Source of the DNA: Bacteroidota bacterium
Lineage (GTDB): Bacteria > Bacteroidota > Bacteroidia > JABEUT01
Reading direction: 5' to 3'
Assembly: GCA_013289165.1 (NCBI GenBank)
Contig: JABDAL010000002.1
Location: 3,278-67,277 of the forward strand
DNA: 64,000 nucleotides
In this document: in pieces, positions 1 through 64,000 of the stretch
How the letters are laid out: each line of letters begins with the position of its first letter
Position numbering within the stretch: position 1 is the stretch's first letter
Notes under the pieces: model-generated
Databases searched by the model: none
Seen by the model: the letters and a program-made list of their open reading frames with translations, nothing else
What the model was told of the DNA's origin: nothing
Position numbers and translations under genes: made by a program

Positions 1-369
1 AATGAAGGGGCAAAAGACTTTCAACTCGAAAAGATGAAAGACGAGAAACCCCTCTATACCCATGTATTGGAAACAGCCTCCAAGTGGGGAAAGAAAGAGA
101 ATACCATGTTTGTAATAGGCGCTACCAAGGAAGAAGAATTTAAACGTGTCCGCGAAATACTGCCCGAACATTTTCTGCTTGTGCCCGGTGTAGGCTCGCA
201 GGGTGGTGATATGGAAGAGGTGATTAAATTAGGGGCAACGAAAAATGGCAGGCTATTGATTAATGCATCAAGGAGCATATTATATGCCGGCAATGAACAG
301 GACTTTGCCGCCAAAGCAAGGGAGGAAGCATTCAGGCTAAAGCTACAAATGGAAAGTGGGTTCCATTGA
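1..369 (+). CDS. pyrF: Orotidine 5'-phosphate decarboxylase, C-terminal part (gene begins upstream of the window)
   Basis: The 111-aa translation contains the LVPGVGSQGG motif typical of type-2 OMP decarboxylase C-termini. The ORF is open to the window edge. Confidence 0.7.
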   Translation, partial: NEGAKDFQLEKMKDEKPLYTHVLETASKWGKKENTMFVIGATKEEEFKRVREILPEHFLLVPGVGSQGGDMEEVIKLGATKNGRLLINASRSILYAGNEQDFAAKAREEAFRLKLQMESGFH

Positions 370-449
370 CAGTATACTGTTCTTCTTAAAAATCCCGATT
401 TAATCTCCCTTTAATCTTATCCAGTTCCTATTTTGATAAGTTTGCATCC

Positions 450-2081
450 GTGAAAAGGTTATCACGTAAACATCTTTACTTTTTTTCCATTCTCTCCGGG
501 TTCTTATTATGGGCAGGATGGCCCCCAAATGGCTTTCCTTTCCTGCTGTTGGTCGCATTCTGCCCTTTGCTTGTTGTAGAGCATTATCTCTATACCCATC
601 GCATTTCTCAAATAAGTTATGGAAGCTTCTGGACCTATTCCTTTCTTTCCATGCTTATATGGAACGCTTTAACCACCTGGTGGGTATGCAATTCCACCAT
701 TGTGGGTGGATTAATTGCCATTATCTGCAATTCGTTTTTCATGGCGGCAATATTGGTGCTGTTTCACTCTGTAAAAAAGCGCATGGGGGCAAAGATTGGT
801 TATGCCTCCCTTCCTGTTTTCTGGCTTGCTTTTGAATATATTCATCTTAACTGGCAATTAAGCTGGCCCTGGCTTACCTTGGGCTTTGGTTTCTCCAATT
901 ATGTATGTTTTTTGCAATGGTATAAATTTACGGGCCCGCTGGGTGGTTCTTTATGGATATGGCTCTGCAACATTGCCGTATTTGTTTTCATCTGTAAAAA
1001 ATGGTTAAGTACTATATCATTATCTATTAATCGTATTGGTATTCCCTTGGCGTTGATTATTCTGCCAAGCTGGGCATCCTTTCTCATATACTGGTCACAT
1101 CCTTTACCCGACAAGCAAAAGGGAGTCAACGTGGTGGTGGTGCAACCCAATATTGACCCTTACAACGAAAAATTTTCCGGCAATTATGCAGAACAACTAA
1201 CTAAAATGTTTGCGTTGGCAGACACGAAAGTTGACAGCACTACTTCCTACCTTATCTTCCCTGAAACAGCTCTCACTGATTCAGAAATATGGGAAAATAA
1301 ATTCAGTGACAATGCAAGTATCCGCCAGGTGTGGGGATATCTGCACAAACATCCCAACTTAAAACTTATTACGGGAGCCGAAACCTACAAGGCATACCTG
1401 GATGGGGAAAAGCCAAGTGAAAGCGCTCGCAAATTTGATAGCGAAGACGGTTATTATGATGCCTTTAACACAGCCATGCAGATGGATTCTTCAAAAAGAA
1501 TAGAAGTTTATCATAAAAGCAAACTCGTCCCCGGTGTAGAGTTTATGCCATTTTCCAAATTATTAGCCCCATTGGGCAAATTGGCATTCGACTTGGGCGG
1601 AACCTCAGGAACACTGGGAACACAGAAAGAACCCTCCGTTTTTTATTCTTCCTTCTCCAAAACTACTATTGCTCCTGCTGTTTGTTATGAATCTATTTAT
1701 GGGGAATATATAGGACAATATATTAAGAAAGGTGCCCAACTGCTGGTAGTTATTACCAATGATGGCTGGTGGAAAGATACACCCGGCTATAAACAACACC
1801 TGTGTTATGGAGCCATGCTTGCTGCTGAATCGGGAAAAGACCTGGTACAATGCGCCAATACTGGTATTTCGGCAATAATAGATGAAAGGGGAGCAATTTT
1901 ACAAAAAACCAAGTGGTGGGAACCTGCGGTTATTTCCGCCTCACTTCATCCCAATAACACCCGTACATTTTATTCTCTGCATGGAGATTATTTAGGCTTC
2001 TATGCCATTATTTTCAGTGTCTTGATAATACTTTTTGTAAGTATCAAAAAAGCTACCGGCTTTTTTATTTCAAAAGGGTAA
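450..2081 (+). CDS. lnt: Apolipoprotein N-acyltransferase
   Basis: GTG start. A polytopic N-terminal membrane domain is followed by a carbon-nitrogen hydrolase domain ([26 protein letters not shown]). The length of 543 aa is typical of Lnt. Confidence 0.85.
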
Positions 2082-3681
2082 CCGTGCCCGTATAGTGGTG
2101 TATTGTCCCTGCAGGATCAGTTACATTTACCTGGTATATATACAGCCCCTGCTGGCAAACTTGCGAACCATTGCTTATTGCACCATTCCAGCCCTTTGTA
2201 ATATCATTGGTATAATATACTTGCCCCCCCCAACGGTCAAAAATGAACATTTCAAAGTTGGCAAACTCAGTACCTTTTGGAATAAAAACAGTATTAAGTC
2301 CACCTCCGTTCGGGCTAAAGGCATTCGGAATATAGAATGTGTACTGCTCACCTATTCTAATACATTGAGTAGCCGTATCGGCGCAACCATGGGTATCTGA
2401 AACAATAAGGCTTACACAATAAATCCCCGTATCCGAATAGGTATGCGTAGGATTGGAAAGTGAACTGCTAGTATCTGTTTTATCATTAAAATTCCATTCC
2501 CAGTCAATAATTGGATATTTTCCGCTTGATGTGCTGTTAAAAGAAACTGTTGGATAAATAATGTTTACCGGGCTGGGTGTATACGAAAAACTGGCCGTAG
2601 GTAGAGGATATACGGTTATCATATTAGAAGTCTGACGAGTTGATGAACACCCCCCCGAACTTACTACCGACAAGCTTACACTGTATTGTCCCGGCTCCTT
2701 ATAGCAATGATCGGGGTATTGTCCCGTGCCTGTTCCCCCATCGCCAAACGACCAGTCCCACTCAACAATTGGGGCAGCCGGAGTAGTATTGGCTGCAAAA
2801 AACTGGGTACATAGCGGGGCACACGCCGCACTTAGGTTAGATGCGAAAACAACCACCGGCACAGGGGTTACTATTACGCTCACAGTATTCATAGCCGTTC
2901 CACATCCCGTTGTATAGTCTACCGTATAAACAGTTGTCGCCTGAGGAGATACTGATACATATGCTGTAGGCATATTACCCGGTTGCCAAACATAGGTACC
3001 TCCACTGGGTGTTCCTGTTGCCGTTAAATTTACCGTAATTCCCGTACAAATTACTTTCGTTGTGCTCGCGGCAACCGTAGGCAAAGGAGTAACATCCACC
3101 GTAAATGTGGTTGAATTAGTACAATTATTACTGTCTGTACCAACAACTGTGTAAACAGTGGTACTTCCGGGATTTGCCGTTGTTGTAGAACAGGTCGGAC
3201 AGCTTAAACCCACGTTAGGTGACCACACATAAGTTTTAGCCCCCGAAGCAGTAAGGGTAGTGGAATTTCCGGCACAAATATGGTTATTGCCTGTTACTAT
3301 AACCGTTGGTTTAGAGACTGTAATATAATTGGGTTCCGTCATCGTATTTGAACCGGATGAATTAGTGGCAGTAAGTGTAACCGCATAGGTGCCCGGTTTG
3401 TTATAAATAACGGTAGGGTTTTGCTTGGTAGAAGTACTAGGTGTCCCTCCGGCAAAAGTCCAGCTCCAGGAGGTAGGGCTATTCGATGATAAATCGGTGA
3501 AATGTACACTATCGCCGGCACAGATAATTGTACTGCTGGCAGAAAAATTGGCAACAGGGGCAACACCGCCCTTTATGTTATGCTTCTGCAATGGATTGAA
3601 AGAAACCCCACCGGCAGATAAGCAAAAGCAGGTAAGCGCGGCACTAAGAATGATACATGATATAGTACTCCTCTTCTTCAC
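2065..3681 (-). CDS. Secreted PKD-repeat protein with a T9SS type-B (gliding-motility-associated) C-terminal domain
   Basis: Signal peptide, then repeated Ig/PKD-like modules (VxFTDxS...WxF). The C-terminus ([17 protein letters not shown]...[13 protein letters not shown]...GWNG) matches the CHU_C/type-B T9SS sorting domain pattern. Confidence 0.7.
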
Positions 3682-3814
3682 TGCAATACGTAAAATGAAT
3701 GCACAAATATAAGCAAAAAAAGGCTATTTTGGCTAGAAAACATTTCAACTACAGACTGTTTAAAATATTTATGCCGCCTACCCACATTTATCTTATTACA
3801 ATAGACACCTCTTC

Positions 3815-4084
3815 CTAAGCATTTTTATTTTCAATTTTGACTTGATTCATATTCTTTTCAGATTGTGCTGACTTATCTTCCTCTCTATTTATTATTTTTA
3901 TACCTGTCCACCATGCCACAACGGCTGATATTATAAAACACCACAACCAAGCGCGTTTGATCAATTTCTCATGTTTTGGACACTTCTTAAATAGGTGTCT
4001 TTTTATCTGATTTTCAAATATGGGCATTAACGTAGCTATTGATGCTGTTGTTAACGCTATTTCTTTTACATGTAGATCAATCAT
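3815..4084 (-). CDS. Small hypothetical membrane protein in the AT-rich region
   Basis: 89-aa ORF with one hydrophobic helix. There is only ORF evidence, and the surrounding GC content is very low. Confidence 0.25.
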   Translation of the reverse strand: MIDLHVKEIALTTASIATLMPIFENQIKRHLFKKCPKHEKLIKRAWLWCFIISAVVAWWTGIKIINREEDKSAQSEKNMNQVKIENKNA

Positions 4085-4201
4085 TTTTTATATTTTTACT
4101 TTAAACTTTTAGATATAAGATGGATTATCTATTCCTAATCGTGAAAACTCCTATGTAAAATTAAAAAATAATGTTCATTTTTGTATTTAACAATAAATTA
4201 T

Positions 4202-4224
4202 GGTAATTATACTAATCTTTGACG
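4202..4224. repeat. Left copy of a 23-bp perfect inverted repeat (ggtaattatactaatctttgacg). Its partner is at 8755-8777.
   Basis: The reverse complement of 4202-4224 is identical to 8755-8777 over 23 of 23 nt. The AT-rich similarity continues a few bases outward from both copies. Confidence 0.8.
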
Positions 4225-4297
4225 TATCAAAGAAATTAAAGATATTTAAAACGCATCGTAGTTATTATTAGTATATTTAACCTAAAGAATAATTAAT

Positions 4298-4486
4298 ATG
4301 AAGACAATCAAAACCGTTGAAGAATTTCAATTGTGTATCGACGAAGTAAATAAGACAAAGAAAGAAATGAATGTGAAAATTGAAATGACTGATTTTGAAA
4401 CTGAAAAAGTAAGAAAAAAGTTAAAGATGGATGGAGTAGATGTTGTAGTGAAGTCAGAATATGATGTTATAAAACCTTTAGAATAA
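4298..4486 (+). CDS. Hypothetical 62-aa protein
   Basis: A short, charged, K/E-rich ORF followed by a rho-independent terminator. Nothing else supports it. Confidence 0.3.
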   Translation: MKTIKTVEEFQLCIDEVNKTKKEMNVKIEMTDFETEKVRKKLKMDGVDVVVKSEYDVIKPLE

Positions 4487-4600
4487 TGTCAGTTGTACAA
4501 AACAGGAGAATTGCCTCTATTTAAATCAAATGGTGGTTCTATCACCTTGAATATTTCATTTTAAGTATGTAGCTCTGTTTTGCTAAGCCAACTGACTTTT

Positions 4601-4630
4601 ACCCGTAGTTTTCGCTACGGGTTTTTTATT
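4601..4630 (+). terminator. Rho-independent terminator
   Basis: Stem acccgtag/ctacgggt (8 bp) with a 6-nt loop, followed by a ttttttatttg run. Confidence 0.5.
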
Positions 4631-4699
4631 TGCTTACTTGGCGCAAATATACGCTTTATCCCGTCTTTATTGCTTAAAAGTTACGTTTTACCCTATTTG

Positions 4700-5806
4700 T
4701 AAATCCTAGAGTTAAAAAGTCGTTTTAATAGGTAAAAATAGCCCTTTTTGAGGGCTAATGAAAATTATTTTTCATTGATTATCAAAGATTTATAAGCGCT
4801 GTATTGAAAAATTAGCTATTTTTATAAGCGTGTCAGAGTTACTATATAGAAACCAAACATGGAAAACAAGTATAATTTTAAAGGTTTCATTTCGTTTTTG
4901 AAAATTTTTAAAGATGAACAAACATGCCGAGAATTTTTAGAGCACTTAAGATGGGGAGGAAAACCAGTATGTGTGAATTGTGGAAACAGCGAAAAGATAT
5001 ATAGATTGAAAAGTGAAAGAACACTCAAATGTTCTAAATGTGATAGAAATTTTAGAGTAACTAATGGCACTGTATTTCATTCAACTCACATTTCACTTCA
5101 AAATTGGTTTATTGCAATATATCTATTTTCTTCAAATAAAAATGGTCTATCATCTTGCCAATTAGCAAAACACTTGGAGATAACTCAGCCTAATGCCTGG
5201 TATGTACTTGATAGAATAAGAAATGTAATGGATAAAAGTAAACAATTTGATGAAATACTGGAAGGTATTATCGAAGCCGATGAATCGTATATTGGAGGCA
5301 AGAATAAAAATAGACACTGGGATAAAAAATTCAAATATAGTCAAGGTCGTTCTGTTGTAGACAAGAAACCAGTATTCGGAATATTACAAAGAAATGGAAT
5401 GGTGAAGGTGTGGACACTGGATAAATTGGATGGTGTAGAAATGAAAACAATTATAAGGACAAATGTTGTAAAGAAATCTATTGTTTGTACAGATGAATAT
5501 AGAGTATATAGAGGATTAAAGAATAAGAAAAGATTTAAGCATTATGTAATAGATCATAGCAAAAGTCAGCATAAAATAGATGAATTTTATCATACGAATA
5601 ATATTGAAAATTTCTGGAACTTCATAAAAAGAGCAGTGACCGGCACTTATCATAAGGTGGATAAAATATATCTGAATAAATACGCCAAAGAAGCAGCTTA
5701 TAGATACAATACAAGAAAGATGAGCGATGGAATAAGATTTATTGAATTACTTAAAGAATGTGTGCAAACAAAATTGAAATAGTAAATTTACGACTTTCCG
5801 TTATAG
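4700..5806 (+). mobile_element. IS1595-family insertion sequence (boundaries approximate)
   Basis: A single transposase ORF of IS1595 type. The candidate ends share only an aaagtcgt core (about 4716 and 5790-5797). Terminal inverted repeats could not be defined confidently. Confidence 0.35.
4859..5782 (+). CDS. IS1595-family transposase (N-terminal zinc ribbon plus ISXO2-like DDE domain)
   Basis: The N-terminal CxxC...CxxC zinc ribbon (CVNCGNSEKIY...CSKCDRNF) and a 307-aa length are typical of IS1595-family transposases. The protein is basic and K-rich. Confidence 0.8.
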   Translation: MENKYNFKGFISFLKIFKDEQTCREFLEHLRWGGKPVCVNCGNSEKIYRLKSERTLKCSKCDRNFRVTNGTVFHSTHISLQNWFIAIYLFSSNKNGLSSCQLAKHLEITQPNAWYVLDRIRNVMDKSKQFDEILEGIIEADESYIGGKNKNRHWDKKFKYSQGRSVVDKKPVFGILQRNGMVKVWTLDKLDGVEMKTIIRTNVVKKSIVCTDEYRVYRGLKNKKRFKHYVIDHSKSQHKIDEFYHTNNIENFWNFIKRAVTGTYHKVDKIYLNKYAKEAAYRYNTRKMSDGIRFIELLKECVQTKLK

Positions 5807-5879
5807 ACCTCTTGAAGGGAATCGAACCCTTAACCTACTGCTGCGAAACAGTTGCTCTATCAGTTTGAGCTACAAGAGG
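5807..5879 (-). tRNA. tRNA gene (73 nt, CCA not encoded). The anticodon arm is non-canonical. The anticodon may be TCG (Arg), but this is unresolved.
   Basis: On the minus strand it folds into a cloverleaf. The acceptor stem is CCTCTTG/CAAGAGG, the D-arm is GCTC-AAACTGATA-GAGC, and the T-arm is AAGGG-TTCGATT-CCCTT. The anticodon arm ACTGTTTCGCAGCAGT folds only as 5 bp plus a 6-nt loop, or 4 bp plus an 8-nt loop. Confidence 0.75.
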
Positions 5880-6197
5880 AGTGGAATAAAAACCACTCCT
5901 CTTTATAACAGGTTCTATCAAAAAGTTTTTCTCTAAACATCAATCTAATAATTCTTAGTAGGGATTAAGAAAATTAATTACCTTTGTGATTGATAGCGTA
6001 TAGTTATCGCCTTGTAGTTGGAAAACTGAGAATCTTCACAATACGACAAGGATATTACAGTCTACAGCGTGGGCTTGTTCTATCTTTTCGTATAGGTTCT
6101 TCTCAGTACCTCCAACAGAAGACGGGACTATTAGTCCCACGCTGCTGAGAGAAATATAACACTCATTCGGGGCTTGTGGGTACAAAACAATTGTACC

Positions 6198-6857
6198 ATG
6201 AGTAGGTATTTTAAAAAAGGGAAATTTGACTCAATCACAAGAGAAGAAGGTGTTTTTGTGTTGTTTAATGATGAAAACAAGCAAGTCTATTGTATTGGAA
6301 TTATCAAGAATGAATTTAATAAGCGCAAATTACGAGGGAAAATTTCTGGGAAAAGCAAAAATGATAAATGGTCTGATGGATATTGGAAAGCTTTAAAAGT
6401 AAAAAATATAAAAGATGTAGAAAAGGCATTAAATTCAATATTGAAGAGAATACGAAATGGAACAAATGAAAAACTAACTATTCTTTTGTTTTTTCTATTA
6501 TTTGCAAATTTGGTTGTCGGTCAAATAAACGATAAAGTTGTTAAAACAAATTTTTTTGGTGTAGTATCAAATAATGGAAATGTTGAACAAACTTCAGTTG
6601 AAGAAGTAAATATCTTCCATTTGATTTATGCTAATGAAAAATTAAAGATAGTCAAATGTTATTTTTATGATGGTTCAACAACGTCATACGATGACATGAC
6701 ATATGAAAAAACCGATAATAATGGTTCTGTGTGGTATGGTTGTACTGATGAGGATACCAAAGTAAATAGGTTATTTATCATTATGCATAATGGTAATGTT
6801 TTAATGATATTCACTGGTTCTGAGTATTACGTGTTTTCTAAAATAATTACAAAGTAG
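6198..6857 (+). CDS. Hypothetical protein with an N-terminal GIY-YIG-like nuclease motif, a central hydrophobic segment and a C-terminal domain
   Basis: GVFVLFNDENKQVYCIG fits the GIY-(10-11 aa)-YIG spacing, with downstream R/K residues. The hydrophobic LTILLFFLLFANLVVGQ resembles a transmembrane helix or signal peptide. The track ORF starts at 6174, but the ATG at 6198 (MSRYF) is the more likely start. Confidence 0.35.
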   Translation: MSRYFKKGKFDSITREEGVFVLFNDENKQVYCIGIIKNEFNKRKLRGKISGKSKNDKWSDGYWKALKVKNIKDVEKALNSILKRIRNGTNEKLTILLFFLLFANLVVGQINDKVVKTNFFGVVSNNGNVEQTSVEEVNIFHLIYANEKLKIVKCYFYDGSTTSYDDMTYEKTDNNGSVWYGCTDEDTKVNRLFIIMHNGNVLMIFTGSEYYVFSKIITK

Positions 6858-6894
6858 AATAATTGGAGTTATTGCATATATTATATACAATAAC

Positions 6895-7548
6895 ATGTTT
6901 ATACTTATATTTGTACTATTATTAATATTGATAATGGACACCACAGGACTTATAAATTTCTTTAAGGAAAAGTATCGATCTTATATTGCCGGATTAATAC
7001 TTCTAATAGCTATTATTGGTTCTATATATGAGATTTTCTTTAAACCTAAGGAAACTACAATGTTTAGTATTACAAGTAATCAGTCTACAATAGATACCCC
7101 TCATAAAGCAGTTGCATTAGGAAACGATAATGTTACTGTTACTGGAAATGGCAATCATATTGTTGGAGGTAGCGGGAATACAGTAGGAGTTAATGGAGAT
7201 GTAAATACTGTTCCACATATTAATGACACAATAAAAAGGAAAATTTTAAGTGTGCTTGTCAAAATTCAAGAAACTGATAATTTAAAATTACCTACTATAT
7301 TCTTGAAAAATGAACCCGGTTGTGATGAAGGATATTTAAAAGAAGTTGACTCATTTCTCCATAAAGGATATACTGTTCAAGAGCATTTTAATGATGGTAG
7401 CAATTATAATTTACCTTTGAATTCGATAGATATCGAGTCACATAAAGAGAGTAATATCATTGTTGTATTAATATCCAGGACTAATCCAGATTTTAAAACA
7501 AACCCTGTCCATTATTATATGAGTCAACATGAAGTTACTATAAAGTAA
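6895..7548 (+). CDS. Hypothetical membrane protein (2 N-terminal TM helices) with a GN-rich repeat region
   Basis: Two hydrophobic helices at the N-terminus, then GNDNVTVTGNGNHIVGGSGNTVGVNGDVNTV repeats. Codon usage is very AT-rich and no known motif was recognised. Confidence 0.4.
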   Translation: MFILIFVLLLILIMDTTGLINFFKEKYRSYIAGLILLIAIIGSIYEIFFKPKETTMFSITSNQSTIDTPHKAVALGNDNVTVTGNGNHIVGGSGNTVGVNGDVNTVPHINDTIKRKILSVLVKIQETDNLKLPTIFLKNEPGCDEGYLKEVDSFLHKGYTVQEHFNDGSNYNLPLNSIDIESHKESNIIVVLISRTNPDFKTNPVHYYMSQHEVTIK

Positions 7549-7641
7549 AAAATTTCAGAATTAGAAATAATAGTGGTTGTTTGTCTTTCGAAGTAAATAA
7601 TTGATATCAGAAGTTATTGTATGTAAAAACCTGCATACAAT

Positions 7642-7935
7642 ATGAGAAAATTAATACGATTTATTTTGCGTACATTTGGGGTAAAATATACAAAAATGAG
7701 CAAGATAAAAGATTCCGGCGATTTCACTACTGTTACCATAGATAAATCAACCTATAAAATAGAGTCCATAGAGGCAGTTAGACCAAAAGATTTGACTGGT
7801 AAAGGAGAGCATTATGGGATTGAAATACTATTTCATAGCGGTAAAGATGAGATAGGTTATCTCAAACCAGAAGAAAGAGATGAAGATCTTAGAAAATTAG
7901 GCAACCTGATGAAAGGTAAATTAAACGTTAATTAG
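7642..7935 (+). CDS. Hypothetical 97-aa protein
   Basis: ORF only. A 7-bp inverted repeat (ttgtatg...catacaa) sits immediately upstream of the ATG. Confidence 0.3.
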   Translation: MRKLIRFILRTFGVKYTKMSKIKDSGDFTTVTIDKSTYKIESIEAVRPKDLTGKGEHYGIEILFHSGKDEIGYLKPEERDEDLRKLGNLMKGKLNVN

Positions 7936-8154
7936 CTTGATTAGTAAAAGACGTTAATACCTTTTATATAAGTAGAAATGTAAATAATAAAAAGGTGGTT
8001 AACAGTAAACCTAGAAAGCCTACAAAACCAATACCATATTCCGGTACTCCTCTGATACCAATTCAATAAGGTTGAAGTTATTCCATGTAATTTGTAATTA
8101 ATACATGCAAAATGAATTGGCAAAAACTTTTTACTTTCAATTTAAGAAAGAAAG

Positions 8155-8529
8155 TTAAAGGCTCTGGAACAGAGCAGGATTTGAGGCTTCAAATACATTT
8201 AAAGCGTCTATCTCCCGAAATAAAGATAATCCTTCCTGAGCAACATTTAAACTCAAAGGCACTTTCACACCAGCTATCTTCATATTTGTACGATTCATTT
8301 GTTGATCATGGTTTAAAATGCTTAGAAACTGTTCCTGCCATCGTTGATAAATATAACAAAGAGCACGATACTCATTTTGTTCTTCATGTAAATATTGTTG
8401 AATTGTGACACTTTCTAATGCTGTATCAGAAACAGTAAGCAAAATGGTCAATAGTTCTTTTGATAAAAGTGTTTTAGTTTTCTTATCAAAATAAGAAACT
8501 ACTTTTTGAGCAACGTCGTAGTTAGTCAT
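8155..8529 (-). CDS. Hypothetical 124-aa protein
   Basis: ORF only. It overlaps the opposite-strand ORF 8112-8408, and which of the two is real is uncertain. Confidence 0.25.
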   Translation of the reverse strand: MTNYDVAQKVVSYFDKKTKTLLSKELLTILLTVSDTALESVTIQQYLHEEQNEYRALCYIYQRWQEQFLSILNHDQQMNRTNMKIAGVKVPLSLNVAQEGLSLFREIDALNVFEASNPALFQSL

Positions 8530-8754
8530 AGTAGTGTATTAGGAATATAAAGATAGTAAGAATTTTAAATAGGCAAATTAAGCCTCTAGCCCAATACTGG
8601 TCGGATAAATCAAATGCTAAAAACAATTTTAAAGCTAAATATGAAAATAGTAGATTCATAACACTTAGAACTTAGCTAATAAACTTTAGGCGATTTAATA
8701 ATAGAGAAAACAACTAATATGAAATTAGCTGATAATTAGGCATTAAAATTTTAA

Positions 8755-8777
8755 CGTCAAAGATTAGTATAATTACC
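8755..8777. repeat. Right copy of the 23-bp perfect inverted repeat (cgtcaaagattagtataattacc)
   Basis: Exact reverse complement of 4202-4224. It ends 9 bp before the ATG at 8787. Confidence 0.8.
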
Positions 8778-8786
8778 TAAATTATT

Positions 8787-10070
8787 ATGACAGCAGTTGT
8801 AGGTATATTAAACAGAAAAGCGGTAGCTATTGCAGCAGATAGTGCCGTTTCAATAGGCGGAAAAATTTATAATAATGCACTAAAAATATTTACACTATCC
8901 AAATATTATCCTATTGGGATTATGATTTATCAAAGCGCTAACTTCATGAATACTCCTTGGGAAACCATCATAAAAATGTTTAGACAGAAATTAGATGACA
9001 AGGAATTGGATACTGTTGAAGCATACCAGATAGAATTCATAAAATATTTGAAAGAAATGAATTTTTTTTCTAGTGAGCAAGATCAAAAAACTTATCTGGA
9101 AGTATTAATCTATCAACTATTAAATGTTATTAATAAAGGGGTAATTGGCAAGATGTTTCCTAAAGATTGGGATGCTAATGATAAAGCTATATTTCTTGCA
9201 CATATTGAAAAACATTTAGATGACAACTATTTTGTACATCTTAATACTTATGTTACATGTGATGATTTTACAAACTATTCGATAGATGAGTACTTACAAT
9301 ATTGTGATAGTATAATAAAATCTGTATATGAACAATACTATAATGGTGTAACTATTACAGACAATATAAAGAATAAGCTAAACAAAATGTTCTATCTTTT
9401 ACATAAAGGAAAGGAGTCTTTTTCTCCATACAGCGGACTTATCTTTGTTGGATTTGGTGAAAAGGAAATATATCCTGCCTTAGTTCCAATAATTGTATCG
9501 TTTGCCTTTGATAAAAAATTAAAATACTATGTTTGGGAACAAAGAAAAACGAATATTACTAATGATTATTTTATGCGTAGTAGTATAACTCCATTTGCGG
9601 ATACAGATGCTATGCAAACCATTTTAACAGGTATTGAACCGAAATTAGAAAAAACATACCTCGATAATTTCAAACGGTTTTTTGAAAAGTACAATGATGA
9701 TATTATTAATGTACTTGGGGCAGCAGGGACTAATGTTGCTACAAAAATAAAATCATTAGATATTTCTACATTAACTCAACAATATGAAAACAGTATGACG
9801 GCAGATAAACAAGAAAATTATATTGCCCCACTACTTGATGCTGTTGCAAATTTATCGAAAGAAGATTTAGCAGAATTGGCGGAAAGCCTTATATATTTGA
9901 CTTATTTACAAAAAAGGATTACCTTTGCAGAAGAAAATGTTGGCGGTTCAGTTGATGTTGCTATAATTTCAAAAGGAGATGGATTTGTTTGGATTAAAAG
10001 GAAACACTATTTTAAACCAGAGCTAAATCATAATTTTTTAGAAAACTATCTATATAAGCCTAAGAAATGA
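8787..10070 (+). CDS. Ntn-hydrolase (proteasome beta/HslV-like) family protein with a large insertion and an N-terminal Thr nucleophile
   Basis: Begins MTAVVGILNRKAVAIAADSAVSIGGKIYNNALK. After Met removal this gives Thr1, with Asp17 and Lys32/33 spaced as in proteasome beta subunits. The C-terminus ENVGGSVDVAIISKGDGFVW resembles the proteasome-beta SGG...v.v.itkdG strand. At 427 aa it is far longer than HslV, Anbu or BPH. Confidence 0.45.
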   Translation: MTAVVGILNRKAVAIAADSAVSIGGKIYNNALKIFTLSKYYPIGIMIYQSANFMNTPWETIIKMFRQKLDDKELDTVEAYQIEFIKYLKEMNFFSSEQDQKTYLEVLIYQLLNVINKGVIGKMFPKDWDANDKAIFLAHIEKHLDDNYFVHLNTYVTCDDFTNYSIDEYLQYCDSIIKSVYEQYYNGVTITDNIKNKLNKMFYLLHKGKESFSPYSGLIFVGFGEKEIYPALVPIIVSFAFDKKLKYYVWEQRKTNITNDYFMRSSITPFADTDAMQTILTGIEPKLEKTYLDNFKRFFEKYNDDIINVLGAAGTNVATKIKSLDISTLTQQYENSMTADKQENYIAPLLDAVANLSKEDLAELAESLIYLTYLQKRITFAEENVGGSVDVAIISKGDGFVWIKRKHYFKPELNHNFLENYLYKPKK

Positions 10071-10261
10071 AAACACAAATTAAAAAAATAGCAAATGAAG
10101 CATCCTCCATATCGAGGCTTTCATTAGATTTTTGTTCTGAATCCTATAATATTCTTGATAAAAAGGAGAAAAGCCCAGAAGAAAGAGCAGAAATAATATC
10201 AGATGCTTTAATTCAAAACATACGCAATCAGTTCAGTGTAATGGAAATTGCTAAGAAATAA
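10067..10261 (+). CDS. Small 64-aa protein translationally coupled to the Ntn-hydrolase gene
   Basis: Its ATG overlaps the upstream stop codon (AAATGA). The protein is acidic and helical-looking with no recognisable motif. Confidence 0.35.
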   Translation: MKTQIKKIANEASSISRLSLDFCSESYNILDKKEKSPEERAEIISDALIQNIRNQFSVMEIAKK

Positions 10262-10278
10262 ACTGATTCTTCCTCTTT

Positions 10279-11421
10279 TCAGCAGGCAACTTTCCCGTTA
10301 TAGTAGTAATTTTTACATTTCCCGAAGTTTGACCGACCATTTTCCTGTAAGAACTGCCCATAGGCAATCTCCAGTTCCCGATATTTCCCCAGGCCTTTGT
10401 TGTCATTGACAACCCTTTCGCAAATGGTATCTGCCAAATCAAATTGTATTTTGGTATCCAGTTCCATTTTTCGATTTACAAACTGCTTGATTTGGTGGAT
10501 ATATGCGAACCAGTTTGCATAATTGCCAATATATTTTGTTGAAATACCCCTGTGGTACTCATTTACAAAGCTCTTGAAATTGTGTATATAGGCATTGGCA
10601 CTTTGCACGTGCACAGTTTTATCCATCCAATCCCTATGGTAAGTTCTGGCTTTAAAGGCTTTATAAGAGATGTTGTTATCCTCAAAAAAGGCTCTGTAGG
10701 ATGTGTGCTTATCGCAACGGACCTCTATGTCTTTAAACTTTCCAGGTATGTTAAAATACTTGTCCAAATGAACTTTTCGAACTCTGCCAATATTACTTAT
10801 ATGAAAATCCAGTTTTTTGGAATTTCGTCCGTATGTAACCAGTACCTTCGTATTATAAGGTGATTCTCCAACGGCCACTTTCCGTCTCCATTTCCTGTAC
10901 CCGTTTTTATTTGTGATGCCCATGTCCTGCCTGCCTTTTCTACTGAGCATCAAATTGCAATCGTCAAATTCTATTACCTCATTCTCAAATGTTATATTTT
11001 GATTGCTGGTTAAAGCTGAAAGTAGTTTATGCCTCCAGTTAAAGGCCGTTTGTTCGGTTATGCCTATTCGTTTTTTTACTTCTTTTAGGGATGAGAAATT
11101 TAAGCTCATGAAGTCTTCTACAAACAGATTCCATTTGTTAAGCTTCTGAATATTGCTTAAAACCGTGTTTGTTCGGTAAGTGAAACTTTTCTTGCAGGTA
11201 CGGCAGATATATCTATGATGGCCGTTCCTGATGCCATTTTTAACAATTTTACCTGAGCCACAATGCCTGCAAGCAGTAACATCGGCATGCTCGTCAAATA
11301 TTGAATAACTGCTTCTTAAATACTCGATTAAATCTTGCTTTTCCTTGACGGATAGGGTGTTAACCCTCTTTTTTAAACTCTGAATGTCCACTTTTTTACT
11401 CTTTTTCGTTTCTTTCATCAA
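10279..11421 (-). CDS. IS1595-family (ISXO2-like) transposase with an N-terminal zinc ribbon
   Basis: CRHCGSGKIVKNGIRNGHHRYICRTCKKSF zinc ribbon followed by a DDE-like domain. It is unrelated in sequence to the 4859-5782 transposase. Confidence 0.7.
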   Translation of the reverse strand: MMKETKKSKKVDIQSLKKRVNTLSVKEKQDLIEYLRSSYSIFDEHADVTACRHCGSGKIVKNGIRNGHHRYICRTCKKSFTYRTNTVLSNIQKLNKWNLFVEDFMSLNFSSLKEVKKRIGITEQTAFNWRHKLLSALTSNQNITFENEVIEFDDCNLMLSRKGRQDMGITNKNGYRKWRRKVAVGESPYNTKVLVTYGRNSKKLDFHISNIGRVRKVHLDKYFNIPGKFKDIEVRCDKHTSYRAFFEDNNISYKAFKARTYHRDWMDKTVHVQSANAYIHNFKSFVNEYHRGISTKYIGNYANWFAYIHQIKQFVNRKMELDTKIQFDLADTICERVVNDNKGLGKYRELEIAYGQFLQENGRSNFGKCKNYYYNGKVAC

Positions 11422-11593
11422 ATCCGCTTTCTTTTATAGACGCAAATATAATAAAAATACTTTACAACTACCTCGATATCTTCAGATTATATCAAAATAT
11501 TTATCCCTCAGCTATTTATACCACCCATCAACCAATGTCTAGAGTAGAGCCAAAAATTACATTAAGTGACTGGTTTTATGAGCCTAATATCTT

Positions 11594-11640
11594 TACGTCA
11601 CATTGCCCGTTTCGTGAAAAACCGTGACATAACCGCTTTT
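11594..11640. repeat. Terminal-repeat-like block containing ccgtgacataaccg
   Basis: tacgtcacattgcccgtttcgtgaaaaaccgtgacataaccgc is about 90% identical to the reverse complement of 48236-48280. Confidence 0.6.
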
Positions 11641-11717
11641 CAATTTATTTGGATTTTGTTAATTTTTTCGTAAAAAATCCTGCCAGAATATACCATTTGG
11701 TACAGGGCAGATTTGTG

Positions 11718-12761
11718 CTACTTACTTTCCATTGGAAGGGACCACCTGGCAATATTGGAAGCAATTTTGCCCCCTGCAATCATAAATTGCCCTCCTACAT
11801 AAAGTTCGTTTTTATATACGGCTATAGAGCTCACAGTTCCGGTATTTATCTTGCAATCGCCGGCCCAGTATATCACTCCACCCATACAATTCCAGGAACG
11901 GGAACTGTTTTCGTAATTCGTAATATGAAATACGTTGTCAATTCTCGGGACAGAGGTGAAATCACCCCCTACAAACAAGCCTGTATTATAAACTGCCATA
12001 GCATAAGCTCCCCCATTAAAGGGCCCCACCGGCGACCATCCATGAGTATCCCACTTCACCAGGTAATTGAATTCTCCACAGGCGTACAGTTCATCAAAAT
12101 AATTTACAAAGCACTTTACCCAGCCACTTTTGTATTGCTGCCCGGTATTGGTCACATCTTCCCATAGTTTACCTGTCCACCTTTCCACCGAGGAAAACTG
12201 CCCCCCGGCATAAAGCATTTCCCTGTACACAATAAGAGCCCATACATTATCGGGTAAACCCCTCCCCACCTTTGACCATCCCGATGTATCGCTATATCGT
12301 ACTATATGCTTTGCAGTAAGCGTATCGGCTCGTGTAAACGATCCGCCTATATACAATTGGCCTTTCATTACATACAATGCATTGATTCTTCCATTCGTAG
12401 AACCGATATATTTCCATAGTGTATCATTCCAGCACAACAGGTTGTATGATTTACCTGCACCAACTCCAATTTCTGTTCCGGCATAAAGCTTACCATTAAA
12501 CTCCGCCATAGTGGTAATATTTCCCTGGAGGTTGGAATCGGGAACAGTCCACGACTTACCATCCCAGCATGCTGTATGAGTAGCTCTTTTTCCCACACTA
12601 TCCATGCCGCCCATATAAAGCTTATCATGAAAAACATACATGGGGGTAAAATTCCCTTTGGCTCCCAACCCTACAGTGGACCATATTTGAGACGAGCAGT
12701 AATACGGTGAGAGGAAACCGCATAACAGTGCCAGTATTAGTACTTTATCTTTTAACATGTA
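11718..12761 (-). CDS. Secreted Kelch-like beta-propeller repeat protein
   Basis: Signal peptide (MLKDKVLILALLCGFLS) followed by at least 6 repeats of the form G..Y.GG.F. A start at 12761 (ATG, MLKDK) removes the overlap with the next gene. The ORF track extends to 12857. Confidence 0.55.
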   Translation of the reverse strand, partial: YMLKDKVLILALLCGFLSPYYCSSQIWSTVGLGAKGNFTPMYVFHDKLYMGGMDSVGKRATHTACWDGKSWTVPDSNLQGNITTMAEFNGKLYAGTEIGVGAGKSYNLLCWNDTLWKYIGSTNGRINALYVMKGQLYIGGSFTRADTLTAKHIVRYSDTSGWSKVGRGLPDNVWALIVYREMLYAGGQFSSVERWTGKLWEDVTNTGQQYKSGWVKCFVNYFDELYACGEFNYLVKWDTHGWSPVGPFNGGAYAMAVYNTGLFVGGDFTSVPRIDNVFHITNYENSSRSWNCMGGVIYWAGDCKINTGTVSSIAVYKNELYVGGQFMIAGGKIASNIARWSLPMESK

Positions 12762-12823
12762 TGTTGGAATTGCGTGAGGCAAATATATGGTAATTGTTCT
12801 GCTTACAACGCAAATGCTCTTGT

Positions 12824-13705
12824 TCAAATGTGTAGGGAAACAACTATTAATACCCATTGAACTAGCATGGCCCCATCATACAAAAGTGGATACATAAGAG
12901 CAGGCTTCCCGGCCTTTCCCAATGGCAGAATAGCAGCAGTAAGAATACAGGAAATGAAAAGCGCAAAGGCTATATGAGTATTCAAACCAAAATACAGTAG
13001 CTGAATAACTAAAAGAACTACAAAAAATAACAATAAAATAATAGAAAGGTAGATGGATTTTTTTTCGCCCAGCCGGACAGGTATTGTATATACCCCCCTC
13101 CGCTCATCGAAAGCCCTGTCCCTTATGTCGAAAGGAATACATAACACAAAAATAAAAAGGAATCCCCTAAAGAATATAAATAGCACTTCTGGCTTTATTA
13201 CAGAAGAAACTGATTCGGCATATACAACAGGTAGAAAAGTAGTAAGCCATGAAAAAGCCAGGGCTATCCAAACGGGTTTTAACCAATAAATATCCCTCAA
13301 GCGTTTCCAGCCACCCCTTGCAGGAACAATAGGATATGTATATCCCAGGCCAACAATTCCGGCAGGTACAAATACAAGCCACATCCTTGGTGGCATGAAA
13401 AATAATTGCACACACAACAGAGCTACGGAAACAGGTATCAGGGTATGGTAAACACTCTTATGCAGGCTCATCCAGTTGTTCCTTTCCTCCGCATTTTCAT
13501 AAAGAGTAAGGAACTTCTTTTTATTTATGCGATGAAAGCAATACAAGAGAAGAGTCGCACAAAAAACAATACCATTAACACTTAAACTGCCATTACTTCC
13601 ATACAACAATAAAGAGGTTTTAGCAGTATATGCCGCGGCACACAAAGCAATAAAAAGATTGGAATAAACAATAAAACGAATTGCAGCGGCAATCGTCCTC
13701 ATCAA
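12824..13705 (-). CDS. UbiA-family prenyltransferase-like polytopic membrane protein
   Basis: Eight to nine TM helices. FDIRDRAFDERRGVYTIPVRLG matches the second Asp-rich motif of UbiA-family enzymes (D..D...D...G..T.PV.LG). Confidence 0.5.
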   Translation of the reverse strand: MMRTIAAAIRFIVYSNLFIALCAAAYTAKTSLLLYGSNGSLSVNGIVFCATLLLYCFHRINKKKFLTLYENAEERNNWMSLHKSVYHTLIPVSVALLCVQLFFMPPRMWLVFVPAGIVGLGYTYPIVPARGGWKRLRDIYWLKPVWIALAFSWLTTFLPVVYAESVSSVIKPEVLFIFFRGFLFIFVLCIPFDIRDRAFDERRGVYTIPVRLGEKKSIYLSIILLLFFVVLLVIQLLYFGLNTHIAFALFISCILTAAILPLGKAGKPALMYPLLYDGAMLVQWVLIVVSLHI

Positions 13706-14004
13706 TTTGAAAATATAAGGACAGCCATCTTTATAAAATAATTTATAAAGACTATGCTTAGGGTAAATAGAGCAGAGAAATTAAAAAACTCAGGTTTTAT
13801 AAGGCTTTTCCGGGTGCAATAAATACTTGCCATGCATATAAAAAGCATACATGGAATAAGAGGTGGATACATTTTAAAACTATCCATAAACCGGCCCTGG
13901 AGCAACAGGATAAAAGCCCTTTGAAAGCCACAAATAGGACAATCAATACCCAATAAGGTTTTATAGGCACAAGGTAACATATGGTTTTCAAGCCAGGTAA
14001 TCAT
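13702..14004 (-). CDS. DUF2752-like small membrane protein (CPxCG zinc-ribbon)
   Basis: PCAYKTLLGIDCPICGFQRA matches the DUF2752 signature. Its ATGA start overlaps the upstream gene. Confidence 0.55.
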   Translation of the reverse strand: MITWLENHMLPCAYKTLLGIDCPICGFQRAFILLLQGRFMDSFKMYPPLIPCMLFICMASIYCTRKSLIKPEFFNFSALFTLSIVFINYFIKMAVLIFSN

Positions 14005-14036
14005 ATAGGCTTTATTCCATTAAAGTGACAGAAGAA

Positions 14037-14348
14037 TTATTGATTTACAAAAGTATGTAAAGAGAACAAAGTTCCTCCCATAATAGCGCCCCAAATCATC
14101 AAAAAGAAAGCCCAGAATCCGCCAATTACAACTCCAATTATGGATGTCACAAACCCTGCATTTAAAACGCTCCATCCTTCATATAGAGAAGGGTTCTCCC
14201 GGTACATTCGCCTGCCCGGGGCAGCCAATGCCAGGCCAATAATCCCCAATACTAGGCCAATCCCATAACAATTCACAACGATCGAGCAAATTCCTAATAC
14301 GAGTACTGCCGTTGCATTAGGTAATTGTTGTTTTTGTTCCATATTCAT
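14037..14348 (-). CDS. CCC-motif (DUF4190-like) small membrane protein
   Basis: Two glycine-rich TM helices (LVLGICSIVVNCYGIGLVLGIIGLALA). These commonly pair with DUF2752 genes in Bacteroidota. Confidence 0.5.
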   Translation of the reverse strand: MNMEQKQQLPNATAVLVLGICSIVVNCYGIGLVLGIIGLALAAPGRRMYRENPSLYEGWSVLNAGFVTSIIGVVIGGFWAFFLMIWGAIMGGTLFSLHTFVNQ

Positions 14349-14404
14349 ATCCTGTTTATTGTTGCAAATGTAATATCTTTTCAGTACGAAAATTTGCTTC
14401 CTGG

Positions 14405-14872
14405 CTAAGGATAATTAATAGCGTCCAGTACGGTAAAAGATTTTATTATAAAGAAATACTGCTTGTGTTTTTTCTGGTACGAAATCATTCCCGCCCCCTG
14501 AAAATGCCTTGCATATTTCGATTTGGGTGCAGCAGGTTCATTTGGCGACCTACTGCGCATCTCGTCATGTGCCTCAGTAGCCGAAATGCTGTACTTGATT
14601 CGATGGGTTACAGAATCAACAGTACGTTTACACTCATTATTAGGTGTTGAAAAACTTAATGGGTACACGTTATCATTTATCCACATTGTATCTGGCACAA
14701 TAGTATGCAAACTCGTTTCGAGTTCAATATCATAATCAGCCCCGTAATGCCCTGCTACCCCACCCGACCAAGGTTGTTTGGTAGCCTTGAGAACCTTAAA
14801 CGTTTGAGCATGTATCATACCCCCATTTAAAATAGCCATAAAAAATAGAACCACCTTGAAATTTTTCATCAT
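14405..14872 (-). CDS. Hypothetical secreted protein
   Basis: Signal peptide and a 155-aa length. Confidence 0.4.
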   Translation of the reverse strand: MMKNFKVVLFFMAILNGGMIHAQTFKVLKATKQPWSGGVAGHYGADYDIELETSLHTIVPDTMWINDNVYPLSFSTPNNECKRTVDSVTHRIKYSISATEAHDEMRSRSPNEPAAPKSKYARHFQGAGMISYQKKHKQYFFIIKSFTVLDAINYP

Positions 14873-14873
14873 T

Positions 14874-16085
14874 TTAATTTTTAGATGGACTTACTTCTGC
14901 CAATTTATATTCTCCATTTTCAAAGGTATAATAAAGATCCACGGCAAGTACCTTACCAGCTGGCGTAGCTTTAAAACTTATTACCATTATCCCTTTCCCA
15001 TGATACTCTGTAAAGCTTTGGAAAGAAGGAGCATATTTATCCAAATATCCAAGTGAATCAATGGTAGTAAATATTTTAACTGCCTCCTTATAGCTTATAT
15101 TCGATTGAAGCATGGATGAACTGGATGTATAAATTTCGTGGAATTTTTTTTGCTTTAACAGTTTCCAAAAATCCCCCGTTAATTCTTTAAAAAATGGCAC
15201 CTTATAGGCACTGTCTGAACTAATGGTGAGTGATAGCAAAGGATTATCGGCCTGCGGCAAAGTAGAAATATGTATAAAGGAACTGCCCTTCACTTTTTCA
15301 AAAGTAGCATTGACAACGTACGTATGCGCGCGAAAAGTATTGTTAATGTTGTACCCATCCTGCATTTCTACAGTTTGAAATGATTTTAATTTACCAAACA
15401 CATTTTGTACATATCGGCTATAGTCATTCCAAAGCGTGTCGGAAGAACGCGCATGAAAAAATGCAGAACCCACATTCAATGCAGGTCTTATGTCACCATT
15501 CTTAAACAAGGAAATCATGTAATCTATAAATTGTATTTCCCCCGAATCGCTTACCATATTAATGAAATAGGGAACATTCCAATAGTATTTCCGTATTGGT
15601 TTTCCATACAATTCTTTGATCTCTGCCGTATCAAAATATAAATTGGTATCTGCATCAATAATGTATTGCCAGGCCAGTTTATCAGGTAATGGAGTGAGGT
15701 GTTGGTAAGAAACAGTTCTCTTTGATTTTACCTGGTACCTTATCCCAGCCAAATTGCAAGAATCCATAGTATAAAATAAAGAATCCGGATAAATAGCTAT
15801 TGAATCTGCTGACTTTACAGACCTATCTTGACAAACACGATTATTAAATATCAAAACAAATGTACATTCGTTTATCCAGCATGTTTTATATATTCTGCAT
15901 TCGTGTTTTTTCAAATCCGCTTCAATCCAGTATTCCAAACCGCGGTATATAATAACACTATCAGCAGGACTATCTTTGAAAAAAGTTCCGCCCATAAAAT
16001 TTTTACAACCAGGTTTTATTAATCGTGCAGAAATTTGCTGCAGGGGCAGCAAAAGAAGGAGAAACAGTAAAAAATTCTTGTACAT
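14874..16085 (-). CDS. Hypothetical secreted protein (403 aa)
   Basis: Signal peptide, then a long ORF with coding-like composition. Confidence 0.45.
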   Translation of the reverse strand: MYKNFLLFLLLLLPLQQISARLIKPGCKNFMGGTFFKDSPADSVIIYRGLEYWIEADLKKHECRIYKTCWINECTFVLIFNNRVCQDRSVKSADSIAIYPDSLFYTMDSCNLAGIRYQVKSKRTVSYQHLTPLPDKLAWQYIIDADTNLYFDTAEIKELYGKPIRKYYWNVPYFINMVSDSGEIQFIDYMISLFKNGDIRPALNVGSAFFHARSSDTLWNDYSRYVQNVFGKLKSFQTVEMQDGYNINNTFRAHTYVVNATFEKVKGSSFIHISTLPQADNPLLSLTISSDSAYKVPFFKELTGDFWKLLKQKKFHEIYTSSSSMLQSNISYKEAVKIFTTIDSLGYLDKYAPSFQSFTEYHGKGIMVISFKATPAGKVLAVDLYYTFENGEYKLAEVSPSKN

Positions 16086-16179
16086 TTAACATTAATATAA
16101 GTGCTAAAATACTCGATTTAAGGTTTCTTAACAATACCAGAACTTATTCACCATTAAATTTGCACTCATTACTAAAGGT

Positions 16180-16908
16180 TTGAAAAGAAAGGCATTTTAT
16201 ATTTTCTGGAATCTATTTGTTATTTCGGGAGTAGGTTACGCCCAGCAGCAAGGTATTACCATCAAAGGAAATGCAGTTAATTCAAAAGGATTAGGAGGGC
16301 TCTATCAAGTGGTAGTTATAAACCAACGTACATCTACGGGTTTGCTTGCCCAGCCAAATGGGCATTTCACTTTGACTGCATTAAAAACAGATACCATATT
16401 AGTAAGCGCTTCGGGTTTTGGTGTAAAAAGGATATGTTTTAAAGATTCTGTTCCAAAAAGTGAATTCACTGTTACGGTAATTCTTGATAGCATTCATTAT
16501 ACCCTGGCAGAAGTAAAGGTTTACCCCGGCAAGAATTTAAGGGAGATAAACAAAGAACGAAGCACATTGGGTGATATACCTAATACCGACACCTACAAGT
16601 CCCCCACTCTGCTAAATCCAATTACACTTTTGTATGAACGATTCAGCCGGCTTGAGCAATCTAAAAGAAAGGTGGCACAATTAGAAGACGAAGAAAAGAG
16701 AAGAGATGTACTGAAAGACTTATTTCATATTTATATAAAGCATGATATCATCAACCTGAGTGAGGCGGAATTTGACAAATTCATAGACTTCTGCGACCTT
16801 TCTGATGACTTTATAAAAAACTCTACCGATTATGATTTGGTTATGACTATCAAATACAGGTACGAAGAGTTTGAAAAGTCGAAAGACTATGTTTCACCCA
16901 ATAAGTAG
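16180..16908 (+). CDS. Hypothetical protein with a carboxypeptidase-regulatory-like N-terminal domain
   Basis: Signal peptide followed by a GITIKGNAVNSKG...GHFTLTAL beta-sandwich-like motif. Confidence 0.4.
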   Translation: MKRKAFYIFWNLFVISGVGYAQQQGITIKGNAVNSKGLGGLYQVVVINQRTSTGLLAQPNGHFTLTALKTDTILVSASGFGVKRICFKDSVPKSEFTVTVILDSIHYTLAEVKVYPGKNLREINKERSTLGDIPNTDTYKSPTLLNPITLLYERFSRLEQSKRKVAQLEDEEKRRDVLKDLFHIYIKHDIINLSEAEFDKFIDFCDLSDDFIKNSTDYDLVMTIKYRYEEFEKSKDYVSPNK

Positions 16909-16924
16909 CAATAAAAATCCGGAC

Positions 16925-19798
16925 TTAATTTTCTACTGCAGCATATTCCTCAATAGGCGGGCAGGTGCAAATTAAGTTCCTGTCTCCGGTGGCATTATCA
17001 GCACGGGCCACAGAAACCCAAAACTTATTTTCTTTCAGCCAATGCAAAGGATAGGCTGCTTTTTCGCGGGAATATGAGTGGTTCCATTCACCTGAGATAA
17101 GCCGTTTAGCAGTATGGGGTGCATTTTTCAACACATTATCCACCTTGTCAGCTTTGGCTGATGCAATTTCATCAATTTCAGCATGAATAGATATCATTGC
17201 TTCTACAAAGCGGTCAATTTCTTCTTTACTCTCGCTTTCTGTGGGTTCTACCATTAATGAATCGTGAACAGGAAATGACACAGTGGGTGCATGAAATCCA
17301 TAATCCATAAGCCTTTTGGCTATGTCTGTAACATCCACCCCGGAGGTCTTTTTAAACTCATTGCAATCTAAAATAAGTTCATGTGCCACATTACCATTTG
17401 TCCCGGTGTATAATATGGTGTAGTGATTCTTCAGGCAGGCTTTCAAATAATTTGCATTTAAAATTGCATACCTCGTAGCATCTGTTACACCTTGCGCTCC
17501 AAGCATCTTAATATAACCATAAGAAATAAGCAGGATGAGCGAACTGCCCCAGGGGGCTGCCGATACGGCACTTGTTCTGTTTTCATTAGGTGCCACTACA
17601 CTATGCGATGGTAAGAACGGCTTTAAATGCCTGGCCACACAAATGGGTCCCATTCCGGGGCCACCACCACCATGAGGAATGGCAAAGGTTTTATGTAAAT
17701 TTAAATGACACACATCAGCTCCAATATTAGCAGGATTGGTAAGGCCAACTTGTGCATTCATATTAGCTCCATCCATATACACTTGGCCTCCATGGGCGTG
17801 GATAATTTTTGTAATCCGTTTTATAGATTCCTCAAATACTCCATATGTGGATGGATAAGTAACCATCAGGCAGGAGAGATTATCTTTATGTTGTTTTGCT
17901 TTCTCTTCCAGATCAGCTTCATCAATATTACCGCTCTCGGTGCATTTTATAACCACAATATTCATGCCGGCCATGGCTGCAGAGGCAGGATTAGTGCCAT
18001 GTGCAGAGGATGGTATCAACACCACATCACGATGATGTTCACCTTTGCTATGGTGGTAAGCGCGTATTACCAGCAAACCAGCATACTCACCCTGTGCACC
18101 CGAATTGGGCTGCAGTGAAACCCCTGCAAAACCTGTAATAGTGCACAAGTACTTACTCAAATTATCAAACATTTTTTGATATCCCTTAGTCTGGTCAAGC
18201 GGTGCAAAAGGATGAATATTGGCAAATCCGGCCATCGTAATCGGATATAGTTCCGATGCGGCATTCAGCTTCATCGTGCATGAACCTAATGAAATCATTG
18301 AATGGGTAAGAGAAATATCCCGATTTTCCAATTTCTTTATATAGCGCATCATTTCCGTCTCGCTCTGGTAGCTATTAAATACCGGGTGGAGGAGATAACT
18401 GCTGCTACGGAATAAACCTTCCAGGTTATATTGTTCCGAAAAGCTATTTGCTTGGTTTGCTAAAGATGCTTTTCCTGCCACGGAGGCAAAAATGAAAATG
18501 ATGTCTTCTATATCAGAAGCATTGGTAGTTTCATCTAGACTGATGCAAACCGTACTTGATTCAGGGTAGTAAAAATTAAATCCCTTCTTCAATGCGGTGA
18601 GCCTGATTGCAGATGCCTCTCCATACCCCTGCGGAACATTCACTTCAATAGTATCAAAAAACTTACTGTTTGAAATAACATATCCTAACTCAGCTAACGA
18701 ACCCGCCAGGTGAACGGCAAAGCCATGTGTTTTTTTAGCAATATTTTTTATTCCTTGTGGCCCATGGTATACCGCATACATACTCGCCATAACAGCCAGC
18801 AATGCCTGTGCGGTACAGATATTGGAAGTAGCTTTCTCCCTGCGAATGTGCTGTTCGCGGGTCTGTAAAGCCATTCGCAAGGCATGGTTACCCTCGGCAT
18901 CTACTGTTACACCTATAATTCTACCGGGCAACACACGCTTGAAAGTTTCGCGAACTGCGAAAAATGCTGCATGGGGCCCTCCATAACCCAACGGAACACC
19001 AAAGCGTTGTGAATTACCAAGAACCACATCAGCGCCCCATTCGCCGGGAGGAGTTAAAAGTACCAATGCAAGTAAGTCAGTAGCAACTGCAACAAATACC
19101 TTATTATCATGCAGTTTTTGAACCAATGCTCCATAATCCGTTGCTTTGCCCCTTGCGGAAGGATATTGAAGTAATACCCCAAAAACACTATCAGTATTGG
19201 CATTTTCAACGTTATCAATAACCAAATTAATACCTACCGGAGCCGAACGGGTCTTTAAAACATCAATGGTTTGAGGGTAGCAATCCGACGAAACAAGAAA
19301 TGTATGAGCATTTTGTTTTTCAGCAGGACGGGAATGATACAGCATCAACATAGCTTCAGCCGCTGCTGTAGCCTCATCCAAAAGGGAGGCATTAGCAATA
19401 GGCATAGCTGTGAGGTCAGATACAACAGTCTGAAAATTGAGAAGCGCCTCTAACCTGCCTTGCGATATCTCCGCCTGGTAAGGTGTGTACGCCGTGTACC
19501 ATCCCGGGTTTTCAAGTACATTACGCCTTATAACGGAGGGAATAAAGCAATTATAGTATCCTAATCCAATATAGGAACGAAAAACTTTATTCTTTGAAGC
19601 TAATTCGGTTATATGTGCCAAATATTCATCTTCGCGCATAGCCTCAGGTAAATTCAGGGGCTTTTTAAGTCTTATGGAAGCGGGAATGGTGGCATCTATT
19701 AATTCATCAAGGGAGGAATAACCTATTTTATCAAGCATGTGTTTAACATCTTGTGAACGAGGCCCTAAATGGCGGTAAGCAAAACTGTCTGTCTTCAT
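16925..19798 (-). CDS. gcvP: Glycine dehydrogenase (decarboxylating), glycine cleavage system P protein
   Basis: 957 aa with two PLP-dependent domains. The N-terminal MKTDSFAYRHLGPR and overall length are diagnostic. Confidence 0.9.
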   Translation of the reverse strand: MKTDSFAYRHLGPRSQDVKHMLDKIGYSSLDELIDATIPASIRLKKPLNLPEAMREDEYLAHITELASKNKVFRSYIGLGYYNCFIPSVIRRNVLENPGWYTAYTPYQAEISQGRLEALLNFQTVVSDLTAMPIANASLLDEATAAAEAMLMLYHSRPAEKQNAHTFLVSSDCYPQTIDVLKTRSAPVGINLVIDNVENANTDSVFGVLLQYPSARGKATDYGALVQKLHDNKVFVAVATDLLALVLLTPPGEWGADVVLGNSQRFGVPLGYGGPHAAFFAVRETFKRVLPGRIIGVTVDAEGNHALRMALQTREQHIRREKATSNICTAQALLAVMASMYAVYHGPQGIKNIAKKTHGFAVHLAGSLAELGYVISNSKFFDTIEVNVPQGYGEASAIRLTALKKGFNFYYPESSTVCISLDETTNASDIEDIIFIFASVAGKASLANQANSFSEQYNLEGLFRSSSYLLHPVFNSYQSETEMMRYIKKLENRDISLTHSMISLGSCTMKLNAASELYPITMAGFANIHPFAPLDQTKGYQKMFDNLSKYLCTITGFAGVSLQPNSGAQGEYAGLLVIRAYHHSKGEHHRDVVLIPSSAHGTNPASAAMAGMNIVVIKCTESGNIDEADLEEKAKQHKDNLSCLMVTYPSTYGVFEESIKRITKIIHAHGGQVYMDGANMNAQVGLTNPANIGADVCHLNLHKTFAIPHGGGGPGMGPICVARHLKPFLPSHSVVAPNENRTSAVSAAPWGSSLILLISYGYIKMLGAQGVTDATRYAILNANYLKACLKNHYTILYTGTNGNVAHELILDCNEFKKTSGVDVTDIAKRLMDYGFHAPTVSFPVHDSLMVEPTESESKEEIDRFVEAMISIHAEIDEIASAKADKVDNVLKNAPHTAKRLISGEWNHSYSREKAAYPLHWLKENKFWVSVARADNATGDRNLICTCPPIEEYAAVEN

Positions 19799-19972
19799 TA
19801 ATGTGCGTACTAAAAATTTAAGTTCGCAAAGTTATAAAAAAGTAAGATAAGGGGTAAGTAATAAGAAACAAGGGGTAGTATCTTGGTTTAAAATTATTCA
19901 AGTTTATTTTCATTGTAATTAATCCTTTCATTGAACAATTGTAAATACCACCAAAAGGGTGCGCAACATTAT

Positions 19973-20560
19973 TTATCGGGTAAAATCGAAACCAAAATGT
20001 TTTGCATAGTCCTCAAGTGGTTCTAGTCCAACTTCTGCTCTGCGTTTATCAACGTTCTTTTCGTCTATAATTGGTTCAAAGGTTGGTTTCCCATCCTTAT
20101 AACCTACCTGAGAACCATAAATTTGTGGTCTTCCGTGCCGTACTTCAATCCTGTCTTCCAACAAAGCAAGGTGTGAAGCCATAGCATTACCCTTTTTCAC
20201 AGCTTCTTTCATTATTGGCAAATATTTCTCCTGCGTTTTTAAGTCAGAATGTTGGATAACTAACCACAATGCCATATTTCCATTTACTCCCACTGAATCA
20301 ACTCCAACCCATCCATATTTATCTATAATGGCTTCTACTTTCATTAAATTTATTGAATCTAATTTCTTAATAGTATCCCAAAGCGTTTTCATTTCAGTAG
20401 AATTATCACCATATTTCTTTTTTATAGAATCAATCTTTAGGCGATATTTTTGGTCATCATTTAAAATTGTATCCAATCTATAAGCAAGAGGGGTAGAATT
20501 TTGCCCAAAAGCAGTAAGAGCAAAGGAAAGGAGTAGTATAATACTTAAGGATGCTTTCAT
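19973..20560 (-). CDS. Hypothetical secreted protein
   Basis: Signal peptide and a 195-aa length. Confidence 0.45.
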   Translation of the reverse strand: MKASLSIILLLSFALTAFGQNSTPLAYRLDTILNDDQKYRLKIDSIKKKYGDNSTEMKTLWDTIKKLDSINLMKVEAIIDKYGWVGVDSVGVNGNMALWLVIQHSDLKTQEKYLPIMKEAVKKGNAMASHLALLEDRIEVRHGRPQIYGSQVGYKDGKPTFEPIIDEKNVDKRRAEVGLEPLEDYAKHFGFDFTR

Positions 20561-20626
20561 GCTTTGTCTATTAAGGATAAATATTTTCTACTTAATAAAC
20601 TCAAATACTCCGTGGAGCCGAAAACA

Positions 20627-21355
20627 TCAACTGGCTTTCAGCTTCCTCACTTCTTCGGGTGTTAGATACCTCCATGCCCCACGTGGCAAGTGATGTAAAG
20701 TTAGTCCTGCATAACCTACCCGGTCAAGGGCTTTGACTTTGTATTCAAGTGCCTCAAAAATACGGCGAACAATACGGTTTTTACCACTATGGAGAGTCAG
20801 AACTATGGAATCATCTCCGTCTTTGCTGGAGTATTCTATTTCATCTACCTGTGCAAAGCCGTCTTCAAGCATTATGCCCTTTCTTACCTTTTTTAAATCA
20901 TCATAGGCAAGTGGCTTGTCCAAACGGGCTTTATATACTTTGCGGACTTCCCCGGAGGGATGAGACAAATGATTGGCGAGTTCCCCATCATTAGTAAGAA
21001 TAAGTAACCCGGTAGTATTCCGGTCAAGCCGCCCTACCGGATACACTTTTTCCTCGCAGGCTCCTTCAATCAGGTCTATAACAGTTTTACGGTCTCTTTC
21101 GTCTGATACAGTGGAAATTGCATCCTTAGTTTTATTGAGTAAAATATATTGTTTTTGAACGTGCCTGAGTTTTGTACCCTCCACATTCACACGGTCGGTA
21201 CGCTTTACCCGGTACCCGGGAGAATCTACCACTTTATCATTCACCTTTACAAGGCCCATGAAAATTAACTCATCAGCTTTCCGGCGAGAACAGTAACCTG
21301 TGTTCGATATATATTTATTAAGGCGTTCGCCTTCGGTGTCAGTATTGTTTTTCAT
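20627..21355 (-). CDS. rluB: rRNA pseudouridine synthase (RsuA/RluB family)
   Basis: S4-like N-terminus plus the catalytic VGRLDRNTTGLLILTNDG motif. Confidence 0.8.
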   Translation of the reverse strand: MKNNTDTEGERLNKYISNTGYCSRRKADELIFMGLVKVNDKVVDSPGYRVKRTDRVNVEGTKLRHVQKQYILLNKTKDAISTVSDERDRKTVIDLIEGACEEKVYPVGRLDRNTTGLLILTNDGELANHLSHPSGEVRKVYKARLDKPLAYDDLKKVRKGIMLEDGFAQVDEIEYSSKDGDDSIVLTLHSGKNRIVRRIFEALEYKVKALDRVGYAGLTLHHLPRGAWRYLTPEEVRKLKAS

Positions 21356-21375
21356 TTATAGATAGAAAGTTCATT

Positions 21376-22956
21376 TCACAAAACTCGTTTAAATAATCTC
21401 CCATGAGCTATACCGTAATCGAATTTCTTAACAATTTTAAAGTTTGGCAAGGTATCACTTCTTTTCCACCACAGAGTATCGAAGTCAACATTTGTATATA
21501 CGACATACTCTGTATTTTTATTTAAATCAACGGCAAGATTAGTAAAAATCGAATCGCCTGTTAAAAACCCGCAATCCTTATCATGTAATGCTACTGTCAT
21601 TGTGAAATTAGAATAGATATTGCTTTTTTGTAAATGCTGCTGTTCCATATATTTAACCATTTCCTGCTCAAGCCTTATACCATGAATATATTTTGGAGAA
21701 TCATCGCCCAAACTGTTGCAGTAAAAAATAACATTACATATCATCAACACCACTATTACTAAAGCCCAAGTGTAAGGCAGATAAGGCCGGAACTGAATGG
21801 ATGTTTTGATGTAATAAGAAAAGTATATCACCATTAAAGGCACAAGCAGAAGAAGATACCTGTTTGTAAAGAAATTAATGGAACTGAATACAAGATATAG
21901 TATACCTGTAATAAAAAGAGTAGCAAGGAATTTTTCGGATTGCTTTGAAGCCGTCGCATATTTTATATGCATAAAATAATAGAACATACAAGTAAACGCT
22001 CCAACAAACAAAATCATCAGCCAATCAGGAAGCGGCCAGTAACGGAAAAAGATTTTTACACATACCATCAAACCTATCACTATTGCCCACCTGGCAAATA
22101 CCGGAATAGGTTTATACAATAACCCAAATATTATAAGAAATGACCATGTTATAAGTATACGTCCCTGCCCTTCGAACAATATATCATAACAGTGTTTTAA
22201 TACCTCCTGGAAATTGTTCCAGTTAAAATTCAAAAGTGCCACATGTTCCGGGTAGAGATAATATCCCCGTTCACTATGCTGAATTATTAAAAAAGCTATA
22301 AACGGTAGTATTGGAGTGAAAGCAAACAGGGAATCTACCATAAATAATTTGAAAGAATGCAACGTGATCTTTTGAACAAAAAAGGAAATACATTGATATG
22401 CCATTAACGATGCAATAATAACAATGCCGCTTTCCTTAGTCAGCATTAACAAACTGCCAAATAAAAAATAATAAAATCTATTTCCTTTTACAAAATGATA
22501 AATGGTAAGAACTGCCCATAATGAAACAAATATTTCAGGGAGTACAATAGCTGATTGACTAATAAAATTAGGCTGTATAAGGGTAATGGCACTAACAATT
22601 AATGCAAGGGTAGAATCAAAGAGGTTCTTTACAATGTAAAACAATGTAAAAATGAAGCTTATTGCTATCGCAAGAGCAAACAGATGCAGGGAAATAAAAC
22701 TGCTTCCCAACAGCTTTACCCATATTGCCCCTGTGAAAAAAAAGAATAAAGGATGTCCCCGGGAAAAAAAATCGGAAAGGGCATGCGGCATGAGACTTAT
22801 CCCGCTTTGGGCCATTGCTTTGATAGCCGGGGCATAAACCCAGGACTCATCCCAAAAATAGGGTGTGTTTAAAGTGAAGTATTTTAGGATAATAAAAATA
22901 ATGCATAAAGCGCAAAGAATAAGAAATTGATATGAATCTTTTATTTTGGAAAGCAT
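21376..22956 (-). CDS. Polytopic membrane protein, GT-C-fold glycosyltransferase-like (GT39/GT83 ArnT/PMT-like)
   Basis: More than 10 TM helices, a WDESW acidic motif in the first loop, and a C-terminal soluble domain of about 130 aa. This architecture is typical of ArnT-like enzymes. Confidence 0.45.
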   Translation of the reverse strand: MLSKIKDSYQFLILCALCIIFIILKYFTLNTPYFWDESWVYAPAIKAMAQSGISLMPHALSDFFSRGHPLFFFFTGAIWVKLLGSSFISLHLFALAIAISFIFTLFYIVKNLFDSTLALIVSAITLIQPNFISQSAIVLPEIFVSLWAVLTIYHFVKGNRFYYFLFGSLLMLTKESGIVIIASLMAYQCISFFVQKITLHSFKLFMVDSLFAFTPILPFIAFLIIQHSERGYYLYPEHVALLNFNWNNFQEVLKHCYDILFEGQGRILITWSFLIIFGLLYKPIPVFARWAIVIGLMVCVKIFFRYWPLPDWLMILFVGAFTCMFYYFMHIKYATASKQSEKFLATLFITGILYLVFSSINFFTNRYLLLLVPLMVIYFSYYIKTSIQFRPYLPYTWALVIVVLMICNVIFYCNSLGDDSPKYIHGIRLEQEMVKYMEQQHLQKSNIYSNFTMTVALHDKDCGFLTGDSIFTNLAVDLNKNTEYVVYTNVDFDTLWWKRSDTLPNFKIVKKFDYGIAHGRLFKRVL

Positions 22957-22977
22957 TAGCCTATTATAATCTGGAAA

Positions 22978-24216
22978 TTAACCAACCCAACCATTATGAA
23001 GAAAACTATTATAAAAATAAAGCTGCAAAAATATGTTACCTATTAAACAAACGGAGTATGATATTTTTGAAATATACTTGTTAGGATGAGATATGAACAA
23101 GAAAAGCATTACAAATACCGAAAGAGCTAAATATTTTAATGTTTCGACGATATGTACATAGCTGCCCAACAATAGCCAAAAAACATTTAAGAGCAAGAAT
23201 ATAAGTACATATTCTCTCGTTGTCCAGGATTTTTTTAAAAGCGCAGAAAAACCCAAAAAGAAAAAGGGAGTAGCAAAAACAAAACGGTTAAGGCTGAATA
23301 GGCTGCCGCCACGTGTGAATAAAACAAACCAGCATATCCCGGCCAAATAAATAATAGAAAATAAAGTGGGCTCTTGTTTCATTGATTCTCCAATAGTAGA
23401 CTTCTTAAATGCAAAATAAGCAATTGCTACAGTTGCTATTATACCTACCAAAAAAGCTGAACCATCCAGTTTAACAATATCATCTCCTCCCCAAGAAGTA
23501 AGATGAAACTTGGGTATCTGCAAATAATTATTCCACATTTTTTGTGAATGAAAAAATGCAAAATAATCATGCGTATTAAAGTATTGTATAAAAAAAACGA
23601 GAATGATTCCCAGTAAGATGGGAAGAATTAAAAAAATAAACCTTTGAAGGGTTAACTTTCTATTTTCTATAATATTCAGAATAATTACTGCTGGAATAAA
23701 GACATATACTACCGGCCGAGTACAGCTTGCCAGTAGCATACCCACAAATATTATCCAGTTATTTTGCTTACTCATCCCAATTAAGGCCAATGCAACTGAG
23801 AAAAAGAATACGGATTCTGTGTAAGGTAAAAATAGAAATATCAATGAAGGGAAAGAAAGTATAATCAAAAACTCCTCCGCAGAAAACTTAAAGAAAGTTA
23901 CAAGTAAAGAAGCGGAAAAAATAAAAAGTATCCCGTTAAACAAAACTACACCATATATACCACACCTTAATATTTTCCATATTAATGGAAAAAGGGGGAA
24001 AAAAGCAGTTCGAAATCCTAAGTAATCTATATGGGCAATATGTTCATAGTGAATTGCATCCCAATGCATGAAACTATCCCGATTAAAAACAGTCTGGTTA
24101 TTGGTAAATCGTAAAAAAAACATCAATACTGCAAATGCTCCTATAAAATAGGCTAAAGCAAAAAAAAAGTTTCTTATGAAACAATAATAAAATGAATTGT
24201 AATTGGAACTAATCAC
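22978..24216 (-). CDS. Polytopic membrane protein, putative mannosyltransferase-like (PIG-V/GT76-like, GT-C)
   Basis: HWDAIHYEHIAHIDYLGFRTAFFPLFPL resembles the conserved PIG-V/Mannosyl_trans2 region. About 10 TM helices. Its ATGA start overlaps the upstream gene. Confidence 0.35.
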   Translation of the reverse strand: MISSNYNSFYYCFIRNFFFALAYFIGAFAVLMFFLRFTNNQTVFNRDSFMHWDAIHYEHIAHIDYLGFRTAFFPLFPLIWKILRCGIYGVVLFNGILFIFSASLLVTFFKFSAEEFLIILSFPSLIFLFLPYTESVFFFSVALALIGMSKQNNWIIFVGMLLASCTRPVVYVFIPAVIILNIIENRKLTLQRFIFLILPILLGIILVFFIQYFNTHDYFAFFHSQKMWNNYLQIPKFHLTSWGGDDIVKLDGSAFLVGIIATVAIAYFAFKKSTIGESMKQEPTLFSIIYLAGICWFVLFTRGGSLFSLNRFVFATPFFFLGFSALLKKSWTTREYVLIFLLLNVFWLLLGSYVHIVETLKYLALSVFVMLFLFISHPNKYISKISYSVCLIGNIFLQLYFYNSFLHNGWVG

Positions 24217-25736
24217 TCAATTATAAATTTGCTAGTAGCCACAGTAATTCCACTCTGGTTGATAATCTTGCATATATAGATTCCAGAAGCAAGCCCACCT
24301 TTCTCAATGTGAGCAATAGACTGTTCATGTCCAATCGGTTGAAGTGAGGCATTTTGAACAATACATTGTCCAAAAACATTATATATATTGAACAGATAAC
24401 TTGCCCCAGCTATTCCTTGAACTAATATTGTAGACGAGGATTTTACAGGATTTGGGAATATCTTAATCCCTGGATGAATAGTAGCTTGATCAATAGTGTT
24501 AGTTGGAATACATAGACAAGTATCTTTATATAAGTGGATAGAAAGCGTATAATTATTTACTACACTATCGTTTTTCAGACGAACTACATAAACATCATAT
24601 ACGCCCTGTGTATAGCCAAGGCTGTTTGTAGCACCTACAAAGACCGCATTACCATTTTTTGCAAGTGCAATAGAAGTGCCTAGTTGGTACCCTGTTCCAC
24701 CAAAAGAGGGACCGGATAAGGGTACTCCGCCTATATTAATATGCCATATACGCATAGATTCTGGTCCCAAACCGTATCCTGCATTACTGGCTGATACAGC
24801 AAGATAAGAGCTATCGGGTGCTTGAATAGCATCTTTACCAATATTACGTCCTGTGGATAGATGATATATCTGCATCCATTGCATATCACCCATACTATCT
24901 AACTTTAAAAGCATTTCATCAGGTTTACCCGGTTCAACGCTGTCAGTAGAACCAAAAACAATAAAGCCCCTATCAACTGTTCCACGAATTGAGTTACCTA
25001 CATTATCATTTGTACTTCCGTATGTTGTATATTTTTTAACCATCCCCTTACTATCCATCAATATAAAATATATGTTGGTATCTCCAATACCAAAACTGGT
25101 TGTAGCTCCTATAATGGCATACAAGGAATCCTCATGAACACAAATAGAATTTCCTATACTGTAACCGCCCTCTCCTCCAATAGCTCTTGTCCATAATGTA
25201 TCACCGTTTTTATCTATGCGAATTACATACACATTTCCATTCCCCGGTCCGAAACTATATGTGAGCCCACACATAATAAAACCGCTGTCGGGAAGCTGCT
25301 GCAGAGAATATCCAAAATCCCAATCAGAGCCACCATACGTTTTTTGCCATTGCACTTTTCCAAGGGAATCTGTCTTTACAAGCAACACATCATATCCGCC
25401 TGCTCCATAGCTGTCTGTAAAACCAAGAAAGGCATAGCCTTTGTCAAATGTAGTGGCAACGGAGAAACCTTCCTGGTTCATAGCCCCGCTATAAGTCCTT
25501 GACCACTGATGATTGCATAATGAATCTGTTTTAATAACATAAAAGCTCGTATTGCCACAGCCAAAACTATTGGTAGTACCAATCATAATGTATCCCCCGT
25601 CATACGTGGGTTTTATTTGGTTACATACATCATTCTGTATGCCACCATAGGTATAGATATAAGCCGTATCATTAAATTGGGATAGCATCGAAAAGCTAAG
25701 CAATAGAAAGAAACCAAAGAATACTGTTTTTTTCAC
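24213..25736 (-). CDS. Secreted beta-propeller repeat protein with a T9SS type-A C-terminal sorting domain
   Basis: Signal peptide, then repeats of the form T.SFG.G..D...K.DS.G. The C-terminus IFPNPVKSSSTILV...GIYICKIINQSGITVATSKFIIE matches the Por_Secre_tail pattern. Confidence 0.6.
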   Translation of the reverse strand: MKKTVFFGFFLLLSFSMLSQFNDTAYIYTYGGIQNDVCNQIKPTYDGGYIMIGTTNSFGCGNTSFYVIKTDSLCNHQWSRTYSGAMNQEGFSVATTFDKGYAFLGFTDSYGAGGYDVLLVKTDSLGKVQWQKTYGGSDWDFGYSLQQLPDSGFIMCGLTYSFGPGNGNVYVIRIDKNGDTLWTRAIGGEGGYSIGNSICVHEDSLYAIIGATTSFGIGDTNIYFILMDSKGMVKKYTTYGSTNDNVGNSIRGTVDRGFIVFGSTDSVEPGKPDEMLLKLDSMGDMQWMQIYHLSTGRNIGKDAIQAPDSSYLAVSASNAGYGLGPESMRIWHINIGGVPLSGPSFGGTGYQLGTSIALAKNGNAVFVGATNSLGYTQGVYDVYVVRLKNDSVVNNYTLSIHLYKDTCLCIPTNTIDQATIHPGIKIFPNPVKSSSTILVQGIAGASYLFNIYNVFGQCIVQNASLQPIGHEQSIAHIEKGGLASGIYICKIINQSGITVATSKFIIE

Positions 25737-25846
25737 TTTAAATCATTAAAAACCACCTGCGAAGATACTATATTTCAGGATTCTTACCAAGTAATTACCC
25801 TCTCACCAAGGCTGAGAGCCATAAACAACAACGCCGTTTCCCGGTA

Positions 25847-27445
25847 TCAGTTTCTTAAATCGTAAATGAGTATATTTTTATACCGGCCTATTTTCTTAGT
25901 GAGAAAAGGGCTTAGCCATTCCTTACTTATAAAGGAGGTGTCATTAATTATCAAATATTTAGCCCCAAGTTCCATACATTTCTTTATAGACATTTGATTA
26001 TTGCTTTCATCCTGCCCATAATCAGTGTATCCCTTCTGGTCCATTAAGTATAGGCTGATATTTATACTTTGGTCAGGAATGCTAATCACTTTATCTTCTC
26101 TTTTTATACCTAAACTTCTCAGGTAGGGAGTAATTGTTTCAAAAGCTTGAAAGCCTTGCTTGTATGAAGCGTCCATATAGTTCCAATATCCCTGGTGCAT
26201 GCCATCCATAGCAATATTATATTCTGCTACGGGATAATCAGGGGAATATCTCATATTTATTTGTACCGAACAATAGTATATGCTTAGCAACAGGGCAATA
26301 AATCCAATCACTTTTACTTTTACAGAAATAAATATTTCAACTTGCTTCTTTTTTAAATAATCGAGGAAAGTCAATAAAATAAGGGGAACAAGAATCAATA
26401 AATTAATTAGGTAATAATCGTGCACATAAAATACCTGGAACCACAGAATAATATATGCAATACAAGCCATCAGAACAGTGCAGGTAAGAAATAACAAAAA
26501 TCTGCTTACACTTTTATACACTAAAAATAGTACCACTAAAATCAACAACACTCCAATCAACAAAAATGGAGCCAGGTACACAGGTAACTGTTCTGTAAAT
26601 AATTGATTTAGTATTGTATAATTCTGTAATGAGTGTGTCTCCCAAATCGGAAGGATGGAAGTACTAAAAGCTCCTCCCACGTGAGCGTTATTATAATGTA
26701 TAGCGAAAATAGTCCAACCATAAATGATACAAAAAACAGCCAGGAATTGAAATATATAATGGAGTGGTTTACTAAATATTTTTTCATTTGTTTTAAATTT
26801 ATAAATATTTAAACTTTCAAGCACAAAAGCAAGGAATATTGGAGCAAAAGAAATAAGCGCGCTGATTTTTGTAAGCCCTGCAATAAGAAAGAAAAACATT
26901 GAAATAGTAAAGAAGCGCATTTTCCCACCTGAATAAAACTTTTGAAAAAAGAACCAAGCTATAAAGGCAAAACTAAGTGCAGAGGTATCCGCAAGAAAAT
27001 TATATGCATAATACGCGAAAATGGTAGATGAAAATAGTAGCAAAGAAACTAGTAGCGCCCATGCGCCATCTTTCAGAATATTTTTTGAAAGGCAGAAAAG
27101 AGCATATAAGCCTGTAAATGCTATGGAAATATTTACTAACCTGAAAATAAATTCATGGTACCCAAAGATTTTCCACAACAAAGCAACAAAATAATACAGC
27201 CACGGACATTCGCTGGTACAAGTTTTACCATCACCATTAGGCCCGCTCCAGTGAATAGTTGGGGAGAAAAAGTGCATTCCTTCTTTGTAATAGTTCAACG
27301 CTATTGAAAGACAATCACATTGCCTCCACTGATGGACAGAAAACGGGCGCCTGAATAAAATTAATTGATAGCTATACGCATATCCAATCAGCAACAAAAG
27401 AATAAAAAAGAGGTATGTCCATTTATTCCTTTGAATTGATTTCAT
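25847..27445 (-). CDS. Polytopic membrane protein, GT-C glycosyltransferase-like, with the same architecture as 21376-22956
   Basis: About 12 TM helices plus a C-terminal soluble domain of about 130 aa. It heads the same-strand operon. Confidence 0.4.
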   Translation of the reverse strand: MKSIQRNKWTYLFFILLLLIGYAYSYQLILFRRPFSVHQWRQCDCLSIALNYYKEGMHFFSPTIHWSGPNGDGKTCTSECPWLYYFVALLWKIFGYHEFIFRLVNISIAFTGLYALFCLSKNILKDGAWALLVSLLLFSSTIFAYYAYNFLADTSALSFAFIAWFFFQKFYSGGKMRFFTISMFFFLIAGLTKISALISFAPIFLAFVLESLNIYKFKTNEKIFSKPLHYIFQFLAVFCIIYGWTIFAIHYNNAHVGGAFSTSILPIWETHSLQNYTILNQLFTEQLPVYLAPFLLIGVLLILVVLFLVYKSVSRFLLFLTCTVLMACIAYIILWFQVFYVHDYYLINLLILVPLILLTFLDYLKKKQVEIFISVKVKVIGFIALLLSIYYCSVQINMRYSPDYPVAEYNIAMDGMHQGYWNYMDASYKQGFQAFETITPYLRSLGIKREDKVISIPDQSINISLYLMDQKGYTDYGQDESNNQMSIKKCMELGAKYLIINDTSFISKEWLSPFLTKKIGRYKNILIYDLRN

Positions 27446-27561
27446 CCCGATACTTCAAAATTTGTACAAGTATAGCTAAATATAATGAAAACCAGACAGT
27501 GAGGTATATCCATATTATATTTAAATCATTTATAAATCCCTGTCTTTATTAATTTTGCCCT

Positions 27562-28320
27562 ATGCGTTATTTTCTTCAGCTTTCTTTTAAGGGAACAGGC
27601 TACCACGGATGGCAGGAGCAAAGTAATTCACCGGACACTATACAGGAAATTTGCAACAATGCCCTTTCTAAGGTACTTAATCACCCTGTTAAATTGGCAG
27701 GGGCAGGGCGCACAGACACGGGCGTACATGCCGAACAATTCTTTGCACATTTCGATTCACCAATGAAGAATTTGGCTGAGGAGAAAAAAAAATGGTTATA
27801 TAAATTTAACTCTACTACCCCTTTCAGCATTGCTTTCCAGGATATTTTAAAAGTGAAACCGGATGCCCATGCCCGGTTTGATGCAATAGCAAGAACCTAC
27901 CGGTATGATATTTATACCCGCAAAAATCCTTTTCTTTATACTAATGCCTTGTTTTATCCTTATCCCCTAGATATATCTGCTATGAATAAGGCTTGTGCCA
28001 CTTTGAAACAATATAGGGATTTTTCAAGTTTTAAAAAAACACAATCCAATAATAAAACCGATTATTGTATTATCAAATCAGCGCACTGGGAAATGCAAGG
28101 TGATAAATTATCCTTCACAATTACTGCCGACAGATTTCTGCGAAACATGGTAAGGGCCATTGTGGGCACTATGCTGAATGTGGGAACCGGGAAATATTCT
28201 CATGCTGATTTTTGCAAAATAGTTGAAGGTAAAAACCGCTCTCATGCAGGCGCTTCGGTTGCTGCCTGCGGACTATACCTGGCTTCCATTGAATATCCTC
28301 CCGAAATATTCATGCCATAA
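27562..28320 (+). CDS. truA: tRNA pseudouridine(38-40) synthase
   Basis: [11 protein letters not shown] catalytic motif and a 252-aa length. Confidence 0.85.
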
Positions 28321-28321
28321 C

Positions 28322-29371
28322 ATGTATAAGAAACTACTTCGCCCCATATTGTTCTTATTTTCCCCGGAAACAAGCCACCACATTGTCGCTACACTTCTGA
28401 AGGCAGGGGCAATTATACCATTTTTAAATCCTCTTGTTAGAAAAATATTTTGTATTAATTCACCGGAGCTTGCAACAGAAGTAGCGGGCATTAAGTTTGC
28501 AAATCCGGTAGGGCTTGCAGCAGGTTTCGATAAAAATGCATTAGTATATAAAGAAATGGGCAACCTCGGTTTTGGATTTGTAGAAATCGGTACGGTAACA
28601 CCGCTGCCACAACCCGGAAACGCCAAACCCCGTTTGTTCCGGCTATCCCAAGATGAAGCATTGATTAATCGTATGGGGTTTAATAATGATGGAGTAGAAA
28701 AAATTGCAACTCGGCTCCATAAAAAGAATGCAGGAATTATTATTGGTGGTAACATTGGGAAAAATAAGGATGTCCCCAATGAAGAAGCTCACCGGGATTT
28801 CGAAAAATGTTTTGAAGTACTTTTCGATTATGTAGATTATTTTGTAGTAAATGTGAGTTCTCCCAATACTCCCGGATTGCGAAGTCTCCAGGAAAAGGAG
28901 CCTCTTACTCGATTGCTCACTAATTTACAAGGCAAAAATAAAATGCATCCTGCACCCAAGCCTATCTTTCTAAAAATTGCTCCCGATATAAATAACGAAC
29001 AATTAGATGATATTATTGAAATTGTAAAAAACTGCCAGATAAGTGGAGTAATAGCAACGAACACAACCATTTCCCGTGACGAACTAAAATCAGATACTAC
29101 TCCTCTTGGAAACGGTGGGCTAAGCGGGAAACCTCTTTTAAAGCGATCAACAGAAGTTGTAAAATATATTTTTGAAAAATCAGCAGGCAATATTCCCATT
29201 ATAGCTTCCGGAGGCATTCATTCTGTAGAAGATGCACTGGAAAAACTGGAAGCAGGAGCAAGTTTACTCCAACTCTATACCGGGTTTATCTATGAAGGCC
29301 CTGCATTAGTAAAAAAAATCAATAAGGAGCTTTTACGAAGAAGAAGATCATCACACTTTAAGCGTTATTAA
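28322..29371 (+). CDS. pyrD: Dihydroorotate dehydrogenase (quinone), class 2
   Basis: [23 protein letters not shown] and IIASGGI motifs. The start is probably MYKKLL at 28322; the track ORF begins at 28223, inside truA. Confidence 0.85.
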
Positions 29372-30202
29372 ATGATTTGCTTTCCAAATGCTAAGATTAA
29401 TATCGGCCTTAACGTTATAGAAAAACGTGAAGATGGATACCACAACATTGAAAGCATTTTTTATCCCATTCACTGGTGCGACGCATTGGAAGTACTGCCA
29501 TCAGAAGGTAGCGGTAAGTTAGACCTGGCTATCCTTGGGATGCCCGTTCCCGGCTCTGCAGAATCAAACCTTTGTACTAAAGTTTATAATCTTCTTCATG
29601 AAAAGTATCTACTTCCTTCACTAAAGTTATGGCTACTAAAATGTATCCCAATGGGCGCCGGATTAGGCGGAGGTTCTTCTGACGCTGCATTTTTTCTTAC
29701 TTTATTAAATGATTTTTTTAAACTCAATTTAAGTTATGACGAACTAAAAATATATTCTTCTACAATAGGGAGCGACTGTACTTTTTTCCTGGATAACAAA
29801 CCGGCTTCGATAACCGGAAAAGGAGATATATCAATGCCTATTGAATTAGACTTGAGTAACTATTATATTTCTATTGTTTATCCAGCCATCCATGTAGATA
29901 CTAAAAATGCATATAGCCTCATTACACCAAAGAAAAGCTCATACTCATTAAAAGAAACCATACTAAATTTACCTGTTTACAAATGGAAAGAAAAGGTAAT
30001 AAATGATTTTGAAAGCCCTGTATTCGCTGCCTATCCTGAGTTAGCTAATATAAAGAAGATGATATATGATAAAGGTGCTCTATATGTATCGATGACTGGT
30101 AGCGGTTCAGCACTTTATGGTATTTTTGAGGAAAAACCGGACCTTGAGGATATATTTCCAGAATACAAAGTGTGGACAGCCTCAATTAAAAAAGCTTTAT
30201 GA
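29372..30202 (+). CDS. ispE: 4-diphosphocytidyl-2-C-methyl-D-erythritol kinase
   Basis: GHMP kinase motifs (KINIGLNV, PMGAGLGGGSSDAA). It starts immediately after the pyrD stop. Confidence 0.85.
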   Translation: MICFPNAKINIGLNVIEKREDGYHNIESIFYPIHWCDALEVLPSEGSGKLDLAILGMPVPGSAESNLCTKVYNLLHEKYLLPSLKLWLLKCIPMGAGLGGGSSDAAFFLTLLNDFFKLNLSYDELKIYSSTIGSDCTFFLDNKPASITGKGDISMPIELDLSNYYISIVYPAIHVDTKNAYSLITPKKSSYSLKETILNLPVYKWKEKVINDFESPVFAAYPELANIKKMIYDKGALYVSMTGSGSALYGIFEEKPDLEDIFPEYKVWTASIKKAL

Positions 30203-31452
30203 GAAGTATTTATAATCTGGGCGTACGCTTTTATGGATTCTGCATTTTTGTAGCGAGCTTTTTTAATGATAAAGCCAATAAATGGAGAGTTGGAAGAAAA
30301 GATATATTCAAAAAACTTAAAGATGCCTTTAAAGATTCTCCTGCCCCAATAGCGTGGTTTCATTGTGCATCAATGGGAGAATTTGAACAAGGCAGACCGG
30401 TTATAGAAGCATTTAAAACGAAATTTCCTTCTTATAAAATACTATTAACATTTTTTTCTCCGTCCGGATATGAGGTACAAAAAAACTATAAGGAGGCTGA
30501 CTATGTTTTTTATCTCCCACTCGATACTCCTAATGGAGCAAAACAGTTTATTAAAATTGTAAACCCGACTATCGCCATTTTTGTAAAATATGAGTTTTGG
30601 CATAATTACCTGAATGCATTGAAAAATAAAGGAATCCCAACCTTTCTCATCTCTGCTAAATTTAGGGAAGACCAGTATTTCTTTAAATCCATGGGCATAT
30701 GGTTCAGGGAATCTCTACGTTTTTATAACAAACTATTTGTCCAGGATGAAAACTCGAAAGTATTGCTAAAAAAATTCGGAATAAATAATGTCATAGCCTG
30801 TGGAGATACTAGATTTGACCGTGTAATCTATATCATGGAGCAGCCTTACTCCAATACAGTAATCGAACAATTTAAAAATAACGAGCTACTTTGGATTTGC
30901 GGCAGCACATGGAAGGAAGATGAAAAGATCATATTTCCTATATTTAAAAAACTGCTTGCCACCGGACAAAAAATAAAATTGCTGCTTGTACCTCATGATG
31001 TGAGTGAGGAAAGAATAAGCACCCTTAAAAATAAATATCCTTCAACCGTTTTATATTCCCAGTCAGAAAAAGAAAATATTGGCTCTGCGAACATTATGAT
31101 TGTAGATAAAATGGGTATTCTATCCTATTTATATCGATATGCAGATATTGCGTACATTGGAGGAGGATTTGGTAAAGGAATACATAATCTTACCGAAGCT
31201 GCTGTATACGGAATCCCTGTACTATTTGGACCTAACCACCAGAAATTTAATGAAGCCGATGAGCTTATCAAAAGAAGTGGAGGATTTTCCATCACTTCCT
31301 CACCTGAACTAGAATCTGCTGTAACAAAACTATTCAGCGATCCGACATACAGAAAAAAATGTGGTGCAGCAGCAGCTTCCTATATTTTGAGCGGAAGGGG
31401 AGCAACAGAGAAAATCATCTCCGAAATTGCAGAAATAATTAATCGCGGTTAA
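30199..31452 (+). CDS. waaA: 3-deoxy-D-manno-octulosonic acid (Kdo) transferase
   Basis: N-terminal Kdo-transferase domain (WFHCASMGEFEQGRPVIE) plus a GT-B C-terminal domain. Its ATGA start overlaps ispE. Confidence 0.8.
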   Translation: MRSIYNLGVRFYGFCIFVASFFNDKANKWRVGRKDIFKKLKDAFKDSPAPIAWFHCASMGEFEQGRPVIEAFKTKFPSYKILLTFFSPSGYEVQKNYKEADYVFYLPLDTPNGAKQFIKIVNPTIAIFVKYEFWHNYLNALKNKGIPTFLISAKFREDQYFFKSMGIWFRESLRFYNKLFVQDENSKVLLKKFGINNVIACGDTRFDRVIYIMEQPYSNTVIEQFKNNELLWICGSTWKEDEKIIFPIFKKLLATGQKIKLLLVPHDVSEERISTLKNKYPSTVLYSQSEKENIGSANIMIVDKMGILSYLYRYADIAYIGGGFGKGIHNLTEAAVYGIPVLFGPNHQKFNEADELIKRSGGFSITSSPELESAVTKLFSDPTYRKKCGAAAASYILSGRGATEKIISEIAEIINRG

Positions 31453-32114
31453 AATCCTCCCGGAGGCTGGCCTGCAGAGTTATCAACCTTTGGGCATTTA
31501 TTTTTTTCATTAAATACATATTTCAACCCGAGCCTGAATTCAAAATCATGTTGGCTTACTATAGTTGTTCCCTGGAAATTGCCATTAAATGAGGGCGAGA
31601 TATCTCTGTTATAAAAAGCTTCAGCAAAAGGTTTGATATGAGAATAAGAATACAATTCAAATCCAACTCCCCCAGCAGCAGACAAGTGCAGTGGACTCAT
31701 CCCATTTATTACATCAGGATAAACTGCAGCCTTACGATTAAGGAGGTATTCCACTCGGGGACCAACAAGACCATATACTTTAAAATATACAAACTCATAC
31801 GTGTATTTCAGGTAATTATTAAGCGAAATATAATTAGTAGTATTCGTATAATTTTCTCCTGACACAGCTTCTTTCGTCCCCAATCCATTATACATAATCT
31901 CTGCTCTCCAATTAAACGCTGTGCCCCGAAAAAACTCTGCAAGCACAGCACCATTGGGACCTAAAAGATATTTTTCTTTGGTTTGATATTGTTCGGCTGT
32001 CCATGTTTCTTTGCCATAGCTTACTCCGGCTGCAATCCCTAACGAATAAAGAAATTGCGCCCTTATAAGGGAATTTATAAAAACAAAAACAATTATTATG
32101 CCTATTTTCTTCAT
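31449..32114 (-). CDS. Outer-membrane beta-barrel protein (porin/OmpW-like)
   Basis: Signal peptide, alternating amphipathic beta strands, and a C-terminal aromatic residue. Confidence 0.45.
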   Translation of the reverse strand: MKKIGIIIVFVFINSLIRAQFLYSLGIAAGVSYGKETWTAEQYQTKEKYLLGPNGAVLAEFFRGTAFNWRAEIMYNGLGTKEAVSGENYTNTTNYISLNNYLKYTYEFVYFKVYGLVGPRVEYLLNRKAAVYPDVINGMSPLHLSAAGGVGFELYSYSHIKPFAEAFYNRDISPSFNGNFQGTTIVSQHDFEFRLGLKYVFNEKNKCPKVDNSAGQPPGGF

Positions 32115-32120
32115 AATATT

Positions 32121-33002
32121 TTAAATGCTCATTGCTTCGACATCGGGAGATATTTTTTTTACCAGGCCTTGCAACACTTTACCCGGGCCTACTTCATAAT
32201 ATTGGGTTCCTCCATCGGTAGTCATTCTTTGTATAGTTTGCGTCCACCTTACCGGGGCGGTAAGGTGGGCTACCAGGTTCCGTTTTATTGCTTCCGCTTC
32301 AGTTTCGGGAGATGCATTAACATTTTGATAAACCGGGCAAACAGGTTTAGTAAACGTAGTAGCCTCAATAGCTTTCGAAAGTTCAACCCGCGCAGGTTCC
32401 ATAAGTGGAGAATGAAAAGCTCCACCAACAGGAAGAATCAATGCCCGCTTAGCACCTGCTGCTTTTAATAACTCACATGCCTTTGTAACTCCGGATATAG
32501 TACCTGAAATAACCAATTGACCCGGACAATTATAATTGGCAGGAACTACCACATCATCTTTTATAGAAGCACATACTTCTTCCACTTTACTGTCATCTAA
32601 ACCCAGCACAGTAGCCATAGTAGAAGGTGTAGCTTCACAGGCTCTTTGCATAGCCATAGCACGCTGATAAACCAATTTCAACCCATCTTCAAAACTAATT
32701 GCACCCACAGCAGTAAGTGCAGAAAATTCCCCAAGCGAATGCCCTGCCGCCATATCCGGTTTAAAGTTCTCGCCTTGCTGGAAAGCAAGAATAACCGAGT
32801 GAAGGAAAATAGCAGGCTGGGTAATCCTGGTTTGTTTTAAATCTTCATCTGTTCCTTCAAACATAGTATCTGTTATACGAAATCCAAGAACAAAGTTTCC
32901 TTTTTCAAAAAAATCTTTTGCAAGAGAAGAACTTTCGTATAACTCCTTCCCCATTCCTTTGTATTGCGACCCCTGACCGGGAAATATATATGCCTTTTTC
33001 AT
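32121..33002 (-). CDS. fabD: Malonyl CoA-acyl carrier protein transacylase
   Basis: GQGSQ and GHSLGEFSAL active-site motifs. Confidence 0.9.
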   Translation of the reverse strand: MKKAYIFPGQGSQYKGMGKELYESSSLAKDFFEKGNFVLGFRITDTMFEGTDEDLKQTRITQPAIFLHSVILAFQQGENFKPDMAAGHSLGEFSALTAVGAISFEDGLKLVYQRAMAMQRACEATPSTMATVLGLDDSKVEEVCASIKDDVVVPANYNCPGQLVISGTISGVTKACELLKAAGAKRALILPVGGAFHSPLMEPARVELSKAIEATTFTKPVCPVYQNVNASPETEAEAIKRNLVAHLTAPVRWTQTIQRMTTDGGTQYYEVGPGKVLQGLVKKISPDVEAMSI

Positions 33003-33037
33003 GTTAACATTTTTTTTAGGTTGGCAAATTTAGAAAT

Positions 33038-34444
33038 CTATTTTCGATGCAGCAAAGCAACATTCTCAACGTGAGAAGTATGAGGGAACATATCAAAGGG
33101 CTGTATAATTTTAACCGAATACTTTTCTTTCATTAAAGCAATATCCCTAGCCTGTGTAGAAGGATTGCAACTTACGTAAATGATTTTCTTAGGCTCCATT
33201 TTTAATATAGCATTCACAACATCCGGATGCATCCCACCACGTGGAGGGTCAGTTATGATTACATCAGGTATCCCATTATGCCGGCAAAATTCTTCAGTCA
33301 ACATCCCCTGCATATCGCCCGCAAAAAATTGTACATTATTTATTTTATTTAATTCGGCATTCAGCTTCGCATTAGCTACGGCCTGTTCCACATATTCAAT
33401 TCCGATAACCGAAGCAGATTCAGCAGCTACAAATGAGGCAATAGTTCCACAACCGGTATATAAGTCGTAGACTATCTCTTCACCCGTTAACTCTGCCCAT
33501 TCACTTACTTTTCTATATAAAGCATTCGCCTGGTCTGTACTAGTTTGAAAAAAAGATTGCGGGGAAATACGAAATTTTAAAATATCCCCATTATTTCTCG
33601 TCAATTCTTCTGCAATATATTCCTTACCTGCATAAACCACTGCCGGAAGGTCATTAAAGCTATCATTTTTCTTAGGATTAATGATATATTGCAAAGAGGT
33701 TATTTCTGAAAAATTCTCAGCAATATGCTTTAGTAGTTTCTCACGCAACACCTTATCGTCTTTAAAAAATACAAATACCACCATCACTTCTCCCCTACTC
33801 GTATTCCGGACCATTACATTTCGCAAAAAACCCTCCTGGGCATTTATATCGAAAAAGGGCATATTTTCTTTTATTGCAAACTGTCTTATTTCATTCCGGA
33901 TGGAGTTTGAAGGAGCAGGCTGTAAATAACATTCGTGTAAATCGAGTACTTTATCAAATAGTCCCGGAATATGGAATCCCAATCCTGGCTGATTAAAATT
34001 GGCTGTATTTCCCATTTCTTCATGTGTAAGCCAACGCTTCGCAGAGAAAGTAAACTCCAACTTATTCCTGTATTTATAAATATTTGCAGAAGGAACGATA
34101 GGTAATTTCAGCTCTACATCTATCTTTCCAATACGTTCAAAAGCATCTTCCACGTGTTTTTGCTTAAATGCTGTTTGTTTTTCATAGTCAAGGTTCTGCC
34201 AACTGCATCCTCCGCATACTCCAAAATGGCTACAAACAGGCTTAACACGCATGGGCGATAATTTTTTAACAGAAATAATCCGCCCCATAGCATATTTCTT
34301 CTTCTTTTTTACAATTTTTATATCCGCTATATCGCCCGGAACAAGCCCTTTTACAAAAATTACTCTTTCATTATGCCGTACTAAAGCATTCCCCCCTTCC
34401 CCGGTATCTATCGCTTCTGCATTTTCTATAATTTCGTGTACCAT
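33038..34444 (-). CDS. rlmD: 23S rRNA (uracil-5-)-methyltransferase, RumA/RlmD family
   Basis: TRAM domain, a Cys cluster (CSHFGVCGGCSWQ) and a class I SAM methyltransferase domain (DLYTGCGTI). Confidence 0.8.
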   Translation of the reverse strand: MVHEIIENAEAIDTGEGGNALVRHNERVIFVKGLVPGDIADIKIVKKKKKYAMGRIISVKKLSPMRVKPVCSHFGVCGGCSWQNLDYEKQTAFKQKHVEDAFERIGKIDVELKLPIVPSANIYKYRNKLEFTFSAKRWLTHEEMGNTANFNQPGLGFHIPGLFDKVLDLHECYLQPAPSNSIRNEIRQFAIKENMPFFDINAQEGFLRNVMVRNTSRGEVMVVFVFFKDDKVLREKLLKHIAENFSEITSLQYIINPKKNDSFNDLPAVVYAGKEYIAEELTRNNGDILKFRISPQSFFQTSTDQANALYRKVSEWAELTGEEIVYDLYTGCGTIASFVAAESASVIGIEYVEQAVANAKLNAELNKINNVQFFAGDMQGMLTEEFCRHNGIPDVIITDPPRGGMHPDVVNAILKMEPKKIIYVSCNPSTQARDIALMKEKYSVKIIQPFDMFPHTSHVENVALLHRK

Positions 34445-34513
34445 ACTTTTCTTTGGAATGATGTACCAAATATGGGTTATTATTTCTAACTTCGCATAGA
34501 TAAAAAATAAAAA

Positions 34514-35752
34514 ATGGTAACATTAGCTGTTCGAAAGAATAAAGCAGGAAGGGTTATTGAGCTTGAACACCAGTATGGAGCACACAATTACCACCCCCTA
34601 CCAGTGGTGCTCGAACGAGGTGAAGGTGTACACGTTTGGGATGTGGAAGGGAAACAATATTATGATTTCTTATCAGCTTACTCTGCCGTTAACCAGGGCC
34701 ATTGTCACCCCAAAATTGTAGATGCCTTGATTAGCCAGGCAAAAAAACTGACTCTTACTTCACGGGCTTTTTATAATGACTCGCTCGGAGAATATGAACA
34801 GTTTATAACCTCATTCTTTAAATACGATAAGGTTTTGCCAATGAATACAGGTGCTGAGGCCGTGGAAACTGCCATTAAGCTCTGCCGGAAGTGGGCATAC
34901 CTGGTAAAAAATATTCCTGAAAATAAAGCCAAAATTATTGCCTGCGAAGGAAATTTTCATGGGCGCACCACTACCATTATCTCCATGAGCAATGATCCGG
35001 ATTCCCGCAAGGATTATGGTCCCTATACTCCGGGGATAGAACTTGTACCCTACAATAATTTGGATGCATTACGCAAAGCCCTTGAGGACCCAAACGTAGC
35101 AGGTTTTCTTGTTGAGCCCATACAAGGGGAAGCGGGCGTAGTAGTACCAGACGAAGGCTATCTGAAAGCTGCATCTGAACTCTGCAAAGAAAGCAACGTT
35201 CTCTTTATAGCTGATGAGGTTCAAACCGGCATTGCCCGTACAGGAGCTTTATTAGCTTGTGACCATGAAAATGTCCGGCCTGATGTCCTTATACTCGGTA
35301 AAGCCCTTTCAGGTGGGGTTTACCCTATCTCTGCTGTGCTGGCAGATAACCCAATAATGCTCTGCATAAAACCCAACGAACATGGTTCTACCTTTGGAGG
35401 AAACCCGCTGGCAGCCCGTGTAGCTATTGCAGCGTTGGAAGTAGTAGCAGATGAAAATCTATCTGAAAATGCTGCCCAAATGGGAGAACTTTTCAGGAAT
35501 GAATTAAATAAAATCACTTCTGAACGGATTGAACTTATACGTGGGAGAGGATTGCTAAATGCTATTGTAATAAAACCCATGAAAGGCATAACTGCCTGGG
35601 ATATTTGCCTGGCATTAAAAGATAACGGATTGCTTGCCAAGCCTACACATGATCATATTATCCGCTTTGCACCTCCACTCATTATTACGAAAGAACAGAT
35701 TTTGGAAGCTGTGGATATTATTAAAAGAACTATTAAAGGATTTGACAAATAA
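34514..35752 (+). CDS. rocD: Ornithine--oxo-acid aminotransferase
   Basis: [12 protein letters not shown]...[32 protein letters not shown] is the class-III aminotransferase OAT signature. Confidence 0.8.
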
Positions 35753-35759
35753 AATCTAT

Positions 35760-36332
35760 TTATTGTTTAAGCCATTCTTCCGATTTTATAACAGTAGCTT
35801 GTCTTGGAAAAACTTTAGTAGTAAGAATACGATGAACCTCTTCATCCAAATCGGCACAGCAATCAGATAAAACAGTTATACCATAATCTTTGTCTGCTGC
35901 TTCACGCAAGGTAGATAGCACCACCCCGCTTGTTGAAATGCCGGTAAGCACAATATGTTTTATTCCCTGTGCCCTCAACACTACTTCTAAGTCGCTACCC
36001 GTAAAGGCACTAACCCGCCTTTTGGTCACCACTATATCGCTATCCAGTGGAGTTACTCCAGCATAAACCCGGAATCCTGTTTCAGCATCAATAGTGAACG
36101 TTTTATTATTTTTTATAGCTGAAAAGGACTTATTGGCAGGGCTTACTTCCGGGAATCCCGGGCGGAACGCAATTATCACATAAATAACCGGAATGTTATT
36201 GGCGTGGGCAGTTTCGATAGTTTTAACAAGAGAAGCTATAAGCGCATTGCTTTCCGGCAGCATTTTTATGGTGATGTTTTGGATATCCATCACTAATAAT
36301 GCAGAATGTTGTTGATTCGTATTTTGTTCCAT
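35760..36332 (-). CDS. Isochorismatase-family cysteine hydrolase
   Basis: ALLVMDIQN... and ...VLTGISTSGVV motifs. The likely start is MEQNTN at 36332; the track ORF extends to 36503. Confidence 0.7.
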   Translation of the reverse strand: MEQNTNQQHSALLVMDIQNITIKMLPESNALIASLVKTIETAHANNIPVIYVIIAFRPGFPEVSPANKSFSAIKNNKTFTIDAETGFRVYAGVTPLDSDIVVTKRRVSAFTGSDLEVVLRAQGIKHIVLTGISTSGVVLSTLREAADKDYGITVLSDCCADLDEEVHRILTTKVFPRQATVIKSEEWLKQ

Positions 36333-36427
36333 AATTTGCTTTTTGGTTACTGTTTTTAAGGTTTTCAAATGTATGAATAACCACAGAACGATTTTATTTA
36401 TACATTTGTATAAACCTAAAATATACA

Positions 36428-36924
36428 TGGAAATAGTTTCTTCCATGCCCCCTGACTCTCCCAGAGTACGTGGCGCTTTTTTGACCGTTATTTGTATCCT
36501 CACCTTTATTGGCAGCGGATGGGGAATTATTAAATCAATTACCCGCTATGCTGGAGCAGATACTATTGCAGCCCTTGCCAGTGAAGCTATAAAGGATGCA
36601 GGAGCCAATGTGGAAGAACAGAATGCCCGTAGTTTTGCAAAACTACTTATGAACTCAGCTGCAGAAAGTCTAAACGCAGATAACATTCGAAAATCTGCCA
36701 TCTTTGAATTTCTATCTAATATTCTTACCTTAGGTGGTGCCATTCTGATGTGGAACCGGAAAAAGATTGGATTTTATATGTATATCGCCGGAATACTTGT
36801 GCTTATAGCAGTGCCTTTTGCTATGGGAAGATTGCTAGGTGCCATAGGCGCAAGTTTTATAGGATTCATCGGTGTAGTTTTTATCGTCATGTATGCAGTA
36901 AACCTGAAATACATGAACAAATAA
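36428..36924 (+). CDS. Hypothetical membrane protein
   Basis: Three to four TM helices. The likely start is MEIVSS at 36428. Confidence 0.4.
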
Positions 36925-36949
36925 AAATACAATTTACCCCGGCTCCCTG

Positions 36950-39900
36950 CTAATGGGACGGAAGGACTTTAATCCTGTTTTTCCATTTAATATCGTACTC
37001 TGCTACTAAGGCCTTTTCTTTCACTTGAGCCTTTGCTACCTCACCTTCTAATAGTCCAATATTTTCCAATTGCAGGTTTGACGGCCTTTCTTCCTGGTAA
37101 CATACGGTAGCGTATACTTTAGTTATACGTTCTCTCAGTCTTTCTTCGTCAGCAAATATGGATGTTTTTGTGTTAGCCATCAGCCTGCCTTTAAAGGCTT
37201 TCAGTGTATCAAGGAACACATGAAGTTTTTTGTTTGATTTATCATTATCAGCCATTGCTTTCACAGCGTCAATGGTGACATTAATACTATCTGCAACTGA
37301 GGCAAGAGACTCATGTATTTGCATACACCTCATAGCCGCATCATATTGAGCTTTGCGGTCATCATCGGTCATCTTTCCATTGTTGCTGGCAACCACGTTT
37401 ATATTTTCACTATAGGTAGAATCTCCAACAAAAAGTTTTACCGTATATATTCCGGGCAAAACCATAGGCGCAACAAAACTTCCTCCATCAGGTTTTGTTC
37501 CTCCTACCGCTGTCTTTGGCCCTTTAATACGCATATCCCAATATACTTTATTCAACCCCTTGCGTTTGGTACCCGTGATTTCTTTAAGCATTTTTCCATT
37601 CGCATCAAAAACTTTGACTGTTACATCCCCGGTCATGATCCGTTTTTTGAAATAGTATTGAATGGGAGGAATTTGATCCGAATTCCTAGAATACCAGCCA
37701 TCATGTTCCGGAAAAGCACCTTCATATTTTCCGTATGTAAGTTCCATTTTATTAATAGGGTATAAAAAAACATCTTTATTAGCAATCTGTAAAGACATAT
37801 TACGAATGGGGGTAATATCATCTACAATAATAATGCCTCTGCCATGTGTAGCCAGGATTAAATCATTTGTCCTTGGATGAATCTTAATATCCCTTACAAG
37901 GCAATAATCGGGTATATGATTTTTCATTCGGAACCAATTCTCACCACCATCTATGCTACAAAACAACCCTCTTTCAGTACCCAGGAATAACAGGTTCTTA
38001 TTTTTTAAATCCTCTTTTATTTTATTAGCAAAGCCGGTAAACTCGCTACTGTTAATACGAGTCCATGTATTGCCTAAATCTGTAGACTTAGCAAGATAGG
38101 TATTGAAATCACCATATGTATGGTTGTCGAAAGTAGCATATAAAATGTTCTTATCAAACTGCGAGGGTTCAATACTGGTTACCCAGGTTTGAGCAGGGAT
38201 GCCACATTTCTTCACATTATCCGAAACATTGGTCCATGTTTTACCCCCATCCGTAGTAATCTGTAAGTTACCGTCGTCTGTCCCGGCAAAAATGTAGTTT
38301 GCATCAAAAGGGCTTTCGGCAACTGTAAAAATTGTACAATGATTTTCGGCTGATGTATTATCCGCACTCAAGCCGCCAGACTCTTCCTGCTTTTGTTTGT
38401 TCTTATCGTTTGTGGTAATGTCGGGAGAAATACGGGTCCATTGCTTTCCCTGGTCCATGGACTTATATAAGTATTGTGCACCCATATATAAATCATGCGG
38501 ATTAGCTGCACCAATATATATAGGCGAATTCCAATTCCACCTTAATTTATCCTCATTCTTAGTTTGTGTAGGCTGAATGGAAACAATCAATCCTGTTTTG
38601 AGATCAACCCGGCCGGCTTCCCCACCCTGGGCTTCCGCATACACCGAATTAGAGTCTGTGGGATCAGGTTGTACCCAAAAGCCGTCGCCTCCATATAAGC
38701 TTCTCCAGTCTCCATTACTTACTCCTCCATACCACTGTGATGGCCCCATCCAACTTCCATTATCCTGCAATCCCCCATACACGTTGTAGGGTTCTTTCAT
38801 ATCATATTGAACGTGGTAAAACTGCCCAACCGGAAGATTTTGAATAAAAGTAAAAGTCAGTCCCCTATCATTACTTAAAAAAACTCCTCCATCTGTGCCT
38901 AACCAAACCTGGTTGGTGTAAAGCGGGTTAATCCAGATAGCATGATGGTCACTATGTACCCAGCCGCCTTCATCACTTGCATCGGTAAAAGAAAAGCCAC
39001 CATCATCACTTACCGACAATTCGAATGCAGGACGATAAACACGCTTATCATCTTTGGGGTCAAAAGCTATCGTACTAAAATAAAAGGGGCGGGCTTCCAC
39101 ATTAAGCGTTGATGCCTGTTTATTCCAACTTTCGCCACCATCTGTACTAACATATAGCTTAGTCTCTTTTGCTTCTACAATGGCAAGTATATGTGTCGGA
39201 TTAGATGGAGAAAGGGCAAGGGCAATACGTCCCAACTCACCTTCCGGCAATCCTTTTGTAATTTTTGTCCATGTTTTTCCACCATCCATTGACTTATACA
39301 TGGAACTTCCTTTTCCACCGGAACTAAATGCGTAAGGTTTACGACGGAATTCCCACATAGCAACAAGCAACTCATCCGGATTTTGGGGATTCATTACTAT
39401 ATCTGCACATCCTGTCTTTTCATCAGTATATAAAACCTTTTGCCAGGTAGTGCCCCCGTCAGTTGACTTATATAACCCACGGTTCTTACTATCACTCCAG
39501 AGCGGACCAGGTACGGCTACATAAATAATTTGTGTATTGGAAGGATTTATCACTATTTTACTAATGTGCTCAGTACTGTCCAATCCAATTTTTGTCCAAT
39601 TGTCACCTCCATCAGTTGTTTTATAAAGGCCATCCCCATAACTTACTGTATTGCGCATATTGCTTTCTCCCGAACCCACATAAACTGTATTCATATCATT
39701 TGGATCCATCGCAATGGCACCAATACTTTGACAATACTTATCGAAAACAGACTTAAAAGATGCCCCTGCATTGGTCGTTTTCCATACCCCGCCACCGGCA
39801 CAACCAATGTAAACGGTCTTACCATCTTTGGCATTTCCTACAATAGCAGTAATACGCCCGCTCATGGTGCCGGGGCCCAGCCAGCGCGCCTGCATCACAT

Positions 39901-40024
39901 CAAAAGTACCGGAATTTATAGGGCTGTTTTGTTGTGCATCACAAAGAATAGAAAAAGCAAAATAGAAAACGGAAAATGAAAAGGCAAGTTTTTTCATGGT
40001 AGGTATGATATTACATGGGAACAA
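36950..40024 (-). CDS. BNR/Asp-box repeat (sortilin/VPS10-like) glycosyl hydrolase-like secreted protein
   Basis: Multiple S.DGG.TW Asp-box repeats along its 1024 aa, with a signal peptide. The likely start is MKKLAF near 39997. Confidence 0.7.
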   Translation of the reverse strand: MFPCNIIPTMKKLAFSFSVFYFAFSILCDAQQNSPINSGTFDVMQARWLGPGTMSGRITAIVGNAKDGKTVYIGCAGGGVWKTTNAGASFKSVFDKYCQSIGAIAMDPNDMNTVYVGSGESNMRNTVSYGDGLYKTTDGGDNWTKIGLDSTEHISKIVINPSNTQIIYVAVPGPLWSDSKNRGLYKSTDGGTTWQKVLYTDEKTGCADIVMNPQNPDELLVAMWEFRRKPYAFSSGGKGSSMYKSMDGGKTWTKITKGLPEGELGRIALALSPSNPTHILAIVEAKETKLYVSTDGGESWNKQASTLNVEARPFYFSTIAFDPKDDKRVYRPAFELSVSDDGGFSFTDASDEGGWVHSDHHAIWINPLYTNQVWLGTDGGVFLSNDRGLTFTFIQNLPVGQFYHVQYDMKEPYNVYGGLQDNGSWMGPSQWYGGVSNGDWRSLYGGDGFWVQPDPTDSNSVYAEAQGGEAGRVDLKTGLIVSIQPTQTKNEDKLRWNWNSPIYIGAANPHDLYMGAQYLYKSMDQGKQWTRISPDITTNDKNKQKQEESGGLSADNTSAENHCTIFTVAESPFDANYIFAGTDDGNLQITTDGGKTWTNVSDNVKKCGIPAQTWVTSIEPSQFDKNILYATFDNHTYGDFNTYLAKSTDLGNTWTRINSSEFTGFANKIKEDLKNKNLLFLGTERGLFCSIDGGENWFRMKNHIPDYCLVRDIKIHPRTNDLILATHGRGIIIVDDITPIRNMSLQIANKDVFLYPINKMELTYGKYEGAFPEHDGWYSRNSDQIPPIQYYFKKRIMTGDVTVKVFDANGKMLKEITGTKRKGLNKVYWDMRIKGPKTAVGGTKPDGGSFVAPMVLPGIYTVKLFVGDSTYSENINVVASNNGKMTDDDRKAQYDAAMRCMQIHESLASVADSINVTIDAVKAMADNDKSNKKLHVFLDTLKAFKGRLMANTKTSIFADEERLRERITKVYATVCYQEERPSNLQLENIGLLEGEVAKAQVKEKALVAEYDIKWKNRIKVLPSH

Positions 40025-40090
40025 CGAACTATAAGCAATAGATTATAAACTAAAGCGGTATTCTATAATTTATAACTAATAATTTAACTA

Positions 40091-40813
40091 TTACTTTCCT
40101 GCAACCTTCACTGAAGGGCTAAAAATCTTATCGTCTATGGGAGTATTTACCTTTATCACATATGTTTTCATTTCGCCCATATTTGAATTGGTAGACGCCA
40201 TAGGAAATATATACCCGTCATTTGTCTTTTTATAATTGCTACGGGTTTCAGTACCCTCAATATTTTTTCCATTTACAGTGGCTTTCGTCTTAACCTGTAT
40301 TACATAGTACGTATCAGGGTCTATATAATATGTTTCACTTATACTATCTGTAATAGTTACCTTAATTTTATAGGCCTCGGAACCCTCAGTTTCATCTTTA
40401 CCCTCATAGGTTACCTTATATCCTTTATCCTTATAATCTACAAAGGCATCGGTAACATATAGTTCATTTTGTCCTTTTTTCACCTCATCAGCTGTCATTG
40501 GTTCAGGGGTTGTTTGTCCCTGGAAAGGAAGAAAGCCCCATCCGGAATCTGTTCTTTGTATCTGAAAGCCTGTCATGCCCATCACTGTAAACTCGGCACG
40601 TTGAGCTTTTTTATTAATCATCCATACTTTTACAGGAAATTTTATCCCTCCCCCATTTAGGCTGTCTTCTTCGTATATGGTTTTAATTGAATTGAGCTTA
40701 TCCTTTCCGCCCATAGCCGCAATATTTTTGTTGATGATATCGTCAGCAGTCTGAGCCTGCGCACATACAGCCATTCCCAATAGAATGGTGAGAAGAGTCG
40801 ATGTTTTTTTCAT
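40091..40813 (-). CDS. Secreted protein, possibly LolA-like (outer-membrane lipoprotein-sorting) fold
   Basis: Signal peptide and a 240-aa length. This gene-neighbourhood type occurs next to BNR proteins in Bacteroidota. The assignment is weak. Confidence 0.4.
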   Translation of the reverse strand: MKKTSTLLTILLGMAVCAQAQTADDIINKNIAAMGGKDKLNSIKTIYEEDSLNGGGIKFPVKVWMINKKAQRAEFTVMGMTGFQIQRTDSGWGFLPFQGQTTPEPMTADEVKKGQNELYVTDAFVDYKDKGYKVTYEGKDETEGSEAYKIKVTITDSISETYYIDPDTYYVIQVKTKATVNGKNIEGTETRSNYKKTNDGYIFPMASTNSNMGEMKTYVIKVNTPIDDKIFSPSVKVAGK

Positions 40814-41247
40814 GGGAGTGATTTTTTAGATTATTTGCCCAAAAGTAAGAATATTTAAACATTGGGAAATGTTAATGTTGTGTTAATGCAACATTTTATA
40901 ATGCTCCTAATCCTACGTTCATTTTCAGTAGGACGGGGAAATTACACATTTTGTTACAATCTGGCAAAAATCTTAGTCTATAATCATCTGGTGTTTTGGC
41001 ATAAAAAATAAATATTCAGGGTTTTGTCCTAAGTTGCCTTCTTCTTATATAACTTTGTCCCCTCAAATCATTTCCTTTCGTGGAAACTATACTTGGGTTT
41101 CGTTTATTTCTAACTTATCTCCCGCAGCACTGCGGGCGTAATCCAAATGTCTAATAAGCTCCCATTATTTTACTGCTTTATTGCCTGAGGTATGCAAACC
41201 TTGCAGGATAAATTCCCCATGATAGATTTATTGAATATATATACAAA

Positions 41248-43239
41248 ATGACATCAGAACACTTTAAGAAGGTAACTGCCGCCGGCCTGTTAGTTACCAT
41301 TGGAATTATTTTTGGCGACATAGGAACCTCCCCGCTTTATACTTTCCAGCTAATTCTTAAAGATGCCGGCGGGGCATCGAGAGATATTGTTATGGGAGGT
41401 ATTTCCTGTGTGTTTTGGACACTTACCCTTCAAACCACATTTAAATATGTGTTGATGACCCTGCAAGCCGATAACCATGGTGAAGGCGGTATATTTTCAC
41501 TTTATGCGCTGGTTAATAAATTAAGCAAAAAACTATTTTTACCTACTATTATAGGTGCAGGCACACTGCTGGCCGATGGCATTATTACTCCTCCTATCAG
41601 CGTTTCTTCCGCTGTTGAAGGCCTTGGTGGTGTAAAAGGCTGGGAGACTACCATTGTTCCCGGAAACCACTTAGTCATTGGTATTGTACTTGGAATATTG
41701 CTTGCTTTATTCCTTTTCCAACGATTTGGGACAAAGATTGTAGGCGGTTCTTTTGGACCTATCATGTTTGTTTGGTTCGTGATGATTGCAGTTTTGGGGA
41801 CCATGCAAATTGTACAATGTCCACAGATAATAGCTGCGTTAAACCCCATATATGGCTGGAGATTGTTAGTAGATCACCCAAAAGGGTTTTGGCTTTTAGG
41901 CGCTATCTTCCTCTGTACAACTGGTGCCGAGGCTTTGTATTCTGACCTTGGGCATTGCGGCAAAAAAAACATACAGGTTAGCTGGATATTTGTTAAAACT
42001 TCCCTTGTACTAAATTATCTTGGACAAGGAGCTTGGCTCCTCATGCAAAACAAACCAGACGTAGGTGATATAAACCCTTTCTTCTCTATCGTTCCGACCT
42101 TTTTTCTTATTCCAAGCGTTCTCATTGCCACTGCTGCAACAGTCATTGCCAGCCAGGCTCTCATCAGCGGTTCTTATACACTCATCAGCGAAGCTATATT
42201 ATTGAATTTTTGGCCACGGGTTACCGTTAAATACCCTACTAATATCCGCGGACAGATTTATATTCCCAGTATCAACTGGATATTATGCCTGGGGTGTGTG
42301 CTTGTTGTATTGTATTTCCGTACTTCTGAAAACATGGCTGCTGCTTATGGGTTCTCTATTACGATTGCGATGCTCATGACAACTATACTTATGTTCTTTT
42401 TCCTGCGTTACAGACAGCATTATTCATGGTATTTGGTTATACCTATCCTATTAATTTTTGCAACTGTAGAAACATCTTTCTTTATTGCCAATGCAGCCAA
42501 ATTGTTAAAACGGTTTATGTTCCTGGTGTTTGAATTCGGCCTTATTTTTACCATGTATGTATGGTATAAAGCAAGAAAAATTAATAACCGCTTTTTAAAT
42601 TTTGTCAGTATCAGGGAACAAATACCACTGCTAAAAGACCTGAGTGCAGATCAAACTGTCTCTAAGTTTTCATCTAATTTGATATACCTGAGCAAAGCCA
42701 ATAATCCTGCTGAAATAGAGCAAAAGATAATATACTCCATTTTCAGCCGCCAACCAAAGCGGGCCGATATTTACTGGTTTATCCATATTGAACGTACTGA
42801 TGAACCCTATACGCTGGAATATAGTGTGGATGAAATGGAGGATGACAAAGTAATACGTGTTGAATTCAGGCTTGGATTTCGCGTGCAGGCAAGAGTAAAC
42901 GTATTATTCCGAAAGGTAGTAGAAGAAATGGTAGCAAATAAAGAACTGAATATTACCAGCCGTTATCCATCTCTGAAAAAGTATCATCTTGCTTCTGACT
43001 TTAGCTTTGTAATGCTGGAAAAATTCCTTTCGTATGAAAACGAGTTTAGCATTACTGAAAACTTTATTTTACATAGCTATTTCTTTATTAAACACTTTTC
43101 TCAGTCGGAAACAAAGGCATTTGGGTTAGACACCAGTGAAACCCGGATAGAAAAAATACCCCTTATTATAAACCCCGTTAGCAATATCCAAATGAAAAGG
43201 ATAGCCCCCCGGAACTCAAAGAATAAATATGTTTCCTAA
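41248..43239 (+). CDS. kup: Potassium uptake protein, KUP/HAK/KT family
   Basis: GDIGTSPLYT signature, 12 TM helices, and a cytoplasmic C-terminal domain. Confidence 0.9.
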   Translation: MTSEHFKKVTAAGLLVTIGIIFGDIGTSPLYTFQLILKDAGGASRDIVMGGISCVFWTLTLQTTFKYVLMTLQADNHGEGGIFSLYALVNKLSKKLFLPTIIGAGTLLADGIITPPISVSSAVEGLGGVKGWETTIVPGNHLVIGIVLGILLALFLFQRFGTKIVGGSFGPIMFVWFVMIAVLGTMQIVQCPQIIAALNPIYGWRLLVDHPKGFWLLGAIFLCTTGAEALYSDLGHCGKKNIQVSWIFVKTSLVLNYLGQGAWLLMQNKPDVGDINPFFSIVPTFFLIPSVLIATAATVIASQALISGSYTLISEAILLNFWPRVTVKYPTNIRGQIYIPSINWILCLGCVLVVLYFRTSENMAAAYGFSITIAMLMTTILMFFFLRYRQHYSWYLVIPILLIFATVETSFFIANAAKLLKRFMFLVFEFGLIFTMYVWYKARKINNRFLNFVSIREQIPLLKDLSADQTVSKFSSNLIYLSKANNPAEIEQKIIYSIFSRQPKRADIYWFIHIERTDEPYTLEYSVDEMEDDKVIRVEFRLGFRVQARVNVLFRKVVEEMVANKELNITSRYPSLKKYHLASDFSFVMLEKFLSYENEFSITENFILHSYFFIKHFSQSETKAFGLDTSETRIEKIPLIINPVSNIQMKRIAPRNSKNKYVS

Positions 43240-43250
43240 ATCCTTTGCTA

Positions 43251-44168
43251 CTATTTATTCCTAAGCTGGGAAAGTTCTTTAAAAAGGCTTATTTCTTTTT
43301 CGGTAAGGTTTTTAGGCAACATTATCTGAACTTTCGCATACAGGTCGCCAAACTCATCCGCCTTTCCAAATTTTGGCATACCAAGACCTTTCAACCGCAT
43401 TACTTTGCCATTATCTGTACCTGCCGGGATATCAATTCGTATATTTCCTTTTAGCGTAATGATAAGTTGCTTCCCTCCCAGTATAGCTGTGTAAAGTTGC
43501 ACAGGAACATCGCAATAAATATCATCTTCCTTTCTTTCAAAATGAGGATGTGGAGGAATAATTATTGTAAGATAAATGTCACCTTTAGTCCCGCCGTTCA
43601 TACCCGGCCCACCTCTTTCTTTTATTCGCAGTACCTGCCCGTTTTTTACTCCGGGCTTTAATTTCATCTGGAGAGTTTTCCCGTTTACTTCTATTCTGCG
43701 GGTTGAACCATGGTATGCATCTTCGAGTGATAATTCAATTTCAGCACTATAGTCCTGCCCTTTCATTTTTACATTGCTGCGCCTGCTAAAACCTCCTCCA
43801 CCAAAGAGTGATTCAAAAAAACTTGAAAAATCACCTTCACTTCCAAAGGTATCCTGACCATAATAAGAACCTGACTGACCCTGCTGTTGGGATGTCCACT
43901 TCGACCAGTCAAAATTATCTTCGGGGCGCCCCTGCTGCCTATATTGATTCCAGTTTTCGCCTAATTCATCATACTTTTTTTTCTTCTCCGTGTCACTTAA
44001 TACTTCATTCGCCTCATTTATTTCTTTAAACTTCTCTTCTGCAGCTTTGTTATTCGGGTTTTTGTCGGGATGATATTTCAGGGCAAGTTTACGGTATGCC
44101 TTTTTAATTTCATCGGCAGTGGCGTTTTTATCAATGCCCAGTATTTTGTAATAATCTTTAAAATCCAT
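43251..44168 (-). CDS. DnaJ-domain protein (CbpA-like co-chaperone)
   Basis: J domain (DYYKILGI...[11 protein letters not shown]) followed by a G/F-rich region and a C-terminal substrate-binding domain. There is no zinc finger. Confidence 0.8.
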
Positions 44169-44503
44169 CCCAGTAAAAATACAACTATTTTAAGTTATGA
44201 AGGGCAAGCCACCTTGCTACAAAGTCATATATAAAACTGACCCCTGTCATGTTTATCGCATTAAGCTAAATATACTTTTGTGTTAAATATTTATGAAATG
44301 ACAGCTATACCAATCATATTAATATTGCTCGGCCTGGGAACCTTGGAAGGTATAGAGTTTAAACAGTATTGGGTAAGAAAAAAACTAGGTGTTAAGTAAA
44401 TCTGTACTCCGGATTACTGACACTTTAACCAATACGCTCGACGCCCTTTCACTCACACAGAATATAGCCTGCTTGCGCCTGAATATGTCCTCGTAATGGA
44501 GTA

Positions 44504-45403
44504 TTAAAGAAATTTAGCAAGCACCAAAATAATCAGTACAAGAGGCAAATAAGCAAACGAACCAAACATTAGCCGCAGCGCATTTTTGTTGGTTCTTTCT
44601 CTATATAATTTATAGGCAAATCCTGCTAAGCCGGCACCGGCAATAACAAGAGCCCAGGTTGCATTTATTCCGGCTGACTGATACATATATAAAAGCAATC
44701 CGGCAGGAATAATGAGAAAGGTAGAAAGCAGGATAATAATCGCGGAGGCTTTATTCCTTCCACCGGCAGTGGGAAGCATTTTAATACCCGCTTTATTATA
44801 TTCTTCGTCCAACAGCCAGGCAATAGACCAAGTATGAGGGAATTGCCAAATAAACTGAATGGCGAAAAGAATAACAGCTCCTTTGGTAATTTCACCATTG
44901 GCAGCTACACAGCCAATGACAACCGGTAAAGAACCTGCTACCGCACCGGGAAAAATAGTAAGAGGGGTGACTTTCTTAAGAGGGGTATAGACGCCGGCAT
45001 ATATCAGCATAGCAGCCACTCCTAAAAGTCCACACAAGATATTTATTTTAAAAAGTAACAGAGAACCCGCTACAGCTAATGTAATTCCAAAAACTAATGC
45101 TTCACTAACTTTCATACGTCCATCGGGCAGAGGACGCACTAGGGTACGTTTCATCAACTTATCAGAATCCTTCTCAATAATCTGGTTGAAAGTATTGGCA
45201 GCACCGGTAATAAAAAATCCGCCAATGGAGAGCATCCAAATAATTAATGGCTCTACATGACGGTCAGTAGCCCAAAGATATGCCATTGATGCTGAAAAAA
45301 CTACTAGGAATGATAACCTGACTTTTATAAGCTGGGTATAATCAGAAAAACGGGCTAGGATTGTTTTCACGGGGTGCAAAGATATACTACTTAATGATTC
45401 CAT
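44504..45403 (-). CDS. cyoE: Protoheme IX farnesyltransferase (heme O synthase)
   Basis: UbiA-family TM pattern with Asp-rich motifs. The likely start is MESLSS; the track ORF extends to 45613. Confidence 0.75.
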   Translation of the reverse strand: MESLSSISLHPVKTILARFSDYTQLIKVRLSFLVVFSASMAYLWATDRHVEPLIIWMLSIGGFFITGAANTFNQIIEKDSDKLMKRTLVRPLPDGRMKVSEALVFGITLAVAGSLLLFKINILCGLLGVAAMLIYAGVYTPLKKVTPLTIFPGAVAGSLPVVIGCVAANGEITKGAVILFAIQFIWQFPHTWSIAWLLDEEYNKAGIKMLPTAGGRNKASAIIILLSTFLIIPAGLLLYMYQSAGINATWALVIAGAGLAGFAYKLYRERTNKNALRLMFGSFAYLPLVLIILVLAKFL

Positions 45404-45461
45404 CGTGATCAATATTATCCATTTAATAAAATGCTGCTCACTATTCTTTAATCTGCCTGCT

Positions 45462-46004
45462 ATGAAGCGCCTTAAATTGATAGCGTATCTTTGTGCTGCC
45501 ATGAATGATAAACTGAACCGAATGCTGGAACTGGTGGGCGATTTTTTCGATGTGAAAAATGACCCCGAACAGCTCAGTATTACAGATGAAGTAATGAATA
45601 AGCTACATGCCATTCATCCTTCCACCATGTCTGAATATAATGAGGGTGACGGACCTATAGTTTGGATACTATTAATACCTGTCAGGGAGGCAACCATGAA
45701 CTGTTTTCTAAAAGGAGATATTTCAGAAACACAGCTGTTCGAAGAAACATCGCCCAGAGAAAAGTACGATGCCGTCTACTTATGTTCAGCTTCAGTGTTG
45801 CAGGAATACAGGGGGAAAGGATTGGCAAAAAAGCTGACTGTTGATTCTATCAATGAAATTAGTAAACAACATTCCATAAAAACACTTTTTTATTGGCCTT
45901 TCAGTAAGGAGGGCACTTCATTGGCAGAAAGTATTGCCAAGAAGGTTAACCTCCCTCTTTATACACGTGAATCCAGTTCCACATCATATGCAGCAAAATT
46001 GTGA
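45462..46004 (+). CDS. Hypothetical protein, possibly GNAT-like
   Basis: The likely start is MKRLKL. QEYRGKGLAKKL resembles an acetyl-CoA binding loop. The assignment is weak. Confidence 0.35.
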   Translation: MKRLKLIAYLCAAMNDKLNRMLELVGDFFDVKNDPEQLSITDEVMNKLHAIHPSTMSEYNEGDGPIVWILLIPVREATMNCFLKGDISETQLFEETSPREKYDAVYLCSASVLQEYRGKGLAKKLTVDSINEISKQHSIKTLFYWPFSKEGTSLAESIAKKVNLPLYTRESSSTSYAAKL

Positions 46005-47223
46005 TATTGCTATAATTGGTGGCGGGGCTGCAGGTTTTTTTGCAGCTATTTCCTGTAAAACACATAACCCCAGTACGAGAGTCACCCTTTATGAAAAGAC
46101 GGATAAGCTGTTGGCAAAAGTAAAGATTTCAGGAGGGGGGAGATGTAATGTTACACATGCTTGTTTCAGTAATTCCCAACTTTCAGGTTTTTATCCACGT
46201 GGGGGCAAACAGCTCAAAAAAGCATTCTCGCAATTTACTACTACAGACACCATAAAGTGGTTTGAAGGCAGGGGTGTTCGCCTTAAAACCGAAGAAGATG
46301 GAAGAATGTTCCCCGTTACAGACAGCTCACAAACCATTATCAACTGCCTGATACGGGAAGCGGAAAAGCTGGGCATAGATATTCAAGTCCATCAAACCCT
46401 ATTAGATATTGAACAGGAGAATAACAAATTCAAATTACGATTTCGCGACAACACCATCTACGCCGATAAAGTGATTGTTGCCAGTGGGGGTTCTCCTAAA
46501 CTTGAAGGATTTGACTGGCTAAAAAAACTTGGACATATTATTGAGCCCCCTGTTCCCTCCTTATTTTCTTTCAATATGCCCGATGAACCTGTTAAATCAT
46601 TAATGGGAATATCCGTTGAAAATGCAAGTATCCGAATTCAAGGAACCAAACTTAGAACAGAGGGAGCCCTATTAATAACCCATTGGGGAATGAGCGGACC
46701 TGCCATCCTTAAACTTTCAGCCTGGGCAGCAAGAACACTTAAGGAGCTTGACTATTCATTCACTGTACAAGTTAACTGGCTTGGAAATATGAATGAGGAC
46801 GAGGCCCGTAAGATATTGATGGAAGAAATAACAGCACATCCAAAGAGACAGCTAAACAATGGCAATCTCTTTTCTTTGCCCAACAGGCTATTTATTTTTT
46901 TGTTATCAAAGCTTGAGATTAATCCCGATATTACGATGGAGGAACTGGGTAAGAAAAGCCAGAACAGGTTATTGAATACCCTTCTGAATGATGAATATAA
47001 AGTACGAGGCAAAACTACTTTTAAAGAAGAATTTGTTACTTGTGGAGGTATCAGCTTAACTAATATTTCTTTAGATACCATGGAAAGCAACATATGCCCG
47101 GGGCTTTATTTTGCAGGAGAAGTACTGGATATCGATGGCATTACCGGAGGATTTAACTTCCAGGCGGCATGGACCACCGGGTTCATTGCAGGAAAATTAC
47201 TTTCAAAACAGATAATCGGGTAG
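45988..47223 (+). CDS. NAD(P)/FAD-dependent oxidoreductase, HI0933/BaiN-like flavoprotein
   Basis: CDIAIIGGGAAGFFAAI dinucleotide-binding motif and a length of about 410 aa. It overlaps the upstream ORF. Confidence 0.7.
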   Translation: MQQNCDIAIIGGGAAGFFAAISCKTHNPSTRVTLYEKTDKLLAKVKISGGGRCNVTHACFSNSQLSGFYPRGGKQLKKAFSQFTTTDTIKWFEGRGVRLKTEEDGRMFPVTDSSQTIINCLIREAEKLGIDIQVHQTLLDIEQENNKFKLRFRDNTIYADKVIVASGGSPKLEGFDWLKKLGHIIEPPVPSLFSFNMPDEPVKSLMGISVENASIRIQGTKLRTEGALLITHWGMSGPAILKLSAWAARTLKELDYSFTVQVNWLGNMNEDEARKILMEEITAHPKRQLNNGNLFSLPNRLFIFLLSKLEINPDITMEELGKKSQNRLLNTLLNDEYKVRGKTTFKEEFVTCGGISLTNISLDTMESNICPGLYFAGEVLDIDGITGGFNFQAAWTTGFIAGKLLSKQIIG

Positions 47224-47288
47224 TGCTTTACAATAATTGTCTATCAAACTGGTTATTGTGAGGGATATAGTATTTTTGTAAACTATAT

Positions 47289-48161
47289 ATGCGTATAAAA
47301 ATATTTTTGATTATTATCATTTCCCTGCTGGGTTTTCCTATAATGAACGCCCAAGATACGGCTCATGCTGCCAAACAGAATGTTCATCAGAATACTACGC
47401 ATAAACCACAAACTCCTAAAAAAGATACTTTAACCCATATCCCTAAACCAAGCATTCCACCCAAATACAAGCGTACGGGGTATGCAGCCCTGATGTATGG
47501 ATATGGGTCGACAACGGGCTCATTTGCAACAAATGCATTTGCCAGCAGGGGTTCTGTTGCTTCTATAAGCGTTGCATTCCCGGGGATAATTTCTCATGGT
47601 GGTATCGCATTTAAGTTTGATTATGGAAGAAATGCCCTTGATACAACTCAGTTCCTGAACAACATATATAACAGTTTTAATTTACCCTATACTACTTATA
47701 CCTTTCCGGGCATGGTAGTAAACTATTCATATAAAACAGCCTTAACCGGCTTATACCTGACCTATCCAAGCAAACATTTTACGATTGATGTCCGGGTTCT
47801 TGGAGGCGTTATGGTTGCCACGATACCAGCCGAAACAGTTTATATTTCCAAACCAGTTTATGGAGGCGACATAAGAGGTACCTTTAACGAGTATGAATCT
47901 GAGAGTACTGCCTTTGCTATTGATTTCGGAATGGAAGTACGTTATCTCCTCCGGCCAAGGCTTTCCATTATTGCGAGTGTGGATTATTTACATGCTGCTC
48001 CCTCATTTACAGTTGTTACAGCAGGAACCATTGCATCGTCGAATGGAAACCTTGTGAATGGCAATAATGAAACAGTTTCTTCCCAGCCCTTTGATTTATA
48101 TAACCTTTCCTTAGGAATAGGGTATACCATCTCCGCACAAAAGCAGGCTATCCCCCGGTAA
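47289..48161 (+). CDS. Hypothetical outer-membrane beta-barrel protein
   Basis: Signal peptide, alternating beta-strand pattern, and a C-terminal aromatic-x-aromatic pattern. Confidence 0.4.
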   Translation: MRIKIFLIIIISLLGFPIMNAQDTAHAAKQNVHQNTTHKPQTPKKDTLTHIPKPSIPPKYKRTGYAALMYGYGSTTGSFATNAFASRGSVASISVAFPGIISHGGIAFKFDYGRNALDTTQFLNNIYNSFNLPYTTYTFPGMVVNYSYKTALTGLYLTYPSKHFTIDVRVLGGVMVATIPAETVYISKPVYGGDIRGTFNEYESESTAFAIDFGMEVRYLLRPRLSIIASVDYLHAAPSFTVVTAGTIASSNGNLVNGNNETVSSQPFDLYNLSLGIGYTISAQKQAIPR

Positions 48162-48179
48162 GTAATTATCAACTTGTCT

Positions 48180-48206
48180 ACTGCCAGGTCGGGCAGGATT
48201 TTTTAC
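48180..48206 (+). terminator. Rho-independent terminator
   Basis: ctgcc-aggtcg-ggcag hairpin followed by attttttac. Confidence 0.4.
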
Positions 48207-48240
48207 AAAAAACCCAACAAAATTCTACTAAACTCAAAAA

Positions 48241-48541
48241 CGGTTATGTCACGGTTTTTTACGAAACGGGCATGACATATCTTCCATTACCGTAAGATTT
48301 ACAACAAGTTGTATTCGTCACAGTTTTTAAGGTACCGTGACATATATTTTTATACTGTAAGTGTATAGCATTTATATAGTAAATTTTACTATTATATTTT
48401 ATTGATTACCTGCATATTCACACAATAACATAAACAAACACATGAAGGCAGCCTCCCGTTACATATACAAATACAACCGTGACATAAAACCCACAAATAA
48501 CAGGCTACCAATTAATTTAATCGTGACATAACCGTGACATA
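48241..48541. mobile_element. MITE-like element of about 300 bp with inverted termini and subterminal CCGTGACATA decamer repeats
   Basis: cggttatgtcacg (48241-48253) is the reverse complement of cgtgacataaccg (48522-48534). Decamer copies occur at 48335-48344, 48477-48486 and 48532-48541, with near-copies at 48270-48279 and 48456-48465. The left 45 nt match the block at 11594-11640 next to the IS1595-family transposase. Confidence 0.5.
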
Positions 48542-48620
48542 TTTCATAAACTGAATGTAATATTCTATGCTTAATAAGCAGGTAATTTTGTTATATTTGT
48601 ATGATATTTCAATTCCCACC

Positions 48621-50450
48621 ATGATGAAAAAACTACTTATACTTTCAATTTTCACTTTCAGCTTTTCATTTTTCATTGCTGCGCAAAAGATTTCTACTGT
48701 TGCGGGAGATCGTTCTTACGGAGCGGGATATAGTGGAGATGGCGGGCCTGCTACCAATGCTGAATTAAACGACCCTCTCGGAGTTGCCATTGATGCTTCC
48801 GGGAATCTTTATATTTCAGATTATAATGATTTTACTATTCGAAAGGTTAATACCTCAGGAATTATAAGCACCCTAGCAGGAAATCATTCTTACGGACACG
48901 GTTATAGTGGAGACGGAGGGCCTGCCACGGCGGCTGAATTATTTGAACCCTGGGGAATTACTTTTGATGCTTCGGGAAACCTCTACATTGCAGACTGGGG
49001 TAATAACATTATCCGAAAGGTTAATACTTCAGGAATAATAAGCACTTTTGCAGGCAACCATATTTTTGGCTATTCAGGAGATGGAGGACCTGCCACTGCC
49101 GCGGAATTAAGAGCGCCTAACGGAGTTGCCGTTGACGCTTCGGGTAACCTGTATATTGGAGAGGAATCTAATTATGATGTTCGAAAAGTCAACACTTCGG
49201 AAATTATAAATACCATTGCAGGAAATCAAGTATTGGGGTATAGCGGGGATGGAGGGCCTGCTGCGGCTGCCGAACTAAGAGAACCCTATGGAATTGCCCT
49301 TGATCCGGCAGACAATCTCTATATTTCAGATTTCAATAATAATCTTATCCGGAAAGTAAACACTTCAGGCATTATAAGCACGGTTGCAGGAAACTATTCA
49401 TACGGACATGGGTACAGCGGAGACGGGGGGGCAGCAACTGCCGCGGAATTAAATGGACCTGCCGGAATTGCCTGTGATGCTTCAGGTACCCTATATATTG
49501 CTGATGTACGCAATGGTGTAGTTAGAAAAGTCAACACTTCAGGAATCATAAGCACGTTAGCAGGCAACCATATTTCTGGCTATTCAGGGGATGGAGGGCC
49601 TGCCACTGCTGCCGAATTAAATGACCCTGTCGCAATTTGTTTTGACGCTTCACGAAGTTTATACATTTCTGATAATTCTAATTATGTTATCCGGAAAGTG
49701 AGTCAGGGTTGCAATTTTGGCACTCCTTCAGCAGTAGTTATCCAGGATTTACTTTGCAATGGAATTAGTAATGGAGATGCACAGGTAATTGTAAATGGGG
49801 GTACTTATCCCCTTACCTATTTGTGGTCCAACGGTTCCACAGGGGTTTCCTCAGGAGCATTTTTAGGCCCACAAACTTATACGGTTACTGTACATGATGC
49901 CAATGGATGTACCACTACGGCAAGTGTTTCTTTAACACAACCCCCGGCAATAAGCTTAAAAATGGATTCGATAAATGGATTAAACTGCAATGGCTTTGCT
50001 AAAGTATCAGCCAGCGGAGGAGCTCCCCCCTACTCCTATTTGTGGCAACCGGGCTGTGAAAAAGGAGATAGCATTCTTAAACAATGTACCGGAATCTATT
50101 GTTGCAAAGTAACTGACCACAACGGCTGTGTAAAAAATATTTGTGTGAATTTAGTTACGGGAGTAGACGAATTGTCAGTAGATAATGGACAATTAACCAT
50201 TTTCCCTAATCCATCAAATGGCTTATTCACATTGTCCTTCAGTCATCCCGAACTCGTTTCGGGCTCGCACACGATAGAAATATATAATGTTACCGGGCAA
50301 AAAGTTTATTCTACCCTTCTGCCACAAACTTCTAAAGGGACTTTACATTCTATCGACTTGGGTAATCAACCAAGTGGAGTATACTTATATAAAGTTACGG
50401 ATGAAAATAGCGCTATCATTGGAGAAGGCAAGCTGGTGATAGAAAAATAA
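48621..50450 (+). CDS. NHL-repeat, SprB-repeat protein with a T9SS type-A C-terminal sorting domain
   Basis: Signal peptide and about 6 NHL repeats (YSGDGGPATAAEL..P.G.A.DASGNLYI.D..N..IRKV). Cys-rich SprB-like repeats follow (CNG..NG, HDANGCTTTASVSLTQP), then the C-terminal sorting domain (TIFPNPSNGLFTL...GVYLYKV...GKLVIEK). The likely start is MMKKLL at 48621. Confidence 0.7.
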   Translation: MMKKLLILSIFTFSFSFFIAAQKISTVAGDRSYGAGYSGDGGPATNAELNDPLGVAIDASGNLYISDYNDFTIRKVNTSGIISTLAGNHSYGHGYSGDGGPATAAELFEPWGITFDASGNLYIADWGNNIIRKVNTSGIISTFAGNHIFGYSGDGGPATAAELRAPNGVAVDASGNLYIGEESNYDVRKVNTSEIINTIAGNQVLGYSGDGGPAAAAELREPYGIALDPADNLYISDFNNNLIRKVNTSGIISTVAGNYSYGHGYSGDGGAATAAELNGPAGIACDASGTLYIADVRNGVVRKVNTSGIISTLAGNHISGYSGDGGPATAAELNDPVAICFDASRSLYISDNSNYVIRKVSQGCNFGTPSAVVIQDLLCNGISNGDAQVIVNGGTYPLTYLWSNGSTGVSSGAFLGPQTYTVTVHDANGCTTTASVSLTQPPAISLKMDSINGLNCNGFAKVSASGGAPPYSYLWQPGCEKGDSILKQCTGIYCCKVTDHNGCVKNICVNLVTGVDELSVDNGQLTIFPNPSNGLFTLSFSHPELVSGSHTIEIYNVTGQKVYSTLLPQTSKGTLHSIDLGNQPSGVYLYKVTDENSAIIGEGKLVIEK

Positions 50451-50465
50451 ACAGTATTATATATC

Positions 50466-52280
50466 ATGAAAAAACTACTTATACTTTCAACTCTCACTTT
50501 CATCTTTTCATTTTTCATTGCTGCACAAAATATTTCCACTGTTGCCGGAAATCACTCCCTGGGACGTGGTTATAGTGGAGATTATGGCCCTGCCACAGCT
50601 GCTAAATTAGATGAGCCCACGGGAGTTTTATGTGATGCTTCCGGCAACTTGTATATTGTAGACGCTGGTGAGAATGCCATCCGAAAGGTAAATACTTCAG
50701 GGATTATTACCAGCGTTGTGGGAAATAGTGCATCGGGGTACACCGGGGATGGAGGGCCCGCTGTATATGCTGAACTGTCTGCCCCTAAGACGGCCTGTTT
50801 TGATGGTTCCGGTAACCTGTATATTGCAGACTATAATAACCAGGTTATACGAAAGGTTAATACGTCGGGAATAATCACTACTGTTGCAGGAAATAATTCC
50901 TATGGACGTGGTTATAGCGGAGACGGGGGACCTGCCACTGCCGCTGAATTATATGACCCTTTTGGAATTGCCTGTGACGCTGCGGGCAATTTGTACATTG
51001 CAGATGACAATAATGATATTATACGAAAAGTAAATACTTCAGGAGTTATAAGCACCTATGCGGGAATTCCTACAAAGCAAGGGTATAGCGGAGACGGAGG
51101 CCCCGCTACGGCAGCCGAACTATATAATCCTGATGGAGTTGTTCTTGATCCTGTTGGCAATCTCTATATTTCAGATTACAATAATCATGTTATCCGTAAA
51201 GTAAATACTTCCGGGACTATTAGCACTGTTGCAGGAAACCATACTTACGGATATAGTGGAGACGGAGGAGCTGCTACGGCGGCCGAATTGTCTATTACCA
51301 TCGGCGTTAGCCTTGATATCCCCGGTAATATATATATATCAGACGTAACTAATGAGGTTATCCGGAAGATAAACACTTCCGGGATTATTAGCACCGTTGC
51401 GGGAAATGGTAGATTTGGGTACAGTGGGGATGGAGGGCCTGCTACGGCTGCTGAAATATTTTCACCCTATCAAGTTGCGTTTGACCCTTCCGGTAATATG
51501 TATATTGCAGACTATAATAATGAGGTTATACGAAAAGTAGCTCCTTGTAACTTTGGGACTTCGTCGGCTGTAGTTATCCAGGGTATACTTTGCAATGGCA
51601 TCAATAATGGAGATGCCCAAGTAATTATAAGCGGAGGTACTTCTCCTTTTACCTATTCTTGGTCGAATGGCTCAACAGAGGATTCTTCAGGGGCATTTTT
51701 AGGCCCTCAAACTTATAGCGTTACCGTACATGATGCCAATGGATGTACGACTACGGCAAGTGTTTCTTTAACACAGCCTCCTGCAATAAGCTTAAAAATG
51801 GATTCAATAAATGGATTAAACTGTAATGGTTTTGCTAAAGTATCAGCCAGCGGTGGAGTTTCTCCCTATTCCTACCTCTGGCAACCGGGTGGAGAAACAG
51901 GAGATAGCATCCTAAAACAATGTACCGGAACGTATTGCTGTAAAGTAACTGACCACAATGGCTGTGTAAAGAATATTTGTGTGAACTTAGTAACTACCGG
52001 AATAAATCAATTGTCAACGGATAATGGACAATTAACCATTCATCCCAACCCAAGCAGTGGAGTATTTATGCTCCAAGCTAAGAGCGAAGAACAAAGAGGT
52101 AAGGGTATGGTAGAAATTTATAATGTGCTTGGAGAACAAGTCTACCGTTCAGGATTCCTGATTCCTAATTCTCAATTCCAAATTGATTTAAGTTCTCAAC
52201 CGAGTGGAGTGTATTTATATAAAGTTACGGATAAAAATAGCACTATCATTGGGGAAGGGAAGCTGGTGATAGAAAAGTAG
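50466..52280 (+). CDS. NHL-repeat, SprB-repeat T9SS cargo protein, tandem paralog of 48621-50450
   Basis: Same architecture as the upstream gene. It carries a near-identical block of about 100 aa (GAFLGPQTY.VTVHDANGCTTTASVSLTQPPAISLKMDSINGLNCNGFAKVSASGG...). Confidence 0.7.
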   Translation: MKKLLILSTLTFIFSFFIAAQNISTVAGNHSLGRGYSGDYGPATAAKLDEPTGVLCDASGNLYIVDAGENAIRKVNTSGIITSVVGNSASGYTGDGGPAVYAELSAPKTACFDGSGNLYIADYNNQVIRKVNTSGIITTVAGNNSYGRGYSGDGGPATAAELYDPFGIACDAAGNLYIADDNNDIIRKVNTSGVISTYAGIPTKQGYSGDGGPATAAELYNPDGVVLDPVGNLYISDYNNHVIRKVNTSGTISTVAGNHTYGYSGDGGAATAAELSITIGVSLDIPGNIYISDVTNEVIRKINTSGIISTVAGNGRFGYSGDGGPATAAEIFSPYQVAFDPSGNMYIADYNNEVIRKVAPCNFGTSSAVVIQGILCNGINNGDAQVIISGGTSPFTYSWSNGSTEDSSGAFLGPQTYSVTVHDANGCTTTASVSLTQPPAISLKMDSINGLNCNGFAKVSASGGVSPYSYLWQPGGETGDSILKQCTGTYCCKVTDHNGCVKNICVNLVTTGINQLSTDNGQLTIHPNPSSGVFMLQAKSEEQRGKGMVEIYNVLGEQVYRSGFLIPNSQFQIDLSSQPSGVYLYKVTDKNSTIIGEGKLVIEK

Positions 52281-52326
52281 GAATTTCATAATAATAACCT
52301 ATTTTTGCCTTTCATTTATCTAAGTA

Positions 52327-53652
52327 ATGGCACAGACCGAAGTATTAATGCCCAAAATGGGCGAGAGTGTAATAGAAGCTACCATTATTAAATGGACCAA
52401 GAATGAAGGCGACAGCATAAAAGTTGACGAAACCATTTTGGAAATAGCTACCGATAAGGTTGATTCTGAAATTCCCGCCCCTTCGGATGGAGTATTAGTA
52501 AAAAAACTTTGCAAAGAAGGAGAAGTAGTTCCTGTGGGAAAAGCCATTGCTATAATTTCTACTGATGCAGCAACTGTCGATGCTCCTGTTAGTAAACCTA
52601 CTGTAGAACAAAAGAAGGCTGCCCCTGTTGAAGAAAAACCTGCCCATGCTCCGATAACACCTAAACAACCTGCTGAGCCTGTTAAAAGATTTTCTAATTC
52701 AAGCAGGTTTTATTCTCCCCTTGTTAAAAGCATTGCAAAAAAAGAAGGAATCGGATTAAATGAACTGGAGAGTATAGCCGGAAGCGGAAAGGCAGGAAGG
52801 GTTACTAAAAATGATATTATTTCTTATCTCCCCTCCCGTCAAACAAATGGAACTACCGAAGCAATCAAACCAATTACCTATACCGAAACGATAAGCCCCG
52901 TTAGGGAAGAAGCCCAGGCTAAACCTTTAGCCGTAGGAGCCAACGATGAAATTATTGAGATGGACCGTATGAGGAAGCTCATTGCAGACCACATGGTGAT
53001 GTCGAAACGGGTTTCACCACATGTTACTTCGTATGTAGAAGCAGATGTTACCAACCTGGTTTTGTGGAGAGAGAAGGTGAAAAAGGAATTTGAAAAGAAA
53101 GAAGGAGAAAAACTCACCTTCACCCCGATATTTATGGAAGCCACTGTAAAAGCCCTGAAAGACTATCCTATGGTAAATGTGTCGGTGGATGGCACAAAAA
53201 TTATACGTCACAGGGATATCCATATTGGTATGGCAGTAGCCCTTCCGAGCGGAAACCTCATTGTTCCTGTAATAAAATATGCCGACCGCAGCAGTTTGCT
53301 AGGCCTGACTAAACAAGTAAATGCCCTTGCCAACCGTGCCCGTATAAACAAACTAATGCCTGACGATACACAGGGCGGAACATTTACTATTACCAATGTG
53401 GGCACATTCGGCAACATTATGGGAACTCCTATTATTAACCAACCCCAGGCAGCTATTCTTGCAACCGGAATCATTAAAAAGAAACCGGTAGTTATAGAGT
53501 CCCCACTGGGCGACATGATAGGAATACGCCACATGATGTTCCTTTCGCTATCATATGACCACCGTGTGGTAGACGGTGCTTTGGGAGGCAGTTTCCTGAA
53601 AAAAGTGGCTGATTACCTTGAATCGTTTAATATTAATAGAATTACTTGGTAA
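52327..53652 (+). CDS. Dihydrolipoamide acyltransferase (E2 component of a 2-oxoacid dehydrogenase complex)
   Basis: Lipoyl domain (EIATDKV), Ala/Pro linker, E3-binding domain, and catalytic domain (SLSYDHRVVDGA). Confidence 0.85.
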   Translation: MAQTEVLMPKMGESVIEATIIKWTKNEGDSIKVDETILEIATDKVDSEIPAPSDGVLVKKLCKEGEVVPVGKAIAIISTDAATVDAPVSKPTVEQKKAAPVEEKPAHAPITPKQPAEPVKRFSNSSRFYSPLVKSIAKKEGIGLNELESIAGSGKAGRVTKNDIISYLPSRQTNGTTEAIKPITYTETISPVREEAQAKPLAVGANDEIIEMDRMRKLIADHMVMSKRVSPHVTSYVEADVTNLVLWREKVKKEFEKKEGEKLTFTPIFMEATVKALKDYPMVNVSVDGTKIIRHRDIHIGMAVALPSGNLIVPVIKYADRSSLLGLTKQVNALANRARINKLMPDDTQGGTFTITNVGTFGNIMGTPIINQPQAAILATGIIKKKPVVIESPLGDMIGIRHMMFLSLSYDHRVVDGALGGSFLKKVADYLESFNINRITW

Positions 53653-53713
53653 TTAACACTTTTTAACAAACCCTTTCCCTAATTTTGCAAAAAAACGTAC
53701 TTTTGGCAGGTTC

Positions 53714-54040
53714 ATGATTTCAAAAACTACTATACGAAGAGTTGGCTCCCTGTTTTTCCTGGGGATATTTGTTTGGTTTTATTCCGTTAAGGATATTCAC
53801 GACGTAGTGCATAGAGATGATGTGCACTGCCATGTTTTAAATGCCCAACATTTTCATACCCAGGAGCACCATTGCCCGGTTTGCGATTTTGAATTTCCGG
53901 GATTCGATGAGCAAAATCCTACTATACATGTAGCTTCTCATAAATTTTATATAAAGGTTCAATTCGCTGCTTTAGCACAAGTCATTTCTTGTGAACCATC
54001 TTTCCCACTCCCTTCCCGTGCTCCCCCTGTGGTAGCCTAA
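53714..54040 (+). CDS. Hypothetical His/Cys-rich small membrane protein
   Basis: One TM helix followed by HDVVHRDDVHCHVLNAQHFHTQEHHCPVCDFEF. It sits upstream of a TonB-dependent receptor. Confidence 0.35.
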   Translation: MISKTTIRRVGSLFFLGIFVWFYSVKDIHDVVHRDDVHCHVLNAQHFHTQEHHCPVCDFEFPGFDEQNPTIHVASHKFYIKVQFAALAQVISCEPSFPLPSRAPPVVA

Positions 54041-54122
54041 GGAATTTCATTCCAGTTCAACTTTTTACACACCTTGTAACCCAACAAGTATTTTTAGTAT
54101 TTAAATTTTCTTTATATTATTT

Positions 54123-56603
54123 ATGAAAAAAATATTTTTAATATTTACATTGCTTTTATGTATACTATGCATAAAAGCACAATCGCTGAGTGGTACTGTT
54201 ACAGACTCAGCAAATCACCAGACCATTCCTGGAACGGTGGTCTACTTTCCCCAACTTAAGCTTGGTTCAACAACAGACCTAAAAGGATTTTATAAAATAT
54301 CTCCGGTACCGAATGGTACATACTTAGTGGAGGTGGAAATTTTGGGATATGCCACGATAACTAAATCGGTTAACATAAAAGGAAATGTAGTTCTTAACTT
54401 CACTATGTCTGCCTCTACATCCTCTGCAAAAGAAGTGGTGATTACAGCATTGGGCAATACCACGAGTGCACTTCGTTCACCGGTACCTGTTTCACTTGTT
54501 ACACATGATTTTTTAGTGCAGCAGTCGTCCACCAATGTGGTAGATGGAATAGCCACCCAGCCGGGCATTTCAGCCATCACTACCGGGCCGGGCGTTTCGA
54601 AGCCTGAAGTTAACGGGCTTGGATTTAACCGCGTACTGACGCTTTTTGACGGTATACGCCAACAAGATTTTCAATGGGGCGATGAACATGGCATACAGAT
54701 TGACCCTTATGCGGTTTATGATGCCGAAATTATCCGCGGTGCGGCTTCGCTCCAATATGGCTCGGATGCAGTGGGTGGTGTGGTTAGCTTTAAATCTCCC
54801 CCACTTCCCCAGGAAGGAGCCATTCAAGGTAGCGTGCTTGCCGAATACCAAACCAATAATGGGCTAATGGGAACATCGGAAGATGTAGGTGGAAATAAAA
54901 ATGGGCTTATTTGGGATTTACGATTGAGTGGCGAACAAGCTCACTGCTATTCTGACCCTAAAGACGGATATGTGTGGGGAACTGCAACAAGAGAATATAA
55001 TGTACGGCTAACACTTGGATTGGAGAAACAATGGGGCTACAGCCGTTTGACTGCAAGCATACTTCATCGTACTATAGAAATTCCGGATGGGAACCGGGAT
55101 AGCCTTACCGGGCAGTTTAAGTTTGATTATCCCATCAATGGACAAGTATATCCAAACCGGGCAAGTTTCTTGTCCTACAATCCCACCTATGTAGGATACC
55201 AGCAAGTGGAGCACGATGAATTAGCCTGGCAAAACAGCATCAGTATGGGCAATGGACGCATTTTGGCAGATATTGTATATGAAACTGACCACCGCGAGGA
55301 AATAGATACCGGAAGCGTTCCACTTTTAAATATGAGCCAATATGACATTCCCTACGCTTTAAAATACCAGGTAGAAAACAGCTCGGGATTAAAGTTGACC
55401 ACAGGAGTAAATGGGTATTATGAAAATATGCAAAATGCTGCAGAGGCCCCCTACCCCTATGTTTCGGTATTCCTGGTGCCTAGTTATGATTTATTCGACA
55501 TTGGTGGATTTGCTATATTGGAGAAGGATTACAAGAATCTTACCCTGAGTGGAGGCTTGCGGTATGATGTGAGGACTGAAACAGCCCAAAGTTTATACCT
55601 CCTTAACTCGGGAACTTCGAGCCAGATAGTGGTTCCTGACGGTACCCCCAATGACTACCCAAATTTCAAAGGCTTTCAAAAAACATATAGTGGCTTTTCC
55701 GGCAGCCTGGGAGCAAGTTACCAATTGCCCAAAGACTACTATATAAAAGCAAATGTGGCAAAAAGCTATCGTGCCCCAGCCATAACCGAAGCAGGAGAAA
55801 ACGGGGTGCATCCGGGAACCGCCAATTTTGAAATTGGAGACCCAAACCTTAAGCCTGAAGCAGGATATGAAGGAGATATTGCCTTTGGAAACAATGGCAA
55901 GGAGGTTAATTATGAAATAGATGTCTTTACAAATTATATACAAAATTTCATTTATGCCGACCGACTTGCAAGCAAATTAGGTGGCGATTCTATTACTCAG
56001 GGCTATCCTACTTTTAAGTTCCAGTCGAATACTGCAATTATTTCGGGAGTTGCAGCATATTTAAATATACATCCTACTGCCCTGAAATGGCTTGAACTGG
56101 ATAATGGATTCACGTACATTTACTCCTATATATTCAACCAAACTGATTCAACCCAGCATGTGCCATTTACGCCTGCTCCGCGCCTTACCTCAGAACTTAA
56201 ATTAAAGTTAACGAGCAGGCATGGTTCAATACTCAAAGGAACCTACGTTAAGTTTGGATTACAAAAAGATTGGGCTCAGAATAATATTTACAGTGCTAAT
56301 TGGACGGAACTCCCCTCCTTGCCCTATATATTATACAATGCAGGGATAGGTACGGATTTTGTCAATCCCAAGACTGCCAAAACAATATGCTCCTTTTACA
56401 TTAATGTAACTAACCTGACTAACATTGCCTATGCCGACCATACCAGCAGAACTCAATATTTTTTATCCTATAATGGTGTTACCCCGGCAATTGTTACCCA
56501 GCAAAGCCAGGGCATTTATAATATGGGAAGAAGTATAGGTTTCAAGCTTATTTTCCCGATCGGAGGAGGACACAGATACAATGAAACCTCTGATTCTAAA
56601 TGA
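54123..56603 (+). CDS. TonB-dependent outer-membrane receptor with a carboxypeptidase-regulatory-like N-terminal domain
   Basis: Signal peptide, a CarbopepD_reg-like domain, plug-domain motifs, and a C-terminal beta barrel. Confidence 0.8.
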   Translation: MKKIFLIFTLLLCILCIKAQSLSGTVTDSANHQTIPGTVVYFPQLKLGSTTDLKGFYKISPVPNGTYLVEVEILGYATITKSVNIKGNVVLNFTMSASTSSAKEVVITALGNTTSALRSPVPVSLVTHDFLVQQSSTNVVDGIATQPGISAITTGPGVSKPEVNGLGFNRVLTLFDGIRQQDFQWGDEHGIQIDPYAVYDAEIIRGAASLQYGSDAVGGVVSFKSPPLPQEGAIQGSVLAEYQTNNGLMGTSEDVGGNKNGLIWDLRLSGEQAHCYSDPKDGYVWGTATREYNVRLTLGLEKQWGYSRLTASILHRTIEIPDGNRDSLTGQFKFDYPINGQVYPNRASFLSYNPTYVGYQQVEHDELAWQNSISMGNGRILADIVYETDHREEIDTGSVPLLNMSQYDIPYALKYQVENSSGLKLTTGVNGYYENMQNAAEAPYPYVSVFLVPSYDLFDIGGFAILEKDYKNLTLSGGLRYDVRTETAQSLYLLNSGTSSQIVVPDGTPNDYPNFKGFQKTYSGFSGSLGASYQLPKDYYIKANVAKSYRAPAITEAGENGVHPGTANFEIGDPNLKPEAGYEGDIAFGNNGKEVNYEIDVFTNYIQNFIYADRLASKLGGDSITQGYPTFKFQSNTAIISGVAAYLNIHPTALKWLELDNGFTYIYSYIFNQTDSTQHVPFTPAPRLTSELKLKLTSRHGSILKGTYVKFGLQKDWAQNNIYSANWTELPSLPYILYNAGIGTDFVNPKTAKTICSFYINVTNLTNIAYADHTSRTQYFLSYNGVTPAIVTQQSQGIYNMGRSIGFKLIFPIGGGHRYNETSDSK

Positions 56604-56766
56604 CATTATACGTAACATCAAAAAAAATTTACTCTTATATAATATTCCTATACATGTTGCGTTGTTATAGTATAAAGGGTTTGTTTTAAAGGAGAGGCGT
56701 ATTTCATAGTTACGTTACTCCTGGCACACTTTTTAAAAAATAGTGTGTAGTTTTTTGTGTGAAGTT

Positions 56767-56803
56767 CGTCCCGGCAACCAATCGTCGGGACGGACTTTTT
56801 TTG
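56767..56803 (+). terminator. Rho-independent terminator
   Basis: cgtcccg-gcaaccaat-cgggacg (7-bp GC-rich stem) followed by a T7 run. Confidence 0.6.
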
Positions 56804-56844
56804 TGGGTGCCCATTTCAGCCGATTTATGTAGGTTTGCCTAAGA

Positions 56845-57852
56845 ATGAAACTAACCGCTCATCCCAAAATCATAATAAGCCGCACCGACAACATTGGTGA
56901 TGTAGTGCTCACTCTTCCCCTTGCGGCGTTTTTGAAAAAGAAATTCCCGGATGGGGAATTGATTTTTCTAGGCAAAAAATACATTAAACCTCTCATAGAT
57001 TGCTGCAAAAACATTGACCGGTTTGTAGACTGGGATACTCTTGCTTCTATTCCTGAACAGGAAAGAGCAATTGTACTTAAAGATATAGGGGCAGAAGTTA
57101 TCATCCACGTTTTTCCCCGCCCTGAAATTGCGCGTACAGCTTACAAAGCAGGAATAAAATACAGGATAGGAACCAGCCATAGATTCTATAATTGGCTTTA
57201 CTGTAATGAGAGAGTTGATTTTACCCGGAAAAACTCTCCCCTGCATGAAGCCCAGCTAAACTTTAAGCTGGCAGAACCTTTAGGAATTACAGATATTCCC
57301 TCCTTAGATGAACTCGGTAAAAGCTATGGGCTGACAAAACTGCCTGTTTTAAATGAAGAGTGGAAAAAACTTTTATCTAAAGATAAATCCAACCTTGTTA
57401 TTCATCCGCTATCACGCGGCAGTGCACGGAACTGGGATTGGAAGAATTATAACCGGTTGATTGAAATACTTCCCAAAGACAAATACAATATATTTATAAC
57501 AGGAACGGAAGCAGAGTCACTACCAATTACCGAAAATATTTTGCGCTACCATTCTTCCGTGATTGACCTGACAGGCAAATTAGACTTTGTGGAACTAATA
57601 GCATTTATTGCAAATATTGATGGACTGGTGGCAGCCAGCACCGGGCCTTTGCATATTGGAGCCGCATTAGGTAAAAAAGCAATAGGTTTATATCCATCTA
57701 TACGGCCTATGCACCCGGGGCGTTGGGCTCCATTGGGGCCAAAAGCAAAGTTTCTTGCCCTCGATAAAGATTGTGTGGAGTGTAAAAAGGGTAGCCATTG
57801 CTCTTGCATTAATACAATTAAGCCGGAGCAGGTGAAGGGGCTGTTGGTGTAG
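56845..57852 (+). CDS. Glycosyltransferase family 9 (LPS heptosyltransferase-like)
   Basis: The ISRTDNIGDVVLTLP N-terminus is typical of GT9. Length 335 aa. Confidence 0.7.
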   Translation: MKLTAHPKIIISRTDNIGDVVLTLPLAAFLKKKFPDGELIFLGKKYIKPLIDCCKNIDRFVDWDTLASIPEQERAIVLKDIGAEVIIHVFPRPEIARTAYKAGIKYRIGTSHRFYNWLYCNERVDFTRKNSPLHEAQLNFKLAEPLGITDIPSLDELGKSYGLTKLPVLNEEWKKLLSKDKSNLVIHPLSRGSARNWDWKNYNRLIEILPKDKYNIFITGTEAESLPITENILRYHSSVIDLTGKLDFVELIAFIANIDGLVAASTGPLHIGAALGKKAIGLYPSIRPMHPGRWAPLGPKAKFLALDKDCVECKKGSHCSCINTIKPEQVKGLLV

Positions 57853-58068
57853 AATTTATAATATCCGAACTAACATAGAAAGATGATGCTTTGGGAAACT
57901 TAATATGGAAGATATAAAATTTATCAAGAAAATTATTGAGCTTTACAAAAAAGCGAAAAGACCAATTTTTAAGAATGAGAAAAGAAATATTAAACGAGGT
58001 AGAGGTCATTCAATTTCAAGCAAGGTAGAAGACCTTTTTGCCGTGATAAACTTTCAGGTAAAATAGAG

Positions 58069-58563
58069 TTGTTAATAGATCAGCCCTTTACTTATTTCAA
58101 AGGCAAAAGAAAAAATAAAAAAACAATCTATCCTGATATTGCTGTAATAAAGGGTGATACTATTGTAAATTTATTTGACCTTAAAATGGACTTAGGGTTT
58201 CATAGGAAATTTTATCCCTTTTGCAAAGAGAAACAAACATTAGTAGAAAACATACGTGATTTGCCAGTTAATATAAAAAATAAAGAAGAAACCAAAGAAC
58301 AAAAATCTGATAATAAAACATACAACATAAGCAGAACTATTAAATATAATATTGTTATTGTTAGCAACCAAAATATTTCCAAAAAGCAAAAACAAAAGAA
58401 CGAGAAGGCTATTGAGAATAGGCTTGATAAAAATAAAGTTGAAATTTTTATCTTGACAGATATTCATCCCAATAAAGACTCTGGAAAATCTATACCTAAT
58501 ATTATTCTCAGGAAAGAGGACTTTATTAAATTGGAAAAGGAAATTAAAAGAAACGTGAAATAA
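58069..58563 (+). CDS. Hypothetical protein in a low-GC insert, possibly PD-(D/E)xK nuclease-like
   Basis: IYPDIAVIKGDTIVNLFDLK resembles PD...(D/E)xK spacing. The frame stays open upstream to 58003 and overlaps a 53-aa ORF (57906-58066) in another frame. Confidence 0.3.
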   Translation: MLIDQPFTYFKGKRKNKKTIYPDIAVIKGDTIVNLFDLKMDLGFHRKFYPFCKEKQTLVENIRDLPVNIKNKEETKEQKSDNKTYNISRTIKYNIVIVSNQNISKKQKQKNEKAIENRLDKNKVEIFILTDIHPNKDSGKSIPNIILRKEDFIKLEKEIKRNVK

Positions 58564-58587
58564 ACGTACTTATATCTCATAGTTATT

Positions 58588-59859
58588 CTATATAATCATC
58601 CCCGCTCCTACTGTTTCATTAGTAGCTTCATCAATAAGTATAAGGCTGCCTGTATGGCGGTTCTTACGGTAATTATCGTAAAAGAGCGGGCGTGTGGTGC
58701 GAATAGAAATCCTGCCGATGTCATTTAAGCCAATCTCCTTGTCATCTTCCAGGCGATGCAGGGTATTAATATTTATTTTGTAATGTATTTCTTTAATCAC
58801 ACAACGGGCATCGTGGGTAGTGTGTTTAACTGCATATTTTCCACCCGGAATTAATTTTTTCTCATTCAACCAGCAAACCATAATATCTATATCCCTTCCT
58901 ACTGAAGACTGGTTATTTTCCCTCACCAGCATATCTCCCCGGCTAATATCCACATCATCCTCCAGTAATATAGTTACCGATGTCCCCGGACCTGCTTCTT
59001 TCAATTCTCCGTCGGCAGTTTCAATAGATTTTATTTTAGAAACCACTCCAGAAGGAAACACCATAATGGTGTCACCTTTTTTGAAAATTCCGCCGGCAAC
59101 TTTTCCCGCATAGCCCCTATAGTCATGATGTTTATCATTCTGCGGACGAATAACGTATTGCACGGGGAAGCGGCAATCAATCAGGTTTTCATCGCCTGCT
59201 ACGTGTATGTTTTCCAATATGTATAGTAGAGTACTTCCACCATACCAGGGCATGTTAGCGGACTTTTCAACTATATTATCTCCTCCCAGCGCCGAAATGG
59301 GAATAAACTGCACATCTACAATTTGCAGCTTTGAAGAAAACTGTTCGTACTCGCTACGTATTTTTTCAAACACTTCCTTACTAAATCCGACCATGTCCAT
59401 TTTGTTTATGCAAACAAGCACATGCTTTATCCCAATGAGGGAAGCAATGAGCGAGTGCCTGCGGGTCTGTTCAGTGATACCGTGACGAGCATCAATCAAT
59501 ATAACGGCAAGGTTAGCGGAAGAAGCCCCTGTAACCATATTACGGGTATATTGAATATGCCCCGGTGTATCCGCAATGATAAATTTCCGTTGGGAAGTTG
59601 AAAAATAACGATAGGCTACATCAATCGTTATTCCCTGCTCGCGCTCGGCGCGGAGTCCGTCGGTAAGCAAAGCAAGGTTTACCTGCGCCTCCCCTCTTTG
59701 CCGGCTGCTTTGCTTTATAGCTTCATATTGGTCCTCAAAAATAGAGCGTGCATCATATAGTAGCCTGCCAATAAGGGTACTTTTGCCATCATCTACACTG
59801 CCGGCTGTAATAAACCGTAGGAGGCTTCTTTGAGGAGTTGAAAATTTGTGGTTACTCAT
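58588..59859 (-). CDS. cysN: Sulfate adenylyltransferase subunit 1 (GTPase)
   Basis: GSVDDGKSTL G1 motif and a 423-aa length. There is no APS-kinase fusion. Confidence 0.85.
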   Translation of the reverse strand: MSNHKFSTPQRSLLRFITAGSVDDGKSTLIGRLLYDARSIFEDQYEAIKQSSRQRGEAQVNLALLTDGLRAEREQGITIDVAYRYFSTSQRKFIIADTPGHIQYTRNMVTGASSANLAVILIDARHGITEQTRRHSLIASLIGIKHVLVCINKMDMVGFSKEVFEKIRSEYEQFSSKLQIVDVQFIPISALGGDNIVEKSANMPWYGGSTLLYILENIHVAGDENLIDCRFPVQYVIRPQNDKHHDYRGYAGKVAGGIFKKGDTIMVFPSGVVSKIKSIETADGELKEAGPGTSVTILLEDDVDISRGDMLVRENNQSSVGRDIDIMVCWLNEKKLIPGGKYAVKHTTHDARCVIKEIHYKININTLHRLEDDKEIGLNDIGRISIRTTRPLFYDNYRKNRHTGSLILIDEATNETVGAGMII

Positions 59860-59866
59860 ACTTTAC

Positions 59867-60769
59867 TCAAAAATATCCAACTTTTTTCCGGTCTTCCATA
59901 GCTGTATCGGAACGTTTATCATCGGCCCGTGTGCCTCTTTCTGTTACACGCGAAGCGGCCACTTCGGCTACAATTTCATCAATGGTGGATGCAGAGGAAG
60001 GCACCGCGCCCGTGCAGGTCATATCGCCAATAGTACGAAAACGAACTTGCATCGTTTTACTTTCTTCATTTTCCCGCAAATTCAAATAAGCAGACTTAGC
60101 TAATAATTGCCCGTTCCGTTCAACCACTTCCCTTTCATGAGAGAAATATAAAGCGGGAACAGGAATATTTTCGAGTTTTATATATTGCCAAATATCCAGT
60201 TCTGTCCAATTACTGAGGGGAAAAACACGAAAATGTTCGCCCATGTTTTTTCTGCCATTATATAAATCCCAAAGTTCGGGACGCTGGTTTTTAGGATTCC
60301 ACTGCCCAAATTCATCCCTATGGGAAAAAAAGCGCTCTTTGGCTCTTGCTTTTTCCTCATCTCTTCTTGCCCCACCCAAGCAGGCATCCAGTTTCAACTC
60401 TTCAATAGCATCGAGCAGTGTAACGGTTTGCAATACATTGCGACTGGCATTATAACCTGTCTCTTCCTGCACACGTCCTTTATCAATAGAATCCTGCACA
60501 TAGCGAATAACCAGGCGCGCGACTATTCTTTCCACCCACTTATCACGATATTCAAGTGTTTCCGGGAAGTTATGGCCTGTATCAATGTGCATCAACGGAA
60601 ACGGAATTTTTGCAGGAGCAAAAGCTTTGGAAGCCAGGTAGCTTAATACGATTGAATCTTTCCCGCCTGAAAAAAGCAATGCTGACCGTTCAAATTGGGC
60701 AGCTACTTCGCGCAGAACATAGATAGATTCTGATTCTAATTCTTTTAAATAATTATTATTTGCCAGCAT
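59867..60769 (-). CDS. cysD: Sulfate adenylyltransferase subunit 2
   Basis: PAPS-reductase-like ATP-PPase fold (LFSGGKDS). Confidence 0.9.
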   Translation of the reverse strand: MLANNNYLKELESESIYVLREVAAQFERSALLFSGGKDSIVLSYLASKAFAPAKIPFPLMHIDTGHNFPETLEYRDKWVERIVARLVIRYVQDSIDKGRVQEETGYNASRNVLQTVTLLDAIEELKLDACLGGARRDEEKARAKERFFSHRDEFGQWNPKNQRPELWDLYNGRKNMGEHFRVFPLSNWTELDIWQYIKLENIPVPALYFSHEREVVERNGQLLAKSAYLNLRENEESKTMQVRFRTIGDMTCTGAVPSSASTIDEIVAEVAASRVTERGTRADDKRSDTAMEDRKKVGYF

Positions 60770-60802
60770 ATTCGTTTGAGAATATAAAGATAATGAATAT
60801 GC

Positions 60803-62530
60803 TTATGCCTGTATGTCTTTCAGGTTCAACTCCAGCGATTTTGTACCATTCCAGTTTGTTTCGCGAAGGGAGTAACATATTTTGAAGGGTCTGTCGGGGA
60901 CTATTTCCTTAAGATATTCATACATATCATACCCTATGGCAGAAAATGTAAAATTAGGGTTATCTGCCTGGGCTACTGAAAGCCTCAGGTGCCCGCTTCC
61001 TACAATTTGCGGGGGTTTGCGGGTTATTACGTTCTCGGTCATAAAAACGGGTGTCATATTACCGGGGCCAAATGGCGCGAATTGTTTTAGTACCTGGTTA
61101 AACTTAGCCGTAATAGCAGAGAAAGGCATGGAGCTGTCAATGTCAATTTCAGGATGAAGCAAATTTTCCGGCATGGTTTTACTTACCACCTCTTCAAACA
61201 GGTCGATAAAGGCAGGAAGGTTGTCTTCTTTCAAGGTAACTCCGGCAGCATACTTGTGTCCTCCAAATTGCTCCAAAAGATGCGAACAAGAAGAAATAGC
61301 CTGGTACAGATTATAGTTTTTTACAGAGCGTGCAGAACCTGTAACATGTCCGTTGGAGCGGGTTAAAATAATGGTAGGCCGATAAAAATGCTTTTCAATA
61401 AGACGGCTTGCTACTATACCTATCACTCCCTTGTGCCATTCAGGATTATACAAAACCGTTGTTTTTTTATTTTTTAATTTTTCATCTTTTATAACCATCT
61501 CGAGAGCCTCTTGGGTAATAGTAGCATCTACATCTCTGCGTTCCACATTTGTTTTATTGACGGACTCCCCGGAGAGCATTGCCTTTTGGAATGTATCGGC
61601 AATTAAAAGCTCCACCGCATTTTTCCCTGTTTCAATGCGGCCGGCAGAGTTAATCCTCGGACCAAAAACAAATACTAAATCTGACACATTGACTTCTCTT
61701 TTCAATTGAGCCAGTTCCATAATGGCTTTAAATCCTTCACGCGGAAAACTATTTATTCTTTTAAGTCCGTAATACGCCAGTATGCGGTTTTCGCCTGTAA
61801 TAGGAACAATATCGGCAGCAATGCTGAGAGCGACAAGGTCGAGATATTGTTCAATAGTTGAAAATGGGATTTCATACTTCTGCGCTATTGCCTGAACAAA
61901 CTTAAAGCCAATACCGCAACCTGAAAGTTCTTTATAAGGATAGTTACAATCTTTTTGCTTCGGATTTAAAATAGCTATAGCATCCGGTATCTGCTCATCA
62001 GGCTCGTGATGGTCGCAAATAATGAAATCTATTCCTTTCTTTTTGGCATGTTCCACCTTATCGGTAGCCTTTATGCCACAATCCAACGATATGATAAGGC
62101 CAAATCCATTATCGGCTGCATAATCCACTCCTTTAAAAGAAACTCCATAGCCCTCTATATAGCGGTCAGGAATATAGTACTCACACCTTAAACCAAGCCA
62201 GCGCAAAAAAGTAAACATAAGTGCAACAGCCGTAGTGCCATCTACATCGTAATCTCCATAAACTAAAATCTTCTCCCTTTTCTGTGTAGCATCTATAATT
62301 CTTTTAACCGCTTTTTCCATGTCCTTCATCAGAACAGGATTGTGGAGGGAATCGAGCGAAGGACGGAAAAATTCCTTTGCCTGGTTATAGTCTTCAATAC
62401 CCCGTTGTATAAGCAAATTGGCAATTATATCATTCACCTTAATAGCCTCCGATAAATGCTTTACTTTATCCAAAGGAGCCTGTTCTTTATTGTTCCATCT
62501 TTTTTCCATCAATATATTTCCGTGTTGCAA
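60803..62530 (-). CDS. recJ: Single-stranded-DNA-specific exonuclease RecJ
   Basis: DHH (YGDYDVDGTT, DHH) and DHHA1 motifs. Length 575 aa. Confidence 0.85.
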   Translation of the reverse strand: MQHGNILMEKRWNNKEQAPLDKVKHLSEAIKVNDIIANLLIQRGIEDYNQAKEFFRPSLDSLHNPVLMKDMEKAVKRIIDATQKREKILVYGDYDVDGTTAVALMFTFLRWLGLRCEYYIPDRYIEGYGVSFKGVDYAADNGFGLIISLDCGIKATDKVEHAKKKGIDFIICDHHEPDEQIPDAIAILNPKQKDCNYPYKELSGCGIGFKFVQAIAQKYEIPFSTIEQYLDLVALSIAADIVPITGENRILAYYGLKRINSFPREGFKAIMELAQLKREVNVSDLVFVFGPRINSAGRIETGKNAVELLIADTFQKAMLSGESVNKTNVERRDVDATITQEALEMVIKDEKLKNKKTTVLYNPEWHKGVIGIVASRLIEKHFYRPTIILTRSNGHVTGSARSVKNYNLYQAISSCSHLLEQFGGHKYAAGVTLKEDNLPAFIDLFEEVVSKTMPENLLHPEIDIDSSMPFSAITAKFNQVLKQFAPFGPGNMTPVFMTENVITRKPPQIVGSGHLRLSVAQADNPNFTFSAIGYDMYEYLKEIVPDRPFKICYSLRETNWNGTKSLELNLKDIQA

Positions 62531-62607
62531 ACCGGGAGCAAACTGCCTTAGCCTGTTTATGCAGTTACATATAACTCCCCAGTATTAAATTTATTTTCTA
62601 CTTCACT

Positions 62608-63561
62608 TCAGCAGGCTTCAACCGCTGATTTTATATATTCATTATAACATTTTTCACTACAAAAGCTTTTCATTTCCGAAGCACATTTTTCACACTGGAT
62701 GATAAGTGTGTGGCACGATTCAAGGGCACAATTCACCTGCCTGTCGCTGGGATTTTTGCAACTGTAACATTTCCCCAGTACATCCGGTGTTATACGCTCG
62801 CTCATACGCTCATCAAATACAAAATTCTTTCCAATAAACTTTGATTTCAATCCCACCCTATTTATTTCCCGCGCATATTGAATGATACCTCCGTCGAGCT
62901 GGTAAACATTCCTGAACCCATGATGCCTGAAATATACGCTTGCTTTTTCGCAACGTATGCCACCCGTACAGTAGAGCATAATATCCTTGTCCTTTTTATC
63001 CTCTAACTGTTTTAACACTTTGGGTAACGATTCCTTAAAGGTCCTTACATCGGGGCAAATAGCATTTTCAAAATGCCCTACTTCACTTTCGTACTTGTTC
63101 CGCATATCCACCAAAATACTAGCGGGCTCATCTATTTTATTATGAAAAGTAATTGCATCGAGCCTTGTACCTGTATTACTCAAGTCATAGGAATTTTCTT
63201 TCAATCCATCGGCAACAATTTTAGGCTTCACCTTCATTTTAAGAGCAAAAAATGATTTGCTGTCATCTTCTATAGCCTGTTTAACGGGCACATCCCTAAA
63301 CAGCGGATTCTTATATAAATGCTCAATAAAGTCCGTTACAAAATGTTCCGGCACGCTCAACTGTGCATTTATTCCTTCGTGTGCCAGGTAAATTCTTCCG
63401 TATACTTTCAGGCCATCCCAATAGGCATATAGTTCATCACGCAGTTTTACAGGGTCTTCAATATGGACATAACGGTAGAATGACAACGTTATCCTCCGGA
63501 AAGGTTCGGCTGCTACTTTTTTTCTAAGCTCTTTTTTGTTAACGCGATTATAGAGAAACAT
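62608..63561 (-). CDS. trhO: Rhodanese-domain tRNA U34 hydroxylase (TrhO/YceA family)
   Basis: UPF0176 architecture: an N-terminal domain, a rhodanese domain (CTGGIRCE), and a C-terminal Cys cluster. Confidence 0.7.
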   Translation of the reverse strand: MFLYNRVNKKELRKKVAAEPFRRITLSFYRYVHIEDPVKLRDELYAYWDGLKVYGRIYLAHEGINAQLSVPEHFVTDFIEHLYKNPLFRDVPVKQAIEDDSKSFFALKMKVKPKIVADGLKENSYDLSNTGTRLDAITFHNKIDEPASILVDMRNKYESEVGHFENAICPDVRTFKESLPKVLKQLEDKKDKDIMLYCTGGIRCEKASVYFRHHGFRNVYQLDGGIIQYAREINRVGLKSKFIGKNFVFDERMSERITPDVLGKCYSCKNPSDRQVNCALESCHTLIIQCEKCASEMKSFCSEKCYNEYIKSAVEAC

Positions 63562-63609
63562 CTCTGTTATAGGTTCCTATCTGTGGGCAAAGGTAGAAAA
63601 TTATAGGAA

Positions 63610-64000
63610 CTATATATTTTCTTTGGGTGGAGGAAGTTCGTCCAGGTGGGATGTATGGAGCTTGCTATGTGTGCGGCTATATAGAAAATAAATAAACAAT
63701 CCTAAAACCATCCAACCAAAGGCAGTTAACAGGGTGCTCATACCCAATGAAAAAATCATGGCACCGCAAACCAGTATTCCCAAAATGGGAAACAAAGGAA
63801 CAAGGGGTGCCCTAAACGGACGTGGACGATCCGGGTCACTTTTGCGTAGAATTATTATGCCAATACAAACCAGCACAAATGCCAACAGCGTACCAATAGA
63901 AGTTAAATCTCCTGCCACACTTCCGGGAATAAAAGCAGCAAACAACCCCACGAATAGAAACAGTATGAGATTTGACTTGTAAGGAGTCCGAAACTTAGGA
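63610..64000 (-). CDS. Amino acid permease (APC family), C-terminal part. The gene continues beyond the window end.
   Basis: The last 3-4 TM helices of an APC transporter. The frame is open to the window edge. Confidence 0.55.
   Translation of the reverse strand, partial: PKFRTPYKSNLILFLFVGLFAAFIPGSVAGDLTSIGTLLAFVLVCIGIIILRKSDPDRPRPFRAPLVPLFPILGILVCGAMIFSLGMSTLLTAFGWMVLGLFIYFLYSRTHSKLHTSHLDELPPPKENI

Follow-up and report, generated by a model that had tools for sequence, protein, structure and literature searches.

An IS1595-family transposon in an AT-rich tract of a Bacteroidota genome and its cargo: passenger ORFs, a degenerate tRNA-like gene and a structured RNA that is conserved

The window analysed here, a 64-kb stretch (64,000 nucleotides) of a Bacteroidota contig, averages 38.4% GC (sd 4.6%) and contains a sole extended low-GC tract, between 3.7 and 10.3 kb (29-30% GC). 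Over this tract, 500-bp windows from 3751 to 10250 had 25-33% GC compared to 40-47% on either side. By segment, GC content was 28.7% at 3682-4201, 30.0% at 4202-8777, 29.3% at 8778-10261 and 36.8% at 10262-11717, with 42.9% in the left flank and 39.7% in the right. The initial annotation had described AT-rich accessory DNA with IS1595-family transposases, and both the GC profile and the profile matches reported below agree with this description. The region contains the following features.

4194..4201, no strand: left copy of the target-site duplication, TAAATTAT, abutting the inverted repeat and identical to 8778-8785
4202..4225, plus: left terminal inverted repeat, GGTAATTATACTAATCTTTGACGT, matching the reverse complement of 8754-8777 at 24 of 24 positions
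4298..4486, plus: small acidic ORF, 62 aa, conserved, at the transposon left end
4601..4632, plus: intrinsic-terminator-like hairpin and T-run, 3' of the 62-aa ORF
4859..5782, plus: transposase 1, 307 aa, zinc ribbon and DDE domain, IS1595 family
5807..5879, minus: degenerate tRNA-like gene, found at the same site by Rfam and ARAGORN
5874..5903, no strand: 11-bp hairpin, one arm of which contains the tRNA 5' acceptor strand
5979..5986, plus: Bacteroidota-type -7 promoter box, TACCTTTG, consensus TAnnTTTG
5991..6150, plus: conserved structured RNA, ~160 nt, with a P1 hairpin, long-range helices A/B/C and a GCGUGGG/CCCACGC stem
6161..6181, plus: small hairpin whose GGG loop is conserved, 3' of the RNA and 5' of the start codon
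6198..6857, plus: passenger ORF 1, 219 aa from a conserved ATG
6895..7548, plus: passenger ORF 2, 217 aa, N-terminal transmembrane segments
7642..7935, plus: passenger ORF 3, 97 aa, with semi-conserved counterparts close to the right end in related elements
8155..8529, minus: passenger ORF 4, 124 aa, 67% identical to an ORF within the L011 element
8754..8777, minus: right terminal inverted repeat, pairing with 4202-4225 at 24 of 24 positions
8778..8785, no strand: second copy of the target-site duplication, TAAATTAT, on the right, with its end 1 bp short of the start codon (ATG) of the 427-aa gene
8787..10261, plus: gene for a 427-aa protein and an overlapping 64-aa ORF, outside the transposon
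10279..11421, minus: transposase 2, 380 aa, IS1595 family, outside the transposon and convergent with transposase 1

From left to right, the element between the inverted repeats consists of the 62-aa ORF, the transposase, a ~185-nt tRNA/hairpin module, the promoter, the ~160-nt RNA and four passenger ORFs. Six hypothetical ORFs (219, 217, 97, 124, 427 and 64 aa) lie between the two transposases, one more than originally counted. A plus-strand ORF overlapping 8155-8529 was rejected as a gene; the minus-strand 124-aa ORF is the real one.

The interval 4202-8777 is a 4,576-bp IS1595-family transposon. Its perfect 24-bp terminal inverted repeats and exact 8-bp target duplication define it as a discrete element, and these are what had been noted earlier as "terminal-repeat-like sequences". 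The insertion point lies 9 bp upstream of the 427-aa gene. We chose 80 genome loci by transposase homology alone and then examined them for element ends. In 47 of the 80, inverted repeats (consensus GGyAAyTATATAC) were accompanied by the element's own exact 8-bp AT-rich duplication; the pattern was present in L011, L008, L003, L032, L078, L085, L108, L109 and others. The 47 mapped elements range from 1.9 to 6.5 kb, and a related element, L107, splits a MutS_V gene. The left inverted repeat in the window begins with GGTA, in agreement with the ends of the 47 related elements. The transposon of the window is single-copy, and neither a transposition event nor an empty site was observed for it.

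Each arm of the repeat lies upstream of an inward-reading gene and TTGACG-like hexamers are present, which would fit a 30-nt inverted repeat that is not a transposon end and instead serves as a duplicated promoter/operator co-regulating the 62-aa gene and the minus-strand 124-aa gene. We regard this explanation as highly improbable: an exact 8-bp direct repeat borders the two arms, and the 47 other elements have differing repeat sequences, a shared GGTA-type start and their own 8-bp duplications, a pattern that marks transposition and not regulation. A promoter/operator role and a transposon-end role can coexist in the same repeats. In our assessment, 4202-8777 is likely an intact transporter IS with cargo, a degenerate tRNA-like gene and a structured RNA leader, inserted as a unit. 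The transposon would have moved in one piece, duplicating TAAATTAT, and its target would have been the AT-rich intergenic DNA that separates an 89-aa ORF from the 427-aa gene.

Transposase 1 matched Pfam DDE_Tnp_IS1595 (PF12762, ISXO2-like DDE; 1e-33) and Zn_ribbon_IS1595 (PF12760; 4e-12), scored 181 bits with NCBIfam transpos_IS1595 (NF033547; cutoff 75) and retained all columns that are invariant in an alignment of 20 family sequences. The transposase is present in a single copy, and identity to its closest relatives is 61-68%. The family was assigned through the Pfam and NCBIfam profiles; the best annotated relatives, at ~40% identity, are labelled only "IS1595 family transposase". The upstream 62-aa ORF, missing from the earlier ORF description, has homologues of 39-54% identity at the same position in L011, L008, L109, L013, L108, L107 and L003, and protein-family searches with it gave no match. 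A hairpin equivalent to the one at 4601..4632 was also found in L003 and L011. In passenger ORF 1, a GIY-YIG-like N-terminus is followed by a signal-like hydrophobic stretch and then by a C-terminal domain. A 240-aa ORF in L003, itself with a weak GIY-YIG match, has 27% identity to it (E 1e-5). Protein-family searches gave no match for passenger ORF 2, and passenger ORF 3 has counterparts of 33-43% identity in L107, L109 and L003.

The tRNA-like gene was found 25 bp past transposase 1, in the middle of the region as first described, and on the minus strand, a correction to that description. It has a cloverleaf with a T-loop and scored 54.9 bits with Rfam RF00005 (gathering score 29). ARAGORN reported "tRNA-???" with a 2-base anticodon. 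The anticodon loop has 6 nt (UUCGCA) instead of 7 nt with a readable triplet, and the D-loop, AAACUGAUA, lacks the GG (G18-G19) that is kept in the L003 and L032 homologues. The acceptor stem has C1-G72 and U3-A70, and CCA is not encoded. In the L003 and L032 elements, which are inserted at unrelated sites, a tRNA-like gene occupies the same internal position. These homologues (anticodons ACC and GCC, respectively) have a common acceptor stem and compensatory T- and anticodon-stem changes. Since the gene lies inside the repeats and travels with homologous elements, it is carried by the element, one of the two options raised in the initial annotation, and is not its integration site. Genome, viral and metagenome scans recovered the gene in only three lineages. 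The sister elements L107, L108, L109 and L011 lack it, and in them the RNA directly follows the transposase stop. A jumbo-phage tRNA-Arg(CCU) has acceptor and D arms in common with it. The 11-bp hairpin at 5874..5903 is probably a terminator of the transposase mRNA; L032 has a hairpin of differing sequence at the matching place.

Judging from these comparisons, the tRNA-like gene is probably a rare passenger of phage-tRNA origin, and the copy in the window, with its decoding features lost, is most likely non-decoding or decaying. The term "decaying" may be mistaken, since the compensatory changes argue for selection on the gene during at least some of its history. A cloverleaf maintained in this way across three lineages, together with the Rfam score and the arms held in common with the phage tRNA, could also mark a functional molecule, for instance one that decodes non-canonically or with frameshifting, or one that acts as a decoy against tRNA-targeting nucleases. 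We consider such a function unlikely given the 6-nt anticodon loop, the loss of G18G19 and the pairs C1-G72 and U3-A70, a combination that departs from bacterial tRNA-Gly identity. Moreover, the anticodon differs by lineage (GCC, ACC, "CG") and the gene is very rare.

Outside the transposon, the 427-aa protein has a full-length match to phrog_5990 (E 1e-92) and belongs to a large uncharacterised Bacteroidota family of more than 3,700 homologues of ~430 aa without a Pfam domain; a proteasome/Ntn signal was sub-threshold only. Transposase 2 scored 99 bits with NCBIfam transpos_IS1595 (cutoff 75), with a Pfam match below threshold. The claim of two IS1595-family transposases holds by NCBIfam for both proteins, with the qualification that the sole local matches of transposase 2 are partial ones, at 27-32% identity, to other clade members. 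A database search found transposase 2 on record nowhere else, and neither inverted repeats nor a target duplication was detected around it. A composite transposon was rejected because transposase 2 is without recognisable ends; it is also distantly related and lies outside the inverted repeats.

The region had been interpreted as a mosaic island formed by successive insertions. Several independent insertions around or beside a chromosomal tRNA gene, with the two ISs marking this history, would account for two unrelated transposases in a tract of uniformly low GC from 3.7 to 10.3 kb. Synteny with the two nearest available relatives breaks exactly at the right border, 11718, and entry of the transposon into already AT-rich DNA is one nested step of the kind proposed. 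For 4202-8777, however, this model is largely refuted: the tRNA-like gene lies inside terminal repeats and moves to unrelated sites (L003, L032), and four ORFs, the tRNA and the RNA form one unit with one target duplication. Protein-family searches found no integrase or recombinase among the ORFs of the region. We judge a mosaic island to be unlikely. What survives of the earlier interpretation is the AT-rich accessory DNA and a single insertion step, that of a discrete transposon, delimited by its inverted repeats and target duplication, into the already AT-rich region between the 89-aa ORF and the 427-aa gene. The two nearest relatives provided no clean empty site because the left flank sits elsewhere in both. 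We propose that the remaining AT-rich DNA, comprising the 427-aa and 64-aa genes and transposase 2, is older accessory DNA at a synteny breakpoint.

The structured RNA at 5991-6150 scored 116.5 bits with our covariance model, R1. Among 35 sequences, 84% of cells were paired, a value inflated by the fitting of the alignment to the model, and covariation was 0.717 compared to 0.204 for shuffled and at most 0.129 for slid alignments. Even the raw MAFFT alignment outscored every shuffle. Helices A, B and C were 85-91% paired with many double-sided changes (in one example pair, GC:16 CG:11 UA:5 AU:1, none unpaired), and an unbiased column scan returned the same three helices. The GCGUGGG/CCCACGC stem (G-G') was 98% paired with few compensatory changes. 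Helices A/B/C and G-G' are the two best-supported pairings and they cross each other, which might reflect a pseudoknot instead of two alternative states. GU/UG pairs outnumbered AC/CA 66 to 33, which favours the plus strand as the folded strand. In the small hairpin at 6161..6181, all 5 of 5 pairs had double-sided changes in an 11-sequence alignment. A search of the window and 9 related loci against 4,227 Rfam 15 families gave no match at E<=1, and the RNA is apparently undescribed.

Matches to R1 were present in ~30 of the 80 loci, nearly all downstream of the transposase, with 15 inside mapped elements. Another 31 mapped elements were without a match, and the RNA was also found in viral contigs without a nearby transposase. 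These occurrences indicate that the RNA is neither obligatory for nor exclusive to the transposon family. Inside elements it occurs in either orientation. Of 35 elements, 18 have a TAnnTTTG box in the 60 nt preceding the RNA, compared to 4.3% of background 64-nt windows, and a U-run follows the G-G' stem in 28 of 35, the window copy having none. In most cases a downstream ATG lies 42-51 nt past the end of the RNA model (47 nt for passenger ORF 1). The products encoded there are mostly non-homologous, with signal-peptide-like N-termini of secreted or membrane proteins.

These patterns suggest that the RNA is probably a cis-regulatory leader. Its transcript would begin at the TAnnTTTG promoter and fold either as a long three-helix A/B/C rod or as the GCGUGGG/CCCACGC stem, which is terminator-like since a U-run comes next in most elements. 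The choice between them would gate transcription into the downstream gene, usually one for an unrelated secreted or membrane protein. The window copy has lost this U-run, and any control there would not be by intrinsic termination. The frequent tight linkage to the transposase gene is also compatible with a structure that acts as DNA, as a transposase-binding or single-stranded site, and a stand-alone small RNA might simply end at the stem and U-run. We think these roles rather unlikely because the structure also occurs in viral contigs away from any transposase and in either orientation with a gene start at a near-constant distance, while the promoter-box enrichment and the G-U excess point to a plus-strand RNA, which might yet be a stand-alone small RNA. 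Beyond a leader role, we tentatively raise the possibility, from sequence comparison, that the 5991-6150 motif represents a new cis-regulatory RNA class, riboswitch-like or a factor-dependent attenuator, spread by Bacteroidota transposons and phages. If so, the RNA would be a portable "expression switch" ahead of otherwise unrelated secreted or membrane cargo genes, and the tRNA-like gene that sometimes lies next to it might serve as a partner or decoy instead of being junk.

The element can be compared with several known systems. Like tRNA-targeting islands and integrative elements, it associates a tRNA-like gene with AT-rich accessory DNA. Here, however, there is no integrase and no direct repeat of a tRNA 3' end, and the tRNA-like gene is internal, antisense to the transposase and mobile with the element. 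It resembles IS1595 transporter ISs in encoding one transposase, of the DDE type and with a zinc ribbon at its N-terminus, in having short inverted repeats that begin with GG and an 8-bp duplication of the target, and in housing unrelated passenger genes in the stretch from the transposase to the right end. Passenger-gene ISs of this family are described in PMC3129680, which cites Siguier, Gagnevin & Chandler 2009. The Bacteroidota clade differs in adding the left-end 62-aa ORF, a structured RNA before the cargo and, in three lineages, a tRNA-like gene; our search of the IS1595 literature found no report of any of these. Terminator-type riboswitch or attenuator leaders resemble the RNA in having a promoter, a covarying folded domain, a stem with a U-run, an ORF at a fixed distance, and two best-supported pairings that cross. 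By contrast, the RNA described here has no Rfam 15 match, its copy in the window is without the U-run, and its downstream genes encode unrelated secreted or membrane proteins on mobile elements, not one class. Prophage morons, self-contained units of promoter, gene and terminator, add secreted or membrane proteins and are not known to have a structured leader in common. The RNA and its gene likewise form a short, autonomous unit that encodes small exported proteins and sits in either orientation on mobile elements, but in this unit it is the leader that is conserved and the gene that varies.

The AT-rich tract between 3700 and 11717, which the initial annotation had read as a mosaic island, is well marked in composition. 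In a sliding profile of 500-bp windows, GC lies at 25-33% over 3751-10250 compared to 40-47% on either side, and the sharp drop that had been claimed is thus real and sustained. A composition scan of the 64 kb found no second extended low-GC tract; short low-GC spots (28-32%) are also present at 23501-24250, 26251-26750 and 57751-58750.

GC content of the region and its surroundings
Left flank genes: 42.9%
3682-4201: 28.7%
4202-8777: 30.0%
8778-10261: 29.3%
Second transposase region: 36.8%
Right flank: 39.7%
Entire window: 38.4% (sd 4.6%)

The core of the AT-rich region is one discrete transporter IS of the IS1595 family, a known kind of element that is exactly delimited here. The longest inverted repeat of the region (4196-4225 and 8754-8783) splits into a terminal repeat and a target duplication, and the IS1595 family duplicates 8 bp of its target. 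The element defined by these ends is 4,576 bp long. With 4201 joined to 8786, the divergent intergenic region (~120 bp) between an 89-aa ORF and a gene for a 427-aa protein is restored; the right duplication stops 1 bp short of the ATG of the latter. Short inverted repeats tight around transposase 1 (4350-6250) were also considered as ends and rejected as chance-level matches, the real ends lying 650 bp and 3 kb away. A vague "AT-rich island" thereby becomes a mobile element with exact borders. Passenger genes have been recorded for ISs of this family, as stated in PMC3129680, which cites Siguier et al. 2009. From left to right, the order is inverted repeat, 62-aa ORF, terminator, transposase, tRNA-like module, promoter box and structured RNA, passengers and inverted repeat.

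Features of the transposon and transposase 2
4194-4201 and 8778-8785: exact 8-bp direct repeat, TAAATTAT, flanking the terminal repeats
4202-4225: left terminal inverted repeat, 24 bp, GGTAATTATACTAATCTTTGACGT, perfect
Left end of the transposon: conserved ORF of 62 aa, acidic; seven related elements have a homologue
Between the 62-aa ORF and transposase 1: terminator
4859-5782, plus strand: transposase 1; Pfam DDE_Tnp_IS1595 (1e-33) and the family zinc ribbon; NCBIfam 181 bits (cutoff 75)
5807-5879, minus strand: tRNA-like gene, found by Rfam (54.9 bits) and ARAGORN, its 3' end 25 bp from the transposase 1 stop
5991-6150, plus strand: structured RNA
Passenger ORFs of 219, 217, 97 and 124 aa, the last on the minus strand (8155-8529) with a 67% identical homologue in the related element L011
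8754-8777: right terminal inverted repeat, reverse complement of 4202-4225
10279-11421, minus strand: transposase 2; NCBIfam IS1595 99 bits (cutoff 75), Pfam sub-threshold

The assignment of both transposases to the IS1595 family holds at the NCBIfam cutoff. The tRNA was correctly placed, including its 25-bp gap to the transposase stop, and its strand had to be corrected to minus. The count of five hypothetical ORFs was wrong: at 8155-8529 the genuine gene runs on the minus strand, and an extra conserved ORF, that of 62 aa, precedes transposase 1. Because the profile, family and tRNA searches agree, the earlier observation is correct save for tRNA strand and ORF count; the finding is real and its interpretation half right.

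Passenger ORFs had no family matches in Pfam, NCBIfam, PADLOC or PHROGs, and no PADLOC defence-system model was matched. The 219-aa product has a GIY-YIG-like N-terminus followed by a hydrophobic, signal-like segment and is a distant homologue of a 240-aa ORF in the related element L003 (27% identity, E 1e-5), and the 97-aa ORF has counterparts near the right end in L107, L109 and L003. Upstream of transposase 1, the window and L011 agree better over the non-coding stretch 4640-4858 than expected from their 68% protein identity; this stretch, with GCAAATATAcGCTTTAT past the terminator and a ~100-nt block preceding the ATG, may be regulatory.

Homologous elements occupy unrelated sites in other genomes with the same layout, their own repeats and their own exact duplications (L011, TTATTTTA; L008, TTATGATT; also L003, L032, L078, L085, L108, L109 and others). 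We scanned for ends 80 genome loci that had been chosen by transposase homology alone, and found inverted repeats (consensus GGyAAyTATATAC) with an exact 8-bp AT-rich duplication in 47. These mapped elements span 1.9-6.5 kb, sizes from which it follows that all 47 carry cargo. Cargo carriage, mapped with ends and target duplications in these 47, is thus a trait of an entire clade of IS1595 elements in Bacteroidota. The L107 element (4097-5350, 8724-9044) interrupts a MutS_V (MutS2-like) gene, leaving its two halves as separate ORFs. In two Flavobacterium loci (L078, 5902-6921; L085, 5915-6868), the transposase gene shows translational coupling with a gene that lies upstream of the RNA and encodes a protein with P63C, a Bro-like phage domain.

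Over 4356-11623 the window has a 100% identical counterpart in a Logan contig from SRR8422341. On that contig (L001), the part left of the junction (5497/5498, equivalent to window 4355/4356) is window 1-3314 in reverse complement, reaching ~4218, together with a 169-aa ORF and the genes for RF-1 and OMP decarboxylase. Apparently this is an inversion or an assembly chimera; as the conserved 62-aa ORF is broken at its junction, the intact order is that of the window.

The DNA outside the transposon fits an accessory region at a synteny breakpoint. In the two nearest available relatives, the side with the Rax2-like gene (72-76% identical) and UbiA is syntenic up to the equivalent of 11718 and then diverges, with unrelated genes in place of the AT-rich DNA; the 427-aa gene, transposase 2 and the PKD/LNT flank are absent from that site. 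The empty site sought in related genomes was accordingly not found in clean form, and all contigs recovered through identical genes came from the same strain. For transposase 2, a search for ends with duplications of 3-9 bp gave nothing convincing, and its exact protein had no other record. The transposon cut the gene for the 427-aa protein (8787-10261 region) off from its upstream region; here a 64-aa ORF always comes after this gene. The protein matches phrog_5990 from end to end. It belongs to a very large, uncharacterised Bacteroidota family of uniform length, with >3,700 homologues of ~430 aa and no Pfam domain in any. The N-terminus (MTAVVGI...) gave a sub-threshold Proteasome match, the proteasome/Ntn-like signals being weak, and there was no PDB sequence match. 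Its AlphaFold model has a pLDDT of 66.7, with conserved termini <50, and Foldseek returned only matches with E>0.3, many of them proteasome subunits, which are not interpretable.

We next consider the tRNA-like gene, for which carriage by the element had been offered as one option. This option is borne out by L003 (anticodon ACC) and L032 (GCC), whose homologues are likewise internal, antisense and in the same position. The window RNA reads CCUCUUG-UA-GCUC-AAACUGAUA-GAGC-A-ACUGU-UUCGCA-GCAGU-AGGUU-AAGGG-UUCGAUU-CCCUU-CAAGAGG-U, with an anticodon loop of 6 nt (or 8 nt on a 4-bp stem), a C1-G72 pair, no G18G19 and no encoded CCA. The L032 copy keeps a normal loop and the GG; of the three copies, that of the window is the most degenerate. 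They have the acceptor stem in common, and compensatory changes set their T and anticodon stems apart. The gene is absent from the sister elements L107, L108, L109 and L011, where the structured RNA starts 20-46 nt past the transposase stop, and tRNA and hairpin are therefore a ~185-nt insertion. This 11-bp hairpin (5874-5903) includes the 5' acceptor strand of the tRNA and, on the plus strand, probably ends the transposase mRNA. No further tRNA-like lineages came out of pattern scans across all loci as well as viral contigs and metagenomes, which returned the L003 lineage and ordinary phage tRNAs. A tRNA-Arg(CCU) on a 163-kb jumbo-phage contig (L113, 3997-4069) has the same acceptor and D arms, and two other phage tRNA arrays (L094, 9970-10044; L095, 5078-5152) include a "tRNA-???" whose anticodon has just two bases, "cg", as in the window copy. 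In our reading, the element carries the tRNA as a passenger and did not use it as a target for integration; tRNA-derived genes inside an IS are rare.

The part of the element most worth pursuing is the structured RNA. Every close relative has a conserved pattern 3' of the transposase, tAGCGUUAGCUAu ... GCGUGGG (57-63 nt) CCCACGC ... GGG-loop hairpin ... ATG. In a raw MAFFT alignment of 11 copies, pairing exceeded all 500 shuffles and the slid controls. RNAalifold on this alignment gave the P1 hairpin and the GCGUGGG/CCCACGC stem only; the long-range helices A, B and C were defined by hand and by a covariance model, R1. The model matched in ~30 of the 80 transposase-selected loci, nearly always downstream of the transposase, as well as in L107-L109 and nine IMG/VR contigs. 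Across 35 aligned copies, 84% of cells are paired and covariation is 0.717, compared to 0.204 ± 0.013 for shuffled alignments and <= 0.129 in slid registers. Pairing is 85-91% in helices A, B and C, where almost all pairs have many double-sided changes, and these helices also came out of an unbiased column-pair scan. The GCGUGGG/CCCACGC stem is 98% paired with few compensations; it crosses helices A-C, which implies alternative folds or a pseudoknot. G-U pairs outnumber A-C pairs two to one. A candidate opposing hairpin (anti-G:G, CACGC/GCGUG) is 84% paired, with covariation not above conservation.

A TAnnTTTG promoter box lies <=60 nt upstream of the RNA in 18 of 35 copies, compared to a 4.3% background; Bacteroidota gene-expression signals are atypical. 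A U-run follows the GCGUGGG/CCCACGC stem in 28 of 35 copies and is missing from the window, L003 and L107. In most copies an ORF starts 42-51 nt past the end of the R1 model; the downstream products are usually non-homologous, with signal-peptide-like or membrane N-termini, and the unit of RNA and gene is seen in either orientation within elements. The motif is also found on predicted viral or integrative contigs (L098-L106) lacking a nearby IS1595 transposase, where its neighbours are genes for integrase/ArdA, helicase or XkdF; in L105 an integrase and an ArdA antirestriction gene are ~0.8 kb away. On transposons and phage-like contigs alike, the RNA is thus a constant leader, and the exported-protein genes behind it vary. 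Cultured strains of Flavobacterium, Bacteroides, Chryseobacterium, Pedobacter and Mucilaginibacter carry it; typical copies are those of Flavobacterium ajazii SSM4.2 (L078), F. amniphilum KYPY10 (L085), Bacteroides stercorirosoris DSM 26884 (L080) and Chryseobacterium sp. JUb7 (L061). No Rfam 15 family matched at E<=1 in the window or nine other loci, and literature searches on IS1595 and structured or non-coding RNAs, riboswitches included, brought up nothing relevant; the RNA is widely conserved and apparently undescribed. We infer a cis-regulatory leader, in type an attenuator or riboswitch; if it is indeed a regulator, accessory genes would have in it a means of control that is both mobile and modular.

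Follow-up and report, generated by a model that had tools for sequence, protein, structure and literature searches.

Features between the inverted repeats

In the window, the whole 64-kb stretch of DNA that was analysed, positions 4202-8777 are enclosed by two 23-bp arms, one the exact reverse complement of the other with no mismatch. The features at the edges of this segment and inside it are listed below by position and strand.

4194-4201 (no strand): left copy of the target-site duplication, TAAATTAT, identical to 8778-8785
4202-4224 (+): IRL, the left terminal inverted repeat, GGTAATTATACTAATCTTTGACG, beginning with GG as do the ends of related elements
4298-4486 (+): 62-aa ORF in the interval between IRL and the transposase gene; same-position homologues in the related elements L003, L015, L020, L023 and L028 (a close clade)
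4601-4622 (+): terminator-like hairpin and T-run after the 62-aa ORF, a 9-pair stem followed by TTTTTATTTG
4859-5782 (+): intact gene for an IS1595-family transposase of 307 aa, with Pfam and NCBIfam matches
5806-5879 (-): tRNA-like gene, convergently oriented to the transposase gene, anticodon loop of 6 nt; ARAGORN 'tRNA-??? (cg)', Rfam tRNA 54.9 bits
5979-5986 (+): Bacteroidota-type -7 promoter box TACCTTTG (TAnnTTTG, pattern scan), just 5' of the leader
5988-6150 (+): conserved pseudoknotted RNA leader, ~165 nt, by covariance model
6198-6857 (+): first cargo ORF, 219 aa, with a remotely GIY-YIG-like N-terminus and then a hydrophobic segment
6895-7548 (+): cargo ORF, 217 aa, no family match
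7642-7935 (+): cargo ORF, 97 aa, homologue in the L015 element, no family match
8155-8529 (-): 124-aa cargo ORF directed inward from the right end; the L020 element has a 124-aa homologue in the corresponding position
8755-8777 (-): IRR, the right terminal inverted repeat, exact reverse complement of IRL
8778-8785 (no strand): target-site duplication, right-hand copy, TAAATTAT; 1 nt separates its end from the ATG at 8787

Among the contents that an earlier note on this DNA had named, the IS1595 transposase stood, whereas the tRNA gene proved to be only tRNA-like, the GIY-YIG likeness was a remote one, and the Ntn-hydrolase assignment of the ORF beginning at 8787 lay below threshold (Proteasome match, E 0.008). 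This Ntn-like ORF had no sequence relative in the PDB.

Ends, target-site duplication and transposase

The repeats were as perfect as the earlier note had described them and improbable by chance, the expectation of a 23-mer inverted pair being 0.00 (100 shuffles), and a scan of the 64-kb window at ≤3 mismatches detected no further copy of the 23-mer. Complementarity of the arms extended 1 base inward, to 24 nt, and the repeat tool reported a 30-nt arm (93%) because the flanking duplication is partly palindromic. Target-site duplications just outside 4202 and 8777, which the note had put forward as a check, were found: an exact 8-bp direct repeat abutted both arms, and the flanks agreed at length 8 only. 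Also borne out were the distance of 9 bp between the right arm (end at 8777) and the ATG at 8787, and the presence of a TATAAT-like hexamer in each arm (TATAAT at 8768-8773, read outward, with its mirror image at the left end). Across this region sigma-70-like sites showed no excess over chance (24 found, 28.1 expected), a pattern scan detected no exact Bacteroidota -7 box in either arm, and the hexamers were dropped as meaningful promoters.

The transposase matched Pfam DDE_Tnp_IS1595 (PF12762) at 1.1e-33 over profile positions 2-153 of 153, Zn_ribbon_IS1595 (PF12760) at 4.2e-12 over residues 18-63, and NCBIfam NF033547 with 181 bits (cut-off 75). Residues D141, D212 and E250 were invariant among 12 relatives, and the four cysteines of the zinc ribbon were likewise invariant in relatives. 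The segment thus combined the DDE domain, zinc ribbon, GG-starting arms matching at 23/23 positions and 8-bp target duplication of the IS1595 family. It may belong to the ISNwi1 subgroup, which in ISfinder has the end consensus ggnnatTAT and lengths to about 4.75 kb with passengers; the element end, GGTAATTAT, and the length of 4,576 bp both fit.

Members of the IS1595 family usually have 8-bp duplications and a single transposase gene, whose product combines a zinc finger with a DDE domain (PMC8101967). Transporter IS (tIS), the term for IS-like elements that carry passenger genes, have so far been reported only in the IS1595 and IS66 families (bioRxiv 10.1101/2021.05.26.445724; PMC3129680), and ISfinder lists the passenger-carrying IS1595 subgroups (Siguier, Gagnevin and Chandler 2009, cited in both PMC8101967 and PMC3129680). 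The arms, the 8-bp duplication, the one intact transposase gene and the relatives of the same layout indicate that 4202-8777 is very probably a 4,576-bp IS1595-family tIS of which the 23-bp repeats are the ends. Like IS1595 tIS, it has a zinc-ribbon and DDE transposase, short repeats starting with GG, an 8-bp duplication and internal passengers: the arms enclose a single transposase gene, five other ORFs, the tRNA-like gene and the RNA leader, with no flanking IS copies. A tRNA-like gene and a structured RNA, both part of its cargo, are not known from described tIS, and neither this copy nor its close relatives appear to have been named. The eukaryotic Merlin elements and IS1016 share with it the DDE_Tnp_IS1595 domain, a terminal 5'-GG and duplications of 8-9 bp (PMC8101967), but lack the N-terminal zinc ribbon and the passengers that this element has.

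The segment is four times as long as a plain IS1595-family IS, and the transposase gene begins 657 bp from the left end, as it might in a composite transposon or in a small IS nested within an unrelated repeat-bounded unit. A composite transposon has two IS copies bracketing its cargo; here there was one transposase gene and no internal copy of the repeat. A Pfam scan of the ORFs between the arms detected no second transposase, neither the 23-mer (≤3 mismatches) nor a GGnnATTAT end was found beside the gene as part of a smaller bracketing pair, and relatives carrying 2-3.5 kb of cargo share the single-transposase layout and, ahead of the transposase gene at the left end, the small ORF. We therefore regard a composite or nested origin as very improbable. 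The earlier note had pictured a larger transposon enclosing an IS, a view that did not hold, since the IS itself carries the passengers.

The other proposal of the earlier note was that the repeats are recombinase-bound sites for inversion of the 4.5-kb segment, which would switch the sequences upstream of the Ntn-like gene. Perfect inverted arms, the right one 9 bp from a start codon, accord with this idea, as do two features of the same-strain Logan contig L001, which ends inside the left arm at 4218 and has an inversion-type junction with foreign sequence from the exact inner edge of that arm. That junction, however, is not the one expected of inversion, in which the left flank with its arm would run into the right interior in reverse complement, and the assembled public contigs of this strain that cross the right arm (L001 and L010) are all in the orientation of the window. 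No recombinase-family match was found among the ORFs scanned (450-14004), the 8-bp direct repeat outside the arms is a mark of transposition with no role in inversion, and arms plus duplication are found in this pattern around transposase genes at dozens of loci in unrelated surroundings. Invertons of Bacteroides are a few hundred bp long, depend on a site-specific recombinase encoded close by and lack a direct repeat at their flanks. The segment resembles them in its short inverted repeats, its Bacteroidota genome and its position next to a gene start, but differs in its length of 4.5 kb, in the lack of a recombinase-family match and in the 8-bp duplication. The inversion proposal was therefore left unsupported, and we consider it extremely unlikely.

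In the tIS reading, the transposase would bind both ends and cut at the outer GG, and the ends would be joined to a target cut with a stagger of 8 bp, whose repair would produce the TAAATTAT duplication. Everything between the ends, namely the small conserved ORF, the transposase gene, the tRNA-like gene, the RNA leader and the four cargo ORFs, would move as a single unit. The perfect ends and the intact ORF suggest that the insertion was recent. We infer that the copy may be active at present, that it may transpose by cut-and-paste or copy chemistry, and that it may affect the neighbouring gene. Positions 4202-8777 are best treated as one mobile unit whose inner genes are passengers and lie outside the host locus proper.

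Related elements, autonomy and the insertion site

We surveyed 94 related transposase loci from genomes and metagenomes with an automatic search for GG...CC ends of ≥14/20 identity and an exact 8-bp duplication. Ends and duplication were delimited in 37 of the 94 loci and in none in each of five shuffles. The ends of relatives were located with the repeat tool and the duplication-anchored search, whereas few were recovered with exact 12-mer seeds or a fixed GGnnAT motif. The delimited elements were 965-4,775 bp long, with GG-initiated repeats and AT-rich 8-bp duplications, and all but one of the 37 (36/37) were longer than a plain IS. In the L020 element (3,467 bp) the transposase was 68% identical, the ends matched at 26/27 positions and the duplication was TTATTTTA; L007, L008 and L005 had ends beginning GGCACTAA and the duplications TGAATTTA, ATAATTTT and TTTTTTAT, respectively. 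The 62-aa ORF was syntenic in six elements and had no Pfam, NCBIfam, PADLOC or PHROG match, and the 124-aa and 97-aa ORFs each occurred in one relative. Cargo carriage is thus the rule in this Bacteroidota IS1595 branch, which bears on the spread of accessory genes by small transposons.

One copy of the element was present in the 64 kb, the exact transposase occurred only in same-strain assemblies, and the best match in the protein collection was 68% identical. Similarity to plasmids was limited to a 120-bp match within a Bacteroides IS1595 transposase gene. Exact scans of genome, metagenome and viral collections for the 23-mer found none; because the metagenome scan missed the JGI contig L010, which holds the 23-mer, these scans are not read as evidence of absence. 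Exact-protein look-ups with the transposase, the Ntn-like ORF, the 124-aa ORF, the second transposase described below and Lnt returned same-strain contigs only, and movement is therefore deduced from the duplication, as no empty site was recovered.

A second IS1595-family transposase gene (10279-11421; NCBIfam 99.3 bits) lies 1.5 kb from the right end. Its proximity, together with the single copy and the lack of an empty site, would fit an element that has lost its autonomy and is now a relic or depends on mobilization in trans, for example by this neighbour. Against this stand the full-length internal transposase, with the whole DDE profile and the residues invariant in 12 relatives, and the identical arms and undamaged duplication, which argue for a recent event. 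The two transposases had no pairwise similarity (E 1.8), and no ends were found for the neighbour by local alignment, by repeat search or by a repeat-plus-duplication finder run with the tIS removed in silico. We consider a relic or trans-mobilized element unlikely. The element instead looks autonomous, since it has its own full-length transposase, no smaller repeat pair surrounds the gene, and the neighbouring transposase is unrelated pairwise. The earlier suggestion of a non-autonomous transposon was thus right as to the termini, which the target-site duplications and the relatives of the same architecture support, and wrong as to autonomy.

The element landed in AT-rich foreign DNA within a low-GC island, at a site that precedes the start codon of the Ntn-like ORF by 1 bp. 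The insertion separated this ORF from the sequence that used to lie upstream of it and is now 4.58 kb distant, and this separation bears on its annotation. The Ntn-like ORF was also considered as a passenger of the second transposase, and no ends were found to support this.

The RNA leader and its neighbours in the cargo

The element is an ordinary kind of mobile element, and the conserved structured RNA in its cargo is of more interest. Its helices are P0 (5992-5997/6003-6008), P1 (6010-6015/6046-6051), A (6017-6021/6112-6116), B (6026-6032/6100-6106) and C (6065-6073/6136-6144). The covariance model found the leader in 14 distinct related loci and 17 distinct viral sequences. In the alignment, 92-94% of cells were paired, against 30-50% with the partner slid, and compensatory changes were many. 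The closing helix of the leader, GCGUGGG/CCCACGC, is invariant, and in most members a U-run comes after it; the leader also has a loop-loop pseudoknot and a competing downstream helix. The sequence TAnnTTTG is the Bacteroidota -7 promoter consensus, and L015 carries TATATTTG at the place equivalent to the box upstream of the leader. Searches of Rfam 15 gave no relevant match at E≤1 (3500-11500) or E≤10 (5880-6210), only chance-level matches to unrelated families.

Related tIS also carry the leader, as do many phage contigs of the Bacteroides type, and it is usually followed at 39-53 nt by accessory genes that are unrelated to one another; in the window the first cargo ATG lies 47 nt past the end of the RNA model. 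It resembles riboswitch-type or attenuator 5' leaders in having its own promoter box, a multi-helix pseudoknotted fold with covariation, a GC-rich closing helix with a following U-run (most members), a competing downstream helix and a fixed distance to the start codon. It differs from riboswitch-type leaders in matching no Rfam 15 family and in that the downstream genes are mutually unrelated (nucleases, lipoprotein-like ORFs and unknowns), so that no ligand can be deduced from gene context.

The leader has so far been confined to Bacteroidota mobile elements. A literature search found no RNA linked to IS1595, and a preprint that mentions Bacteroides, prophage and pseudoknot (10.64898/2026.09.22.753630) contains neither 'IS1595' nor 'GIY-YIG'. 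We give slightly less than an even chance to the possibility that the leader represents an undescribed class of cis-acting structured RNA, serving as a portable switch that controls the expression of 'leader plus gene' cassettes, which transposons and phages of Bacteroidota would exchange; the tRNA-like gene, of which the fold but not the anticodon arm is conserved, may share this module. If so, the leader would be a structured regulatory RNA common to transposons and temperate phages.

A canonical tRNA has a 7-nt anticodon loop and G18-G19, whereas the gene at 5806-5879 has a 6-nt anticodon loop (TTCGCA) and a D-loop, AAACTGATA, without GG; its cloverleaf stems and T-loop are intact. A tRNA-like homologue at the same position in L015 has an identical acceptor stem and five compensatory pair changes. 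The cargo had no PADLOC match that would indicate defence genes. The first cargo ORF (6198-6857) had no Pfam match and was 27% identical over 176 aa to an ORF of L015; this L015 ORF belongs to the set of ORFs downstream of the leader, two members of which matched GIY-YIG. In an isolated phage genome, the leader is annotated as a short hypothetical protein.

Ends and target duplication of the element

The perfect 23-bp inverted repeats reported in the earlier note were recovered as GGTAATTATACTAATCTTTGACG at 4202-4224 (+) and 8755-8777 (-), with 0 mismatches, and arm complementarity extends 1 base further inward. A search of the 64-kb window at ≤3 mismatches found no further copy of the 23-mer (0 expected in shuffles). 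As had been described, each arm carries one TATAAT-like hexamer, which reads outward, and 9 bp separate the end of the right arm from the ATG at 8787. We inspected the flanks for a target-site duplication, as the earlier note had proposed, and found that 4194-4201 and 8778-8785, which abut the arms, both read TAAATTAT; among the lengths 2 to 12 compared, the flanks agreed at length 8 alone. Inverted arms with a short direct repeat outside them constitute the footprint of a DDE transposase that joins both ends to a staggered cut. The features enclosed by the arms were as follows.

Features of the 4,576-bp element
4298-4486 (+), ORF of 62 aa, located after the left end and before the transposase; conserved in six related elements
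4601-4622, terminator-like hairpin 3' of the 62-aa ORF
4859-5782, IS1595-family transposase of 307 aa, with a zinc ribbon (4.2e-12) and a complete DDE_Tnp_IS1595 profile (1.1e-33)
5806-5879 (-), tRNA-like gene, on the opposite strand to the transposase and convergent with it
5979-5986, Bacteroidota -7 box just 5' of the RNA leader
5988-6150 (+), RNA leader, running on to the ATG at 6198
6198-6857, first cargo ORF
6895-7548, second cargo ORF
7642-7935, third cargo ORF
8155-8529 (-), fourth cargo ORF

The 307-aa transposase scored 181 bits on the NCBIfam IS1595 model (cut-off 75). No second repeat-like sequence was found near its gene, indicating that the arms bound the 4,576-bp unit as a whole rather than a small IS lying inside some other structure, and a composite transposon was excluded because there is a single transposase and there are no internal copies of the repeat. 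Given the duplication, the intact transposase and the layout of the relatives, the first interpretation in the earlier note, that the arms are transposon termini, was essentially right. Its other interpretation, in which the arms are the sites of an inversion switch, was not borne out: such a switch requires a recombinase, but no recombinase family match was found among the ORFs scanned in and around the segment; inversion leaves no flanking direct repeat, whereas one is present here; and the contigs spanning the right arm kept the orientation of the window.

A structural variant also bears on inversion. The Logan contig L001 (SRR8422341), from the same strain, matches window 1-4218 and 4356-11623 at 100% identity and joins these two parts, in inverted order, via 2.2 kb of prfA-side sequence. 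Its junction (6390-6420) runs through window 4225-4235 and then from 4364 onward, which equals a 128-bp deletion (4236-4363) between two copies of CAAAGAAA at 4228-4235 and 4356-4363. The foreign sequence begins precisely at the inner edge of the left arm, joined to 4225, and the other end of the contig (1-20) stops within the left arm at 4218. This junction differs from the product expected of inversion between the arms, and the variant may be an artefact of assembly or may reflect a subpopulation that carries the rearrangement.

The mechanism that we propose for the transposon, in which the transposase would bind the 23-bp ends, cleave at the outer GG and insert the element with an 8-bp stagger into AT-rich DNA, is based on the ends, the duplication, the intact transposase and the matching layout of the relatives. 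An uninserted (empty) site would read ...AACAATAAATTAT joined to TATGACAGCAG, and an abutted-ends circle junction would read CGTCAAAGATTAGTATAATTACC, 0-8 nt and GGTAATTATACTAATCTTTGACG. The identity of the arms and the undamaged duplication suggest that the insertion was recent. Alternatively, the element could be a relic, an inactive copy, consistent with our finding neither a second copy nor an empty site. An exact-match scan of the metagenome collection with the 23-mer gave no return, yet the JGI contig Ga0206994_1229 (L010, same strain) carries it at 463-485, so negative scans of this collection are no proof of absence.

Related elements and the target site

The exact transposase was confined to assemblies of the same strain; the next nearest were 61-68% identical, and 1,056 proteins matched at E ≤ 1e-40. 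Loci with relatives were obtained from reference genomes (7) and metagenomes (80), plus the contexts of two close proteins. When related loci were searched blind for GG...CC ends (14/20 matching bases or better) together with an exact 8-bp duplication, the search succeeded in 37 of 94 loci, and each of five shuffles yielded 0. The delimited related elements measure between 965 and 4,775 bp; only one is no larger than a plain IS, and their duplications are AT-rich. The element at L020, whose transposase is 68% identical, is 3,467 bp long, with ends matching at 26/27 positions (GGTATTGAGTTCC[A/G]TATTTAGCCTTA) and the duplication TTATTTTA. Elements of Chryseobacterium shigense, Flavobacterium cerinum and a Bacteroidia MAG have ends beginning GGCACTAA and the duplications TGAATTTA, TTTTTTAT and ATAATTTT. 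The 124-aa ORF (8155-8529) and the 97-aa ORF (7642-7935) of the window element were each present again in one relative.

Members of the IS1595 family usually have 8-bp duplications and a single transposase gene, whose product has a DDE domain and, at its N-terminus, a zinc finger (PMC8101967), and transporter ISs (tIS), IS-like elements with passenger genes, are so far limited to the IS1595 and IS66 families (bioRxiv 10.1101/2021.05.26.445724; PMC3129680). All defining features that could be tested being present, we identify the segment as an IS1595-family tIS. Its end, GGTAATTAT, is compatible with what we take to be the ISNwi1-group consensus of ISfinder. A related element of 3.6 kb (L043 3642-7231), whose transposase is 42% identical, shares its 8-bp duplication, TAAATTAT, with the window element; this is most simply a coincidence arising from the AT-rich target preference of the family.

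The target was a low-GC island, with about 29-31% GC at 4001-10000 compared with about 41-43% on the left. The island (~3700-10270) reaches past the transposon and holds an 89-aa ORF, the Ntn-like ORF to the right of the element and a 64-aa ORF, and the target DNA looks to have been foreign already before the insertion. At its right edge lies a second IS1595-family transposase (10279-11421, -; NCBIfam 99.3 bits), which might have mobilised the element in trans. This is unlikely, as the two transposases have no pairwise similarity and a search for inverted repeats or a duplication belonging to the second found none.

The insertion point is 1 bp ahead of the start codon of the Ntn-like ORF, called an Ntn-hydrolase in the earlier note. 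This ORF matched PHROG 5990 (function unknown) over its full length, and no PDB sequence relative of it was found. Its former upstream region (4085-4201) is now 4.58 kb distant, and the insertion may affect its expression.

The tRNA-like gene and the protein-coding cargo

The tRNA-like gene scored 54.9 bits on the Rfam tRNA model, has an anticodon loop of 6 nt and lacks GG in the D-loop. A homologue, called tRNA-Gly(ACC) by ARAGORN, occupies the equivalent position in another related element (L015 7968-8041, -). The two genes have an identical acceptor stem, and five base pairs are changed on both sides and still paired; the anticodon arms are otherwise unrelated. These comparisons suggest that the fold is under selection and the decoding identity is not.

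A non-coding stretch separates the tRNA-like gene from the cargo ORFs, none of which (6198-6857, 6895-7548, 7642-7935 and 8155-8529) had an above-threshold match in any of four libraries. On the minus strand, an exact Bacteroidota -7 box, TATATTTG (4651-4644), is directed back at the 62-aa ORF, and an antisense transcript over that ORF may start from it.

The RNA leader in the cargo

As a transposon the element belongs to a known kind and is unremarkable, and the part worth specialist attention is the RNA leader in its cargo. The region 5960-6200 is conserved at the DNA level in relatives whose adjacent ORFs are not. The leader folds into the hairpins P0 and P1, and the P1 loop pairs with a downstream region via helices A (5 bp) and B (7 bp), the downstream region being enclosed by the invariant helix C, GCGTGGG...CCCACGC. 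The crossing of P1 and C by A and B makes the fold pseudoknotted. No Rfam 15 family matched the leader at E ≤ 10.

The window sequence alone was used to build a covariance model, which matched over its full length in 14 distinct related loci; in three of these the leader is on the strand opposite to the transposase orientation. In the alignment, 94% of cells were paired, compared with 32-43% when the partners were slid; the alignments were fitted to the model and hence biased towards it, and the margin is nevertheless large. Compensatory changes were observed in 18 of the 22 pairs, P1 covaries as well, and replacements of A·U by G·U establish plus as the leader strand in the window.

Among the IS1595 tIS with delimited ends, 12 contain the leader, and many Bacteroides-type phage contigs also have it. 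A pattern derived from the motif matched 98 viral contigs, compared with about 14 by chance (a rough estimate). Of the 80 fetched viral loci, about 48 contained the complete motif according to the model (17 distinct sequences), with helix A paired in 100% and helix B in 98%; an IS1595 transposase was near by in only 2 of the 80.

A downstream ATG lies 39-53 nt past the model end in 28 of 30 instances, and the proteins encoded there are mutually unrelated. Most members have a U-run immediately 3' of helix C. In most tIS-associated leaders and several phage leaders, the bases 5' of CCC pair, with covariation, with a GGG element about 20-25 nt ahead of the ATG (for example, AGTCCC/GGGACT, TAAACCC/GGGTTTA and TACAATCCC/GGGATTGTG). 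From these sequence patterns, we read the motif as a putative cis-acting leader whose two competing conformations would gate the first cargo gene.

In two prophage-like contigs, the leader has lysis genes on one side and, on the other, an accessory nuclease gene (Mrr-like or HsdR_N-like) with a tyrosine integrase after it. The leader region of Bacteroides phage Versailles (L201 3501-3667; ON453897.1 2857-3023, minus strand) is annotated as a 56-aa hypothetical protein; here a non-coding RNA has probably been miscalled as a gene.

Follow-up and report, generated by a model that had tools for sequence, protein, structure and literature searches.

A proteasome-fold hydrolase with predicted helical insertions and its micro-protein partner form a mobile two-gene cassette in bacteria and temperate phages

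A 427-aa protein with a proteasome-beta (T1 peptidase, Ntn hydrolase) fold and a 64-aa micro-protein form a tight two-gene operon, and the pair moves as a self-contained cassette among temperate phages, satellites, plasmids and genomic islands. Its hosts are Bacteroidota, Firmicutes and Proteobacteria. We describe it from a 64,000-nucleotide stretch of a Bacteroidota contig (the window, to which all coordinates refer), where the hydrolase gene occupies 8787..10070 and the partner gene 10067..10261, both on the + strand. The hydrolase falls into PHROG 5990 and matches the PMI group of proteasome homologues, most likely PMI-4, an assignment made by matching it to the description of PMI-4 and not to its sequence. 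From the gene context we infer, tentatively and at slightly less than an even chance, that the pair is a conflict module expressed by the host or the lysogen, in which a protease effector works with a small regulator. The original prediction had seen an oversized proteasome-like protein and a coupled mini-ORF as a possible defence or addiction module; the observation was confirmed, and the interpretation was supported in part.

The ORF translation of the hydrolase begins with MTAVVGILNRKAVAIAADSAVSIGGKIYNNALKIF. With the Thr counted as 1, Asp is residue 17 and Lys residue 32, a spacing likened from the start to the catalytic triad of the proteasome, and the triad proved to be conserved in 134 homologues. 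Position 2 (numbered from Met) is Thr in 131 of the 134 and Ser in the other 3, and Asp18 and Lys33 are each present in 134/134. Thr2 (codon 8790..8792, +) is the predicted catalytic N-terminal nucleophile once Met is removed; Asp18 (8838..8840, +) is the counterpart of proteasome Asp/Glu17 and Lys33 (8883..8885, +) that of proteasome Lys33. The hydrolase has no propeptide, and the start codon lies immediately 5' of the nucleophile codon in 120 of 122 distinct homologues. Because the nucleophile is residue 2, ordinary Met removal by methionine aminopeptidase would expose it. The matches in Pfam and NCBIfam were N-terminal only and all sub-threshold; that to PF00227 reached 16.3 bits against a gathering cut-off of 22.4 (E 0.008, residues 2-41 only). 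Asp18 and Lys33 are in register with both PF00227 (residues 2-41) and TIGR03634 (residues 2-43). A phmmer search of the PDB with the hydrolase gave no match, and the BFVD fold library gave no informative full-length match. The AlphaFold model built on the 134-sequence alignment (pLDDT 94.1) shows the alpha-beta-beta-alpha Ntn sandwich with proteasome topology (S1-S10, H1-H4), as the original prediction would have it. This model supersedes an earlier one from 30 close homologues, which had a pLDDT of 70 and termini below 50.

The suggestion that the C-terminus resembles the terminal strands of proteasome beta also held up. The C-terminal core strands NVGGSVDVAIISKGDGFVWI (9936..9995, +) share homology with the SGG-strand region of the proteasome beta subunit and align with ASGGMIDVAVITRKDGYVQL, residues 168-187 of the Thermoplasma protein (hhalign E 3e-5), and a profile search of the PDB gave a weak match of hydrolase residues 387-404 to 1pma_B 176-193 (E 0.015). 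V385, D390, G399 and W402 are invariant in the homologue alignment. Several residues that support catalysis in the proteasome are replaced, so the chemistry of the hydrolase may differ. Ser129 of true beta subunits is replaced by Phe/Tyr, and an invariant G222-[F/Y]-G224 stands where the proteasome has G-S-G. In a hand-extended hhalign alignment, the Ser169 position corresponds to the invariant Val385 and the Asp166 position to Glu382, which is Glu in 75/134 homologues; Glu383 beside it is Glu in 130/134. At the Gly47 site, taken as position 49 after the S4 strand, the homologues have Asn (63), Gly (47) or Ser (19).

It had been proposed that two proteasome-like halves are split by about 250 aa. 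Instead, the model places core strands and helices in the middle of the protein (H1 58-69, H2 77-90, strands 216-270, H3 273-281, H4 358-379), and in it the extra length is two separate, poorly conserved helical insertions. The first, four helices at about aa 97-210 (9075..9416, +), follows core H2, and the second, a long helical hairpin at about aa 285-357 (9639..9857, +), lies between H3 and H4; the modelled helices themselves span 97-207 and 285-354. Mean column conservation is 0.24 in insertion 1 and 0.28 in insertion 2, against 0.71-0.73 in the core. A weak profile match between insertion 1 and the helical repeats of Cullin-3 (E 0.004) was put down to helical-bundle composition. According to the model and the literature, the insertion sites are ring-forming surfaces, which in real proteasomes line the pore and make the ring-ring contacts (PMC8665760). 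The original prediction also held the protein to be larger than any described homologue. [quoted passage not shown]

The 64-aa ORF, whose start overlaps the hydrolase stop codon by ATGA as first noted, is a real, conserved partner of the hydrolase. A small ORF on the same strand lies downstream of 145 of 150 homologues, compared with 94 of 601 control genes (16%). In the 80 genome loci, alignable small ORFs were found downstream of the hydrolase homologues, and a partner HMM matched 116 of 16,037 ORFs, every one directly 3' of a big gene. The partner is short, fast-evolving and largely helical, and its conserved feature is an amphipathic helix, SPEERAEIISDALIQNIRNQF. The small ORF that follows the hydrolase shows no detectable homology to the Bacteroidota partner at 49 of 164 loci. 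Short motifs precede the helix ("DVLSAF" and "QGMS", with FF or G[FY]F in other classes), and they differ between partner classes. Both genes are annotated as a pair on an Enterococcus plasmid and in phages of Providencia and Porphyromonas, and the E. coli prophage cassette consists of hydrolase WP_000123148.1 and a 49-aa ORF. Searches of Pfam, PDB, PADLOC and PHROG with the partner gave nothing credible. Homology to Pup, which ends in GGQ/GGE, was rejected (hhalign probability 0.4%), and the C-termini of the partners are not conserved. When all neighbours at the 80 loci were clustered, no conserved third gene emerged, and no AAA+/unfoldase partner was conserved, AAA domains occurring in 2 of 148 neighbours.

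In the window, the cassette is a low-GC insert that has been struck by two IS1595-family elements. Cassette and inserted transposon together form a stretch with a GC content of 0.28-0.32 (3700..10261), compared with about 0.42 in the flanks. The upstream element is a transposon of 4576 bp (4202..8777), which landed 1 nt 5' of the ATG of the hydrolase gene. The inverted repeat reported beside the cassette is real, although its length is 24 bp and not 23: perfect terminal repeats lie at 4202-4225 and 8754-8777, where 0 matches are expected by chance, and they are flanked by an 8-bp direct repeat, TAAATTAT (4194-4201 and 8778-8785). The cargo is a 307-aa transposase (4859..5782, +), assigned to Zn_ribbon_IS1595 and DDE_Tnp_IS1595 by way of an identical gene in L001, and four passenger ORFs. 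On the other side, a second IS1595-family transposase of 380 aa (10279..11421, -; NCBIfam NF033547, E 2.8e-28) converges on the cassette, its stop codon 17 nt from that of the partner, just as predicted. Terminal repeats of this downstream IS were looked for, and none was clear. The upstream insertion has cut the operon off from its original upstream region, and the copy in this genome may have been transcriptionally silenced by it.

The mobile context foreseen by the original prediction extends to the homologues. The hydrolase family comprises more than 5600 clusters at 50% identity, and homologues are present in 13 phage records, which include Streptococcus satellites with the cassette at the element end, in 270 IMG/VR contigs and in 10 plasmid records. 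Their viral neighbours are repressors, anti-repressors, endolysins, integrases, methyltransferases, Abi proteins, ImmA-like metalloproteases and canonical head-maturation proteases. The cassette occupies accessory ("moron") sites of temperate phages and the ends of satellites, and its position varies among phage genomes. In an E. coli ETEC prophage it is flanked by antiterminator Q and the lysis genes and reads from the strand opposite to the late operon. In a Rac-like E. coli prophage it lies directly downstream of a CI/RacR-like repressor and is co-oriented with it, and in a Porphyromonas phage one copy sits within the morphogenesis region. The cassette is present in 22 of 5426 complete E. 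coli genomes. In bacterial genomes, hundreds of copies have no phage genes around them. AbiE, AbiL, a type III methyltransferase/ResIII, PD-T4-6 and mad6 account for a few of the 148 chromosomal neighbours; the majority are unrelated genes or housekeeping genes (ribosomal proteins, ATP synthase, EF-G and PGK among them). Copies are interrupted at 7 of 80 loci.

We favour a role in conflict because of the moron positions in prophages (the rexAB/sieB-like site and the region from Q to lysis) and because the cassette is patchy and its neighbourhoods vary. The strand of the ETEC prophage copy and the co-orientation of the Rac-like copy with the repressor suggest that the cassette is expressed in the lysogen. 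The module could serve superinfection exclusion, abortive infection or addiction. The Thr1 peptidase would be the effector, and the co-translated micro-protein would be its regulator, either an inhibitor or pseudo-substrate that restrains an enzyme made without a propeptide, or a specificity adaptor. A proteasome-like double ring is improbable; the hydrolase would rather act as a specific peptidase, with the insertions binding the target or the partner. The housekeeping chromosomal neighbours count against a defence or addiction role, and so does the failure of the PADLOC-DB 2.0 system HMMs to match either protein, even at E<=1. The replaced catalytic-support residues and the 49 loci with a small ORF unlike the Bacteroidota partner also weigh against the conflict-module reading. 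We found no paper that links proteasome-like or Ntn proteins to phage defence, and searches for PHROG 5990 and the homologue accessions returned nothing beyond the 2021 catalogue. A bolder version of the same idea is that the PMI-type hydrolase and its micro-protein represent an unrecognised, multi-phylum class of immunity or exclusion systems, in which the partner restrains or targets a non-ring protease until infection or loss of the partner; we consider this unlikely, though a serious candidate.

Three other explanations are each improbable, and to about the same degree. The first is that the hydrolase is a connectase-like, sequence-specific processing or ligation enzyme and that the micro-protein is its substrate, cleaved, cyclised or ligated upstream of the helix. 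Connectase, itself a proteasome homologue, is monomeric and has a single specific protein as its partner (PMC8665760; PMC7980362), and both the conserved short motifs that precede the partner helix and the fixed adjacency of the two genes would suit an enzyme-substrate pair. However, in connectase H1/H2 are missing and two helices are inserted between S3 and S4 (PMC8665760), whereas the hydrolase has H1/H2 and no S3/S4 insertion. Moreover, the pre-helix motifs vary between partner classes, no exporter, target or other gene that would make use of a processed peptide is conserved, and the preference for accessory sites in prophages and satellites would be left unexplained.

A similarly small chance must be given to a pure toxin-antitoxin or addiction cassette without an anti-phage role, with the protease as the toxin and the micro-protein as a labile antitoxin. 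Two translationally coupled genes, one of them small and fast-evolving, carried by plasmids, satellites and prophages, are what such a cassette would look like, and the interrupted copies, together with the IS cut-off in the window, fit a costly gene. On the other hand, no DNA-binding domain can be recognised in the partner, none of the known antitoxin families matches it, its place downstream of and coupled to the enzyme does not favour an excess of antitoxin, and many copies sit in ordinary chromosomal contexts where there is nothing to stabilise.

Equally doubtful is that the pair performs a function of the phage or element itself, namely counter-defence, host takeover or control of lysis and lysogeny, with a repressor or an immune protein of the host as a conceivable cleavage target. 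The family forms a PHROG and turns up often in viral contigs, it has repressors, anti-repressors and ImmA-like metalloproteases as neighbours, and the Porphyromonas phage copy lies among morphogenesis genes. This is difficult to reconcile with the hundreds of bacterial copies that have no phage genes nearby, with the orientation of the two E. coli prophage copies, one opposite to the late operon and the other aligned with the repressor, and with a position in phage genomes that is not fixed, as that of a core life-cycle gene would be.

We see hardly any chance that the hydrolase is a housekeeping protease for general quality control, as HslV, Anbu or BPH might suggest: it shares their fold and catalytic triad, but it is patchy even within E. 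coli, sits here on a low-GC, IS-flanked island, has the micro-protein and no AAA+ protein as its sole conserved partner, and carries its modelled insertions at ring-forming surfaces (PMC8665760). A prohead-protease or structural role, prompted by the Porphyromonas phage position, was rejected, as the location is not constant, the cassette is often found outside phages and its neighbours already include canonical head-maturation proteases.

Gene context now reveals that one very large proteasome-like family has an almost obligatory micro-protein partner, and that the cassette sits at accessory, probably lysogen-expressed sites, including those of tractable E. coli prophages. A family without an assigned function thereby acquires a two-gene hypothesis that can be tested directly. 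Proteasome-fold enzymes outside rings may even serve as specific effectors where microbes and mobile elements are in conflict. If the immunity-class reading were true, it would be the first case of a proteasome-family enzyme used in conflict between mobile elements. The hydrolase might also serve as a specific protease or ligase tool, as connectase has.

Among known families, the closest is the PMI group. PMI-4, represented by HDY66466.1, is a large family of unknown function in Proteobacteria, Firmicutes, Bacteroidetes and phages (PMC8665760, Table 1), and the distribution of the hydrolase in Bacteroidetes, Firmicutes, Proteobacteria and phages fits it. PMI-4 and PMI-3 share with the hydrolase the proteasome-like core, Thr1/Asp17/Lys33, the absence of a propeptide and two insertions, a long one that follows H1/H2 and another between H3 and H4. 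The 22 proteasome-like families of the 2021 catalogue have no known function and no informative genomic context (PMC8665760). PMI-4 was reported without informative context, whereas we found a micro-protein gene directly 3' of the hydrolase in about 97% of loci. PHROG 5990 aligns with hydrolase residues 1-421 over profile positions 1-427 of 427 (E 1.3e-92) and is also matched by the homologues in Providencia and Porphyromonas phages and in Streptococcus satellites; it is a sequence cluster only, without annotation of fold, active site, partner or function.

Compared with archaeal, eukaryotic and actinobacterial 20S beta subunits, the hydrolase has about 225 extra residues in its two insertions, lacks a propeptide, has no alpha subunit or AAA+ gene nearby, stays below the PF00227 gathering score, is found on mobile elements and has Phe/Tyr and Val in place of Ser129 and Ser169. 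HslV, Anbu and BPH resemble it in fold and triad, and in Anbu and BPH, as in the hydrolase, the nucleophile is exposed without autoprocessing. However, these three are ring-forming proteins of 175-240 aa, compared with 427 aa here, and are not known to be linked to a micro-protein gene. HslV (about 175 aa) pairs with the AAA+ protein HslU, and no adjacent hslU is conserved near the hydrolase. Anbu, of about 240 aa, shares its operon with ATP-grasp, transglutaminase and Alpha-E genes, and the hydrolase differs from it in both size and operon. Connectase is a protein of methanogenic archaea, whereas the hydrolase belongs to bacteria and phages. In lambda, rexAB lies directly downstream of cI, and in the Rac prophage sieB lies near racR. 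Although the cassette has no sequence or fold relationship with these exclusion and abortive-infection morons, it resembles RexAB and SieB in its position in E. coli prophages, in being small and self-contained, and in its patchy occurrence.

The hydrolase gene (8787 to 10070, + strand), an ORF call of 427 aa beginning MTAVVGILNRKAVAIAADSAVSIGGKIYNNALKIF, and the 64-aa ORF behind it (10067 to 10261, + strand), which starts inside the hydrolase stop codon (ATGA), are arranged as the original prediction described them. A micro-protein partner almost always accompanies the hydrolase gene. Across the 80 loci taken from species-representative genomes, a same-strand ORF of 52 to 86 aa begins between -4 and about +20 nt after nearly every homologue, and these small ORFs can be aligned over the common motif I..(Q)GMS..EI(A/S)E(I/V)(V/I)S(D/E)(K/R)L(I/M)..V(K/R)(K/E)QF. 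We fetched 2.3 Mb of loci holding 16,037 ORFs; an HMM of the partner matched 116 of these, every one directly downstream of a big gene, and more iterations added just two marginal matches, both to unrelated ORFs around 420 aa long. Counting ATG-initiated ORFs of 40 to 95 aa that start -25 to +150 nt from the stop codon, we found one at 145 of 150 homologue loci and, among control ORFs no shorter than 300 aa, after 94 of 601 (16%). At 49 more distant loci, mostly from IMG/VR and with a big protein at most 36% identical, a small ORF is also present and belongs to other sequence classes. Two E. coli prophage copies (fetched loci L173, 7957 to 9413, and L174, 7357 to 9311) are followed by an unannotated ORF of 49 aa (MSLKQAYERTQPKSINDFF...NFFTKL) or 34 aa, both of a class other than the Bacteroidota partner. 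On a plasmid of Enterococcus, the PGAP annotation includes both genes, and the 56-aa partner there retains an MS..D..FDVMVEQQKK helix. A third class, in IMG/VR loci (L133, L134, L135, L137, L143, L150), combines a G[FY]F.[LIV]P motif with a following amphipathic helix. Aromatic motifs of the FF type occur in every partner class and could be docking or cleavage motifs. The partner matched no family in Pfam, PDB, PHROG or PADLOC and did not match an approximate Pup sequence. No third conserved neighbour gene was found, the best other cluster occurring in 8 of 81 loci.

Searches that use sequence only are nearly blind to the hydrolase family. Pfam Proteasome matched at E 0.008, over residues 2 to 41 only and under the Pfam cut-off, the NCBIfam archaeal beta model gave E 0.02, and phmmer against PDB and a PADLOC search gave no match. 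The family is large: a word-indexed search returned more than 3700 matches, nearly all of them Bacteroidota "hypothetical proteins" of 415 to 435 aa, and a full HMMER scan over 1.84 billion cluster representatives yielded 5632 clusters at E<=1e-3, of which 3019 reach E<=1e-30. Over its full length the protein belongs to PHROG 5990, a group annotated as function unknown. Stops or frameshifts break the big ORF in 7 of the 80 genome loci (L019, L021, L040, L042, L048, L052, L053), which are either pseudogenes or MAG assembly errors.

A structure model built from 30 close homologues was poor (pLDDT 70), whereas one built from 134 diverse sequences (pLDDT 94.1, pTM 0.91) shows a proteasome-type fold with two variable insertions, as the original prediction had guessed for the fold. 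The modelled order is core strands (aa 4-48), H1 (58-69), H2 (77-90), a first insertion of four helices (97-207), core strands (216-270), H3 (273-281), a second insertion forming a helical hairpin (285-354), H4 (358-379), strands (389-404) and H5 (415-422). The extra length therefore consists of two insertions, not the single spacer of about 250 aa proposed originally. The insertions have the lowest mean majority fraction of all parts (0.24-0.28, against 0.71-0.73 in the terminal core segments). Part of the first (aa 84-162, window 9036-9272) has weak profile similarity to the Cullin-3 N-terminal helical repeats (E 0.004), probably mere helical-bundle composition.

The predicted catalytic triad is intact in the aligned homologues. 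Among 134 diverse homologues (30-48% identical to the query), N9, D18, S19, A20, K33, G222, G224, P230, E366, V385, D390, G399, W402 and K406 are invariant, and position 2 holds Thr in 131 of them and Ser in the other three. In 120 of 122 distinct homologues the codon immediately before this nucleophile is a start codon, so the family lacks a propeptide and the nucleophile would be bared by ordinary Met removal, in keeping with the established specificity of methionine aminopeptidase. Compared with true proteasomes, the triad is kept, whereas some second-shell residues are changed. The segment NVGGSVDVAIISKGDGFVWI aligns, profile to profile, to residues 168-187 of an approximate Thermoplasma beta sequence. 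With that register extended by hand, the Ser169 position is an invariant Val and the Asp166 position is Glu382, which is moderately conserved (75 of 134) and stands beside the nearly invariant Glu383. The G-S-G motif around Ser129 is replaced by G-[F/Y]-G.

The cassette, hydrolase gene plus partner, has a mobile, accessory distribution. With tblastn we found the hydrolase in 13 phage records, including a Porphyromonas phage and Streptococcus prophages, and it also occurs in 10 plasmid records and at least 270 IMG/VR contigs. In Streptococcus satellite prophages it lies at the extreme end of the element; two genes precede it there, for a 98-aa HTH regulator and a 121-aa protein of PHROG 2523, and the record of satellite Javan198 (L167, 8195-8846) stops at the hydrolase stop codon. 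In Stenotrophomonas and Providencia phages it adjoins the lysis cassette or lies between Q/methylase and holin. Viral neighbours are mainly CI-type repressors or regulators, endolysins or amidases, integrases, methyltransferases, anti-repressors and an Abi protein, and they mark the ends and switch regions, which are accessory-gene sites of temperate phages. The hydrolase is rare in E. coli, with copies in only 22 of 5426 complete genomes. In an ETEC prophage it lies on the opposite strand between antiterminator Q and methylase, tRNA and lysis genes, and in a Rac-like prophage directly downstream of a repressor-like HTH gene and co-oriented with it. These are classic moron sites; lambda carries rexAB directly downstream of cI, and the Rac prophage has sieB near racR. 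Chromosomal Bacteroidota neighbourhoods are variable, many neighbours being housekeeping genes and a few being AbiE, AbiL, type III methyltransferase/ResIII, PD-T4-6-like kinases or mad6.

The stretch of the window that holds the cassette is low in GC (0.28-0.32; flanks about 0.42). Immediately upstream is a complete IS1595-family transposon of 4576 bp (4202-8777) with perfect 24-bp terminal inverted repeats (4202-4225 and 8754-8777), a transposase (4859-5782) and four passenger ORFs (6174-6857, 6895-7548 and 7642-7935 on the + strand, 8155-8529 on the - strand). It is flanked by the 8-bp direct repeat TAAATTAT (4194-4201 and 8778-8785); IS1595-family elements make 8-bp target duplications. 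The transposon inserted 1 nt ahead of the hydrolase ATG and therefore severed the operon from its former upstream region, which today occupies about 3700-4201, leaving an operon that may be silent or may be driven from the IS. A second IS1595-family transposase (10279-11421, - strand; 380 aa, IS1/IS1595-type zinc ribbon) ends 17 nt past the partner, with no terminal inverted repeats detected within 10200-11900. A public contig from Logan SRR8422341 (L001) matches window 4356-11623 with 100% identity; on its left (1-5569, compared with window 1-4355) it carries window 1-3386 in inverted orientation together with 2.2 kb of other sequence, which reflects either a mis-assembly at the IS or a structural polymorphism.

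The original prediction's idea of defence or addiction is a plausible hypothesis, and the context now gives it more support. We propose that the hydrolase would act outside a ring as a specific peptidase, that the partner would regulate or target it, and that the cassette may serve the host or lysogen against other elements by exclusion, abortive infection or addiction. Rival readings are a connectase-like processing or ligation reaction acting on the partner, a pure addiction module, and a role that benefits the phage itself, for instance counter-defence or control of the switch. A housekeeping role is unlikely because the distribution is patchy and mobile and there is no unfoldase.

[quoted passage not shown] These authors argued that such insertions would impede ring and double-ring assembly, and they report no genomic context pointing to function (PMC8665760). 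Our literature search found no later work on the family and no paper that connects phage defence with a proteasome-like protein. The locus belongs to a catalogued family; new here are the conservation of the micro-protein partner and the pattern of carriage as mobile-element cargo, which together open the function of the family to experiment, for example via the E. coli prophage copies. PMI families lack a propeptide and keep Thr1, Asp17 and Lys33, and PMI-4, the largest new family, occurs in Proteobacteria, Firmicutes, Actinobacteria, Bacteroidetes and phages, among others (PMC8665760). Compared by description, the hydrolase agrees with PMI-4 in all of these features (architecture, absence of a propeptide, triad and distribution), so it is most likely a PMI-4 member.

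Follow-up and report, generated by a model that had tools for sequence, protein, structure and literature searches.

Genes and features of the region

The 64-kb stretch of DNA analysed here (the window) includes two tandem genes on the forward strand (48621..52280; individually 48621-50450 and 50466-52280), the products of which are NHL/SprB proteins with type IX secretion C-terminal domains that are 68-70% identical to each other. In a protein homology search, the tandem partner was the sole close paralogue of the NHL/SprB protein, and hence no further copies of the repeat described below were reached by that route. The first gene likely starts at 48621 or 48624, where both the similarity to its paralogue and the signal peptide begin, and not at 48567 as given by ORF finders. 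The conserved gene located upstream (47289-48161) encodes a 290-aa protein and is ended by a terminator-like hairpin (CTGCC/GGCAG, stem at 48181-48196) with a T run, which was placed at 48181..48206 on the forward strand by a terminator scan.

The sequence between this terminator and the NHL/SprB genes has a GC fraction of 0.32 (48236-48545), as compared with 0.384 for the whole window, and includes most of the occurrences of a decamer, CCGTGACATA. The decamer is found five times in the 64-kb window, where 0.07 occurrences are expected, and none of 100 dinucleotide-preserving shuffles gave five. Its exact positions are 48245-48254 on the minus strand, 48335-48344, 48477-48486 and 48532-48541 on the plus strand, and 11622-11631, also on the plus strand. 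As judged by the 9-mer CGTGACATA, the segment 48245-48541 holds four exact matches on the plus strand and one on the minus strand, that at 48522 (+) being additional to the decamer sites. When up to one mismatch was allowed in the 10-mer, no match was found beyond the repeat copies in the window and in ~19 kb of additional sequence from the same strain.

A preliminary description of this region had reported a terminator followed by an AT-rich stretch of about 300 bp, bounded by inverted copies and containing exact and degenerate copies of the decamer. This picture is borne out by the terminator, the low GC fraction, the inverted arms of 14-17 nt with 262 bp between them, the enrichment of the decamer and its confinement to the element, and the one-mismatch copies at 48271 and 48457.

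Arrangement of the motif copies

Motif copy 1 (48245..48254, minus strand) is the exact decamer and the leftmost site, and lies within the left inverted arm at 48240-48256. Copy 2 (48270..48279, plus strand) is degenerate, GCATGACATA, and as a 9-mer at 48271 reads CATGACATA, with one mismatch. Copy 3 (48314..48323, minus strand) is a degenerate, weaker match, TTCGTCACAG, the minus strand of which reads CTGTGACGAA. Together with copy 4 (48335..48344, plus strand, exact decamer) it forms an inverted pair, which is kept as GTGTCACG..CCGTGACATA in the related sequence L033 described below. The AT-rich centre (48345..48455) is free of motif copies and includes a block, AAGTGTATAGCATTTATATAGTAAAT, that is conserved in L033. 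Beyond it, copy 5 (48456..48465, plus strand) is CCGTTACATA, with one mismatch (9-mer at 48457, CGTTACATA), and copy 6 (48477..48486, plus strand), located 21 bp further, is exact. Copies 7 and 8 (48521..48541, plus strand) are in tandem at 11-bp spacing (TCGTGACATA-A-CCGTGACATA) and belong to the right inverted arm; the minus strand of this pair reads ATGTCAC-GGTT-ATGTCAC.

The two inverted arms (48240-48256 and 48519-48535), each of 17 nt, show 94% complementarity and are separated by 262 nt. The likeness of the arms, over 14-17 nt, is confined to the motif itself, and the termini of the element are not fixed by the copies. In the right arm of the 48-kb copy, successive sites are spaced by 21, 44 and 11 bp, which places them roughly on one face of the helix.

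Copies of the repeat and its core

Further copies were sought by scanning species genomes and metagenome contigs for an exact 18-mer, CGGTTATGTCACGGTTTT. Among chance matches, the metagenome scan gave two meaningful ones, designated L024 and L033, both from sample Ga0206994. This sample holds the window strain, as contig _1092 is 100% identical to positions 58616-64000 of the window (5385 bp). The source of L024 and L033 may be the genome of the window itself or a co-resident relative, their composition being compatible with either; tetranucleotide composition, compared with that of the window genome, was uninformative on a same-genome origin, other Bacteroidia scoring equally high. In 185,579 species genomes, a set that does not include the window genome, the 18-mer was found in 16 stretches, which is the level expected by chance for 18 nt; these were mostly in coding sequence of unrelated phyla. 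In viral contigs the 18-mer had one chance match, in coding sequence, and the tandem 20-mer had none. No match to the element was obtained by blastn against plasmids and phages, and in the literature the motif sequence was found only in primers from unrelated papers. Across the collections scanned, the repeat family was found only in this bacterial lineage.

Homology among the copies defines a long copy of about 340-370 bp at 48189..48559 on the plus strand. Its left limit is 48189 when judged against the copy at 11.6 kb and 48234 when judged against L033 and L024, and its right limit lies at ~48546-48559. A nearly invariant core at 48234..48279 (plus strand; TCAAAAACGGTTATGTCACGGTTTTTTACGAAACGGGCA-TGACATA), comprising two facing motif copies, is common to all four copies, in which it takes the form TCAAAAACGGTTATGTCACGGTTTTTTACGAAACGGGCA(0-3 nt)GTGACATA over ~45 nt. 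The copy at 11.6 kb (11583..11687, minus strand) is a short one, delimited by homology and composed of the 3' half of a terminator, an A-rich spacer and the core. Positions 48189-48279 align with the reverse complement of 11594-11687 over 91-94 nt at ~87% identity with one 3-nt gap, so that the match to 11.6 kb noted in the preliminary description is real and longer (91 nt) than claimed there. This homology begins within the 3' half of the terminator stem, upstream of which similarity is at chance level; the 3' half of the hairpin that ends the 290-aa gene, and its T run, thus fall within the block common to both copies.

L033 holds a full-length counterpart at 2478-2831 (roughly 340 bp), and L024 a short copy at 5604-5683 (roughly 80 bp) like that at 11.6 kb. 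There are accordingly two size classes, long (~340 bp) and short (~60-100 bp). The two long copies are 61% identical over 330 columns, with 95-100% identity over the first 40 columns, which correspond to the core. When the motif was masked, ~320 bp of L033 and the 48-kb copy remained homologous, the two halves scoring 63 against 15±2.4 and 33 against 14.8±2.1 in shuffles. The outermost sites of each long copy are mutually inverted, and each copy has a tandem pair at 11-bp spacing, located at 2713 and 2724 in L033, where a 55-bp spacing is also found. Individual sites have been turned over between the two, and the overall arrangement has been retained. The identity of motif columns (0.66) exceeds that of the other columns (0.59) modestly, and with four copies examined, selection on the sites is not cleanly separable from shared descent.

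Two short-read assemblies of the strain, made from different runs, end at 11623 and 11594 and overlap by exactly 30 nt. The break of both assemblies at the 30-mer 11594-11623 points to at least one further near-identical copy, or to a variant at this position; it has the signature of a graph branch if 31-mers were used in the assemblies. The known family thus has at least four copies, and a fifth probably exists.

The facing motifs of the core can pair as a stem of 7-9 bp in all four copies, which would suit a structured RNA or a hairpin of single-stranded DNA, be it a gene for a small RNA or a unit of REP/REPIN type. However, no Rfam match was obtained at gathering or relaxed thresholds (the best relaxed match had 18.6 bits, against a threshold of 37, and E = 0.77), and most z-scores of the core hairpin fall short of significance (-0.4 to -1.4 in the majority of copies). 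Folds of the whole element are driven by the inverted arms alone (z about -2), and no compensatory changes are seen in the core hairpin. As a REP-type unit the repeat is also atypical, the unit not being palindromic and the four to five known copies being far fewer than in REP families. Of all the explanations considered, this is the least probable.

Relationship to the IS1595-family element

The 11.6-kb copy adjoins a gene for a 380-aa transposase (10279..11421, minus strand), which was assigned to the IS1595 family with an NCBIfam model (99 bits, cutoff 75); with Pfam alone it fell below threshold. The distance from the start of this gene, at 11421, to the beginning of the repeat copy is 173 nt, in agreement with the ~175 bp given in the preliminary description. 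There, the pattern at 48 kb was taken to fit an element derived from this IS, and the two were said to share an end. The ends of the IS were defined here independently of the repeat.

Three loci with homologues of the transposase (53-58% identity) were retrieved, and neither the decamer nor the core was present upstream of the homologous genes. The conserved box found upstream of them is instead a 25-bp terminal inverted repeat, GGYTCWACTCTAA(A/C)CTTTGACTGAT. At locus L046 it forms a perfect 25-bp pair (3930-3954 and 6455-6479) with the 8-bp duplication GAAAATCT, and at locus L044 a terminal repeat pair (2926-2950 and 7110-7134) with the 8-bp duplication TTATAGGA; both are complete IS copies with passenger genes. 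Such a combination of terminal repeats and 8-bp duplications is what has been described for the IS1595 family (PMC12561309).

In the window, the left terminal inverted repeat of the IS is located at 11527..11551 on the minus strand (GGCTCTACTCTAGACATTGGTTGAT) and is unrelated to the decamer; a right-end partner was not detectable in the window. The IS end at 11551 is separated by 31-42 nt from the repeat, which is located outside the IS and does not resemble its terminal repeat. The second IS1595 copy in the window (4859-5782) likewise has no motif-like ends. The derivation of the 48-kb repeat from the IS1595-family element by the 11.6-kb copy is thus refuted, and the two are independent. Short arrays of three AATAACAA units upstream of the transposase homologues at loci L043 and L046 were considered as subterminal IS repeats analogous to the decamers and were rejected, because the 25-bp repeats and 8-bp duplications place them outside the IS.

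Absence from relatives and the question of mobility

At the orthologous locus of relatives, DoxX or Usp comes after the gene for the 290-aa protein, and UbiA is close by. The motif, the core and the NHL/SprB genes are absent from all seven orthologous loci (L039-L042 and L051-L053), which represent five relatives. These relatives share 43-48% protein identity and also differ in gene content, so that lineage restriction is established but an empty site is not. The preliminary description had asked whether related strains lack the insert; none of the seven loci carries the element, though at this distance they do not amount to empty sites. With the motif missing from the loci of relatives, comparison lends no support to a conserved regulon either.

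The family could consist of true MITEs, mobilisable now or recently by a transposase encoded elsewhere that recognises the decamers as terminal or subterminal sites, in which case the NHL/SprB genes would be affected only incidentally, if at all. Many MITE families likewise have long and short forms dispersed over intergenic sites that are unrelated to one another, and the inverted outermost sites of both long copies, the assembly breaks within the short copy and the lack of the element at the orthologous loci of relatives would all fit. The window copy, moreover, has TAAACT on both flanks (48229-48234 and 48547-48552). In the preliminary description, absence of a flanking duplication, together with conservation of the region in all relatives, was named as a sign against a mobile element; the window copy does have this candidate, but it is not reproduced at L033 (GCATTT / ATGTAA) and none is evident at the short copies, and no consistent ends emerge. 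A transposase gene with ends of the CGGTTATGTCACGG type was not found in the window or in the retrieved loci, the ends of both IS1595-family elements being unrelated, and the relatives are too distant for their loci to count as empty sites. The low copy number and the 61% identity between long copies give no sign of recent MITE activity. What stands of the earlier proposal of a non-autonomous element is its dispersed copies and inverted, motif-based arms, while a consistent target duplication and an autonomous partner are missing. A mobile MITE is doubtful, although it is the foremost of the alternatives.

An attachment site of an integrative element was also considered. In lambda-type attP sites, arm-type integrase sites flank the crossover core, and the 48-kb copy has a similar layout: over ~300 bp, the left arm carries opposed sites, the right arm carries tandem direct ones, and the centre is AT-rich. 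The decamers would then be arm-type integrase sites, and the element would mark the entry of the NHL/SprB genes, which stand where relatives have DoxX/UbiA. On the other hand, no integrase gene is present in the window or next to the copies at L024 and L033, and no matching repeat is found at the far end of the NHL/SprB pair. Integration does not leave an intact two-armed site in the chromosome, and the motif is absent from the viral, phage and plasmid collections. This explanation is accordingly held to be highly improbable.

Genomic context and predicted promoter

All four copies are intergenic, and the neighbouring genes are unrelated and have no common functional theme. The 11.6-kb copy lies between an IS and the terminator of a beta-propeller gene (379 aa, 11718-12857, minus strand). 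The L024 copy follows the terminator of a glutamate dehydrogenase gene and precedes small unannotated ORFs that have no counterpart in the window. At L033, the copy is flanked on one side by the start of a divergent MoxR ATPase gene and on the other by the stop codon of a response-regulator gene. Followed in the orientation of the element, the L033 copy has no downstream gene, so that a simple upstream activating array does not fit every copy. The C-terminal half of the L033 response regulator appears LytTR-like by eye, and Pfam detects no DNA-binding domain in it. Near the window copies no regulator gene is present, and a candidate for the binding protein was not found. The window has other type IX secretion cargo genes, and upstream of these the motif is likewise missing.

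The -7 promoter consensus of Bacteroidota is TAnnTTTG. A consensus scan identified a match, TATATTTG, at 48592..48599 on the plus strand, outside the element and 22-25 nt before the start codon of the first NHL/SprB gene. Matches were also found at L033 (TACTTTTG at 2439, minus strand) and near the 11.6-kb copy (TATATTTG at 11450, minus strand). All of them lie outside the element, beside the starts of flanking genes, and the scan found none within the element on either strand. Inspection of the core by eye for other promoter types led to the rejection of a sigma-54 promoter, the GG/GC dinucleotides of which are lacking, and of an ECF-type promoter, for which the spacing is inconsistent among copies.

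Relative to the predicted NHL/SprB promoter, the 48-kb array extends from ~-60 to -360. The tandem pair at 48521-48541 is nearest, lying ~50-80 bp upstream of the predicted -7 match and centred at ~65-75 bp. It had been proposed that the element supplies or modifies the promoter of the surface-protein genes. Modification may occur, but nothing suggests that the element supplies the promoter, given that the match at 48592-48599 lies outside it.

The position of the promoter match also bears on an inverton, in which inversion of the 262-bp segment between the 17-nt arms by a site-specific recombinase would make the NHL/SprB surface proteins phase-variable. In its favour, surface-protein genes directly follow a short AT-rich segment enclosed by inverted arms, and L033 is a second locus with similar arms. 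However, the -7 match is fixed outside the segment, by the gene, and the segment has no TAnnTTTG match inside it on either strand; no recombinase is found among the annotated genes of the window, and the orientation is the same in two assemblies of the strain. The two sites of the short copies are 16-20 nt apart, and the short copies are thus not invertons. An inverton is considered very improbable.

Another reading is a purely native operator array, never mobile, with sites for a regulator of a small regulon, for example a response regulator binding tandem repeats. Such an array would account for the 11, 21 and 44 bp phasing and for the position of the tandem pair ~65-75 bp upstream of the predicted -7 box, and ATGTCAC-GGTT-ATGTCAC resembles the layout of OmpR/PhoB-type sites. 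The response-regulator gene that abuts the L033 copy, with its C-terminal half that looks LytTR-like by eye, would be in keeping with this, although this regulator is without a DNA-binding domain recognised by Pfam. Neither likeness counts as evidence for a particular partner. However, homology between copies runs through the spacers, over ~320 bp of non-motif sequence, which indicates copying of whole segments and not independent gain of sites. The lack of a functional theme among the flanking genes, the orientation of the L033 copy, unsuited to a downstream target, and the absence of the motif at the orthologous loci of the five relatives also speak against it. We regard a native operator array as unlikely, more so than a mobile MITE.

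A putative protein-binding platform

The segment 48189-48559 is a copy of a small, lineage-restricted intergenic repeat family, and the explanation that we prefer, with a probability of roughly 0.5, is that it is a putative multi-site platform for one DNA-binding protein. This accords with an alternative offered in the preliminary description, namely an array of protein-binding sites, which is viable and is the preferred, putative mechanism here. A binding platform is suggested by the integrity of the sites, by their phasing, by an arrangement that is kept despite turnover, and by a core conserved far above the rest. From this sequence pattern we infer both the binding of a protein and a regulatory effect. 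The core (~45 nt) has two facing copies of a unit, ACCGTGACATA, and the long form adds four to six more. The motif copies would form a homotypic cluster to which a single sequence-specific DNA-binding protein, encoded elsewhere, binds. The 48-kb array would most likely put the NHL/SprB operon under the bound protein, by activation, repression or an effect on DNA architecture.

Origin of the copies by copying of whole segments is well supported. The family, which is MITE-like in anatomy, may have arisen by duplication or by past mobilisation; present-day mobility is unproven.

A further step would be to see the repeat as a portable control cassette that wires adjacent accessory genes into a regulon private to the lineage, or as a point of recombination in their acquisition. 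The bound protein, specific to the strain, could then be a response regulator or a transposase that has been domesticated, and the accessory genes would, in the window, be the NHL/SprB adhesin-like pair that relatives lack. We consider this extension rather improbable.

Should a regulator bind the array, the repeat would clearly exemplify, in a bacterium, how regulatory sites spread via the copying of DNA segments, here beside secreted surface proteins that relatives lack, and the 11-bp unit and 45-nt core would be defined probes for finding the partner protein. If it does not, it would be an ordinary lineage-specific intergenic repeat of an uncultured Bacteroidia genome. An annotation trap is also corrected, as the repeat beside the transposase gene is not the end of the IS, and the true ends of the IS1595-lineage element, with its passenger genes, are now defined.

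Comparison with known systems

The family is new, but it is an object of a kind already known. In Bacteroidota, invertible promoters are enclosed by inverted repeats that span a few hundred bp upstream of surface-protein genes, with related repeats at several loci. The repeat described here shares with them the inverted arms upstream of surface-protein genes and the presence at more than one locus; it differs in having no internal promoter consensus, no recombinase nearby and a single orientation in two assemblies.

The Pho boxes of OmpR/PhoB-type regulators consist of two direct repeats with 11-bp phasing. The tandem direct pair at 11 bp, its TGTCA-type core and the further sites at multiples of ~10.5-11 bp upstream of a predicted promoter are similar, whereas most of the present sites are single or are paired face to face at a distance of 16-20 nt. 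A further difference is that homology between copies extends over the whole segment here, as it does not in ordinary operators.

Correia elements of Neisseria have 26-bp terminal repeats and a TA target duplication, occur in hundreds of copies, often adjoin promoters or terminators and can alter the expression of neighbouring genes. They resemble the present repeat in being short, intergenic and inverted at their ends, and in occurring as longer and shorter variants. Unlike them, the present repeat has ill-defined ends, no consistent duplication and a low copy number.

Elements of the IS1595 family, such as ISApl4 (PMC12561309) and those at L046 and L044, have simple terminal repeats of 14-25 bp and 8-bp duplications; one copy of the present repeat adjoins such an element, but the repeat itself has neither feature.

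Within the phylum, the described element that comes nearest is the BrickBuilt MITE of Porphyromonas gingivalis (PMC4596501), which is made up of a tandem 23-nt minisatellite without spacers and is present in 19 copies per genome. As compared by description, the present element differs from it in its dispersed 11-bp units in both orientations, its invariant 45-nt core and its ~4-5 known copies, and similarity in sequence between the two is not expected. Like BrickBuilt, it belongs to the Bacteroidota, is restricted to a species or lineage, and is intergenic, modular and variable in length, with small inverted ends and a proposed effect on the transcription of neighbouring genes (PMC4596501).

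Gene order and start codon at the NHL/SprB locus

In relatives (loci L039-L042, L052 and L053), the genes are arranged in the conserved order HI0933-like, 290-aa gene, DoxX, UbiA (reverse strand), E2 acyltransferase and TonB receptor. The window carries the decamer repeat and the two tandem NHL/SprB genes (48189-52326) in place of the DoxX and UbiA genes of the relatives, and a UbiA gene is situated upstream instead, at 44504-45613. The start of the first NHL/SprB gene was placed at 48567 by the gene callers (627 aa). Its similarity to the paralogue starts at 48621 or 48624, as does its signal peptide (MKKLLILSIF..). The longer ORF, from 48567, would contain the -7 promoter match at 48592-99.

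At L033, a metagenome locus with a long copy of the repeat, the right end of that copy is adjoined by the stop codon of a gene for a 268-aa response regulator (2813-3619, reverse strand). The receiver domain of this protein matches BtsR/LytR-type regulators best, and its C-terminal 116 residues, which matched no Pfam model, appear LytTR-like by eye.

Assembly differences

Another assembly of the strain, Logan contig SRR8422341_28 (L050), includes the reverse complement of window positions 1-4218 together with 2183 bp from upstream of the window, joined directly to position 4356 onward. These joins indicate that a segment of ~6.4 kb is inverted between the two assemblies, and a shared AAAGAAAGAAATGAATGTG marks the junction. 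The affected part of the window (1-4356) neighbours an IS1595 transposase gene at 4859-5782, and the difference comes either from a mis-join or from inversion between two IS copies in opposite orientation. Further along, contigs of two independent sequencing runs terminate at 11623 and 11594, respectively, and overlap by exactly 30 nt (11594-11623), within the short repeat copy (11583-11687, reverse strand). This suggests a branch in the assembly graph, arising from either a further near-identical copy or a local variant.

The IS1595-family lineage and its surroundings

The ends of the IS1595-family lineage were defined from elements at two loci in other genomes, L046 and L044, as 25-bp terminal inverted repeats (3930-3954/6455-6479 and 2926-2950/7110-7134, respectively) flanked by 8-bp target duplications, GAAAATCT and TTATAGGA. 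These elements measure 2.55 kb and 4.2 kb, respectively, and carry passenger genes that include small HTH proteins. In the window copy, the left end is present at 11527-11551 (reverse strand) and no right end was detectable; hence, this copy has probably been truncated or has decayed.

Five or six consecutive ORFs in the window (227, 217, 97, 98/124 and 427 aa; 6174-10070) gave no Pfam or NCBIfam match. This region is bounded on one side by a tRNA gene and an IS1595 copy (4859-5879) and on the other by the second IS1595-family transposase gene (10279-11421, reverse strand), and it looks like an accessory island.

Arrays of AATAACAA-type short repeats adjoin the IS1595-family element in two other genomes, at L043 (3785-3836) and L046 (3817-3868 and 6480-6528). 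The element is positioned inside the array at L046 and just next to it at L043, and at both loci the arrays are external to the ends of the element. The arrays are alike in the two genomes, though the flanking genes differ. The member of this IS family in the window lies 31 nt from the decamer repeat, and the lineage may have a preference for inserting beside arrays of short motifs.
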